A DNA stretch of 64,000 bases from Cenococcum geophilum (GCA_050273025.1 CP158635.1:3534001-3598000); one strand, 5' to 3'; shown: positions 1 through 64,000, counted from the first letter of the stretch. Program-made: numbers and translations. Notes: generated from the sequence alone by a model not told the origin.

Positions 1-1017
1 ACGCATATCGTGCGCAGGTGTATCGCGACCCGACGTTAGATAGGCAGAAGACTTGGATACCGCATACCCCTAAACGTATACCTTGCGCAGGCGCATCGCG
101 ACCCGATGTAACTACGTATATACTACGCATGTGCTACGCAGATAACGTAAGGCTAAAGTATAAAGTCGGCGGTGGATTTAATGGGTATACTGCCCTACTA
201 CTATACGTCTGGCTGTATGCAAATAACCTATAACCTACCCACAAAGTATACACGGCGCTATGCCGGTATAGCGTAAGGCTAAAGTAGGGTTAGCGGCGGA
301 TTTAATAGGTATATAGCCTTACCGTCTATAAATCTGGCTGCATGCGAATAACCTACGACTTACCTATAAGGTATTAGTAACCTGCTTATACAAGTACGCA
401 TCTAGAATTTGGCAGAATTTAGCAGAATTTGGCAGAACTTGGCGGAATCTCTATATACTACGTAGGTATAGTATAAGGCCAAAGTATAGGGTTAGCGGTG
501 GATTTAACGGGCATACTGCCTTACTACTATACGCCTAGCTATATACAAATAACCTATAACTTACCGGTAAAGTATATACCTATCTTTTCGTGCGCAAAAT
601 TAGGACACTCTTTCCCTTTTTAATTTTTCCTTATTAAGGTTTTTTATGGGGTTTTATTAAGGCCTAAGTATGTAAAGGATCGGGGACGACCCTTTTTAAA
701 GGGGGGGGTATTGTTAGGTAAAACCTGAGCATATAGTTATATAGCTGCGAGGTACAGGCGACCCGCAGGCGACTTGCCTGTAAGGCACGTGCGCTACACG
801 TACCTATGGAAACCCCTTACCTCGCACCTCAGACTCCTCCTTCTCCCTTAAGGATTCGTCTCTGTCTATACAATATACCCATTGTTCTATCATTGGACTC
901 CCTATCCATATCCTCACCTTATAATATACGCTACGCTACTACCTATAAGTTACTAGAAGACACGTCCCTTGGCCTATATATACGCCACTATATAATTATA
1001 ATAGGTTTCGCCATATA
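1..1017 (+). mobile_element. 3' end of an LTR retrotransposon (Gypsy-like): 3' UTR repeats, polypurine tract and 3' LTR (712-1017)
   Basis: PPT AAAGGGGGGGG at ~698-708 is followed by TGTTAGG at 712. The LTR ends near GGTTTCGCCATATA (RIP form of ...CACA), an imperfect inverted match to its start. Three diverged copies of a ~90-bp unit lie at ~149-240, ~275-365 and ~475-565. Confidence 0.7.
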
Positions 1018-1099
1018 GCGGCTATATATAGTGTTTAAAACTATTTATAGTTATATTATACTCTTATAATTATTACTAGCATTAAATAGTCTTAGTGTC

Positions 1100-4000
1100 T
1101 TCCTTCTTACCTTAGCCTGCTTTTAAGCTTAAATTAGCCTTCTCCTTATATACCGACTTATGCAGTAACGACGTAAATTTAGTTAACTTTAATATTCTCT
1201 ACTCGATACTCGACTTCTAATTAGCTATAATAGTACTATAGTAAATAGGTTTAGTTTATCCTCGTTAATCTATCTAAGCGAATAGTTACTTTACCTCTAA
1301 GAGCTTATGGCTTAGCTTAACTATAATAGTGTAATTTACGCGCTATAGGTTAATGGACAGCCTAATTAATGCGAAGGTGTAAAGTAGGATCTACTTAGAG
1401 TTATTAGTGTTAAAGGTTTGCCTAGCCTTGGCCTTTTTAATATTAGATATGCCGGCTACATAGTAGAGCACCTTATCTTTACTATATTCTTTATATAGCC
1501 TATTAAACTAATAAGCTAGTATAAGAGGTAAGCGAGTGGTAATAATAATCTTACACGCTGAACTATCCGTTTATTTTTTGATATAAACGTAATTACAGAT
1601 TTTTTTAGCTTAAAAGAACTTTGCATTCTGTTAAAAATAGCGGTTAAGTATATTGGTGAACTCCTTACTAAGCGGGTTAGTAGTTTACTTAGCGATAATT
1701 AGGTCCTTAAGTGTGTAACTTTAAGTTTTTAGGCGTTTATTATCGGACTTATTGGATTTATTAGACTTAATTATAATAGGGGTATACTAGTCCTAGTATT
1801 GGACAACCTAGGCTATGCTTACTGCTATTTTCGCGTTAGTGTATAACTTGGCTTAGGTGAGTTTCGGTATCTTAGGTTTAGTATTTAGATCGCTACTATC
1901 TTCCTCCTATATAGCCAGAAGTTCCTTATATTAGTGCCTTTGCTCTATCCTTACTTGGTCCTTTATAGCTATAATTATAGCCGCCTTAGTATTATTAGGG
2001 TCGGCCTATAATATAACTAATTTAAGATAGCTGTTCTTTAGGATAAGCTTTTACTGGTTAAACTAGAGTGTTAACTCCCCTCTATATATCTAAAACGTTG
2101 GAATAACTATACGGAAAAATGCAGCTAGTTTGCCGAATTTCCTATCTGCTATTACTCTGGCTAGGTTAGTCTTTATATCCTTATAGAGACGGTTAAATTC
2201 CTTCTTCTTTAGCTAGATGTTTTTTTCTTTAAGCTTAAGTAGTACTTTAAACTCTGTTCCCTTTAGCTTATTAGCTTCTTCCCACTCTAGCCTTTTTAAT
2301 CCTGCTATAATAAACCATATTGGTTATATTAGGTTTCCGTTATTAGGTGTGCTAGACGTACCCTATATAGTAGGGCTGCGATTATATATAATGCGGTACT
2401 CCTTAACTATATCCTTAATAAACGATATTAAAACTTTACTGGTTGCGTCTAGGTAGCATTTATCTTAGAGAATACGCCTAACCTATATTACACTCTTTGA
2501 TTTCTGATACGTTCTAGGGGATTAGCCATTTAGGTGTTTCTATATATTGGTTTATATAGCGATAAACCTATATATTAGTCGTGTGGTAATACAATTTCGC
2601 GTAGTAATTAGAAGGAATTAGGTTAAGTATTTTAGCGCTAATAGTTCCGTCGCATTAGGGGTAGGGCTATAATTATTCTTAAACTTGGCTTTACCCTATG
2701 GGTATAATAGGAGAGCCTTGCTAACTAGATATATGTTATTGTTGTTCTTTTATTATTTTTTATTAGTCTACTTAAGAGCCTTACGGATTTGCGGCTATTT
2801 GTCCTTTTTTAGTTTATTAAATATCTTAACTTTATTATAGCTAGGGGCGAGAATTGTAATCTAGGGCAGGTTAGGGCGCTTTATAATTGCGCCGTCTTAT
2901 AATATTATACTCGCGTCCTTTAGGAATCCTGGCAGGCCTAGGGTCGGCGTAAAAATGACTAGGTAGCCTCGCTGTAGGTCTATAGGGTATAGCTTTTTAG
3001 AGTTATCTTCGCAGTAGCATATAATCGGCTGCTTTGCTATCTATAGGCATTTTAAATCTAGCGGATATATCTTAGGTAGGTGGCGGGTTATATCCCTAGT
3101 AGCTTAGGCCTCTTAAACCTTTATTACGTTCTAATAATAAAAGTAGTTTATTAGCTATTAAGTAATTATTTATATAGTCTTGCCCGCGCCGGGTTTGTTT
3201 ATATAGATGCTGCTTTTTTTAATTATCCTCTTTTACTTAAATGCCTAAGTAATATATACTACTTGGTATAGGCTGAATTTAAAGCCTAATACGAGGCCCT
3301 AATTAGGGAGTTCGATTAGGGCGGTTTTAGAAAGTACTTTTAATAAGACGAGTGGGAAATACTTTAGAGTAAGTAGAAGATCCGCCTCTATTATATACGC
3401 TAGTGCGCTATTTAGGTTATCCTTCCTAGCCTTATAGAGCTGGGCTAAGAAAGTTTGCTAGTTAAGTTCTTCCTTTACGTCTACGTCTTAGTTATTATTA
3501 TTAACTAAATCCTTGTTTTGGTTGCTATTATTAACTAAATCCTTATCTTTGTCTCCACTTTTTATATCTTTAGAGTTAGTGTAATATAGGAACTAATTAT
3601 TATATCTACTGGCATGTTGTGGTAATTTACTGTCCTCTACGGTAATATTTTAAGGGATATTAACGGTTAGTGATATAGTAGTAGGGTCGTCTATTATATC
3701 GTTAGGCTAGTGTATACCTTTAGGTTTAGTAATAAATTGCGGCAATTTACCGTTATCTATGGTAATTTCTTTAGTACCGCTGTTACTCGCTAATATGGGC
3801 TTATAGGTAGATAGGTTACGTTTTCCCTTTACTAATTACCTTCTGCGTATAACCAGCTCGTTATTGCTGTTTTTTATAAGAGTGCCTGCTACTAATTCTG
3901 CTTAAGGGCGTTTTCTACTTTTATTTAGGTTGGCCTTATAACTATTTAACTTCCTAGGCGCGGCCGGCTCGCTTTTATTATTCTCCGCTAGGGCACTTAT

Positions 4001-5150
4001 TACCGATTTTAGTTAAGGCTACTTATTATATTTGCCTAATTTAATTTTACTATTATCCAATTTCTTATATCTAATAGGCTCGCCCTTACTATCTTTATTA
4101 GAGCTATATACTGCTAATCCTAAATAACTCTGCTTCTTGCCTTCTCTTAGTTTACTCTTACCGCTGGCCTTACGCGGTATTGGGACTTGCTGGCTATCTT
4201 TTACGCTATATCCATCGCGTCTAGGCGCCTTAGATTTAATAGCTAGCGGTATATTATTAGTGGTAGCGACTTAGAAGTTTAAGCTAGGAGGTAAGAGTAA
4301 TGCTATAAGCACGGCCTCCTTTGTACTATTTTGCGCTATTTCGCTAAGAGCTATAATAAGTGTGCCCTTTAACCGTATTGTAAGGTTTTTGTATCTCCAC
4401 AGCGATATATAGATGTTCTTTTTAGGCGGACTGTTAATGTTAAGCTCTATATAGGCTTATAGTTCCTCCTATAGCTTACCTAAAGCTATATATAGGTTTT
4501 CGCTTATTAGATATAAGACTTAGACTACCCTAACTATTAACCTACCTATTAAGCCTATAGATTAAATTTTAATCTTAATATCTCTTATATTAATTACGTT
4601 GCTCGCCACTAGGGTTACTGGCTGAGGCGAAGGGATACTATATAGTGAGGTTATAGTAACGTCTATAGGCTATATTATATGCAGCAGCTAAGGTGGCGTT
4701 ATCTCGTCTTATGCTTTGGTCTTTAGGGGTAATATATATTTATATAGAGCATACCCACTTTTAGAGGTACTTAGTACCCTTTTTACGCGATTAAAATAAG
4801 TACTTTCTATAATTTTTAGGATTACCTGTAGTTTCTAATCCAGTAAAGTATTAGTAAATTACAGGAGTTACTTATAAAACTCCTTAATATGCCCTTTTTT
4901 TATTATTGTAGAGTTGCCGTGATATGTTATATGCTTAGGCTTAACTTTAATCGCAATATTTTTAACCTTCTCTTTTAGTCTATTATAGTTTTTAATGCTT
5001 ATTTTAAAGCCTTAGGCAATATCTATATCTTTAGTCGGCTTTAGGTTCGCCTTATACCACGCATCCGGCTTTACCTATAGTTGCGTTATTATTAAGTTAC
5101 TTATTTAGTTAGGTATATGTAATATTGCGGCATATATTAAGTAGAAGGTA
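1100..5150 (-). pseudogene. SNF2/SWI2-family helicase-like ATPase, RIP-degraded
   Basis: Reconstructed motifs in correct order on the minus strand: I (D)(E)PGAGKT ~3175-3200; Ia LVIFTP ~2945-2965; II RIL.D(E)C(H) ~2452-2480; III (W)GTS(G)TP ~2345-2370; HelicC IGLSINLQRVN..I..E(P) ~1320-1370; VI Q.FAR.DR.GQ ~1257-1290. N-terminal boundary approximate. Confidence 0.8.
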
Positions 5151-5562
5151 ACTATTAAAGTAGGAGGGCTTTATATGGTAGCTGGCTAGCGCTATACTAG
5201 TATAACTTTAGTGTTAAATATAGTTGGAGGTTAGTTATAGGAGAGATAGAAGGTAGGGTAAGTAAAGTTAATTAAGAAGAGGTAAAGAGGTAGATCTTGT
5301 AATTGCCCGTATGTGCCCGCATAGAGGTAAAATTAGCTATAGTTTGCTGCTACTAGTTAGGGTAAATATGGTTAGACTTAGTACTGTGCAGTTAAATAAG
5401 GGTATAATTATATAACTTATAGGGACTACTCTACCTAGCCTATTTAGGGCTAGGTGGTGGTTTAATACCGCTAAACTCTTATAGTTTTTAATACAAGCGA
5501 TTTATTAAGTGCCTGCGAAGGGGTAATTAGTTATTATAGTATAGTAGACTATAGGAGGTTGT

Positions 5563-5885
5563 GGGCGTTACTATATTTCTTATTATTATATGGAGTTGGT
5601 ATATATGCGCGCCGCTAGAGTTAAAGGGCTAGCCTGCGTCTATATATGCGGGCTTTATTACTGCGAAGTATTTGCTATACAATAGGTAGTATTTCTAGTA
5701 GATAGTAACGTATTGCACTTATTATAGGCGTTACTATATTTCTTATTGTTATATAAAGTTGGTGGATATGCACGCTACTAGAGTTAGAGGGCTAGCCTAT
5801 ATCTATACCTGCGGACTTTATTGCTGCGAAGTGCTTAGTATATAATAGGTAGTACTTCTAGTAGATAGCGATATATTATACTTAC
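5563..5885. repeat. Tandem duplication of a ~164-bp unit (2 copies) between the divergent helicase genes
   Basis: GGCGTTACTATATTTCTTATT...GCACTTA starts at ~5563 and again at ~5727; differences are mostly transitions. Confidence 0.85.
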
Positions 5886-6699
5886 TTTATAATTGCTAGT
5901 ATTATTATTATACTATATAGTACTTAAGGGCCTACTAGATAAGTCTATCCGGAATAATAATTATCTAGTATATAGGATTTATGTCTGTATATAAATATCT
6001 AGTGCTTATTTAAACATATATCTACCGTAAAAGGTAGTAGAAGGTTTTGTATCTTATATTATAAGTTTATATAATTAATAGTATTTTGCAGTATTTTGCG
6101 GCATTTTAGGGCATTTTAGGATAGTAGATATGTTATATATACTAGCATCCAGCCGCTTAGCAACGTTAACTTATCTCGCTATTTATCTATTTAGTGTTAT
6201 ATAAGAGGTTAGTATTCTACTATAGTATTTATTACGTTAGAGTCTTTTAAATTTAATATCTTTATTTAAGATCTGTTTAGAACTATATATAGTTTTATAA
6301 TATCCTGTTTCCCACTTAGTACTCTAGTAAGAGATTATTTAGTTAATAATGCCTTTTCTCTTACTAATTAAGGGAGGAAAAGACTTATACTTTCTAGCAG
6401 TGATAGGCTGTGCTTATTAGTAATATTTTTAATAGATTACAGTGTTTAAGTTTCCGTTTACCTATAACGTAATTAGCCTGCCTATAGTAAAGTGCTTTTA
6501 CTTTACTACTCGCTTCTTTTTTTCCTTACCCTTCTATATATTTATATGCTTATATTATAAACTATAAGAGCTTAATAGTACTGGACTATTACCTGGCCTA
6601 TATTAAGAGATAGGCTAGGTAGGGTAGTCCCTATAACTTATACTATACCGCGTCTTCCTTTATAGGTTGGTTTTGTTACTATAGATTTACCCTTATACG

Positions 6700-9600
6700 C
6701 GTTTGACCTATAGAGTATATAACCGTATACTTTGCCGCTAAGGCCTTACTTATATAATTTTATTAGGGCGCGCCTTATTTCCTTACCTTTACTAGTTAAC
6801 CTAACTCTACTAATTACCTACCCTTACTCCTACCCTACTAGCATTTACCTTTATAACTAGTGCCTTTGTAGATCTATTTAAGCTATAGAGCCTTATAATA
6901 TAGTAAGTCAGCTACCTTATTTTTGGCCTTAGCTATATAATAGAGGGTCTATGTTTACTAATGCGTTTATATAAACTACTGCTTAATATAGCCTGCTACT
7001 AAAATAGACCTACCTACTAATTATTTTATAACTCGCGATATTAACTACGTCTGTGACTATAAAAAGTTTGCTAAGGGTGTTATAGTTTTTAAGATTGCCT
7101 TAACTATGGCGACTATGGGCTTTGGTGTCTTGTAAGGTAATAGTAAGGGCCCTACGCTTAATAAGCCTCTTCTTTTAGAGCTTAGTAGTCTATACCTTTT
7201 GGCTAATAACGCTTTAAAATGCTATTTCTGTCTGTTTACCGGCTATATACGCGCCAATTATCCTCTTAAGAAAGCCTCTTAACTTTATTACGGCTATAAT
7301 AAGGCTGGTTATCTTAAAGCTAACTGCCTTAACCTTATATATAATAATTATAAGGAAGCCGGTTATCTTAAAAGTAATTATCTTAGTGTAATATATAACT
7401 AATATAGTGCTATAGGCTATAGAAAGCGAGACTGTTCCTAGCTATTAGGTAAGAAGAAGTAGACTTGCCTAAACTATAGCTTTCTGAACCATTAAACTGT
7501 CTTTTATAGTTAGGTATATAAGAACTATAGAGTTATAGGGTATAATATTAATAATTATATAAGTAGACCTACTTTAATTTGGGTGATAGATGCTATAACC
7601 GCTCTAGGTAAGATAGATGCACTAAGTGCTGCCGCTTTAAGTATAGCTGCTACCTCTTCATTGCCTAAACCTCTTAATATAGCCGGCTTCTATCCGGTAG
7701 CGGATAGCCTAGTAGATAATCTAGATACCTATATAGAGGATAGTGATTCCGTAATAGCCGAACCTTTAAATGTACTCTAGCTTCTAAATAATAACTATTT
7801 TATAGTTTAGTTTGTTATATAAATTATTAAAGAGTATATTATAGTATATAGTATTATATTCTAGGTGTCTTATAAGACTAGTGGAATGCCTACTTATTGT
7901 TTATATAAGATGGCGTCTATCTAATTTATAGATGCTAATATTACTAGCAATGTTAAGGTTAACACTACTAATGCTACTTCTTTAGTTACTTAATAACTAT
8001 TATATCTAACTATACTTAAGTATCTTACTTGCATTCTCCTACAAGATACTATAACCCTATAACTTTACTATATTAGGTTCGTTGTCGCCTCTAATAAACC
8101 TACACTAGGTACGCGTATGTTGCTTAGTAAGTACTTCTTTATTAATAGGGACTTTAGCCCATTTACGCCGTAAATCTATAAAGCTTAGGATATACTATTA
8201 AATAGTCCTATAGTTGTTGTCTATTTCTTTACACTAGGTACTAAATGGCTTAATAGTTATATCGCAAGCCTAAACATAAGCCTATAATAGCAGAGCGTTA
8301 ATAATCCTTTAGGTTGCTAGTAGAAGAACTATAATATAAATATTTAGCTTAGTATATAGCTTTTAGTAGAGGACCGACTATTATATAAAATCCCCGTAAG
8401 GTATTAGTTTAATAGTGTTCTTAAGTATTTTACGGTCTAGTTCTATGCCGTAGTTGCGAGCCTTAAGGCCGTTAATTAGAACCCCTAGGTACCTACTATT
8501 ATTTATTTTATTACCTTTTTAGGTAGCGCAGACTAAGTCTACTATACTACTATCTAGATAGTTAATGGTCTTATCCTTTATACTAACTTTATCATTAATA
8601 TCTTATTTTTAGGTAAAAATATAGATAGCTAGGCTAGTTAAAAAGGAGTTATTATTAATACCACTCCCTTTAGCTCCGGCTATAACTACTATACTTTTGT
8701 CTTTTAACTATAGGTAGGTTATAAGTTTATACTAAACCCCGTATTTGCTCTGGAGTATATCCTAAGCAGCAACAACTTTATAATAGTTAGTAACCTAAGT
8801 AAGGCCCTAATTACGGCATAGGGTATTAAATGTCTTATAACTGAGCGTATCCCTAAGGTTGGAATCTCTTAAGAGATTAATACTCTATACTACCTATAGT
8901 AAGGAGGTAATAGTTTCTATATTAAGCGCCAAATTGTGCTATCTAATAACTTTATAGATCTCCCGCGTATTAATTACTTTAACTATAATATTACTAAGTA
9001 TAGGAAGAACTTGGTTAATAATGCCCTTAAGGCTGTTTTACCGCTACTTAATAAAGAGTAAATAGGTGCCTATACTGCGCTTAAATATATAATAGGCGGT
9101 ATTTTGCTAATATAAGGCCCCGGTAGTATTAGGAAATTAATCTTTCTAACTGTTTTAGTATAATACTAGTATTAACTTAGGTTACCCTAATAGGATCCTA
9201 CTAAAATCTAGGTCCTATTACCGCTTAATTACTAACTAGATATACTAGCTAAGATAATTAATAATACGCTTATAGAGGACTATAAGGCACTAATTGTATA
9301 AGGCCATCCCGCTAAATTTCCTATTATCCTTCGCCGCTATATATACTTAACGGAAACTAAGGCCTATAAGCAGGATGCCGTTATATAGTAAATAGCGGCA
9401 GGTATTAATACTTATCCTAAGCATTTTAAAGAATAGGATAACTATGCTATAATTAATAAGGATATATCTATACTAAATATAGTATTCCTACTCTACCGTA
9501 TATTTAAGGCTAGTAATGCTACTGGCTTTAATAAGTAGTTATAGGTTATAGATTTGTCTAAAGGTTAGTAGTTATTATACCTTATAGGTGTTTTAAATAG

Positions 9601-11073
9601 TAATAGAAACCTATATTTTATTATAGACCCTAATATAACTAAATACGCTAAATTCTGCCAATACTTATACTGATTTGCGCTTAGTAATAATATAACGTAA
9701 GATAATAAGATGGGATTAATACTTATAGCTAATATAGTTATTATAGACCTAGCTAAGAAGGCTAATGTTATTCTTATAATACCTAATATGGTCTTATAGA
9801 CTTATATATATTCTATTAGCGCTATATATATAGTTTTCTATAATAAGGCCAGGAAGGTATCTAAGCTAGGTAATCTTATTAGGTTCACCTAGAGCAGACC
9901 ATATTTAATCTAAGGAGGTCTATAAATCTAGGCTAGCGACCCCATGCCTTAGGTTTTTCTTAGTAATATATACTAACTAAAACCAATCCTTAGTCCTAAT
10001 TTTAATAATCCGTTCTACTATTAGAAATCTATCTCCCTCTATACGCGTCTCCTTACAGCTAGTGCGGATATAGTATAGTTTTCGCTATAATATTAATTTA
10101 TTAAAGATATTATATGTCTTATAAATGCCATCCTGCCGTATAGCCAGCTTTAGATAAGCCTAATAATTAAGGACTAAGAGTAGTTAAAGCTAGCGGCGAG
10201 CTTTTTTAAGGATATGCTGCGCTATGACCACCCTGTTACCTTTCTTGCCGTTAATGGTACTATATAGGTAAATAAGCTTAGCTAATTAATGTATAACCTG
10301 GTCCACGCTTAACGCGCATTTTAGGTGGCTATAGCGCTAATAGACTTTAAATTTAAGCTATTAGAGGTTAGCCTTACCGTTCTATATATAGCCTAACTTA
10401 TTGTCTACTCCACAGCGCTATATGCGCTTAAAGAATAGTGCTACGCCTAGTAAGATGGTAGTAAGTAGCGGGAATTTGCGCTAGTAGTTAGTAAGATTAA
10501 GGTCTTTACCATTAACGGCATCTAAGGCAGCTAGGTGGAGTTATTAGTATATAATATAATAGTTGCTAGTCCGCTAAAATTTATTTAGGATACAGTAAGA
10601 AACCTTTTTATAATTACTAGACTATAAGCGGGCCTTATTATTATTAGTAGTCTCTAGGTAGTTTATAATTATTATACTAGCAATAAGACCTTTATAAATA
10701 CTGCGTATTATAAAATTAAGAAGTAGTATAAGGATAATAAGGTATTTATTAACCTTAAGAATTTTAAGCGGAAAAAGCACTTCTAGTAACTTATTACCCT
10801 GTTTAACGTTAATGAAACTATATAGTATATTTACCGCTAGCGTATAGCTAATTATACGCCTATTTTATATAGTATGGATATTAACTTTAATATTACTATT
10901 CCTAACTTCGCGGGTGTAATAAATATTAGTAATACTGGTAATTATACTAAAGCGTGGAATGAGGCTAATAGAGAGGGCGCTAATAATAACGGCTGGGGCG
11001 GTGCTAGTGATAATAACAAGGATAACAATAATAGAGAGGATGTTAGTGGTGTTAGAACATAAGGAGGGTGGTA
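6700..11073 (+). pseudogene. Zinc-knuckle (CCHC) plus Upf1-like SF1B helicase, RIP-degraded
   Basis: CX2CX4HX4C-type knuckles ~7285-7390. Reconstructed helicase motifs: Q motif and Walker A LI(Q)GPG(G)(T)(G)K(S) 9107-9139; Ia P.N(H)(Q)LD ~9220; II F.(D)(E)A.K ~9835-9855; III L(G)(D)..(Q)LKP ~9958-9985; SL.TRL ~10033; V TI(D)GI(Q)GS 10508-10531; VI ITR..AGL.I.(G) ~10612-10648. Acidic/Gly tail with GWGG and GGW-stop. Start approximate. Confidence 0.8.
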
Positions 11074-11357
11074 AGGATAGATGTTATAGACTTTATTAGT
11101 AGCAAGACCCTTAAATAGGGATACTAGATAGAAGTTAAGAGCGGCAATAGCTATAGGCCTTTAATATTTACAATTTTGCTATAGTATTAGGTAAAATATG
11201 GCATATTATAATATTATATATTATAGCTAAATAAGATCTCTAAAACAGATAAGCGTATTATAGTAAAGATAGCCCGATTTATAAAGCCTAGTAATCCTAG
11301 TTTTTATCCCTTTTAGGCTAGTAGTTAATTAATACTAATCTGTAATCCAGATTTTAA

Positions 11358-11751
11358 GGGGTTATTTAGTTATAATTTATTACTTTTAAATCTAAACTAA
11401 AAGTCTAGTAGAAAGAACGCGTTCTTTCCCAATTTAATATGTATCTATAGCTCTACGGGTTATATAAATATATATAATTTAAAGCCTTTAGATTTAATCT
11501 AGAGTTTAAATAAAGAGCTTTAAGCTCCTAATTTAAACTAATGCTAAGACCTTAGTTTAGATTCTGTATATAGTAAAGTTACCAACTTTTTAGTAACTTT
11601 TAGCGTGTTTTTTAAAATATTAAAAATTTGTAGCTAAAGTTAAATTAAACTAGAATTTAACCAAATGGTTACCTTAGAATTAGATTAGAGCTTTAGATTA
11701 ACTCTATTCTAAAGCCCTTATTCTAATTTAAACTTATAACCAAACATTCCC
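11358..11751. mobile_element. PIF/Harbinger (Tourist-like) MITE nested in the giant element
   Basis: Imperfect 18-bp TIRs (GGGGTTATTTAGTTATAA / TTATAACCAAACATTCCC) flanked by TAA on both sides (11355-57 and 11752-54); AT-rich non-coding interior. Confidence 0.65.
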
Positions 11752-11799
11752 TAAATACTTAACTAGTTAGATTATAGTCTAGATATCTCACTAATAACC

Positions 11800-13150
11800 G
11801 CAACTATTATTAATAACTCTCTATATAGTATAGGCCGCCTCTATTTTTACTAAACTATAATAACCTTAAATAGGATCTAATCCTTTTCTTATTATAGCTG
11901 CCGCTAAGGCAATGTAACCTAACGCCCTCTCCTGCTTATATTAGGTATACTATTTCTAGTATTAGTATACCGTTACTATATCTTAAGAAACTTGTCGCTA
12001 ATACTATAGGCCCTTAGAATAATACTTATCCTACTATACTAGCTACTAGCTAGTAAAACATAGGACAAATATAATATTTATATAGTTGCCCCTAATAGAA
12101 AAGCCTATAGTAAAGGTAATTTGCTATACTATATTTAGATAACCTAAGATTATATATATAGGTAATAATCTTAAGGCTTTTTAGTACAATAGGAGGTCTT
12201 ACTATAAGGTAAACTTAACTAAAGTTACTATCTTTACGTAGATTAGATTAGCTGTAATTAATTAATGCCTTTTAGCCCGCCTAGTGAAACATATTATACT
12301 AGAGATAGGGCTAGATAAACGTTAGTAATATATTATAATTACAACGGATACCGGTATACTATCTCTATAGATAGCTGTAAATATAATTTAGCCTACCCTA
12401 TAATAAACTGCCCTTAATAGAGCAGCCCTTAAGGCCCTATTGTTTTAGATAGGTATAGTTTTTATATAGGCGGCCTATATCTACTCCTTGTTATAATCTA
12501 CTCCGGCCTCTAAAAACATCTTAACTAGTAGCTAATATTCAACTATACGTAGGTCTTAAGCCGTATTAAATAGCGACACTAGACTTAAGGCTATGTTTAT
12601 ACTTAGGACTAAGTTTATATTATCTAGTTTCCGCTTATAAAGTAGTATAATAAGTTATTTAAGATTATAGCCGTAGTTCTACGTATAGTTAAGCTGGGAT
12701 AAACTCTATAAGTTTGCGGCAGCTATATGCCCCCTTTCCATATCTACTATATAGTTAATACTAGGCCGCCCTAGCACCTTTATCTTCTTGTGTATATTTA
12801 ACTATATATAGGCTAGTATATTCTATATAGCCTTATATACCTATAGCGCTAGTGCCTTCTTATATTCTACTACCTAACAAATAACTTTCTAGATTGCCTA
12901 CTTGCGTAGCAAATTGTTTAGTTATTTATAAAATAAAATATATAAAATGCCGTCCTTAATAATAACCTACTTAAAAGTCCGCTTAATAGTATTAAGTCTC
13001 TCTATAGTAATGCCTAAGCCGGTAATAAGCTGTATATCTTTTTGCGGGTCTATAGCGCTTATAGAGTTGTACTACGCCGTATTTATAGTATACCGCTATT
13101 ATATATCGCGTCCTATTATAAAAAATAGTCTAGTATCCTAAGTAGGAAAT
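11800..13150 (-). pseudogene. Unidentified RIP-degraded ORF inside the giant element
   Basis: Coding-like minus-strand reading (e.g. LLVKMFLEAGVD..KE.I.AAY.KT ~12460-12535) whose stops are consistent with RIP; no family recognised. Confidence 0.35.
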
Positions 13151-13299
13151 AGTAGTGTTTAGAATTCTATACTTAGTATAATAGAAAGGCGGCGCGATAT
13201 TAGTAATAAGTAGAGTCTCCTAGCTTAACGTAACGCGATTTAATATAAATTAGCATAAAATGTAACGGGTTGCGCTATTTAGCGCGTTAGTGTCTACAG

Positions 13300-16200
13300 A
13301 TATTACCATGCTCTTACTATACTCCTCCTATCTTAACTGGCTTATAATATAGTATAAGCTATAAATACTACTTTAAATATACGGTTTTATATAGATATTA
13401 TTTTCGGCTCCCTTCTAACTAAACTATAGTAAATTATAGCTTAATGCGGCAATTTATAAATAAGCTCTATCTAGCGGTAATATAAAAAGTATAGGACTAA
13501 AGTAAAAAGTATAGGCGGTCTAACCTATTATAAATAATATTATCTAAGATAATAGAAATAGAAGAAGGGTAGATATAAGGGCGTTAATATTAAAGAGATA
13601 AATAATAATGCACTCTTATGCTATTAAAGCTTAGAGGAGTATTAGATAGCCTATTATAGGGCTAAGCTAAAGTAATATAATAAGTAGCTACTTATATAAT
13701 ATATAGACGACGATGCACTATTATGCTATTAAACCTTAAAAGGGTATTATATAACTAATTATAAGGCTGAATTAGAGTAAGGTAATAAGTGGCCACCTGT
13801 ATAAGCTTTAGGCGATAATATTATTAATAAGCTAAATAATGGGGCTGCGGATATGCACTATAATAATAATTCCGTAATATTTAATAGGGTATATAACCTG
13901 GCGATAGTTAAAACTAATTGGTAAACTTTAACTGGAATATCTATAGACGTCTTTTGGATTAAAATATTTAAAGAGGCCACTAGCCGTGCTGTGGGAAAGC
14001 CTTTGGGACGGAATTAAGGAAATTTATAAACTATAGATAATACTGCAGTAGTATATGATATTATGCCGCGTATTAAGCGTATTAGTAGTGTACTAGATAA
14101 GATACCTTCCCTATTTTATCCGTTTGGTAGTAAGGCAGAATACGTATAGGTCTTATAGTGGGTAAGCTATAGGACTTTTAACCGCGCTATTAACGAGTAG
14201 TTTAACGATATTAGGCTTTAGGGAGTATTTACTAACTATTTTTCTTACTAGAGTGCTAATAATATTAAAGTAAAACTACTTTTAAAATAGATGTAATCTA
14301 AGAGTAATTAACCATAGTAGATTAAAATAATTATAACCATAGGGGACTAGTAGCTACTAGTACGTTACTGAAATGCTCTAGAAATTATGTCCTTCCTTAT
14401 TAGTTATGGCCCTTTTTAAGGAGATATAACTTTCTTACTAGTAAGGTAGTACTTATTAGTAGGAATAAGAATATATAATAAGCTTAATATAGTAGACTAG
14501 TGGTAGGAGATGTAAGAGTAGCTACCGCTCGGCGTAACTGTAGTGCTAATTATATTAGCTAGTAATAAAACCTAATTAATATAATATACCGGCGGCAAGA
14601 AAGCATGGCCACTTTATATTTTAATTAGAAATATTAAACTGCGCGTTTAATAATCCGTAAATTAACTAGCCCTATTACTGCTTATATACCTCCCGGTTTA
14701 TATACCTAGTAACTAAATAATATAACTAGCGGTGCAATATAAGACCCTCGCGGCTATCCTTAAACGTATATTTTAGCGATAACCCTACTACTAGTATAGT
14801 TATGCTAATAATGCCTATAGCGTTAGAGAAAGCTAGTAAAGAAGGAGTATATCTCCTATGCGCGGATAGCTAGGATTAATACTGCTTTTTACTTTTAGCT
14901 ATATTTATGGCTAATTATAAAGAATAGGTTACGCTTATAGATATTAAAAGTGGCTATAAATATTTAACTTATTATATATATACGAATGAACGGCATGATT
15001 TAATAACTGCTATTTAGCAACTATAGCCGTTCTATATATACTAATTAATAAAAGACCAAATATAAATATAGTAGGAAGGTTACGATACTAATAAGAAGGA
15101 TAACTTAGATTATATTTGGCCGTTCTATAACTTTATATAGGGCTATAATCTATCTAATATCTATAAGATAATAGCGCCTAATTTTCTATACTAGGTGCTT
15201 AAAGGCCTTACTAGTAAATATCTTATATACTAGATTAAGGGGCTTATATAAAGTGAAATATAGGCCGGAAAATATTAGGGCCTTGATATCCCGCGTACAG
15301 ATAGTTACGGCTAAAAGATATTAAATATTAATATACTTATTACTACCCGCTTCGCATAGGTGGAACAATTTACCGATATAATAGTATAGGATAGCTAGGT
15401 AAATGTTGGCTAATAGATAAAAAAGATGTATAAATCTCTATTACGATAATTAGTCCCTACTATAGCACCCTTACTAAAATAGAATAAAGGTGCTATGCTA
15501 TTTATCCGGGCGTTTATAAACTTTACTATACTATCTTAATATATATTATACAATGAATTAACTATTTAGTACCTAGTAGTAGCTATTTATAGAATGGATA
15601 AAATAAAGGATATATTTCTTCCGTTTTAACTAAGTAAGGTAGGACTACCATACTTTAATATTCCTAAGCTATATACTATTACTTACTATTTAGAGAGTAT
15701 CTAGCGACTAGGAGTAATTAGAGGTATAGATATAAAGTATTTAGAGCAAGTATATAAGCTATAGAAGGTATTCTACTATAGGACCAACAAACGGAATAAC
15801 TATAAAGAGTAGATGCTATAATATAACACTATATATCTTAATACTATGCTTTAAAACAAACTTAAGCTATAGGCGTCAACTAATATAATTGATATAGTAG
15901 ACCTAATAAGCGTAATACAGATAATATAACTAGGCCCTATAGTTAATGTATATGTACATCGCTTATATATATAGAACTTTAATAACTATATAACTTAGAT
16001 ACTTTAAGGCTAGAGAATTAATATATCTATTTAGCGTATAGTTAAGGAGGTATAGTGCCGGATAGAGATTACTGACCTTATATCTAAACTAGCCCCCTTT
16101 ATAAGGGAATACCGTAAGTAGATTAATGAAATCTGGTAAATAAACTAGGACGTTAACTAACTAGAGGCCGATAATAATTGGGTATTAAAGATGCCCTTAA

Positions 16201-16780
16201 GTATCTATTATAGCGTTATATGCTATATTTACTTTAGGAAGAATGCTACTAATACTAATAAGCTTAATAAGGTATTAATTTAATATACCCCGTTATAGGC
16301 TAATATTAGAGCCCCCCGCTATAATGCTGTAATAGTATAAGAATATAAGCGGGTAAATAATAGCCTCTATAGCAATAAAGTAGGGAGGTTTTGTTTACTA
16401 CTTACAATCTAAGATACTAGGCGATTAGATAGTAAGGGCAAATACCTAAAATACGCTAGTGTATTAGTAGAGACCCTTTAAGTTTATAATAGTAGTAAGA
16501 TTAACGCAAGAACTAAAATACTTAGAGTATAAAGTATAAAGCTATCTAACAGTAGGATGAAACGTACGCTAGATGCCCTCTAAATATATAATATTAACCA
16601 TATCACGAGGCCTATCTTACTTATACTAACGGATATTAACGTTATAGACTATTTCTTTATAAATAACTATAGCAATTAGGATATATATAATACTATATAT
16701 AATAAAGATTTTAAGCGAATAAATAGGGTATAGGTTAATATATATATAAGGAAATAGGCTTATACTAGGCGGTAAAGAAA
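13300..16780 (+). pseudogene. Plavaka transposase (PF18759-like), RIP-degraded
   Basis: Reconstructed FYPFGS(E)AEY ~14113; RIYN(E)LN(T)(A)D(W)W(W)EM(Q)E(Q)LPLG(A)TVV(P)IILAS(D)(E)T(Q)L....GGKKAWPLYI(S)I(G)NI 14468-14635; IAP(D)FL(H)(Q)VL.G ~15171-15206. These match the characteristic Plavaka core motifs. Confidence 0.88.
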
Positions 16781-16999
16781 TATAACTTAGCTAAAATAGT
16801 GGTAAGTTATAACTAGCGGCGCTAGATTGTAATAAAGGGGTAGATTGCCGCGACTATAATAAACTAGAATATAATACTACTATATATCGCCCTCTACGCG
16901 CTAGCTACCCTTTATATCCTATATACCGTACTATCTACCTTAAAAGTAGGCAAATATCGCGAGGAACTAGGCTTTTATATGGTATAGAAAAAATATTAT

Positions 17000-19162
17000 A
17001 TAAAGTAGGACCCTATGCTATAGTAAGGCAATCTAATCGCCCTGTTATAAAGCCTAATAAACAGTTAGGCCGCCCTCCTAACTTATTATTATAAGTTTAT
17101 TAAAGCTCCTTTTTATATACTTAGTAAAAAATGCCTAATTTATATTATAAAAGTTAACCGAGTTATTATTTAAAGTATATTAGGTATAAGACTTTAGACT
17201 ATTTAGTATCTTTTAGGGAAGTAAAGTGTATATAAAAGCTAAATAGTTCTACTAAACTAATATACTTATTCTTTACCTATTTTGTAAAAAAGTAAATAAA
17301 GATGTTATAAGTTAAGTAGTAGCTCCTAAGATAATCTAAATCTTAAAGGGGATAATATCGGGCTCTATACCATAACTGTCTCTATTAAAAGGCAAGGCTA
17401 TTATTAATGTGCTATAGTACAACCTATTATTATTAATTTTAATAACGTTATCCTAACGGATAGTTTTATTCTTATTAGATAAAAGCCTATAAACCCTAAG
17501 CGACCGTAAGATATCTAAAACCTACACTTAAAAGAAATATATATATTACTTAAATAAACAACCGCTATAGGATAACTTTAGATAATATATAAAGCAGCTA
17601 CTTAGCCTAGTTAATATAATAATATACAGTATTACTTAGATATGTCTTATTATATAAGTAATAATAGGCTCTATACCTAAAGAGCTCTATCTCTTTTTTT
17701 AGCTAGAAATAAATATAAGCGGTTTAAACACACTAATAAAGCAGACGTAAAAAGAGGCGATTACTATTATAGACCGTTATAAAAACCCAATAAATAGAGT
17801 ATTAAGTATATTACTGGGGCCAGCGGCACGCAAGGTTCGCGGTCCTTAGATTTAGTAGCACTATACTAACCAATTTTCCAGCTATACGGCTAGCTTAGCG
17901 TATTTTGGTATTATATAATAAATATAGTACGCGATACTATTACCGGGAGCTATAACTGCCTTAAGCTAAATATTAAGGCCGTAGTAGAGGAAGTAGCGGA
18001 ACTACTTAAGGATAACTACTTTACGCTCGGTGGCCCGGTTAGTACTCTACCTTTTACTATACCTAACTAACTAAGGCTAGGATAGAGAGATAAGATTTAG
18101 GGCGCTAATTATCGCACGTTATATTAAGCGTGTATTCTTTAATACTAGGCTAAGGTCACTCGCCCTTAATAAGAATAATACTAACCTCTTCTTACCTATT
18201 ACAGCTAATACGATATAGCTTATATACGTAGTAATTTAATATACTCTTAAGGACTATAGAAGCGGAATATAAGTTTAAAGCTAACGCTATAATTATAGGT
18301 AAATCTATAGGAAGCCTCTTATTATACTTACTAAAGCGTATTATAAATAGTTGGGAGCGACTATAGAATACTTAGAAGAGCTACTAACCTAAACGTAATA
18401 AAAGGCTATATAGGCTACTTCTATAATAAGTTAATAAGATATAGAATATAATTAGAGATAAGATACTATAGACTTAGCAGGCAATTAGTAATCTATTTAA
18501 AAATACTATAGAAGATCTAGAGGAACTAGATCCTAAGTATAATAACAGGTTTACTTAATAACCGTATACTGTAAGTGTAAATATATAATATTATATTAAT
18601 CGCATTATAACATTATATTATAATACTCGCTGTATACTATAGTACTTTACCGCCGTTTCCTATATTATAATATTACGCTATTTTAATTGTTATATATAGG
18701 CTAATAAAGATAATATAATAGGATAATAGTAGCTTAGCGCATTTATTATAAAGAATAAACCCTAAAATTATATATAAGGTCTCCTTCTCGCAGTATACTA
18801 ATAAGACGATTTTAATGCTATATAACTATAACATTAACGCTATTTAAGCGCGCCTTAAATAAATTTAAGGTAATAATAAATAGGAAATAGGAATTAATTA
18901 CCGTATCTTATAGTGTACTTTCGCCGGCAAGTCTAAGGTTATAGATATTATAGATAGTGCTATACTAGAGGATATAAAGGCCCGCCTATAAAGTGGAGAT
19001 AGATTAGTAATACTGGAATTTGCTAATAAAGAGGATAAGAGTAAAGAAGGCAGCGGAATAGATAGGGAAAATAACGGCAATAAAGAGGATAAGAGTAGAG
19101 AAGGCAGTAGGATAGACGGGGAAAATAATAGTAAGAATAACGGTAAGAATAAAGACGATTAG
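17000..19162 (+). pseudogene. Second Plavaka-associated ORF (DUF6532-like segment, acidic C-terminus), RIP-degraded, probably with introns
   Basis: EEVAELLKDNYF ~17987-18022, then a likely intron, then IKRVFF...LF(S)PITANTI.LI.(A)(A)I(Q)(H)TLKDYRSG 18123-18266, resembling DUF6532 proteins from memory. Repeated KEDKS.EGS low-complexity tail at 19030-19160. Confidence 0.45.
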
Positions 19163-19319
19163 GGGTTTAATAGTACGGTACTACTATTACGGCGGGACTT
19201 ATATAAATATTAAACTTAAAATAGTAGGTTAACTAAAGGGCGTTATTAGGCGTATTAAGGTTATATTATATTACTATTAGGTTAAAATATATTCTTTATA
19301 TAGTATATACTAGGTATAT

Positions 19320-19910
19320 AGAATAAGTAGAGAATACTAACTACGTAAAATAAGTAAAGGGTACTAACTGCGTAGAATAAGTAAAGGGTACTAACTGTAT
19401 AAACTAAGTAAAGTATACTAATTATATAGAACGGGTAAATACTATTAACCGCGTAGACTAAGTAAATACTATTAAGTGCGTGGGAAGAGCAACGCTTATT
19501 TATTACTTAAAGTAAGTAAGATATATAGAATATATAAGGGGGGTATTATATATTAATTACGCATTAAGTATAGAGAGAGCTTAATAGAATAAAGGCACTA
19601 CTTACTTAGGTGGCTGTAAATGCGCAATTAGCTATATCGCGTTATTAGATATGGCAGTATACTATACCGCGTTATTAGATACGGCAGTATGCTTATACCG
19701 CGTTACTAGATATGGCAGTATACTATACCACGTTATTAGATGCGGCAGAATGCTGCACTATATTATTAGATGCGGCAGAATACTACACCGCGTTATTAGA
19801 TACGGCAGAATACTACACCACGTTATTAGATGCGGTAGTATACTTGCACCGCGTTACTGGATACGGCAGTATACTGCACTGCGTTATTAGATGCGGCAGT
19901 ATGCCGCACC
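19320..19910 (+). repeat. Subterminal tandem arrays of the giant element: ~27-bp unit x~6 (19320-19480) and 30-bp unit x~9 (19637-19910)
   Basis: Units approximately AGAATAAGTAAAGGGTACTAACTGCGT and CGCGTTATTAGATGCGGCAGTATGCTGCAC. Confidence 0.9.
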
Positions 19911-20269
19911 TGAGTCGATACCATACGCTACACGTTGCAGTGCGCGGATTGCGCATTTGGCCGCTAAATGCCGCCAAATGCTGCGAAAATGCTGGTAAAT
20001 TTTTTCCTGACGTACGTGGGTTGCGTAGGCTCTGCGTAGGCTATACGTAGGCTGCGCGTTAAAAACACCAAATGCGTTAACGACGTCAGCGGCGTCGACT
20101 GTAGCTATTTGGCGCCTAATTGACCTATTTGGTAGTATTTGATTTCACTTAACGAGTAGTTTAAATCTTAGCCTGCGGATATTTTCCTAATAAAGGTATG
20201 GCCGTTAACCAAGATAGTTATAATATAATTAGAGCAAAATATATTAATCTACTGTGCTAGTAGTATACC

Positions 20270-23200
20270 TCTTACTATAAGCCTCTGTAGTAGCCTCTCT
20301 TTATATACTTTATTATATATATCTTTTATATTAAAGCTAATAAAGCTAAGCACCTTTTTAGACCTCTATATATTATAAATATATTTTTGCAGTAGTAGTG
20401 GCACCTATTTAGTAGAGCGCTTCTTCCTTACCATAAAGTAATTTATAGGCAGTAGTCTAAAGGTCTTTACTGTATATAATATTCTCTTAGTAACTACAAA
20501 CTCTAGCACCTTGCCTAATATAGAAAGTAGAGAGATAGGCCTCTATATTCTTACCTTTATATAGTCTCCTTTATTTAGCTTTTTAAGTAGTATAATCTTA
20601 GCACCTCTTTATTAGTTAGGAAGGTTGCCCTTATTTAATAAGGTCTAAAAGAGGAGTAGGACCCTATCTTTTATTACCAGCTACATCTACCTCTATACTA
20701 TTACTAGTAGGCTATTATCCCCTAGTGCTTTCTATAGCTTTACTGTAAATATCTTCTATTCTACCTCTTCTATTATAAGATGCGGTATTAGTGTTAATAT
20801 TTATTAAGGCCATAGGCCCTTGTCCTTTATTCCTGCTAGTAATAGGGAAAAGAATATAGTTAACAGCTCTACTACTTACTTATCTTTTCCTTCTATAGTA
20901 AATCTATTTATCCTTACTAATAGTGGTATTTTATTAAATACTAAGTTGCTGCTTAGGTTAAGGTATTTTACTACTTACTAAATATTTGCATTATTAGCTA
21001 GGAAGTTATTCCAGCATATTCTTTTCTATTTCTATATTATATTGTGGTGTTTCTTTAAGGCCTCCTTTACTTATTACTCTAGTTCTAGTAATATCTGGCC
21101 TACTTAGCGTTAGTTCTTTACCCAGTTCCTTTAGTAAATATATACTTAGCAGAGCTTTATAAGGTTTGTTATCTACTACCTTTTTATATATAGTAAAGGT
21201 CTAGCCTTTAGAGCTAATATATAGACTGCCTCTAGCACTATATCTATAAGCTAGTCTGTTTACTACTACACTTTACCACTTACTAGAATAATATAAAGGG
21301 TAGTAGTAATCTTATTCCTAATTCTATTCTATAGTATATTCTTAAAGAGCATTCTCTATTCTATAGCATATTTAGGGACCATAATATTAAATATTATCTT
21401 AATTGCCCCAAAATTATATCCATATGCTATATACTTTATCATTATAGATACTAACTTGTCTAATACTAGGATTAGATTAATTATTATCTTATAGTTGCTA
21501 TTTTGCTATATTTTTGTACCCCTAAGCAGTAGGCTATAGGGGAAGGAATCTCCTATAAAGTTAATAATTAGGTTAGCTTCTCTCTATCTTACCGGCAAGA
21601 TGTTATTTTCTCCCTATAACTAGTTATACTGGTTAAAGTCTTCTATAAGTATTATATTAGTTTATATACCTATTTTATTCCATATTTTCTAGATTAGTTA
21701 ATATAGTTTACTAGTTATATCCTATAGTGGCTTTATATTCTTTTCCTTAATATATACTAATACTACTAGTACTAATTAGTTAGGAAGACGCAGCACTACC
21801 ATAGTAAGGTCTACTAATTATACTAGCACCTATTTAGCCTTAATATCTTTTTTATTCTATAGTATGCTCTATATCGCCCACCTCTCTTTATACTAGACCA
21901 TAGGTATTACCTTAGTCCAATTTAAGTGTCCTATGGGGACTATTACAACTATATTATCTATTTTCTATATATCTGGCTCTAATATTGCTAGCACTCTAAA
22001 GTCTTTTAGTTGTTTATTATTTATTAAGCTTTGTTGTACTATACTTTATTTTTAAATATTTAGTTAAAGTATCTAAAGTGTTTTATATATAATAGGTAGA
22101 ATAAAGTACTTAATACTTTTTACTAAATAATTTATATAGTCCTTTATATAGTATATATTTTAGGATCTATCCTTAGCAGTTATTATAATAATATCCTTCT
22201 TAAGTATATTTAGTATATTCTTATAGTCTTATATATATAAATACTTTATATCCTAATGTTTAATACTAGTAGCATTACATTAGGCCCCTTTTAGGTTTAT
22301 AGGTTCTAATATAGGTTAATTCCCCTATAATATAAAAGTATTAGTCCTGTAGTAATTATGCTACCTTACTACTTTTAGTAATATATACTACTATTAATCT
22401 ATATATTTTTCCTATGTCTTTTTTACTAAGCCATCCTATTTAGGCTATATATATATATATATAATTCTCTTTTCCTAGTATCTTTACTACTTTATCTTAA
22501 ATATTTCCTTCTTAGTTAAGAACTGCTATTTAGTTAGTATTATTAATTTTTACTAGGTAGAGCTAGTTTTATAGTACCTAAATATTAAATACTAAGGTTT
22601 TTTAAGCCGCTTCTTTTATATATTAAAGCTTAGCTTTATTTCTATAAGTTATTTTAATATATATATAGTTTCTAGGATCTTTAATTACTGCTATACAGCG
22701 CTAGCTCTTGTGGCCTTCTATTATATATATACTATTTTTAACTGCTTACCTAATTACCCCCAGTTATACTTAATTTTTATTTTTCTCTTTAACTCTAGAT
22801 ATATTAACTATATAGTATAATATATTAGTAATAGTTAATAGTATAATATTCCTTAAAGGGAAGGACATTAGGTTACTTAGTTAACTGCTTAGCAGTATAT
22901 AGGCAATATCTATATATAATAGAGCTGCGCTTAGTAATGCTTAAATATTAAATAAATAGGTCTAGATTACCTCTATCTTTTCTATAACCTTTACTCTAAG
23001 CGCGTTAATCTACTCTATAAATATTTTAGTAATAACTTTTATTTAGTTTATTTATGCCTTTTTCTACTTCTCTAATTCCCCTAATAGTAATATAACTAGG
23101 TTAGTTAGCACTTTAATTTATATATTTATTATTATATTTATCTTCTTAGTTATTAATTAGTTTTCTATAGTGGCTATTATTACTAGCTACTCTGCTCTCT

Positions 23201-23557
23201 TTTTAGCTATTATATAGTTTCTTATTAACACTATTTAATCCTTAGGGCATAGTTTTTTCCCTATACGCTTTAATCGTGGTATACTAGGGGTTACTGCTAC
23301 CACATGAACCGTATCTTCTGTATTGCTCTCATAACTATCGTTTTCAAGGGCCTTGGTTGTCTTGGCGCGTCCCCAACGCGATTAACGCGTCGAGCCTCCT
23401 TCCGCCTCTGCCGTCTCCATTCTTTTCTCAACTTGGGTACTGCGTGTTAGGGGGTATTATTTAAAGATAAGGTTGAAAATCCCGAGCCCCTGAAAGTGTA
23501 ATGGCTGGTTGCCTCACAGGTCGGAACGTTTCGATAAGAAGCTGAGAGCTACTCTAC
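20270..23557 (-). mobile_element. LINE (Tad1-like) non-LTR retrotransposon, 3'-truncated, RIP-degraded
   Basis: RT motif AKII(P)LKK(P)NKGDY....RPISLLS.LGKVLE ~20500-20600; endonuclease (G)DFN ~21632-21645 and VLAI.EP ~21975-22000; ORF1 zinc-knuckle region ~22250-22400; less-mutated 5' UTR at 23300-23557. Confidence 0.85.
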
Positions 23558-23559
23558 TA

Positions 23560-24300
23560 CAGTCGTTTAAGAAATATCGGTACACCCATTTCAAAAAGAT
23601 CGGTAAAAATCGCCAAGCCGCACGACGCGCATCGCCCCCTCCATCAAAACAATACACCCCCTTATAGCCCCACCAATATAGCTCTATATTTATATAATTT
23701 AGGGCTGTTTTGGTAGAGTTATAGGGGGTGCTTATTTCTAGGAATGGAGGGGTCGCGCAGAGCCTCAATTTAAGTTTTACAGCCACCCCCTATAACCCCA
23801 CTAATACAGCTCTATATTTAATAAATAAAGACCCATTTTATAGCCCTCTATTTATAAAATATAGAGCTATATTGGTGGGGCTATAGGGGGTGTACTGCTG
23901 TTTTGGAGATACTAGTAAAAATTGCCAAGCCGCAGTAGCGTATTACCCTCTTATTAAAACAATCCACCCCATATAATTCCACCAATATTGATCCGATTTG
24001 TATATATATAGGTCCATTTTATAGGCCTATTCTAGGGCTATAAAATGGGTCTTTATTTATTAAATATAGAGCTATATTAGTAGGGTTATAGGGGGTGGCT
24101 GTAAAACTTGAATTAAGGCTCTACGCGACCCCTCCATTCCTAGAAATAAGCACCCCCTATAACTCTACCAAAACAGCCCTAAATTATATAAATATAGAGC
24201 TATATTGGTGGGGCTATAAGGGGGTATATTGTTTTGATGGAGGGGGCGATGCGCGTCGTGCGGCTTGGCGATTTTTACCGATCTTTTTGAAATGGGTGTA
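23560..24300. mobile_element. Foldback/MITE with ~267-bp inverted arms (23581-23847 / 24034-24300), Tc1/mariner-like end
   Basis: The arms are near-perfect reverse complements (the ORF track shows mirror ORFs at 23514 - and 24095 +). Begins TA-CAGTCGTTT. Interior contains further copies of the arm motifs. Confidence 0.85.
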
Positions 24301-27094
24301 CTATCGTTTACAAAAGATCGGGAACTCGCTTAAGGACAAAAGAGCCGCATCGCCCCCCACTAAAATTTGTATAAGGGGTAATTCTTTTAATTTTAACTAC
24401 TAATAATACGTTAACCACCTATTATAAGCGCCTAAATAGTGAAGCTGGCGCGTTACCTAGTTAAGTCAATTATATAGAAATCTTAGTGTTGCATCTTATA
24501 TCGCCCTAATAGTAGCAGCTACCTACTTAATTATTAGGCTGTACTTTAAAGCCTTCTAAATAAAAGTGGGCTTAATCTATACCTACTTTTGCTATCTTAC
24601 AGCCGCCTAAAAAGAAGGTAAAGAGGAAGGTAAAGAAGAGGTAGAAGATAATACTAGTACTATCGCTATCACCATTACCATCGCCGTCGCCGTCGCTGTC
24701 GCTATTACTATCGCCGCCACTAGCAACGCCCGTAGAGCCTATGTCTATAGATAAGGTTAATAAGGACGAGGATAAGAATACTAAGGAGCTTATAAAGGTA
24801 GAAGATAAGGATATAAGCTTGTCGCCGCCGCCGTTATTACCGCCGCCGCCGCCTATACGCTTTATAAGTGTTTAAAAGGCAATTACAGGTAATAGAAAGG
24901 AGTCTCTTCTTAGTATAAAGTTAGTAGTATTTAATACTAAAAATATATACTACTTTAAGCTGGAGTAATAGTAGAATAAGACTGTATTAAATCTACTACT
25001 ATAAAAGTTTAAGATTACTTACCTTTAAGCTATTACCTCCTATAAGAAGGCGCGGTAAGCTAACTACTGCCCTTAAGATATTTAGTTGCCTATAAATCTA
25101 TATTAAGCTCTTATAATAAATAAGGAGTAGTATAAGCACTAGCCGTTAAAGTCTCTCTTCTTAAACTTTACCTTATATTTAGTTAAGGAGAAGGAGCTAG
25201 AGTCTTAGGCTCCTTCTACTATAACTCTAAGTTAGTAAGTTATTAAAAGGCCTATAGGTAGAAGAATAGCTATATAAGTTTAAATTACTAACTTACCTAA
25301 TATAATTACTGCTAAGGAGGCTTCTAGTAATATAATGCCAGTAATTATAGATTAGTGGCCTTATATAAATATCTATTACTATAATAAAGGTAAGACGTAG
25401 TAGTAGAATAAGCTATTACCTAACTCGCCCAGTATTATAATTAACCATTATCCTGTAAATATAGTAGACTTTTAGTAGTAGAATAAAGAGCTTCTCTCTA
25501 GCGCCTCTACCGTTAAGCAGCCATCGTAAAATATTATAATGGTCTTAGCTAGTAGTAAAGAGAGGAGTAAGAAGATCTAAAAGGAGCTAGTAGTAAAGAA
25601 GGAAGATTCTATACTAAAATATATTAAGCAGCTAGTAGCAATATTAGTTGTAGATTAGGTCAATTCTATAGCCTAAAATCCTTACCTCTGTTAATATTTT
25701 ACGTTATCTTTAAATATTAAAGCACCCTAAAACGTAAGCCCTATTTAGTTAGAAATATATCTAGTTAAGCTACTTAGCTAGTTCTTTAACTAGCTAGCTA
25801 ATAAGTTAAAGTTTAGTAGTAAGAGGCAGAGGGCTACTTTAAAGCCTATTAAGGATAAGCTAGTAGAGGAAGAATGGAATATTAACTTACTAAAGTTAGA
25901 AAAGCTAGGTAAAGGTATAATATTAAATTAATAGGAGAGATATAGCTTTAAGATTAGTACGCTAGTTAAAATTAGGCCTTTAATCTTAAAGTTTAAGCAA
26001 TTAAGATAGTATTTATCTATTACTCTATAATATATCCTGCCTCTTAGAAGTAAGCTCCTATATATATACTATATACTTAACTAACAGCAAAATATAAGAA
26101 GTTCTTAAAGCTCTTAAAGTCCTTAATTAGCTACTAGTTTCTTCTAATCTAAGCCTTAATAGGATTATAATCTAGTAAGTATAGTGGTAGGAATTTTAGT
26201 AAGATATTATGTTACTTATAAAGCTCTTAAAGCCGTATTAATTTATAAATTGCTATATTATTAAGAATAAGGACTAATTATAGCCCTAGATATAGCGTAT
26301 AATAAGGTAGTACCTACTCCTCTATAAAGGCTTTAAATATTACAGATATAATAGAGCCTTAAAAGATAAGGTAGCTAAGGTATCCGTTAACTACTAATAC
26401 TAGTAGAATACTCTACCTCTCTAACCTCTTAAGTACGCGTACTATACTATATATAGTCCCTTTTAGTAACTAGCCGTACTTCCTATTACTAGCCCTTTTA
26501 TTTACTACTAACTTATTAAGAAATATAAGCTATTCTACTACCTAGCTCTTCTATATACTAATCTAAGCATTATAAAGAAGAGCGCTCCTTTAAGCCGCCT
26601 AAGCCGTAACCACCTTTTATAACTAAGAAGCTCTCTTAAGAGTACGGCAGACAGTTATAATAGAGACTTAGATATTAAATTCGTTAAATAGGAAAGTCTA
26701 TATCTTATCTAGATACGCTATTAGCTAATCTTTAAAGAAGTCAAGAAGGCGCTATATAAGTAGTTAGTAAAAAGCTTAATACTACGGCTGTATACATTAC
26801 AATTTCTTAGTAAGGTAGTAGGGCTTTCGGTCGACCTTAAACTATAATAAAAGGCGTATACAGTTTACCCTAAATATTAAGGTTTAATTATATCTTATAA
26901 ATCGTCTTCTTGCCCACTTTTACAGCCTCCGCAATAGAAGTCTCCGCTAGGCCGTGTACGCTGCCAAGGCATATGTGGTCCAACCCCACCAAATCGGGTT
27001 TAAAATTAAGGTTATTTACAACCATACAAATGGTTAAATTGATTAAAATTTTGGTGTATAGGGCTTTAAAGATTGCTAAATCAGCTTATATCTA

Positions 27095-28682
27095 TGGAGG
27101 TGCCTATTAAAAGTCTTTGCCGCCCCGGCTTACCGCCAAGGCAGAAAAACAATATTCTGCCGGCAGAATTCTGCTACGTCATCAAGCGTTTTACCAAGGT
27201 TGTTTTTAGCAGCTTAATTCCGTAGCTTTTAAGTTCTTTTTAATATTCTAAATAGCTACCAAAAGATCTACCGCTAAACGTTCCGTAGGTGGCTACGATT
27301 TAGCTATAAGGGCTTAAATTGTGGCTCTTAGAGCTTACGGAATTTTAGCTGCCGAAATTATAAAGATAACCTAAATTTCTAAACGAACTATACGAGATAT
27401 ATATCGCCGCGTAATCGATTGAGGCTTTAACCCAAAATCTTCTCCTCCTCTCATCCTTAATACCTACGTAGACGACGCTTTTCGCCCTAGCCGTCCATCT
27501 AAACAGACTAAAGATACTAAGAACGCAATACTAAAGAAGGTCCGCCGTGATAAATATAGTAGAGAGAAGACATGCAATTATATTACTGTAAAGGTTAGAG
27601 GAGTTAGTGCTAAAACCGTATAGCGAATACTTAGAGCCTCTAGATTAAGAAAGACTAAACCTATATAAAAGCCTGGATTAACGGAGCAGATAAAGCTTAA
27701 GAGGCTTAAGTTCTATAGAGATTACGCTTATTAGAAGTTAGAAGATTAGAAAAATGTTATCTAGTTAGACAAGACATCTGTTATCTTAGGTTATTGCTAT
27801 AGTAAATATTAAATTTGGCGTACTGTAGATAAGCGTTTTATTAAGAGCTGTATACGCAACCACTGGAAAGGCTACTTAGAGTTTATATTCTAGGGCTGTT
27901 TTTTATATAATAAGAAAGGACCTTGCTATATCTGGTAGCTAGAAATAGCTATAGAATAGAAGAAAGCTTAGGCTGTAATTAATAAGCTAAATAAGGAGCT
28001 TAAGCCTTATATATAGTAGGAGTGGGAGCTTAATACGGGTATTAGAAGGATAGGGCTGCGCAATTTTCCTAAACTAAAGCTAAGATGGAAGTTTACTAAA
28101 GCAACTAGCAAGCTTATACGGAATTAGGGCTATGGAGGTATTAATTAGTGGCAATATTAAACATTAATTCTTATACTAAAGCTACTACCTTTTACTTAAG
28201 AGTGCCTTAAGGAAAGGCTTAGTACTATTGTCTAGGAGGATAAGGCTCTAGCTTACACCTACTAATATTAATTAACTATATATAACGCATAGAACATTTA
28301 ACGCCTTCTTTAGTGTAGCAACTCTCCTAATTTAAATATAATTAAGCCTTGCTAGCCGTATAAAAGAGGGTTACTGCGCGTAAGGGAGCGCCGTAGTAGA
28401 GAGAGGTTATAAGAACGTATAGCAGGCGATATAGAGAGATCTTAAATAGTGGAGGATTCAGGCTTAGATTAAGCGGATTATTAGGCATATCCAGAAGGTT
28501 ATTAATCTTAAAGGAGGTAATGAGTATAGGGAGGGTGCTATAGAGGCACTAAGACGCTTAAAAGCACCTAAAGCGGGAGAGGACAAATGGCAGGATATCT
28601 AGATTTGGAAGGCGGTAAGCTAAGGCGGTAAGCTAAGGCGGTCAATTTTCTTGGCGGCAAAGACTTTTGACAGGCACCTCCG
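27095..28682 (+). mobile_element. Tc1/impala-like DD34E transposon nested in Fot1
   Basis: ~30-bp TIRs (C/T)GGAGGTGCCT(G/A)T(C/T)AAAAGTCTTTGCCGCC with TA TSD. Transposase relic: R(P)(G)RP, I(W)(S)D.TSV, (Q)EDKA(P)AY/H, NSP(D)LN.I(E)PC(W). Confidence 0.9.
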
Positions 28683-29175
28683 TACTTCGTAGTTGTTAAG
28701 TTTGCTTGGCAGCCGTCGAAGGCGTTAAGGGCGCTTCCTGGCTATTTCCACCTCTTCAACTTCCTCACTATAAACAGTAACAATTTCAACCTCTTCTGTA
28801 GCCAATATTGAGTTATTTTAAACCCTCTTTAACTTCCTTACCTGTTTAAGTTTATTTTGTAATTGTAGCCTAACTTGTCTAGCTTCCTTAGCTTCGTTAG
28901 GAAAAAATTTACCAGCATCTGATTTTACTTTTCTGCCATTTTAGCATTTTCTAGCATTTCTAGCATTTTCTAGCATTTAGCAGCTAAATGCGGCATTTAT
29001 TACTAAGTACTAGCATTTAGCGCCAAATGCCGCATTTATAATTAAGTATTAGCATTTAGCTGCATTTATTACTAAGTACTAGCATTTAGCCGCCAAATGC
29101 TGCATTTATAATTAAGTATTAGCATTTAGCTGCTAAATGCTAGAAAATGCTAAAATGGCAGAAAAGTAAAATTAA

Positions 29176-29536
29176 ATGCTGCACGAAGCTCTGCATGAAG
29201 TTCTGCACGAAGCTCTACACGAAGCTCTGCACGAAGTTCTACACGAAGCTCTGCACGAAGTTCTACACGAAGTTCTGCACGAAGCTCTGCACGAAGTTCT
29301 ACACGAAGTTCTGCACGAAGCTCTGCACGAAGCTCTACACGAAGCTCTGCACGAAGCTCTACACGAAGCTCTGCACGAAGCTCTGCACGAAGCTCTACGC
29401 GAAGCTCTGCACGAAGCTCTACACAAGGCTCTACATAAAGCTCTGCGTACAGAGGCTCTGCACAAGGCTCTGCGCGAAGCTCTGCGTACGGAGGCTCTAC
29501 ACGAAGCTCTGCGTACGGAGGCTCTACACGAAGCTC
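29176..29536 (+). repeat. 12-bp minisatellite (CACGAAGCTCTG)n, ~30 units
   Basis: Direct inspection; variants GTT/GCT and CTA/CTG; produces the HEAL/CTKL/RASC repeat ORFs. Confidence 0.95.
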
Positions 29537-29680
29537 CGCATCGGGTCCCCGCTATATTCCCGATAGCCTCTACACGTGCCTCTGCCAAGTATACCCCCTA
29601 TATACACCTAGGTAGCCACCTCATTTTTTACCCTTCCTTACATCCTCCCTACCTAGGAAGACACCAGAACGACAGCCAGC

Positions 29681-30020
29681 AGACGACCGTCGCCGGAGCT
29701 AGACGACCGTCAGAGCCAGACGACCGTCGTCAGAGCTAGACGACCGTCGCCGGAGCCAGATGACCGTCGCCAGAGCTGGACGATCGTCGTCAGAGCTAGA
29801 CGACCGTCGTCAGAGCCAGATGACCGTCGTCAGAGCCAGACGACCGTCGCCGGAGCCAGATGACCGTCGCCAGAGCTAGACGACCGTCAGAGCCAGACGA
29901 CCGTCGTCAGAGCTAGACGACCGTCGCCAGAGCTGGACGACCGTCAGAGCCAGATGACCGTCGCCAGAGCTAGACGACCGTCGTCATCGCCACACGACCG
30001 TCGCCAGAGCCACACGACAA
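29681..30020 (+). repeat. ~20-bp minisatellite with palindromic core GACGAC-C-GTCG(T/C)C, ~17 units
   Basis: Unit approximately AGACGACCGTCGCCAGAGCT, with occasional 17-bp variants. Confidence 0.92.
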
Positions 30021-30084
30021 CCGTTCGAACGACCAGCCAGCGAACACGATAAACGATTCGATCGATCGCTCGAATCAAGGTAAC

Positions 30085-30290
30085 ATAGACGGGTAGGCAT
30101 AGATAGGTAGGCATAGATGGGTGGGTATAGACAGACAGACAGACAGATAGACAGATAGACAGACAGACGGGCGGACGGGTAGGCAAGCAGGCAGGCAGGC
30201 AGGCGGGTAGGCAGGTAGGCAGGTAGGTAGACAGGCAGGCAGGCAGGCAGGCAGGTAGGCAGGTAGGTAGGTCGGTAGGTAGGCAGGTAG
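30085..30290 (+). repeat. Compound tetranucleotide microsatellite (GACA/GATA/GGCA/GGTA)
   Basis: Direct inspection. Confidence 0.92.
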
Positions 30291-31856
30291 AAGAGAACCG
30301 TCGCTATATATTAAATTATCTAAAATAATATAATTTTGCACCAACTATATAAACCAAGCAAATACTATTAAGTGTGTAAGAAGAGCAAGATATATAGAAT
30401 GCGCGAGGAGGGCATTATGTACAGAATGCACGAGGAGGGCATTATATATTAATTGCGCATTAAGTGCAAAATGCGCAATTAGCTGCACTGCATTGTTAAA
30501 TATAGCAGTATGCAGCGGTATGCCGCACTGCATTGTTAAATGCAGCAGTATGCCGCACCTTAGTCGATACCATACGCTACACGTTGTAGTGCGCGGAATG
30601 CGCATTTGGCCGCCAAATGCTGCCAAATGCTGCAAAAATGCTGGTAAATTTTTTCCTGACGTTCCTATAAAGCGACCTTTTTAGCCGCAGCTTCCCTCTC
30701 TCGCTGCACCTTATCCTACACACGCTGTTCCTTCCTTTATTCCACTAAACGCCTCTTCTTATCCTTATGTAGTTGCCGTTAAATCTTTTTATTAACTTTA
30801 AGAGCTGCCTTATACTTCTTGGCTTCCTCTTATTCCGTTAAAAGGTTGCGAGCTTATTATACCTTTATAGGACTATAGAATATAGCCCTACCGTCGTTCT
30901 ATATAGCAAGCTGGTAAAAAAGAGGTTTCTGGCGTTGGCGCTTCTTCTACTTATTCTTAAGAGCTCGCTAGTAGCCTTGAATTCGCGATTTAAGAAGGAT
31001 ATTCATTGCTGTAAGGTTCTTAATCATATTAGTGAGCTCTTTAACTCTTAAGTTAAAAACGTTAGTAATAACGTTCTTAAGCTTCCTCTTAATCCCCTTC
31101 TAATTGGCTACCGTTAATACTAACTTAGAAGACTTACTAGATAAAGGCCTTTCTTTTATAGTAGCTTCTTTTAATAAGAACTTATCTAAAATAACCTCTA
31201 GCTTAAAAGGGTAAAGACTAGTCTTTTCCCATCTACTTTATACGTTCTTTGCTATAAAAGCTTTACTATAGGCCGCCTAAAATAGTCGGAAGAAGTCTCT
31301 CTTAGTAAGACGCGAGAAACCTTCACTATTAAGAGTAAACTGGTTTAATTCCTGGCTGTAGAATGTAGCGAGCGGTAAGAAGAGAGAGACGTTAAGAGGT
31401 TGTAATCTATGCGTTAAATGAGGTGGGTAAATAGCCAGTAATATTCTATAAAGGTAATAGTAGTTAATAAACCTCATATTAATATAAGAGCCGTGGCCGT
31501 TGACGATAAGGAGCCTCCAATCCCTTCCTTGGCGCGCCTTTGCCTTTATTTCACGATTAAATAGTATAGAAAGCTATAAGAAGCCTAAGTCATCATTCGT
31601 CCAGCCTATTAGCAATAAGGAGAAGAAGCAGCTCTATTTATTTAGGTCGAAATCCTATAGCCAGGAGTCTTAAATATTGCTAGAAATAGCTTAATAGATA
31701 AGACTAGGCAAGAGGCTAGTTCCATTAGCGCAGATAGTTATTAATATAGTAATCCACTCTCTATTTCCATCCTAGCTAATATTTCTAACCCTGCCGCTAT
31801 TAAAAGCCTTCTTAGAAAAGATCCTCCTTGTTTTCTTAAGGAAGCCGATAAGGAAG

Positions 31857-32116
31857 TGTAAGGGTTATTTTGGCCCTTACTCGGCTGCTGCATCGCCTAG
31901 GGGCTCTCAGGGGTCGCCAAGGCTAGCCTTCGGCTAGCCCTTGGCACCTCCTTATAAGCACCTCGGGCTTGCAGCCCTTCCCTCCTCATCGGTTCGTCTC
32001 AGTACGAGGCTATTGCCTACCCTCATTACCATATCGTCCTCTTCCATCGACTCCCTATGTGACTCATGCTCGGCTTGCCTGCTCCCTACCGTACACCCTG
32101 GCAATACTGCCTCACA
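31857..32116. mobile_element. Solo LTR (260 bp) inserted into the Fot1 transposase
   Basis: TG...CA ends (TGTAAGG...CCTCACA) and 5-bp TSD GGAAG at 31852-56 and 32117-21; interrupts the YNMD.KGFL-IG motif. Confidence 0.92.
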
Positions 32117-33116
32117 GGAAGCCCTTTTTATCCATATTGTACGTATTCTCTAATTATATACTATATTTAATAATCTTCCTGCTAAGTAGCTTAAAATATA
32201 AGCTATAATATAGCGCTAAATCTGCCTTCTTGCGTGTAGTGTTAATTAGTAAAAGGTATCCGGATTTAACTTCGTCTTTATAAGCAGCCAGCCAGCGCGC
32301 CGCCCAATAATCTCCTGGCTGCCTTCCTGCAATTCTAGCTGCTAGATTTCAAACCATTGCAGTTATAGGAGGAAGCCCGCGTTCGGTAAGGTCGTTGATA
32401 TATTTTATAAGCGCTTTTGACTGTACGCTATCGAGTAATCGCATTAAATCGTTCGCAGACTCCTTGGACTTAGTAACGTTGCAAAAGCGCTTAGAGAGGG
32501 TCGTGCGGTCGCATCCATGCTTTTTTGCTGTCGCAGAAATATTCGGCTTATCTTGAAGCCTTAAATCAGCAAGCGCGGCGTCGATATTCGCCATTTTGGT
32601 GGTGCTGTTGTTTAATTTTGACGATTTTGATGATTTTGAAAATGGACGATTTTGGTGGGGTTGGACCGTGCATGACCTGGCAGCGTGCACGGCCTGGCGG
32701 AGACTTCTAGCTGGTACTGCCTCACCAGCTTCAATACGAATCCTAATTCTATAAACAACTTCATCTGGAAGGCGGCGGCCCATAATAACTTTAATTGTGG
32801 TGGTTAAAATTAAAAGAATTGCCCCTCATACAAATTTTGGTGGGGGGCGATGCGGCTCTTTCGTCCTTAAGCGAGTTCCCGATCTTTTGCAAACGACAGT
32901 AAGCGAGAGATTGTGGCTTATGGAACAAGCCGTACAAGGCAAAACGACCTCAGCTGAAAAGACCTCAGCTGATGGCAAAACAGGGAAGCCTCTGCTGAAA
33001 CTAAAATGAAATAAAATAGAAGTATCACCAATCAGTGTCTGATACCGGATAGACCTGCACTCGGTGACAGCGTAGTCTGCTGACAGGCAGTGATGAACTG
33101 GTATAGCAGTACCAAT

Positions 33117-33289
33117 CAGTGATCTATTTGGACTGGAGCGGCGTGGATCCGGCGTGGAGCGCCGTTGGAGCGCCAGTTTACGTTTATCAATTATAGGAAA
33201 GTGCTAAACCTATAATTGATAAACGTAAACTGGCGCTCCAACGGCGCTCCACGCCGGATCCACGCCGCTCCAGTCCAAATAGATCACTG
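33117..33289. mobile_element. 173-bp perfect hairpin MITE (81-bp arms, 11-nt loop) upstream of the secreted-protein gene
   Basis: 33117-33197 is the exact reverse complement of 33209-33289; ends CAGTG...CACTG; CAGTACCAAT occurs at 33107-16 and 33291-300. Confidence 0.85.
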
Positions 33290-33375
33290 TCAGTACCAAT
33301 CGGTGCTGCTCGTTCACACCGGGTCTTCGGCATTTGGACATTGTGAAAAATGGTGCTAGAGACGGGGCCTGCGCC

Positions 33376-33383
33376 TATATAAA
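33376..33383 (+). promoter_or_regulatory. Probable TATA box of the secreted-protein gene
   Basis: TATATAAA ~75 bp upstream of ATG 33454 in a GC-balanced context; AACATG start context. Confidence 0.6.
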
Positions 33384-33453
33384 CACCAAGGGCTCCTCGC
33401 CCGACACGCAGAATTAGTTCCAGAACAGATCAATTTATCAATCCACTTCTAAC

Positions 33454-33856
33454 ATGAAGCTTATTAGTGCTACCCTTGCATTCCTGTCCATCGCAGCTCC
33501 AGCCCTAGCGGCCGTTGGTGGCCGTTGTTCAAACAACTGGGGGGATGACTGCATTTGCCTCGACGACAACGTGTGCCGCAACAGATGGGGCGGTGACCCT
33601 TACACCGGAACTCCTAGTAATTGGCCTTGCCCTTCGGACCCTGACAACATCATGGCGTGCGTCGTCCGCGACTGCCCGGGCCACGGCTCCAGCACTCAGT
33701 GCTTGTGGAGAGAAGGTTGCCAGTCCGTGAACTCCGGTAAGTCGTTTGAATTTGGCAACTCTAGATATGATGCGGTGGCTGATTGTGCGTGGAGATCCCG
33801 TTTGTCCAGGAGGAAGAGACTTTGTCTGCTGCAACCACAACTACCTTGGAGGCTAA
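33454..33856 (+). CDS. Small secreted cysteine-rich protein, 114 aa, 12 Cys; exons 33454-33736 and 33795-33856
   Basis: Signal-peptide-like MKLISATLAFLSIAAPALA. 58-nt intron with GTAAGT donor (33737), CTGAT branch site (~33779) and AG at 33793-94. Spliced C-terminus DPVCPGGRDFVCCNHNYLGG* parallels the first half (CPSDPDNIMAC). No RIP damage. Confidence 0.88.
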
Positions 33857-34149
33857 GTGGAGTGGCATCAACGTTTAGGTCGGGACCACATGAGGTGCCC
33901 AGATGAATCAAATCTGTTGGGAAAGCTGAAGGGACCGCTACTGTGGTGAAAATTGATAGCACACACGTGTAACTAATGTCATCCTGCCGCGTTAAATACA
34001 ACACATAATGTACTGCTTTTAAGGGACGCCGAAGCGTCATCACTATTATGGGTGTGTTTGTTGTTTCGTCAAGTATCGATCGGAGCTGGCGTATTTTCGT
34101 AAGCTCTTTGTCGTCTTTAGTAGCTTGAGCAAGGAGTACGACCCTAGAG

Positions 34150-34450
34150 AGATCCCATGACCACTGTCAGTCATTCCCTGAAACACTCGGGAAATGAGAA
34201 CGCCGTCTTGAGTATACGCAGGTAATATCTGATATCTACGGTCCCGGTGAAACTGAGCGACCTGGACCGGCGCCACACCAAGAGGAGATCATCCAGTATC
34301 CCTGAAGCCAATTCGCTTGTCGCACCCGGACTCATCCAAGTAGACGAGGTGGTACGACCGGAAAGATTGTACAGGTAAAAGTCCCGGAGATCTGCGTTCC
34401 GTTCTTTGGCTACTTGACACTTCACCAAATTATATGCTCTTTGTGTATTT
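34150..34450 (-). pseudogene. Tc1/mariner (IS630-like) transposase fragment, frameshifted, not RIP-mutated
   Basis: AKERNADLRDFYLYNLS, YLDESGCDKR..F, GVAPVQVAQFHRDRRYQILPAYTQDGVLISRVFQG spread across frames. Confidence 0.8.
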
Positions 34451-34619
34451 TCTGTTGACCAAGGAACAGGACCCATGCGCCAACTAATGAGACGACTTTT
34501 CGCTAGGGCTGGGGTCTCTAAAATTACATGTTGTATTGTCATAAGCTCTGCTTACTAAAATACGTGTATTAATCCAAAATTACTACCACCATATAAAATA
34601 TATAGGATTTTAGATATAG

Positions 34620-36730
34620 ACTTAGTGTTAGTAATTAATCAAATTAATATATAGGGGTTAAATATATATAAAATTAATTCGCTACCTTACTAACGCGCCT
34701 ACTAACCTCTATATACTTATGCTTAATAATTAAGTTCTCCTATTTAAGACGCTCCTACTTATCTAGCTGGTTCTAATCAAACGGTTTATAATACTTGCCC
34801 TTATATTAATTAAACACCCGCTAGTTAATATAGACGGCCGTCTATATATCTACCCGTTTAGGATTAGTAAAGGCCTTTATTCAGGAGTATATAAGCTTTA
34901 CTATACTAAATAAGCGCTTAGAGGGCACCAAATTAGCCTATATAAAATATAAACGGCGCGCTAAATTAGCTAAATTAGGTATAGTAACTCTTATAGAGGA
35001 CCAAAATAAGTTTAGCTTGTTTGTATACTGCTAATAGTAATTAGTAGAAGCAAATTCATCCTCCTTATAATAGTAGCTAAAGTATAACTATAAGGCGGCA
35101 GCCTCCTAATTAGCCGGCATATACTTACGAATAAAATTAAGGACTAGCTTTTAACATTTAACACTTATTTCTAAACCTGCGTAAGTAGGGTTGAGGTAAT
35201 AAGCAGCCTAATATATAGGAACTACCTGTTTAGCTATACGCGGATAGAACACCTAATTAAGCACCTCCTTCGCCTAAGAATATGCGACGCTAGCGTTACA
35301 GAAACACTAGTAGATAGATTGCTAGCGTCTAGAGATATATCTAAGGCGTACGCGGTCTAATTTTAACATCTTTTAAGCCTTATAGAGAGGCTTAAAGAGG
35401 TATAGGAAGTAGCTAAGCTGTTGAAAAAAGGGTCCCGCGATAGTTTAACTTCGGAATACTACATTAATATCTACATCTCGATCAAGGCAGTACGTCTTAA
35501 TAGCCTCCTAATTATCCTTTACTAATTACGCAACAGCTAGCTAAGTACCCTAACATATAATAACTGTAGTAGAAAAGGCTTTCTTTATTTTCTAGTGGCG
35601 CCGCAGTATAGAGAGCTATTTTGGTAATGTGCGGAATTTCGTTAATATACTCTAGGCGTTAGCAAACACTGTTTTAAACTAAGAGATCTGTTTAAGTATA
35701 TCCTTTATAAGCAGCTGTAGGCTATAGCGGTTGCAAGAAATGATAAATACGTACTAAAGATCCTTATCTTTATATATAAGTTCCTATAGGGATTATATGG
35801 TTAAGTAAGTATCAGTATCAAGGGAGTTAACACGCTTAAAGTCCAAATGTACATTATTTAGCACTTTTAGTAAGCTTTAATATACCTTACAAACTAAGTA
35901 AATTCTTAATCTCCTTTCTAACCCATCTAAATATCTATTCTGTATTATATTTTGCCCCTAGATCTACTACTTCTAATTTAATATAAAGTATACCGTTTAG
36001 CGTATTATAACAGAGGTTGATCACACGCTTATGGAGTATATTGCTTAACTTATCGATAATAAAATTAAGGTATTTTTGGGTGCTAATATACTGCTTAATA
36101 TCCTCCATAGTTGTAGCGTATATTTCCTTAAGTAGTATTCTAGTAAACGTTGTTTTATTAGGTATCTTAAATAAATTATTAAGACTTAATATAAAGTCCT
36201 GCAAGGCTATATCCTAAAATAGTTAAAACGGGCGAACGTTGTATATAATTATATATATAGCCTTCTTTTCTAAGAGGCGTTAGCGCGTATAGGTGGTGGA
36301 ATTTATCTTTAGCTTTTTCTAAGTAAGTTTATCGGTAAAGTCATTATAGACTTTAGAAGCCTTTTAAGTAGCAGGAGTTACTTTACCTTTAGCCTTATAG
36401 GCGTTTATATAGCTTTAGCAGCGTATAAGGTGGTTAAATTAGCGGGAGGTATTTTTTATAGCTTTATTATCGCAGTATAAGCAACGCATATAATTACACT
36501 AGTAGAAAAGTTAGCTCTAGGCCTATAGGGGTTATAAGAAACTTACCAATCGATTAGGACGTATAAAAGACTTAAACGCTAGCAATACTTTATTATTTAA
36601 AAGCCTTATTGCGGACTAATATAGTAATAGAGGTAGTAGTTAATAATTTAATAATGTGCGTTAAGCGCGTTAAATATTATAGAAGGTCCGTGCGGTTATA
36701 TATTTTAGCGTATTTTATATTACACTAGGC
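34620..36730 (-). mobile_element. hAT transposon, RIP-degraded
   Basis: BED-finger-like C..C ~36470-36490; C.RHSLQLL ~35710-35735; (T)(R)(W)GT(Q) ~35542-35560; dimerisation motif AN(S)VPS(E)RLFS ~34905-34938; RIP-form (C/T)AGTG ends. Boundaries approximate. Confidence 0.82.
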
Positions 36731-36779
36731 ATATATTATAAACTACCACTAGCCCTTAAAAAATACCCAATGTCACTAT

Positions 36780-38933
36780 AAGGGATAACTAAGACGATTA
36801 GGAAAATTAAAATCCTGCTAGGAGCCTACTAGGAGCCTATTAGGACCTCTAGGACCTCTAGGACAATTAAAATCCTATTAGGAGGCCTCTAGGATCTTAG
36901 CACCCCAATAAAATGCTAATATAGCAAGATTAAAAACTAATTGCTAAACTGGATTGCACTTAATTAGCTTAATAAAGAGCAAATTACTATATAGCTATAG
37001 CTATAAACCTTCTTAAAGAAATAGACTTAAGATCTATATATTATATAATATAATAATATAGAGCTATTCTAGAATAGGACATAGCTTAACCGCTATAACT
37101 TCCACCAGTTTATAAACTTTATAAAAACTTATACTTAATAGATAGATCTAAAACCCATTAAAAATAAGGACGGTAGCATCTATAAAAAGGAGAAGATTAG
37201 GTTTATTTAGGCTAGAATTAAGCTAGTAATTTATAATAAAATAAAGCGCGTAGGAGCCCTATTACGGATTACTATATATATACGGATTTCAAATAAGTAG
37301 TTCTAAACGCTAAAGATATAATAAAAAACTAAACCTCTTCTAGTAGGAAGTTAGGGGGTCACTAGAAGTGTGGGCACTCTAGTAGTAATATAGGGCAGGC
37401 CTAACCTTTAAAGAAGCCGTTCTTAAAAAGAACTTTAAAAGGGTTAAAGTTAAAAACCTTAAATAATGGAAAAGACTTCTAGGGCTAACCTAATACCTAT
37501 CTAGCACCTTTATAGAAATACTTTAAGAAGTTAAAAGAAAACTCTAAAGGTAGATCTTATTAAAAAAAGGGTAATAACCGCACTAATAATCTTTGAAAAA
37601 AAGCCCTAATTGTGGACTTTTTTTTATAGCTATAACTAGGGTAAGATATAGAAGAAGAGACTCTCCGTATCGCTATTAAGCTAGAAATAACACTCTCTAT
37701 AGGTAAGATGCGTTAGTTTTAAGTACTATATAATAACGGCGCTAAAATTAATCTTATATAATATAATTTAGTAAAAGAGTATAAAATTATCCTATTATAA
37801 AGGTAGCGGAAACCTATTATAGGCTTCCTAGATAAGTATTAGATTAAACTATATAGTGCCTATAAGCTTATAGTATTAGTAGCTAATATATATAACTATA
37901 CTAAAGTAGTTAGCTCGCAACCCTTTTAGGCGGCTAACTTTATAGGTTATAACCTTATCCTTAGATACCCTTAGCTTATAGAAGTAGATTTTAAGATACG
38001 CTTTAAAACAGGAGCCTTTAAATAGTAGAATAATAAAGATTTAGAAGGGTGTATATTACTAATAAGCCTAAAGGACATCCTAGAGAATATAGCCCTAGGT
38101 AAAATAGTATACGCTTTACACCTAAAGGAGTATTAGATCTAACCCCTATTTAATAGCAAGATAGGTATAAAGCCTAGTATAGGTAATAACCCCTCCGTAA
38201 TAATAACCTTATAAGGAACTACTAGATAGGTTATAGAGACACTATAGAAAGGCAGCGATCTTAAAGATTTTATAAGATACTTTAACTGCCACAGGTTACT
38301 CTGGCTTAAGTAATATATAGAGAGTATACTTTAATACCTTAAACGTTGCGTTAAAGAATTCCCTACCCTCTACTAGCTACTATATATAACTGTTTAACGT
38401 ATAGTAGCAACTATATATAAGCAACTACTACAGTATATAACGCTGCCCGTAAGTATCCTAAAGGAGCTTTAGGACCTACGTAATAATAATATAAAGGACA
38501 AACGCGACCTTAATTTGTTAAATATTCTAGTAGGCCTAAGAGACTTATTAAGGGTATTTTTAGGCAAAAGAGCTAAAGTCCTACCGTAGAACTTAGAGTA
38601 CAATTATATAATTAATTTAAAAGAAAGTAAATAACCGCCAAACCTTCCTATCTATAACCTCTCTTATAAAGAGCTTAAGATCCTATAGGAATACCTTAAT
38701 AAGTTACTAGAAAAGGGGTAAATCCAGCCTAGTAAGTTACTAGTAGGCGCGCTAATCCTCTTTATCCTAAAACTAGATAGAACTATAAGGCTATACGTAA
38801 ACTATTACAGTCTTAATAAGATTATAATTAAGAACCGTTACCTACTACTACTAGTTAGTAAAATGCTAGATTAACTATTTGGGGTAAAGATCTTTATAAA
38901 GCTAGATCTATAAGATGCCTATTATAGGCTCTA
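36780..38933 (+). mobile_element. Gypsy retrotransposon fragment (gag, protease, 5' part of RT)
   Basis: Protease I(D)NGA.INL ~37730-37755; RT GA(P)ILF.(P)K.D(G)T.RL.V.Y..LN...IKNRY(P)L(P) and FTKLDL.DAY.RL 38745-38932; truncated by the next LTR. Confidence 0.85.
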
Positions 38934-39461
38934 TATAACAAAGCCTTATAGGAAATACTACGGTGGACTTGTTAATAGGCCGGGTATATAGGTAAATAGG
39001 AAGTTAACAACGTAATAATAACTAGTGAAGTAGTTACCTAATAAATTAACTCTAATTATATTCTAAGATTTACTATAAATAAGAGAAACTATTTATAAAG
39101 ACCGTACGTCCTTAAATATATAACTCCTCCCTATAGTAAAGGGTTTAGTATATTAGTATATTAGTACGTCGGTATATCGCGTTCTTATATTCCTACGTTT
39201 CTACGTTCCAAACTTATAACATAACTAGCTATATAACTTAGCTACCTTTTATCCTATAGCTTAATCGGTTCTAGGGCCTCCTATATTATCTTAACTAACC
39301 CATTTATGTTTATTCTTAGTAGTCGCACTACTACTAATATAAGGTCCGTAATACCATCCCCCTCCTCTTTATCTTTATCCTTAAAGATATCTCCTATCTT
39401 TAAGTTATCTATTAGAGGTATAATATTCCCATTTTTAATTTAATAACCTTTATTATTTCTA

Positions 39462-40140
39462 ATACCTTCTATTAAATCTTCTACGTTTAATCGTTGTAAC
39501 TAGTTAGTAATATTTATTTTTTCCCTTAGTAAAGTTATACCGTCTTATTCTTATTATACGGAGAAGAAGTTAGTATATATTATAATCGTAGCTCTATCTA
39601 GTTACTAACCTTCTTTTTATACTAAATATATATAAGCAAACATATAATTATCCTATAATATTTAATCTATCTTTAATACTAAATATACGCGTCTTATTAT
39701 TCTTTATAATCGTCTAGTTTCTTATTTAATCTATTTTAGGGTTGCGCGTATTAGTAGCGGCTAAAAAACTAAAAAGTAAGCTAGCCGAGACCCTTATTAA
39801 AGTTTAGTGTCGTTTAATAAGGCGTCTTAGGCTCTAAAAGCTTAACTAGATACTTATACTTGCCTAAACCGTCTAATAAAGGTCTTAAAAAAGGTGCGTT
39901 TAAAAGAGCTTTACTTAGTAAAGTAAGGTCTATTTAAACTTAAGGCTAAGGAGGCTAAAAGGGATTCTAGTTAAGTAGAGGCGGAAATAACTAATATACT
40001 AGTAGTAGATCCCTTAGATAATCCGGCTTATCTATTACCTTTAACTAATCCTTTTATCTTTAGCTCCTTTTTAATATTACCTAACCTATTTTCTTTTAAT
40101 ACTCCTATACTTTTCCTATGGCATTCTTTAGATTTTATAG
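39462..40140 (+). pseudogene. Antisense ORF in the Gypsy 3' region: Zn2Cys6-like cysteine pattern plus coiled coil (RIP-reconstructed)
   Basis: One frame from 39462 has TAT codons spaced C-x2-C-x6-C-x13-C-x2-C-x8-C if read as TGT (~39546-39656), followed by a helical/acidic segment (RLNRL.KVL.KVR..EL.LV.(Q)GL..L.A.E). Confidence 0.5.
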
Positions 40141-41803
40141 TGGTTCCTAGGTAGTCTTATTATAGCCTATCTACTTAACCTTATACTATATTTTATTATT
40201 AATATCCTTTTAGCTAATAATCTTTAAAACTTACTACTTATCTTCTTCTTATCCTCTATACGTATCTACTATATAAATTAGTAGTTTAATATTCCTATAT
40301 ACTAGTTCTAGCATTAGAATATGCTATATAGGGTAGATCTTAATTTTAGCTAGTAGGTTTAACTTAAATATAACTGGTAAAATCCTCTATATAATTTTAA
40401 AAGGTCCTAGTTTAATATAGTCTAACTTTTTACTTAGTTATTAACTCTTAAAATTTTTGTATAGTAGCTATACTTTATCCCCCTCCTTAAGATCTAGTCC
40501 CTTAGATTTCTTAGCGTTATAGTATCGTTTTATTCTTTCTTATACCTTTTTTACTAATTCTATAAGGTTTATATAAAGATTTATTAATATCTTTATCCTT
40601 TTTTTTAGCTATATAACTTATTTTCTTTACTTATTATAGTAACAGTAATATACCTATTTCTTCTTATAGTGTTACGTTATATATAAACTATATACTTAGT
40701 AATAATAATACCTAATTATTCTATACGTAATTAATATAATATCTTAGATACTATTTTAGCGTCTAATTTAATCTTTTTATTTAGCCATCTGTCTATAGAT
40801 AATATATAATAAAAGTTGCTACTTTAACTCCTTATTCCGCTAAAAAAATACTTCCTAGAATACTATTATAAATCTTAGATCTCTATTTAATATAATTTTA
40901 CTTAATACTTTATATCTTATAAATACTTCCTTAATATAGATTTTAGTAATATCCTTTACTAAGATTTCTTCTATATATGCTATAAAGTAGCCCTATTTAG
41001 TTAACTTATCTACTATTACTAAGATTATATTATACTTTTATTCAGTAATAAGATCTTTTAACTTTAGTAACTTAATAATAAAGTCCTATAATATAACTTT
41101 CTATAGTCTCTCTAGTATTTTAATAGGTTATAGCCCTCTGTATAGCTTATGCCTTATTAATTTATTTCTTTAGCAATTTAAATACTCTTTTATTACTTTT
41201 CTGGCTATACCCTAGATTCCATTAATAATATATTCTTCTTATAATCTTAATACTAAGCCTATTACTCTATTATATTCTTAAGTTATTCCCTTATAAAAAT
41301 CTTCTATAAAATACTCTACTATACTTTTTAAAATATACTTTACTTAGTTTTTATATATATCTATCTATAGATCTTCTAACTATACTTCTAAAAAATTTTA
41401 CCCCTAAAAGCTCTCTAATATCTTATTGTTGGTCATATAGGGTAACTCACCAATAACGACTACTCGAGTAGGTTACAGTGATGTTAGTTAAAAGCTTGTT
41501 TTATTAGAATGAGAGAGGGCAAGGAACTTAAGGCTCCTCGCCACACTAGTGCCGCGGCGACACGTGATAGCAACTTGCCATCACGTAACGGCAGTTTGCC
41601 GTATGTGACGGCAACTTGCCTCATTCCTGACACTAGCAACTCTTCTTTTATAGTTACTATCTATATATAAATACTGCTTAACTATTATAACAAATATAAA
41701 TCCTTCTTACTTATTATTGCTATTGTAATATAAGTCTCACTATCCTAAAATTTGCCTCTTAGCACGCGGTGCTTTCTTACTAAGGAGTTATAGGTAGACA
41801 TCG

Positions 41804-44800
41804 TGTTAGGGCCGTTAGAGCCGCTAAGGCGCTAGCTATAAGCAAGCTAATAGCAATTTTCTATCCTAGGGATGGAAAATCCTAATTAGCTGGTTGGAAT
41901 TAGGGTCCGTAGATTATTATACTCCTACTCCCTTTTTACCCAACCTTTAACTTATATACGTAAAGTATTTGTATTAATAAACGTTTCTAGAGCCTTATTT
42001 AGGTTTACCTTTATTATTACATCTACTAGGTTATCTTAACTATTAATCTATTAAATCTTAAAGAGTTCTCGCCGTTTATAGGATTAATAAAGTGCTATAA
42101 TATTAATTATAAGGCGCTTCTCCTTTATAGTATTAAGCTTGACTAAACACTTATAGAGGGAGTATAAGTTGGTATATATAATTATAGGGATAACGGAAAG
42201 TTCGAGTCGATTTATAATTATCTTTAGGGTAGTTCTAATTGTAATTACTATATTAACTCCGCTAACTATTCTATATATCTTTAACGCTAAAACGCTTTAA
42301 GTAATGCGCTTACTTTTAGTTAAGCTCTAATAGATAAGATTGCTATGGATTATAAAGTTATTCTCTTTAGTAGATTTATTTATAATAATAATCTTATATC
42401 CTAGCTAGGAGCTAAAATCTTTATTATTTATAAATAATCTATTAACAAATATAAAGAGCTTAGTGGTAGGAAGATTAATAGGCACATAGAGTAGTCCCCA
42501 ATTAAGATAGTTTATTTACTAGGAAAGACGCTTATTTAGGGCAAGAACGTTATCCTTAGTTAGTTTCTAGTATTAAGCGGTAACGGAGAGATTGAATAAA
42601 GCCTTAGGTTAATAGATAGAAGCAATATATACTCTATAAGCGCGTTACTCCACATATCCTTGCTTTAGAGAATTAACGTTAATAATATTAATCTTCTTAC
42701 CTTAACCCTTCTGGCGTAAAGCAATAGAATCCTTATTTAGGGAGAGGATGCATTTATTAAAAAGTAATAGTATTATTAAATTAAGCTTTTCTTTTAGCTT
42801 TGCTATAAGATTTACCTTTACTAGCTTATCTTCTTTAAGAGCTAAAAATTGGTCGTTTCCTAAGATAATTATATTATTAGTTTATATACCAATAATTCTA
42901 AATAGGGTTTCCGTAGTTATAATAAGGAAGTATAGATTAAATATAGAAGTAGTTATTAAAAGCTTCTCCTTATAGTGCTTGCTATAGGTAGCCCACTAGT
43001 AAGTTCCTGCCTCTGCAATTTTATATAATGGCTTAAGTATAACTATAACTATATCCTTAGGATACTAGTGGCGAATTTACTCTGGAAGGTATACTAATAT
43101 TAAGCGCTAAAGGTACGTCTCTGATTGGGTATAGGCTTAAGTAATATCTTATAAATAAACTGCTATTCTATTCTTTATTAAGGAGAAAGCTAGTGTAATA
43201 ATAACTTGCTAACTAGCTTATTAAATTATAGAAGATTATATAAGAATTACCTCCTTACTATTATTGTTATAGCCTTAGATAATAAGCCTTAATTTCTTAA
43301 ATAGGGCGTCTATAGCTTTGCCTTTAATCTTATTAACCATTCTTAACTTAAAGATGCGAACTTTATCGAACTTAGTAGGGTTATACTTCTTAAATTTAAA
43401 GACTTCTCTTATAATAAGACTATTAATCTCTTACTTGTCGGATACTTGGAAAGGAGCTCTAGGGGTTATAATACGACCTTCCTTTTAGAGCTGTTTTGCG
43501 AGCTTAAAGTTAGCCTTCTCCTTAGCTGTTATAAAGGCCATTAATAACTTAACTCTATTCTTAATGGCGGCAATAAATTACTCTTTAAAATTAATAAGAT
43601 ATTAGCGATTTTGTAATCCCTTTAGGCGACCTCTACCGCGTCGTAGTTATAGCGTATCTACTATAATTATATTAGAATTGTGGTCGCCTTCTAAAGCACG
43701 TTAATTATAGCTCTCCTCTAAGGTATTTTCTATGGCATTCTATAAAGGCTTAGAATTATTATCTTTATAATAAGGCTTAATAATAGTTAAATGGAATTAA
43801 GTAGGTCTATAAGGTATCTAAATAGTATAAGTCTAACTATTAATTATAATAAGTTAATGTGGGCCTAACTACCCTCCCTTTTTACGCTATATGTATACCT
43901 CTAACTAGAGTAGCAGATTAAGTGTAGTTAAGGTATTTAGGCCATTTCTTATTCCTAGTACGTTATTAACCTAGCGTATAGCGTAGAGACGTTATACCTC
44001 CTTTATTACCTTATAAATAGCCTCCACTCATTATATAATGGAGGGAAATAGTAGAGAATTATTAGTTATTTAAGGGTAGGCGCTAAAGACTAGTAATATG
44101 GGTATAAGTCTATCTAGGCCAGCGGAATTATTAACGGCTTTAACAGCCATTTGTAAGGTAAGTTCTTTGCTAGTATCCTCTAGTTCTAAAGAAATAATCT
44201 TATATACGCGGCATAATAGCGCGTAATATTGCTCTACTTTTCTAACACTATTATATACCTTAATAGGGACTTCCTTAACCTTAATTGCTATTACCTTTAT
44301 CTATTATTAAAACTCTGCTAATAAGAAGTTCTTTCCTATATTATGGACGATTTAATTAGGGGGTCCTAGGTAGATATTGATCTAGTATAATTAAAGGGTA
44401 TCCTATACGTTCCTAGCTAATATATCCTTTAAAAAACGTACGGCTTAGAAGGAGGTTAAGAAGTTAATAACTTAGAGTACTAGCTTACCGCTAAGATATA
44501 TAACGTTAACGATAATATAGAAGTTAAAGTTATAGTTATTTTTAAGGGTAAACTTAAATCGGCTAGGGGACTTCTAGTTTATTTAGTAGTAATAGCAGTA
44601 CTTTATAAGATACTTAATTGCCTTAACCTTAACTTTATGGCCTACTTACTAAAGAACCCTAAGTAATTAATAAACGGATAGGTAGCTAAAACGATGGTGT
44701 AGTTAATATAACTCTAACTTAGTTAAATGGCTCCAAGCAATACTCTTTTTTAGTTAATAAAAGAGCAACTAGGGGTAACCCTACTTGCGTATAACGGGCA

Positions 44801-47043
44801 CCCGATTATTTCCCTAAACGAGTATATTCTTAAGGTTATTAAGCTTAACGCCTAATTTATTTATATCTCTAATGTAAAATAGAAATGGGGTATTTATAGA
44901 AATAACATAGAAAGTGATATGCCTTAAGGGGGTTTGGACCCTAATTATGCTAAGAGAGATTGTAGTACCCTTACTAAAACGAATTGTATATTAGCCTGCC
45001 GTTAAATAGTTAATTTAAATAGAGCTATTAAGCTGCTAAAGGGCTTAAACTTAAGATTCTTCTGCTATAGATACTCCTATAGCTCTAGTATCTAGTATAA
45101 TACTATAGAAGACGTTCGCTGAGTATTTATTATTAAAGGAGAACGCAGAACTCTCCCTTAGCTTATTAAAGATATCTAACTTTATAATAGAATAGAGCGT
45201 AGATTAGTTATTAAGAACAGTGACGGTTTATATACCATTTACCTTACTATACTTAGTAAAGTATTGGTTAGGAGAGTAGTTCTTAATTTCTATATCTATA
45301 AGGAGCTGTTTAGCCTTATTAACCTTACCCTTAAGATCTTTTACGCCTTTATATTAAACTAAAAAGCTTTAAAAGTAGGCTGTAATAACCTTATAATTTC
45401 TAACATTTCTTATACTTTAGCGAAACTTATTATATACCTCTTTTTACTTATTAAGAGAATACCTAGTTAACTAGCAATTTGGTTTCTTATAAACGTAGCA
45501 CTTCTTTTAGTAATTACTTTAAAACAAACCTCTACAAGGGCCTCTACCTTTACCTTATAGTCGTTAATTATACCCTCTACTATATTATCTACCCCGGCCA
45601 CTATATATTTAATTAGTCCAGTTATAATTATATTAGTTAGGTAGGTTAATTAAAGTAGGTTAAAGTTAGGTATTAAATTGCTATACTTTTTAAGAGTGTA
45701 GAGCAGTGCTAATAGAAGATCTTAATTAAGTATATACTCCTTTATAAGTATTTACAGGATTAAAGAAAGCAAGGTTGTATTCTTTAACGCCTTAGTATAC
45801 GCTAATAACTTAATTATATAGGCTGAAATTCTCTTAATATAATTTAGATAAACCACGCTAAATCGTCTAAAGTTAATTAAAGAGCTTTTAAAGATAATTA
45901 AGCTAAGGGATACCTAGGTTTATAGTAATAATTTTTAAAAAGGTAGTCTCTCTCTATTCTAATATATACTGCTACTTATTCTCTTCTATTTTAAAGTGGT
46001 ATCTTAATATATATATTATACGGTTGAAATCATATCCTTTTCCTACCAAATAATTATAATAGAAGGTACTAGCTTGGCCCTTAAGCATAACGGAATAGGC
46101 GTTGTGGTATTAATTAGACTCTATTTCTACCTTCTAGCAATAGTTATAGAAGATACGTAGTTTCGAATTAAGAATATTATATAATTCCCTACTAAACTTC
46201 TTTTCTTAGTCCGAATAGAGCTTTGCAAGCTCTATAAGCAATTTTAAACTACCTCCAATTTAAGATTAAGATAGAGGTAGGGGTTGCATTATAGGCTATA
46301 GTAGGGACGTAGGTCTAGTCGCTAGAGTCTAAAGGTTGTTAAATCGCAAAGTAATAGGATCCTATACCTGCTCTCGTTAGGGTATAGTATCCGACATTAA
46401 GGTTATGGGTTAAATTAGATACAGAGAAGTTAAAGGCGGAGGTAGGTTTGTCTCTAGAGGTATATTACTTAGGTTCTATTATAAGTTAAGCTTTCTTATA
46501 GTGCGTAGTTAGTGCTTAATCTCTTATAAAGTCCATTCGTGCTCTTCTTTTACATTAATAACCTGCTCCTAAATATTGTCTTTAATAGTACCCCCGTCTA
46601 TAGGTATAAATACTCTATACTCCCGCAAGAAGTTACGGAAGTTTTATACAATATCCTTCTTTACAGAAGCCTATGTTTCCTTTATCTATCTAATAAAGTT
46701 CTCCCTTACACAGTACTATAGTATAGTATTGTTATATTTACTATCTTTATAGTATACTATATAGTATAATAAGAATCTATTTAGGTCCTGTTGCTTAGCG
46801 TTTATAAAGTTAATTATATTAGTATTCTAGGCCGTCGAAAACGGACTCTGCACCTATACGTGGTGACGGCTACGAACCTAAGTCTTTAAAGTTCAGACTC
46901 AGAGCCAACGCAGAGACGTCACACAGCGTGCGATACGACCTAGTGGTGGTAGTAGGTATTATAGGCGGTGGTAAAAAGTTTTTACATGGGATAGTGAGAT
47001 CTTAAAAACCACCACTGAGTGCCCCTTACGAACAACAGCAACA
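41804..47043 (-). mobile_element. Copia retrotransposon (gag-integrase-RT-RNase H), RIP-degraded
   Basis: Copia domain order on the minus strand: integrase ~44050-44600 precedes RT (RIFK.RMVN.IKG ~43320-43360; KLRLII.GY ~43268-43295), RNase H ~41940-42400; TGTTG...CAACA LTR-like segment 46789-47043. I could not match a pair of LTRs. Confidence 0.78.
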
Positions 47044-47049
47044 CTATTC

Positions 47050-48270
47050 TCCTATTAAGGCACCTATACGATCCAACATGGATACACAGCATTTAATAAC
47101 ATCCCCCGACCCCTAGTAGAGAGCATCGACGACCTCTTACGTCAATGAACGAGCGATTGCAAACAAATAAGCAACGAGCAAATATACGGCCCCTTTTAAC
47201 CCCCAGGGCGATCGCCCGCGGAGCATACAGTCACTCGCCATCAGCTATTAAATACTACCTAGCAGCCTAGACAATACCGTACGGTTTTCCTGTCTCCTCT
47301 TAAGGAGTGGTAACCCTTGGCGAGGGCCTAGTAACTAGGGCCTAGGCATAAAAAATACTTAGGCACACACGTCCCGCTCGCCTTTTAGTATAGTAGTAGT
47401 TTATAAATAAATCCCCCTTACGCCTTTAATAGGCCTTAGGGGGGGGGGAGGCATGGCGTATATAGTAATAGTTAATAAGAGATAGTATATAGGGGGTAGT
47501 TAAAATACGGAACATAACTATAAGTATACAGCAATCGAACGGCAAGGCCTAGCTAGGACGTAGTAAACCCTAGCTAGGATAAGCTAGAGAAGGAAGTAGT
47601 AGTTCCTAAGGAGTTTAAACATCTAAGGAGGACAGGACGTAGCCGTAGGCCTATAGGGCCGCCGCTACGGACGAACATGGCAAACCGGGGTTTTTTATCC
47701 TACTAAGGTGGCTTATAGGGTTTTTCCTCCCCTAAACTACAGGGTTTTCTTCCTATAAATTATAAGTTTTCCCCCTGTAATGGAGTAGTCTGCGTAGGCC
47801 TAGATAGGATCCATATCAGACGTTAATTAAGAATTACTACTATATTAGTATTCTATATTTCCGGGTTAATATCCTTCTTATACTTCTTTAGATAGGTTAA
47901 CGCTATAATAACAAACGTATATAGGTAGATTTGGGTATTAATTGTGATCCTAAGATCTGCAAAGGTACATAGAGGGTGTTAAGGTAGTTGTTTAACGCGT
48001 TTCAGACGTTAACTTAGGACCCTAGGTTTAGTAATACTTTTAACCTAAAGTACTTAACCAAATCTTCGTAACCGCGGTTATTCTATATAATAGACGCAAC
48101 TTAGTATCTCTTAGTATTTAGTAACACTTTTATTACTAGTTTTCTATAAGTTTAAGGTAGTATAGTATTGCCGGGATCTATTCCATATAAGCGTATATAG
48201 TACCCCTATATAAGACTATTTCTTTTATTTAAAAACCTAGCTGCTCTATAGTTAACTGTGTATTTAACTA
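47050..48270. mobile_element. Cluster of LTR fragments (G-rich PPT at ~47438-47452) and an integrase fragment
   Basis: The LTR segment GGAGTAGTC.GCGT.GGCCTA...GGATCC..ATC.GACGTTAA recurs at ~54060-54105; integrase-like relic ~47900-48250. Confidence 0.55.
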
Positions 48271-50420
48271 CTAATTAGTGTTAGTTATATAGGGTAACTC
48301 ACTAATAACGACTACTTAAGTAGGTTATAGTAATGTTAGTTAAAAGCTTATTTTATTAGAATAAGAGAGGGCAAGGAACTTAAGGCTCCTTACTACGCTA
48401 GTGCCGCGGCGACACGTAATAGCAACTTGCCATTACGTGACGGCAGTTTGCCGTATATAATAGCAACTTGCCTTATTCCCAACACTTATAGACTTTTTTT
48501 AGTTTATTATCCTCTTAAGTTACTACTAGCTTAGGGCAATTATATCTAATTAATCCATCCTTATCTCTATATAGTACTACTTCTAATAGTTCCTTATTAT
48601 TCTATAATTTAGCCTTTTTACTTAGCGCATCTACCCTTATATTCTTAGTGCCCTTAATATACTAAATTTTAAAATAGTATTTTATAAGCATTTCTACCTA
48701 TTTAACCTATCTTTAATTAAGTTTTTTTATTATTAGGAACCCCATTAGGTTTTTATAATCCGTTTTAACTATAAATAGTTTTTCTATACCTTATAAGAAT
48801 GCTCTTTATTTCTTAAGTACTATAATTATACCTAATAACTCTTTATTATAGACGTTATAGTTTAACTCTAGTAGTGTTATCTTTTAACTATAGTATGCTA
48901 TTAGGTGCTATATATTTCTATACTCCTAGTATAAAGTTTAATATATTTGTTTCTATAACTATATCTAGTCCTAGTTAATAGATTTTAAAGATTAGTTCCT
49001 AGGTAAACAGTTCTTTAAGTTCTTTAAATAGCTCCTTTTATTTATCTCCTTATACCTATAATTCCTCTTTTTTTATAAGCCTAGTAAATAGTTTAATATT
49101 CTTTAGTTCCTACTAACTTACTATAGCTTTAATTTTTCTTAGGTCTATATTAATATAACCTAGTTTAATAATAAATCTAATAAAATTAGTCTTCCTTATA
49201 AAGAACTTATATTTCTTAATTATTACTAGCATTTATTTTTCTTATAGTCTCTTTAAAACCTATTTAATGTATTTTCCGTACTCTTCCTTAGTTATTAAAT
49301 AGATAATATTATTATTAAGGTATTCTCCTAATATACTATTAATTCTCTTCTAGAATATTACTAATATATTTATTAATCTGAATTATATAATTAATAGCTT
49401 ATATAGTCCTTCTCTTAACCTAAAGGCTGCCTTTTATTTATTGCCCTCCTTAATCTTAATCTAATAGTACGCCTACTTTAGATCTATCTTTATAAAAATT
49501 TACGCATTACCTATTTAATCCTAGATTTCGCTAATTAAGGGTAAAGAATACCTATCCTTTTAAGTAATACTATTTAACCATTTAGAGTTAATATATAGCC
49601 TAAGTTTTCCATTCTTCTTTAGTATAAATAATACTAGATATTCTACTAATAACTATAATAGTCTAATATATCCCTTTTATAAGTTTTTTTTATAAAATAA
49701 ACTCTTTAAGTACCCCTAATTCTTTTTAAGTAAGCTTATAGGTTAAAAAGAACCTTAGACTTATTCCTAGTTCTAACTTTATTTTATAGTCCTATACTAT
49801 ATAATTTACTAACTTTTTACTTTCTAGGCTCTATAGTTTTTTACTATACTTATAGTATCTCTTTAGTATATAACTTAAGTCTTACTTAGTCTCTTTATAT
49901 ATTACTTTAACTTAGTACAATACTAACTTAGTTTACTATTATATTTTATATTATTAAGTATCTCTAATATTAACCTAGCCTATAATCTAATTAATTTTTA
50001 GATTATATTCTTATAATTAAGGTATTTCTAATACTACCTTATCCCGTCCTAATAGTAGGATATTAAAAATATCTTAATTTGTTTTCCTTTAATAGTTATT
50101 TAAATAGGTCCTATTTTAAGGTTAATAATCCCTCCTCTATAAGCTATTAGATCTCCTAAAATTATAACTAATAGGTAAGGTTACTCCTTTTATCTATAAA
50201 ATAATTCTATTTTTTTTTAACTACTATTAGTAAGATATAGTTCCGTATTACTTTACTATTTATTAATACTTTAAACTACTAATCCTACTAATTAACTTAT
50301 AAATTTAGGTGTTATCCTTAAATTCCGTTAAGGGTTTAAGGCTTTACTACTAGCTCCTTTTAGTTTTATAGGCCTTTACTTTTTCTAACTATTAGCTATT
50401 TAATCCTATTATACTTAGCT

Positions 50421-50740
50421 ATAAGGGCGCTAAGAGACTTTAGGGAAGATTTAAAGGAACAATATAAATTCTATCTAAATCTAAGGGTATATAGCTCTTG
50501 CTAAGAACAAGACGTTGCGTAAAGAAGAGAAAGGAATAATAAGAGAATTATATAATTAAATAGTTAGGGGCTTGGTAGTCAATGCATGCGTATATATACA
50601 CGCGGTCTTTAACGGACTTTAGTAGAATTTAATTAATCTATTAGAATTTGGTTAAAGCGTTAGAATTTATCTATTAAGTGTTTTATTAAGACATTCCTAC
50701 TATAACTAGGCTAGTCCCGTTATAGTATCCCCCCTTTTAG
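50421..50740 (-). mobile_element. LTR (~50421-50724) with adjacent PPT
   Basis: Minus-strand AAAAGGGGGGATAC followed by a RIP-form TG(T)AACGGG LTR start. Confidence 0.6.
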
Positions 50741-51049
50741 CTAAAGGTCCAAATAATTTAATTTTAGTTAAGACTTATAACTTATCGCGTGTTATATTTT
50801 CGCGTTAGGTAGCGGTATAAGGTTTTACCAATTCTATCATTAAATAGGCTAATTAGGATTTTCTATCCCTAGGATAAAAAATCGCGATTAGCTTAGTTAA
50901 GGCGGTAAGTAGAACTAATATCTTTATAGTAGGTCTTAGTAAGGCAGATCTAACTAATTAAATAACTTTAACTAGCGGTTAAAGTTCCTTAATATCTTGC
51001 GTATTATATAATTATATTACAAACATTATAACGTATTTTAAGTTCTTTT

Positions 51050-53620
51050 TAATTTTAAGCTTTCTGCTATTATATTTTATATATTCGTATTAGGTAGCAA
51101 TTATTTACTTTTATATTATATCCATCTCAAGACAGACAGTTTCCTTAATACAGTTAAATAACAACTCTAAGACCTAGAAGAAATCCACCCAATTCCAAAT
51201 AAGCGAGGCTTATTAGCCACCCCTAAGGAAATCGACCAAAGACTAGAAAGGATCTAGGCAGCGATTAAAAACGGGCTAGAAGAGCACTGCCCGGTCTCAA
51301 AACCGGGCCCCTACGCGCGACACGTATGGTCCGCATAATGCGCGGTTCTTATTGCTAGCTAATAATAAGCAAGAAGGAAATACACAAGCAGCCATAACCC
51401 TAAAGACGAAAGACGATATAAAGACACGAGAAACCAGTTAAAGAATACCCTAAAGAAAGAAGTAAGAAATAACTAGAGATGGGTTATAAATAAGCATACT
51501 TTTAACTTAAGCCTCCCCTATAATAAGGGCCTTTAGGCTATAGCAAAATAGGTAAAGAAAAAGGTAGGGCGCCTAGCAGAAGACCTATACTTACCACCCC
51601 TATAAAGAGTAGGGGAATTATAGGCTACTAATAACAATAATAAGAAGGCAAAGATCCTTATAGAAAGGTTCTTCCCTTAACCGGCTCCGGCAGACCTTAG
51701 CGATATTATAGGTAAAATACTAGTAACTCACCTAAGGGTCAACAGCGATATAATAATAGAGGAAATGGCTAGAACTATTAGCCGCCTTTTAAATAATATA
51801 GTACTAGGACCAGATAGGATTCTAAATAAGGCCTTAAAAACCTATGGACTACTTATAGCACCCTAGCTTACAGATATAGCCAGGGTATACTTTACTATAG
51901 GCTACTACCTATAACTCGGAAGATCTATAACAACAGTTATTCTATAGAAAAAAGGTAAAGCAGATTACTTAATCCCAGGAAGCTACCGCCATATTGCCTT
52001 AGAAAACACCCTTAGCAAGATCTTAGAAAAGGTAATAGCGGACCGTATAGCAGACACGGTTAAGGAATATAACCTACTACTACAAAGCTAAATGGGGGCA
52101 AGAAAGAACCGCTTAACACTATTAGCACTTACGCTACTCGCTACCACCATTAAATCCGTATAGGCGATGCGAAGAGACTTTGTAGTATTAATACTTAGCC
52201 TAGATATTAGCGGCGCCTACGATAATATACCCCACGAGCGTCTTCTATATATCCTTAGGGTAAAAGGCTTCCTAGAATGGATTATATAATTTATTTAAGG
52301 GTTTATAGGTTAAAAAGAAACATTACTAATCTTTAGTAGATACTAGAGCCCCTCTATCGCAGTTATAACAGGAATACTATAAGGATTACCCCTCTCGCCT
52401 ATACTCTTCCTTTTCTTTATAAGTAACCTACTTAACTTCTTTAAGGAAGGGGCAACCTAGGGGATAGGCTTTATTAATAATACAAACCTAATTATATAAG
52501 GGCTAATAGCCGCAGAGAATTATAGAACACTAAAGAAAGCTTATAACACCTATATAGAATAGGTAAGACAATATAAAGTTTAATTCTCACTAGAGAAATA
52601 CCAGCTAATCCACTTTATAAGAAAACGTAACTAATCTATAGATCTCTAGTATATAATTTATATCTAAGGCTTTAGGGGTTAACTAGTTTAGGGCCTAAGG
52701 GTATTAGAAGTATAGGTAGATAGCAAGCTCCGGTAGAGCGTATATATAGCGTAAGCGGCCCATAAGGGCTAAGTATAGTACATTATATTATCTAGGATCG
52801 TTAATTTTATATAGGGTCTATACTTCTAGAGGTTACGCCTACTATATACAGCAGTTGTCCGGCCAACTATAACATATAGGTCTAGTATTTAGGCCATTAG
52901 AGAATCTAAGAAAGGCCCCCCTAAATTACTCCTTAAACCACTCTAAAAGGTCTAAATAGCCTACCTTTAGAGTATAACAGGCGGATATAAGCGAACGGCT
53001 ACAGCACTGCTTAAAAAGGAAGCCAATATTCCCCCCCTATAACTATATATTAAAGCCGCTGCAATATAAAGGGCGTAAAATAAACGTAACTCTAATGTTA
53101 TAAAGTATATTAAGACACGCCTAAATAAACTATAGAGGGACCCTAGGGCGCCCTATAGGAGAATAAACTAATAACCCTAAAGTAGGGAAGACATATTAGA
53201 GAAATAGGTAAAGAAAGTAAAAGAAGAATAGTACTGCTTTAGGGCCTAGGCCTATATAGAGGAGGAAGGGAAACGCGTAAGAGGCCAGTAAAGATAATAG
53301 TAAGAGAGAGAAAGGAGCTAAAGTAAAGCATAAAAGAACGCTAGGAAACTATCTACCGTAATATAACACTAGCTAGACTAACACTAAAGAGGTGTATAAG
53401 AGTTAAAGGTATAAAGGCTAACTAAGGCAAGAGGAACCTAAGCCGTAGCATAGTTAACGCTATAGGAGGTAAACACTCTAGGGCTCTAAGAAGGCCTAAT
53501 AAAGGTAGAAAATATAATAGCAACACTCTTAAGAACAGGAATAATAGGACTAAAAAACTAGCTCTACTAGGTGGGTGTTCTAGTAGGTAGCCTAAGATAC
53601 AAATATAGCTAGCTAAGACA
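51050..53620 (+). mobile_element. LINE (Tad1-like) ORF2 relic: RT domain, 5'-truncated
   Basis: (P)GPD(G)I(P)N.ALK ~51804-51840; SYRHIALENTL.KILEK ~51980-52030; SLDISGAYDN ~52197-52226; GI(P)(Q)G(S)PLSPILFL ~52371-52412; GF.(D)(D)TNL ~52468-52491. Confidence 0.9.
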
Positions 53621-53629
53621 GACACTAAA

Positions 53630-55025
53630 ATACGTAATACTGTTATACCCCTTACGTACTAACTAAGAAGTAATACTCTTAGTAGCTAGTATAGAGAATT
53701 ATAACATACTACTCTTGATATAAAAAGGCCTTAAGGTAGTTACCTAGTAGCTTATTAGCCAAAATATACTAAACCAGTTCTAGGTTGTAAGGGAAATAGT
53801 AATAAAGGGTGGGGGGGGGGGGGGGTGAGCAATGGGCGCCCCCTAATAACTCTACAGTAGTAGAGTAAAGTTTACAATACTAGCGCGTCCGTAGGCTTGT
53901 TACGGCAGCAGTGGTTCCTAAAAAGGTTAAAAAGTAAGGTAGTAGAGCACCACAGGTAACTCGTAGGCGCCTCGTAGGCGCCTTATAGGCGAGTCCTAAA
54001 AGGCAGGGAGATAGATTACGGGGTTTTCTTAAATAAAGTTTTCTCCCCACATGTATATAAGGAGTAGTCCGCGTGGGCCTAATAGGGATCCGAATCGGAC
54101 GTTAAGCAATGAATAATAATAATATATTATGTCCATTTAGCTAAAGTAGGCCGCGAAGGATAGTCTTTATAGAATTCTTTTACTAGGGAAGGCGCGTTGG
54201 TCTTAATCTAGTTATAGGTTTCCTAAGTTTATATTTTATATCTTTCCTATTTAATAAGAAATTTAAATTATTTAGATTATATCTTCTATTATATATCATT
54301 AATTAAGTTAATAAAGTAAGAACTGTTACCGTTATTAATAATTACGGAAGGTAGTAGTAGTACTTTATAAGTTATAGGTTTACCCTTTAAGGGTTATAAT
54401 AAGTTTACATAAAACGTTAAATATATTTTTATCTTAGTTAGTAGTTTAAGTTTATAAGTATATAGGCTTAGTTTCTTCTTAACTTAGTATAGGCCCGTAA
54501 ACTTCCAGTCTAATTTCTTTAAGGGTTATTAAGTCTTTAGGTTTTGTATATTTAGGTAAACTATATTACCTTCCTTAAAGTCCCACGCGAAAGCTCGTTC
54601 TTTGTTCATATACTATTCCTATACTATTTAAGCATACGCTAATTTACTTTATAATAGTTCCATTAACTACTTTATTTAATTAGCGAAGTTATATATGTTA
54701 ATTAGTTAAATCCTCTTAATTATAGGTCCTATTATATTAATTTTAGGTTATAGTTTAAATCTAAGTTAAGGGTCTTATTTATAGGTTACGTAGAACAGCG
54801 TTACGCCTATTAATTTGTTTCTTATATTATTTGCAGTAAACTTAGCTAATGGTAGCTATTTTTCCTAGTCGTCTTATAGGTAGGAGTAGTATATTTATAG
54901 GTATTATTCCATAATTACGTTCGCAATTTTAGTTTAACTATCTATCTCTAAATAAAATATAGTTAAGAGTTATATTTATATACTTAATCGTTTATATAGG
55001 GTTTACTAGAAGTCTAAAATAAACT
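53630..55025. mobile_element. LTR with G-run PPT (53812-54135) and minus-strand Gypsy integrase/chromodomain fragment (54140-55025)
   Basis: Poly-G tract then LTR-like sequence; minus-strand KKLDWKFTG(P)Y ~54488-54520 and integrase core ~54850-55020. Confidence 0.7.
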
Positions 55026-58000
55026 AGTATAACGGAATTCCCTCGAAGGTATATATCAGATAAGACAGAAGGAGGTCTTATCTATATTCCATCTATGTCC
55101 TAGAAGATACGGTTAGACAGATAAGGGGTAAAGGGTTTAGCTAGCGTCTTAGAAGGATTATATAGGGAGCTGGTTCTCCTCTAGAGAAGGACTAGCAATT
55201 AGTCTCTAAATAGAAGAGGTTAGAAAGCATTTATCCTTTATATATAAAGATTGTTTTACCTTAACTTATCTTCTACTTACCTATAACTCGTATTCTACAC
55301 TATTAATTAGATAATTATACGTTCCGGTTAAACTGGCCTCTTATAATTCTAATCGCTCTTAATCCTTTACGGAAGGAACGTACGGCTATTAATTAACGAT
55401 AACGGGCCATACCTCCTTACCCCCCGAAACGACGCCCCTACCGTAAGAGGCTTAAAGAGTCTCCCTAGAGGAGCGCATTCCCTCTTCCTACGAAGAAGCC
55501 ACGGCTGGTCTGTCTAACCTTGCGAGACCTTTAGGAACGATTACCGCTAGGGAGTTATTAGAGCGGTCGCTATATAAGACCCTATAAAAAACAAAGGAGT
55601 TAGAGATATAATTAAGATAAGTATATTAAGACTACTAAGAACAATTATAAGGATAATTAGGGGAAGTATAGATACCCTAGACATAAAGCGGACTTAAAGG
55701 GGTAACGCTATACTACGCTATAACGTTAGAAAAACCTAAATTACGTATAAAGGAACCTAATAAGTACTATAGTAATAGTCTTCGGAACTGCAATCGTTTT
55801 ATCCGTTAATGCAAAACTAAGTTTTAGCTAAATCCGAAACGTTACTCTAACAAGTATAATTAGACACTAATTGCTTCTACCTTCCTACGTAGCACTGTCG
55901 AGAGTTTATAGATACGCTATAAGAAGAAACTTACTACACCCCTTAAATTTAACGAACTTAAGTCCTAGTTAGTTAATTAGGTCTAAGACCCTACTAATTA
56001 AGGGATGGATTATAACCAGCGATACTATAACACTAAATAGTAAGAAGGCCAGAGTATAGTCCAGTTTATAAACTACTTAGAAGAATTAGAAGATAATATA
56101 CCCTACTTAGACCTATGGGATAATACTATATAACTTTACCAGTTACTTGCCAAGTTACGACCTAAGATTTAACAGGCTATATAGGAGAAGGGCGAAATTC
56201 CTACCTTTTGAGAAAAGCTTATCTCTAAAGCTACTCGGATTAAGAATACTAAAAGAGACTATCCGGGCAAGCGAAAGGAACGAGATACCAATAATAAAGA
56301 GCGTAGGACTAGACCTAGCTTTAATAATAGGGGTAGATCCCGACCTAACTACTCTACGGAAGAACAACGCGAGTAGGCTTTAAAGCCCTAGAGCAATACT
56401 AGTTAGCCCTAGAATAACAATAGGCAAAAACCTAATCTATATAAGTGGAACTAAGAGTTACGCGTTTATTATAACTACAGTAAGAAGGGCTATATAAGGC
56501 GCTTCTGCTAGTAGAAGAAATAAGAGTCGGATTAATTGGAAAAAGAGAGAGCTTAGTAGATCTTTACTCCCTTATACTGGGCCAGTAAGAGAAGGAGGAA
56601 GTAAGCTACCGCATGGTTATTCCTATCTCTATTTAAGTTAATAACAAATAGGTAACGTAAGACTACCTTATAGAGAGCGGCGCGACTATAGGGTTCATTT
56701 CTTAATTACCAGTAAAAGAATTGGATTTGGACCTTAGTGGCTCGCAGGTGCGCACTGTTTAAAGTATTAGAGGCCACCGGATTCCATACTACAGGGAACA
56801 GGCTTTTTCCGTGGCTAGCTAGGACCGCGATAGTCTATAAAATACGCAGGAGATACGCTTCTGTATAACCTATTAGAAAATAAGCTGGCGGTACTACGTT
56901 AATATATAGTAGACAACCTTTAGAGAGGATAGATTTAGCCCTCTATAAGCCTGGCAGGGGCACCAATTATATTTATACCCAAGAAGGACAAAACCTTTTA
57001 CCTCTATGTCGACTATTGGGCGCTAAACAAGATTACTATAAAGAATTGCTACCTATTACCCTTAATAGGGGAGCTTATTAACAGGCTGTTGGGCGTAAAG
57101 ATATTTATGAAATTAGATCTAAAAGATATATACCATTAAATCTGGATTAAAGCCAGCGATAAGTGGAAAACGGCGTTTTAAATATAGTACGGCCACTTTA
57201 AGTACCTAGTAATGCCATTTAGGCTTACCAACGCACTAGTGATATTTTAGGCCTATATTAATAAGGTATTATTAGGCCTATTAGACACAATATATATGGT
57301 CTACTTTAATAACATTATAGTCTACTCTAATAACTACGAAGCATATACGCACCACGTATAAATAGTACTAGAAAGACTATAGGAATATAAGCTCTATATA
57401 AACCTAAAAAAGTGCACGTTCTATACTACTAGCATTAATTTTCTAGGCTTTATTGTTAGCGTTAACGGAGTATTAATAGAGAAAAGTCGGGTGGACGCTA
57501 TTAGGGAATGGCCCTACCCTACGATATTTAGAGAGGTGTAGGTTTTCTTAGGCACGGCAAACTTCTACTAAACGTTTATTATTTACTATTTATAAGTAAT
57601 ACTCCCAATTACCGATCTACTAAAAGGATCTAAGAATAGTAAGAAGTTAGAACCCTTTATATTTAGGGAAGCTGCTAAGCAGGCTATAGACCGGTTAAAG
57701 GATTTATTTACGTTAGCGCCTATCCTAATACACTTCTGCTAGGAGCTATATATATACCTTAAAACAAATATATCCGGCTTTACCCTAGGGGTAATTATAT
57801 CTTAATTAAAAGACGGAGAATAGTATCCTGTGGCGTTTTAATTAAGGAAAATAACCCTTATAAAATAGCGTTATATAACGTATAACTAGGAGTTACTTGT
57901 AATAGTTATAGTAATAAAGTACTGGCGACATTATTATATAGGAAGCAATTACCCTATTAAAGTCCTTACAGACTATAACAACCTAGAATACTTTATAACT

Positions 58001-60116
58001 ATAAAGGTGTTAAGTGGTTAACAAGCCAGATAGGCAGAGGCACTATTATAGTATAACTTTAAAATTATGTACCACCTAGGAAAGATAAATCCCGCTAATA
58101 GGTTATTAAGACGTCCGGATTACAAGATAGGAAGAATCTAGAACAGTATAGGGGAAATAATCCCTACATTGCAAAATTTGCTTAGGAAGAAAAAAGACTC
58201 TTTCCCTAAAACTATAGAATTTTATAGTAGGGCAGAGGTCCTGGCGATATAGCTATAAAGCGCTATAATTATAGAGCCGTAGGATATAGTTATGGACTAG
58301 GTTATAGGCCAGGCAGATATTATAAAGTTAGCGTACCCTAGAATTAGTAAGAATTCTATAGAAAGTATTAGGGGTGTTACAGCACCTTTAACTTAACGGT
58401 ATATTAGCTGCAAGTATCCGGATCTAAAGGGGATAGGCAAGATACCTATCCGCAGCGTGGTATACTGTATAACGGTAGGAGAATCTACTAGCACTAATGG
58501 TTTAAAACGTCTTATACCACGCCTTATATCCATAATAGTGGTAGGTGAAATAGAAGTAAGTAATTTATACAAAACCTTTTTAGATCTTCTTCTTTAAGTA
58601 TAATAGAGGGACGCCTTTATTTCTGGGGAGAGGTGGAAGAATATAGTAGAGACCGACTTGGCCGGAGTTACTAAGAAGCTATAGTAACAAGACTAAAAGG
58701 GTCTATTACGCTTTAAGGGTGCTATATATATCCCAAAGGACTAAGCAGTTTAAGACGAAATTTTAAAGGTCTTCTATAACGACCCTTTTAGGGGTTACTA
58801 CGGTGCTAATAGAACCCTTAAGGCCGTTTAAAGGAAATACTTTTAGGATGGAATATCTAAGGAGGTTAAGGACTATATATTAAGATGTAATACGTGCCAA
58901 AGGGTACAGATATTTAGACATCGCCTATATAGTGAGTTATTAGTGCTTCCTATTCTATAGGGACCTATATTAGAATTAACAATAGATTTTATAATAGGCT
59001 TACCCCCTACTAAAATAAGAACGGGAGAGGTTACTAATGCTATCCTAGTAATCGTTGATAGATATACAAAGTTCTTAGGGTACTTTACTATTATAATAAC
59101 GATTACAGCAGCAGAACTAGTAGACCTATTTTTAAAACGGTAGCTCTTATTTAGCACGCTAAGGGGAATTATATCTAACAGAGGTACCGTATTTAACAGC
59201 GTATTTTAGTCTTTATTCTATCTCTTATTAAAAATACAGTAAAGGATAAGCACCACCTTTTACCTATAAACAGATAGGTTAACGGAGCGTCTAAATATGT
59301 TATTAGAACACTACCTCCACTACTATATTAATTATTAACAGGATAATTAGACATTGTGGTTAGCTTTGGCGTAATATATATATAATATAAGTATTTATAG
59401 TAGTATAAAAATGACCCCTTATAAAGCATTATTTGGGGTAAAAGTAAATAACCCCTAGAACGTTAAGGACATTATTCCTAAAAGGGAGGCACTAGTAGTG
59501 TCTAAGAGAATTAAGCAAATAAGAATTCGTAGAAAAGAACTTAAAAAGCACTTATTAGACGCCTAGGCTGTGCAAAAAAGATACTATAACGAAAAATATA
59601 TACTAAAAGAATTTAAGATAGGAGACGAAGTCTTACTATTTATAAAAAATATCCAAATAAAACGTATTAAGAAGAAGCTAGATTACTAGTAGCTCGGACC
59701 CTTTAAGATAGTTAGGAAAACTAAAGGAAATTAAGCCTATAAATTAGAATTACTGAAATTATATTTAATACATCCTATATTTTATGTTTTCTTACTAAAG
59801 CTATACCGGAGAAGAGACGGTGCGGAATTACTACCCCCTAGCAAATTAATGGGGAACTAGAATGGAATATAGAAGACATTTTAGACTAAAGATAGTGCTA
59901 GAAGAAGCGCGAATTTTTAATCCGTTAGGAAGAATACTCTTAGGCGCATAATAGTTAGGAACCTAAGAAATACCTTTAGCCGGGATATAATACGGCAATT
60001 AAAACATTTCTAAGGACTAAAGGTAAAGATTTAGTAATGGTTCCGGATATACTATAGATAAGATAATGGGGAAAACCCCATAAATCGAAACCATAAGGTT
60101 AAATATAGGTATTAAG
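55026..60116 (+). mobile_element. Gypsy chromovirus (5' LTR, gag, PR, RT, RNase H, integrase, chromodomain), 3' end truncated
   Basis: CCHC knuckle ~56465-56510; protease LI.SGA ~56666-56685; RT KTAF...YGHF.YLVMPF.LTNA and VYF(D)(D)IIV 57165-57320; RNase H T(D).SG and TD(H)NNL; integrase DFI.GLP ~58985; chromodomain ~59860-59970. Confidence 0.9.
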
Positions 60117-63100
60117 TGTTACGGGACACCCCTGTGACACCTTACACACGTCCACCTGTTTCCACCAACTTAGCAATTAGAGACTAACCGCGAAATAGCA
60201 ATCTAATAGCAATCTGATGGCAATCTAACGGCAATCTACGGCATTCTGCTATATTCTGCCAAGTTCTACCAAATTCTACTAAGTTCTGCCAGGACCACGA
60301 CCTAAACCCTATTCTGCCTATATATATATTAACTAAGTAACTAAGTCAACAATATATACCCTTTCTTCCTATTCTCCTACCTTCTTTCCTTATATAACGT
60401 CTTAACCTCCTTACACAGTTTATATATATAGCTTAATAATATCTACCTTACTATATATTATCGTCGCTTATACTCACTCCGTAATACTACGTTGCGTTAA
60501 CTACCTATACTACCGTCGACATGCAGAATAAACCTAAAGCCCCTATAACGGCCGCCGGCATCATATTTACACTCTAAAAATAATTAGTAGGGATATAGAA
60601 GTCTTTTATAGACGCCCTTAAACAGAACTAAGCTACTTTAAATTAATAATAAGCCGAATAAGAAGCATAATACTAGCAATTAATTAAGAACCTCTAAGAA
60701 GAAGTCCGCGCCCTTAAAATACCTACACTAGGACCTTAAGACTAAACGCCATCTCTAAAGATAAACACGCGGAATACGAGCCCTAAACCCACAGTAGCTA
60801 CTTACCTTAAGCCGACTACTATACCAAAACGATCTAAATAACTACTAGACCCCCTAGTATTTACTAGTAAATAATAAAAGCTCCAATTATTTCTAAGCTA
60901 GCTTAAAAATAAGTTAACTAGTAATATTAACCGTTACCTAACTAAAGCTAACCAACTCTATTATGCCCTAAGTCGACTAAGAGGAGATATAGCTAACTTT
61001 ATTAAACCGCTTTAGCCAAACTTAGTATAAAGCCTAGTTGTACTTCTTAAAGCTATATATAGTAACCCAAACCGCTAAGCTACTGCTTAAAGAAAGATAA
61101 ACTATATAACTTAAGGAACGAAAAGTTTCCTAGTATACTTTTCCGAATTTAACTGTTACGTAAAAGAAATAGGCTAGAATAACTCCGCACTAATTAATAG
61201 CCTTATTAAATTACTAAGCCCTAAACTAAAAACCTCCCTAATAGGCGTAGACCTACTGGGAGCCCTTAATGCCTATGTAAACGTCATTAATAAACAATAT
61301 AATAATATACTACGCCTAACACCGAAGCCCGCTCTATAATATAATATGGTAACCCCGCGAATATTTACTAAGTTATTATCTTAGCCTAAGCACCCTAACG
61401 CTATAGATATTAACACTAGGACCCTAGGGTACGCCCTACTAGGGTTCTTTAAATAAGAACGACGCATTAAGCTAGGCCTCTGCTTTAAATATAGAAGTAG
61501 CTCCCACCTTTCCAACTACTACTCTGTCCCTATGCCTAAATATAAATTACAAACAGCTAATACTAGCAGCCGTTTACCGCATTAATCTTTTAGTTACCGT
61601 CCCTAATCTCTACCTAGTTCTAGCCCTGCATCTAATAAGTACTATTTATAAGGACGAAGCTACAGCCAACGTCCTATAAGAACCCCACCTTAATTGCCTC
61701 TAAAAGGAAGGTTTTAGAGCTAAGTCGCTCTCTAGGACGGCTCTGCTATAAGATCTTATTAAACGTATTTAACGTCACGAACTCCGACTCTTGGGACCGT
61801 AGTATAACTATTAACTGCTATCTTTGGCAGAATAGTTAATAGGCTAACGCTTAAATCCTAATTAACATAGGAGCTAGCGGCATAGGATTTATTAATAAGA
61901 TCTTTATATAAGATAATAGTTTTACCCTAACCCCCCTTAACCGGCATATTAACGTATTTAAATTTAATAGTAAACGCACTGTCTTAGGCCGTATTACCTA
62001 CGTAGTATTCCTAAGACTCTAATACCTAAACCACAAAGAATTAATTAAACTTTTTATTACCACCTTAAGTCACTTGGTAATCCTTAAATAACCCTAAATA
62101 AAGCTATATAAGGTAACTATTAATTAGGACAACCTTAAGCTTCTATTTACCGCCTTTTGTTATAAGTAGAAGTGCCTTATAACTCGCTGCTTAGACCTAG
62201 AACTAAAATCTAAAATTTCCACAACTGTCCACCCTATACCCGAGGAATCCACCAGATTCCACCAACCTAGGAATTTTATTAAATTCCACCAACAATCCAA
62301 AAACTCCACTGAATTTTATAAGTTATTACTAAGCACTGTACCGCCCCGAGCTAAGCAAAAGCTTAAGCTCTATATACGAAAATACTAGAAGAACTAGTAT
62401 TCCACTATAAAAAGGATTCTTAAAGAACCCGAACCCGAATTTAATACTAATTCTATACCTAATACCGAACCTAAACCTAAATAAGAAACTATAGACAATC
62501 TAAGCGAGCTTAGCACCCTAGATATCCGCATAATTGGAGCTACCCCGCTAGCGCAACTTGCTAAGAAACCCGAGTATACGATCTTCGCTATTATAATAGC
62601 CGATATTAAGAAGGCCTTAGCACTAAAGAAGCATACTAACCCTACCACAAAGGTACTAATAGAGTATTATTATTGCCTAGATGTATTTTTATAAAGGGAA
62701 GCCGATAAGCTACTAGAACACCAATTATACGACTATAAGATTATACTTAAAGAAGGAAAGCAGCCTAGATTTGGACCCTTATACGGGATATCCTAAAATA
62801 AACTTTAAGTGCTATAAAAGTATTTAGACGAGAACCTAAGCAAAGGATTTATTAGAGCAAGCTCGTTGCCTATAGCCGTACTAGTAATCTTTATTAAGAA
62901 ACCTAGCGGCGGCCTACGCTTCTATATAGACTACCGAGCTCTTAATACCGTTACCGTTAAGAACTAATATCCGATCCCGTTAATATAAGAAACGCTAAAC
63001 CAACTAAGTAAGGCTTATTACTACACAAAGCTCAATATCATCTCTATATTTAACCGTCTCCGCATTATAAAAGGGGACAAATAGTTTACCACATTTCGTA

Positions 63101-64000
63101 CCTAATATAGACTATTTAAGTACTTAGTAACACCCTTCGGCCTTATAAACGCTCTAAGCTCGTTTTAATATTATATAAATAACACCCTACGCCCCTACCT
63201 AGACATCTTCTATACTGCTTATATTAACGACATCCTAATATATAGTAATAACCTAACCGAATATTGGAAATACGTTAACCTTGTCCTCTAAGCCCTATAC
63301 GGAGCTAGTCTATAATTAGATATAGATAAATATAAGTTTTATAAAACGGAAGTCCTATACCTTAAACTTCTTATTTTTATAAACGGTATATAAATAAACC
63401 TAAAGAAAATCGAAGTAATTGTAAACTGGTAAGAACCTGAGAACGTTAAGGACGTAAAAGCCTTTATAGGATTCGCTAATTTCTACTAACGGTTTATTAA
63501 TAACTTCTCCGCCCTGGCTTTACCCCTTATAGCTTTAACCCAAAAGGATAAAGTCTTTATCTTTAATAAGGAATATAAGAAGGCCTTTACCTATCTAAAG
63601 GTCATGTTTACTACTGCGCCTATACTCTAACACTTTAACCTAAACTGAATAAGTGTTATAGAAGCCAACTTATCTAACTACGTTACTAAAGGCATCCTAT
63701 CTTAATATAATAAGGATAGAGTATTGTACCCTATAGTATACTTCTTAAAATAACTAAGCCTAGCCGAATATAACTATAAGATCTACGATAAGGAATTATT
63801 AGCTATTATTAGATGTTTTAAATAATGGCGACCTAAACTAGAAGGCACTAGATTTCCGATTAAGGTTCTTAGCAACTATAAGAACCTATAATACTTTATA
63901 ACCATAAAACAGCTAAGTTATTATTAGGCCCACTAGTTAGAATATCTATCTTGTTTCTAATTCTTAATTATATACCGCCTAGGCGTCTAAGGTTAGAAGC
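60117..64000 (+). mobile_element. Gypsy retrotransposon: 5' LTR 60117-60486, gag, protease, RT, RNase H; continues beyond the window
   Basis: TGTTACGG...CCGTAA(T/C)A LTR; gag with CCHC ~61481-61520; protease LI(D).GASG ~61858-61880; RT GLRF..DYRALN and AYI(D)DILIYS 62910-63246; RNase H EA(D)(S)S(D)Y and Y.IYDKELLAII. Confidence 0.9.

What the first reader, a model, noticed from the sequence alone, without database searches (positions are those of the whole stretch)
1018..20012. Giant (>19 kb) Plavaka/CACTA-like transposon carrying a SNF2 ATPase and a zinc-knuckle Upf1-like helicase
Seen: one stretch with gene order SNF2(-) / CCHC-SF1 helicase(+) / unknown(-) / Plavaka transposase(+) / DUF6532-like(+) / subterminal arrays / 24-bp terminal sequence. 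That terminus is shown to be a real TIR by the TSD-flanked copy at 28895-30661. Established: RIP targets duplicated DNA, and Plavaka transposases are CACTA/Mirage-related fungal DDE enzymes. Inference: the helicases are as heavily RIP-mutated as the transposase, so they were multicopy parts of the mobile unit rather than host genes. A DDE transposon with both a chromatin-remodeller-type ATPase and an RNA-helicase-type gene may be an undescribed giant-transposon architecture, distinct from tyrosine-recombinase Starships, and could encode its own anti-silencing or targeting functions. I cannot confirm novelty without a search.
Basis: partly seen in the sequence, partly recalled or inferred. Interest (0 to 1): 0.9.

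Follow-up and report, generated by a model that had tools for sequence, protein, structure and literature searches.

The report
Dead giant Plavaka transposon with two helicases
This stretch is a mutation-riddled, left-truncated copy of a roughly 19.7-kb cut-and-paste transposon of a fungus that carries, besides its transposase, a chromatin-remodeller-type ATPase gene and a zinc-knuckle RNA-helicase-type gene, a cargo not found in the literature searched.

Summary
Window 911/924-20012 is one copy of a high-copy, RIP-decayed Plavaka-family DDE transposon. It ends in the 24-bp TIR at 19989-20012, followed by TA.

All four named genes were verified, mostly through less-decayed sister copies and intact relatives:
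- SNF2-family ATPase relic, 1115-5071 (-).
- CCHC zinc-knuckle Upf1-like SF1 helicase relic, 7004-11071 (+), colinear with an intact 1355-aa protein at 59% identity.
- Plavaka transposase, 14360-15224 (+).
- DUF6532 relic, 18081-18314 (+).

The "unknown (-)" gene was not verified.

The window copy has no left TIR. Seven sister copies in metagenome contigs carry a family TIR in the correct orientation 0.2-0.9 kb upstream of the point matching window 911-924. Other copies run colinearly from the helicase gene through the transposase to the right TIR, each in a different flank. The family makes 2-bp TSDs, mostly TA (11 of 13 complete pairs).

Giant Plavaka elements with accessory genes are already described in red algae, so this is a new variant of a known kind. 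What the two ATPases do for the element is untested.

The parts
1..923 (.). Different RIP-decayed repeat family abutting the truncated left end. It contains units of about 105-110 bp at 142-249, 268-374 and 474-579. It is not part of the element.
   Evidence: Self-BLAST. It matches L046 12978-13811 and 7464-7691, and matches no sister copy of the big element.
911..20012 (+). Body of one left-truncated copy of the giant Plavaka-family element. Homology to sister copies starts at 911-924.
   Evidence: Colinear alignments at 84-89% identity to L013, L014, L032, L038 and L056 (911/924 to as far as 10860; L038 to 7580) and to L075, L019, L020, L062, L018, L061 and L009 (up to 20014). L074 bridges 8812-16815. 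Multicopy depth supports this.
1115..5071 (-). SNF2-family ATPase gene relic, riddled with RIP stops.
   Evidence: tblastn of intact relative P0002 (1310 aa): residues 7-104, 216-312 and 524-1300 map colinearly to 5071-1115, with 36.8% identity over 789 aa, E = 2e-129. Relatives carry Helicase_C in 8 of 9 and SNF2-rel_dom in 5 of 9. A profile of the relatives hits RAD5, ISWI, RAD54, CHD1, LSH, DDM1 and INO80 in PDB.
5072..7003 (.). Spacer between the two divergently oriented ATPase genes, with a tandem duplication (5564-5726 / 5727-5891) and an inverted repeat (5411-5498 / 6548-6642). A shared promoter region is an inference.
   Evidence: Self-BLAST. The same repeats are present in sister copies.
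7004..11071 (+). CCHC zinc-knuckle + Upf1-like SF1 helicase gene relic, single exon.
   Evidence: Intact P0046 (1355 aa) aligns over residues 1-1355 in one HSP at 58.9% identity. Pfam on P0046: zf-CCHC E = 2e-21, AAA_12 E = 9e-20, AAA_11 E = 1.5e-4. Best solved relatives are UPF1/NAM7 at E = 7e-13.
11358..11797 (.). Variable segment that defines two subfamilies. The window, L075, L019 and L074 share it. L020, L062 and L018 carry a different segment of about 660 bp.
11798..13700 (-). No gene was verified.
   Evidence: No Pfam hit in any frame of the window or of the less-decayed copy L020.
14360..15224 (+). Plavaka DDE transposase relic, in two frames: 14360-14698 and 14820-15224.
   Evidence: PF18759 E = 5.7e-13 and 2.3e-3 in the window; 83.8 and 38 bits in L020.
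18081..18314 (+). DUF6532 gene relic.
   Evidence: PF20149 E = 2.2e-4, below cutoff, in the window; 36.3 bits, above the cutoff of 24, in L020.
19300..19988 (.). Right subterminal repeat arrays, including repeats of about 30 bp at 19632-19910.
   Evidence: In transition-blind comparison, 19443-20012 matches the right end of the small element.
19989..20012 (-). Right terminal inverted repeat, followed by TA at 20013-20014.
   Evidence: Exact match. Sister copies end at the same base and are followed by TA in 6 of 7.
28895..30661 (+). Non-autonomous 1767-bp member of the same TIR family, with a TT target-site duplication. It is little mutated and sits in the GC-normal island.

Best explanation
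Window 911-20012 is a dead copy of an autonomous Plavaka-family (CMC/EnSpm-related DDE) DNA transposon. It has been inactivated by RIP and has lost its left terminus. An intact element is about 19.7 kb long.

Sister copies show the full unit. From left to right it comprises:
- a 24-bp TIR (5'-CGTCA...);
- a left terminal module of 0.2-0.9 kb;
- an SNF2-family ATPase gene on the minus strand;
- a divergently oriented CCHC zinc-knuckle Upf1-like SF1 helicase gene;
- about 2.7 kb of unassigned sequence;
- the Plavaka transposase;
- a DUF6532 gene;
- subterminal repeat arrays;
- the inverted TIR (...TGACG-3').

Shown: the unit is multicopy. Its copies sit in different flanks. The family makes 2-bp, mostly TA, target-site duplications. 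It has spawned many short non-autonomous derivatives.

Inferred: movement is cut-and-paste, with the transposase acting on the TIRs and subterminal repeats.

Inferred and untested: the two ATPases are element-encoded helpers rather than passive passengers. The most likely roles are to open or protect chromatin at a very long element (SNF2) and to handle element RNA or DNA or interfere with RNA-based silencing (Upf1-like helicase). I put about 0.4 on that functional part.
For: TIR and TSD. Of 13 complete TIR pairs, 11 have an exact 2-bp TSD and 0 have a 3-bp TSD. TA follows 45 of 74 right TIRs.

Transposase and DUF6532.

SNF2 identity: (44 hits at E <= 1e-3, best 541.7 bits).

Helicase identity: (1036 bits).

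One colinear unit. P0046 tblastn finds the helicase 3' end upstream of the transposase in all 5 sufficiently long transposase-bearing copies: L019, L020, L062, L074 and L075.

Left end: all 7 left-anchored copies (L010, L013, L014, L032, L038, L056, L106) carry a family TIR in left orientation upstream of the junction matching window 911-924.

Independent insertions: 7 right ends lie in 7 different flanks.

Multicopy along the whole length: (24,111 X1 contigs; flat summed depth with a 2-4 fold drop after about 20343; 9-42 distinct contigs at each listed variant site).

RIP. Only 98 of 2625 and 210 of 3092 variable columns are anything other than pure transitions.

The termini and the 2-bp TSD resemble published PlavakaB (CATCA..TGATG, 2-3 bp TSD; PMC12730594, passages read).
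Against: No single copy with both ends was seen. The fetch limit was 10 kb per side and the records could not be extended, so the full unit is a tiling.

The window copy itself lacks the left TIR.

The left end is complex. In 5 of 7 copies the body abuts the right-orientation TIR of a complete MITE-like module of about 600 bp, and in L014 that module has no TSD of its own (GT versus CT). In the other 2 copies a TIR-like sequence plus 190-480 bp precedes the body and is itself preceded by a MITE left half. This fits a composite or end-swapped element as well as a simple one.

Summed contig depth is not a copy number; the tool itself says so.

The second base of the terminus differs from published PlavakaB (G versus A).

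Nothing tests any function of the ATPases. All copies seen are dead.
Confidence: 0.85

Rival explanations
1. Composite ('macrotransposon'-like) element. An ordinary Plavaka of about 8 kb (transposase + DUF6532) lost or bypassed its own left end. It then began to move using the left TIR of a nearby family MITE, dragging along two ATPase genes that merely lay in between. These would be host genes or genes from another element. They would be passengers with no role for the element.
For: In 5 of 7 left ends a complete MITE-like module abuts the body, and in L014 it lacks its own TSD. The other two left ends are also preceded by a MITE half. A variable segment at 11358-11797 lies between the helicase gene and the transposase half. 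In subfamily B it resembles repeats inside a small family element, L007.
Against: No TIR remnant beyond chance lies between 10.9 and 13.8 kb in the window or in L019, L020 and L062: 4-7 weak matches against 4.5 expected, and none resembles the TIR letter by letter. The junction to the body is at the same base in both left-end types. Both genes are kept in every copy that reaches them. The helicase is a single uninterrupted exon. Relatives of both proteins occur as full-length proteins plus many short fragments on several contigs, as expected of repeated, decaying element genes.
Confidence: 0.12
2. Not one mobile unit. Instead, a RIP-hit segmental duplication, or several unrelated decayed elements that happen to lie side by side.
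For: The whole window apart from 28-34 kb is RIP-like repeat debris. The window copy has only one TIR.
Against: The same 19-kb order recurs at 84-89% identity in 13 loci on different contigs. It ends at exactly the same base at the right TIR in 7 different flanks and starts at the same junction in 7 left-anchored copies. Depth drops right after the TIR in all four runs.
Confidence: 0.02

Closest known systems
PlavakaB DNA transposons of Agaricomycotina (Kojima 2025, PMC12730594; passages read)
   Same: Plavaka-type DDE transposase (PF18759). Short TIR starting C-purine-TCA (here CGTCA..TGACG; published CATCA..TGATG). 2-bp TSD (published 2 or 3 bp). Can carry an accessory gene.
   Different: The second terminal base is G, not A. 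The host here is a RIP-competent fungus; the nearest named relative of the cargo protein is a Pleosporales ascomycete. The cargo is an SNF2-family ATPase plus a zinc-knuckle Upf1-like helicase, not TET/JBP. No TET/JBP family appeared in the Pfam scans.
Giant Plavaka elements of red algae (Bostrychia, 17.4-19.1 kb, accessory genes PAG1-3; bioRxiv 10.1101/2025.02.11.637652; passages read)
   Same: Same transposase lineage, same size class, and several accessory genes kept within the element. An inferred chromatin or epigenetic theme for the cargo.
   Different: The red-algal cargo is an unknown protein, an N6-adenine methylase/SET protein and a ParB-like/2OG-oxygenase protein. None of these was detected here. 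Here the cargo is two helicase-superfamily ATPases plus DUF6532.
Helicase-bearing DDE transposons (AcademH, KolobokH) and Helitrons
   Same: DNA transposons that encode a helicase beside the enzyme that moves them. AcademH and KolobokH are only named in passing in PMC10799480; their details are recalled.
   Different: Different transposase superfamilies. Helitrons use an HUH nuclease with a Pif1-like helicase (recalled). No combination of SNF2 and Upf1-like helicases is known to me in those.
Starship giant elements of ascomycetes
   Same: Large cargo-carrying mobile elements in RIP-competent fungi.
   Different: Starships are moved by a tyrosine recombinase 'captain' (recalled). Here there is a DDE transposase, 24-bp TIRs and a 2-bp TSD. 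No recombinase family was found.

Membership tests
Plavaka (CMC/EnSpm-related DDE transposons) | Plavaka transposase domain (PF18759) | tested here: met
   Window: 49.2 bits, E = 5.7e-13, plus a second stretch. Sister copy L020: 83.8 and 38 bits against a cutoff of 26.3.
Plavaka (CMC/EnSpm-related DDE transposons) | 2-3 bp target-site duplication | tested here: met
   11 of 13 complete TIR pairs have an exact 2-bp TSD; 0 of 13 have a 3-bp TSD.
Plavaka (CMC/EnSpm-related DDE transposons) | Published termini: PlavakaB CATCA..TGATG, or PlavakaA TGT..ACA (PMC12730594) | tested here: inconclusive
   Here the termini are CGTCA..TGACG. Four of five bases match PlavakaB, and the difference is a transition at position 2.
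Plavaka (CMC/EnSpm-related DDE transposons) | [quoted passage not shown] | not tested
   All copies are RIP-mutated.
SNF2-family ATPases | Helicase_C lobe plus SNF2-related N lobe | tested here: met
   Intact relatives: Helicase_C above cutoff in 8 of 9. SNF2-rel_dom at E < 1e-3 in 5 of 9, but above cutoff in only 1. In the decayed copies, Helicase_C appeared in 2 of 12 copy-frames, best E = 0.016.
SNF2-family ATPases | Closest solved relatives are SNF2 remodelers rather than other SF2 helicases | tested here: met
   A profile of 10 intact relatives gives 82 PDB sequences at E <= 1e-3. The top hits are RAD5 (2e-20), ISWI, RAD54-like, CHD1, LSH, INO80, Fun30/Fft3, ERCC6 and DDM1. P0002 alone gave no PDB hit.
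Upf1-like SF1 helicases | AAA_11 + AAA_12 helicase core | tested here: met
   P0046: AAA_12 at 71.6 bits (cutoff 27); AAA_11 at 22.1 bits, below its cutoff of 27. Best solved relatives are UPF1/NAM7, E = 7e-13. The natural copy L014 reads a Walker A, GPSGVGKST.
CCHC zinc-knuckle proteins | zf-CCHC repeats | tested here: met
   P0046: zf-CCHC at 75.3 bits in 3 stretches, plus zf-CCHC_2 and a Lin-28-type knuckle. Weak hits were also seen in decayed copies.
Starship elements | Tyrosine-recombinase captain gene at one end | tested here: not met
   No such family appeared in the six-frame Pfam scans of 1-20500. This is a weak negative, because the same scans also missed both ATPase genes.
TET/JBP-carrying or PAG-carrying Plavaka | TET/JBP dioxygenase, or a methylase/SET and ParB/2OG cassette | tested here: not met
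   None appeared in the Pfam scans of the window or of L020. This is a weak negative for the unassigned 11.8-13.7 kb and 15.3-18 kb stretches.
RIP-mutated repeat | Transition-only divergence among copies, with high TpA/ApT and low (CpA+TpG)/(ApC+GpT) | tested here: met
   Indices 1.56-1.75 and 0.32-0.51 across 1-20 kb. 96% and 93% of variable columns are pure transitions. Contig differences are about 98% transitions.

The most novel reading that the evidence does not exclude
The element is a self-sufficient transposon with its own chromatin and RNA toolkit. Its SNF2-family remodeler and its zinc-knuckle Upf1-like helicase would be dedicated element factors. They would either be needed to mobilise a 20-kb DDE element from packaged chromatin, or they would blunt the host's repeat defences (heterochromatin, RNA silencing, perhaps RIP itself). 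That would be a fungal counterpart of the anti-silencing accessory genes of VANDAL and of TET/JBP-carrying transposons, built from helicase-superfamily motors.
Probability: 0.3. Interest if true: 0.8.

Novelty: new variant of a known kind. Interest (0 to 1): 0.62.

Why it matters
Accessory genes in DNA transposons are rare, and the known ones point to a fight over silencing: VANDAL, TET/JBP and the red-algal PAG genes.

Here is a DDE transposon family that has kept a chromatin-remodeller-type motor and an RNA-helicase-type motor through amplification to high copy number in a fungus with an aggressive repeat defence. That suggests a further way for elements to manage host chromatin or RNA surveillance.

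It also shows that giant cargo-carrying elements in RIP-competent fungi are not only Starships.

Intact versions of both cargo proteins exist in public data: P0046 and P0047 at 1355-1356 aa, and P0002 at 1310 aa, on contigs of 7-20 kb. The idea can therefore be tested.

On method: ordinary family searches missed both genes completely in the decayed copy. They were recovered only with profiles built from several independently mutated copies.

Tried and rejected
1. Pfam on the window's own X-read frames found no SNF2 or helicase family, even at E <= 10. phmmer against PDB gave no hit for either relic. The six-copy helicase profile against PDB gave no hit. A word-indexed search with the window's SNF2 relic gave no hit. 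With profile A3 at 'near' lengths it returned only a 247-aa fragment of another decayed copy.

2. The TGA-free-frame idea was rejected. TGA contains TpG and is itself erased by RIP, so all frames are TGA-poor.

3. The transition-naive multi-copy consensus did not reopen long frames (longest 218 codons), because most stops are shared by all copies. It was used only for counts.

4. No whole genome is held for the window. The metagenome records behind the loci are not held for extension. The protein atlas does not accept read-through translations. The 2014 paper that first named Plavaka is not held.

5. A search for an intact element among the 124 loci found none. The long ORFs belong to unrelated AT-rich contigs or to flanking genes.

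6. L018 and L009 were checked as possible short variants. Both are copies truncated by other repeats.

7. No second copy of the big element lies elsewhere in the window, by plain or transition-blind BLAST.

8. The run shares (0.20-0.55) were not used as evidence of presence or absence polymorphism.


Full report
**What is in the window.** The window is AT-rich with almost no open frames. RIP indices are high everywhere except about 28-34 kb: TpA/ApT is 1.5-2.1 and (CpA+TpG)/(ApC+GpT) is 0.2-0.6. That small element is flanked by TT on both sides. A search that ignores transitions, the only change RIP makes, finds no further copy of the terminus anywhere in the window. The window copy of the big element therefore has a right end and no left end.

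**The transposase half.** I read all six frames with X at every stop. Pfam then finds the Plavaka transposase at 14360-14698 (49.2 bits, E = 5.7e-13) and at 14820-15224 in a second frame. It also finds DUF6532 at 18081-18314, just below its cutoff. In a less-decayed sister copy, L020, the same genes score 83.8 and 38 bits for Plavaka and 36.3 bits for DUF6532. All three are above the curated cutoffs.

**Is the whole stretch repeated?** No genome is held for this window, so I used public runs. Twenty runs from 12 studies hold part of 10013-20012. I laid four runs on 1001-21000 at 80% likeness. This placed about 21,000-24,000 contigs each for X1, X5 and X9, and 1,961 for X21. The contigs differ from the window almost only by transitions; in X1 that is 3,349 transitions against 51 transversions. 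Each listed variant site is covered by 9-42 distinct contigs, all along the stretch. Summed depth is flat from 1001 to 20343 and falls 2-4 fold in the last bin in all four runs. The tool warns that summed contig depth is not a copy number, so I use it only to say two things: every part of the stretch is multicopy, and the family ends near the TIR.

**Sister copies.** I scanned the metagenome contigs for the TIR written with transition-tolerant codes. Fourteen loci carry body sequence of the big element at 84-89% identity.
- L013, L014, L032 and L056 align from window 911/924 up to 10156-10860, the limit of the fetch. L038 aligns to 7580.
- L075, L019, L020 and L062 align from 9918-10105 to 20014.
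- L074 bridges 8812-16815.
- L061 aligns from 13737.
- L018 and L009 are copies truncated by other repeats.
- L010 is a foldback made of two left ends.

All seven right ends stop at the same base of the TIR and continue into seven unrelated flanks. The first two bases of the flank are TA in six and TT in one. The window also has TA.

**Target-site duplication.** Across all loci, 11 of 13 complete TIR pairs have an exact 2-bp target-site duplication and none has a 3-bp one. TA follows 45 of 74 right TIRs and precedes 36 of 71 left TIRs.

**The left end.** The junction with the body lies at the same base in all seven left-anchored copies, matching window 911-924. What precedes it comes in two forms.
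- In L014, L032, L056, L106 and L010, the body abuts the right-orientation TIR of a MITE-like module of about 600 bp. L010 comes from a different metagenome. In L014 and L010 the module is seen whole, TIR to TIR. In L032, L056 and L106 the locus begins inside it. The module's outer TIR faces the correct way to pair with the distant right TIR.
- In L013 and L038, a TIR-like sequence plus 190-480 bp of subterminal sequence leads into the body. That sequence is itself preceded by the left half of a MITE.

The L014 module has no target-site duplication of its own (GT against CT). This fits the outer TIR being the working left end of the whole unit. With that module, the element measures about 19.7 kb.

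In the window the body is joined at 923/924 to a different repeat family that also occurs in L046. The window copy is therefore truncated or interrupted at its left end.

I could not obtain one copy with both ends. The fetch limit is 10 kb per side and the records cannot be extended here.

**The two ATPase genes.** Ordinary searches failed completely on the window copy. Scans of the less-decayed copies gave only hints: Helicase_C in 2 of 12 copy-frames, and zinc knuckles and P-loop families at E = 0.007-0.3. RIP hits different sites in different copies, so I built profiles from several natural copies read in frame.

The five-copy profile of the minus-strand relic was run exhaustively against 1.84 billion representatives. 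It found 44 proteins at E <= 1e-3, of which 13 were at E <= 1e-30, and ten were long proteins of 936-1894 aa.
- Of nine long hits, eight carry Helicase_C above cutoff. Five carry the SNF2-related domain at E < 1e-3, one of them above cutoff.
- A profile of ten of these proteins hits 82 solved chains. These are led by RAD5, ISWI, RAD54, CHD1, LSH, INO80, Fun30, ERCC6 and DDM1.
- The consensus of these proteins shows the sequence blocks that I recall as typical of SNF2.
- P0002 (1310 aa, ordinary composition) maps colinearly to 5071-1115 on the minus strand, with 36.8% identity over 789 residues.

The six-copy profile of the plus-strand relic was searched among longer proteins and found P0046 at 1036 bits.
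- P0046 has three or more CCHC knuckles, AAA_12 at 71.6 bits and AAA_11 at 22.1 bits.
- Its best solved relatives are UPF1/NAM7.
- It aligns to window 7004-11071 in one piece over all 1355 residues at 58.9% identity. The relic is therefore a single-exon gene killed by point mutations alone.
- Its 90%-identity cluster holds 13 members, among them intact proteins of 1356-1377 aa and many fragments, on contigs of up to 20 kb.
- The nearest named relative of the SNF2-like protein is an uncharacterized protein of a Pleosporales fungus.

**Are the ATPase genes inside the element?** Yes, as far as tiling can show.
- The SNF2 gene ends about 190 bp from the left junction.
- Both genes are present in every copy that reaches them.
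- All five transposase-bearing copies that extend far enough run into the 3' part of the helicase gene.
- No TIR remnant beyond chance lies between the helicase gene and the transposase.
- No TIR-bounded copy lacking the ATPase genes was seen among the loci.

The complex left end keeps one rival alive: that the unit began as a composite mobilised from a neighbouring MITE. I give it about 0.12.

**Comparison with what is known.**
- Kojima (PMC12730594, passages read) describes PlavakaB with CATCA..TGATG termini and 2-3 bp TSDs, and TET/JBP as the fungal accessory gene.
- A red-alga preprint (10.1101/2025.02.11.637652, passages read) describes giant 17.4-19.1 kb Plavaka elements with three accessory genes of other kinds. 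It states that in basidiomycetes only TET/JBP was found with Plavaka.
- Searches for Plavaka (20 papers), for CACTA + SNF2 + helicase + transposase + fungal (0 papers), for DUF6532 (1 paper) and for DNA transposon + SNF2 + accessory gene + transposase (7 papers, two read in passages) found no description of this cargo.
- The supplements of the two Plavaka papers were not read and could list further element proteins.

I therefore rate this a new variant of a known kind.

**Mechanism.**
- Shown: a DDE transposase gene, 24-bp TIRs, subterminal repeats, a 2-bp TA-biased TSD, many non-autonomous derivatives, and inactivation by RIP.
- Inferred: cut-and-paste movement.
- Speculative: the SNF2-type motor and the Upf1-type helicase serve the element, in mobilising a very long element or in escaping silencing.

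Noticed in passing
window 28895-30661: The 1767-bp non-autonomous family member sits in the GC-normal island. It is barely RIP-mutated (one transition in its TIRs), unlike the big copy. Its left 270 bp form a near-palindrome (28913-29181). Its interior consists of tandem arrays (about 29172-29540 and 29669-30018) and a (CAGG/TAGG/CAGA)n stretch at about 30090-30290. It may have inserted much later than the big copy.
   Followed up: partly
L010 1299-5292: A foldback derivative from a different metagenome. It consists of two inverted copies of the element's left 1.7 kb (the 3' part of the SNF2 gene). At least the right arm ends in the MITE-like module and TIR.
   Followed up: partly
window 11358-11797; L020 1270-1940: Two subfamilies of the big element differ by an alternative segment here. 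The subfamily-B segment shares tandem repeats with the interior of a small family element (L007 1788-2114).
   Followed up: partly
window 1-923: A separate repeat family with units of about 105-110 bp (142-249, 268-374, 474-579) and a GGCAGAATTT-type short array at 403-448. The array recurs inverted at 60243-60293 in transition-blind comparison. The family also occurs in L046.
   Followed up: no
window 24299-24400 / 32800-32901, and 41423-41634 / 48275-48486: Two further repeat pairs, at 93% (inverted) and 89% (direct) identity, unrelated to the Plavaka family.
   Followed up: no
alignments A3 and A4 (copies of both ATPase relics): Most stop codons sit at identical positions in all copies. This fits RIP saturating the same CpA sites independently in each copy. 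It would also fit amplification after partial decay. The two were not distinguished.
   Followed up: no
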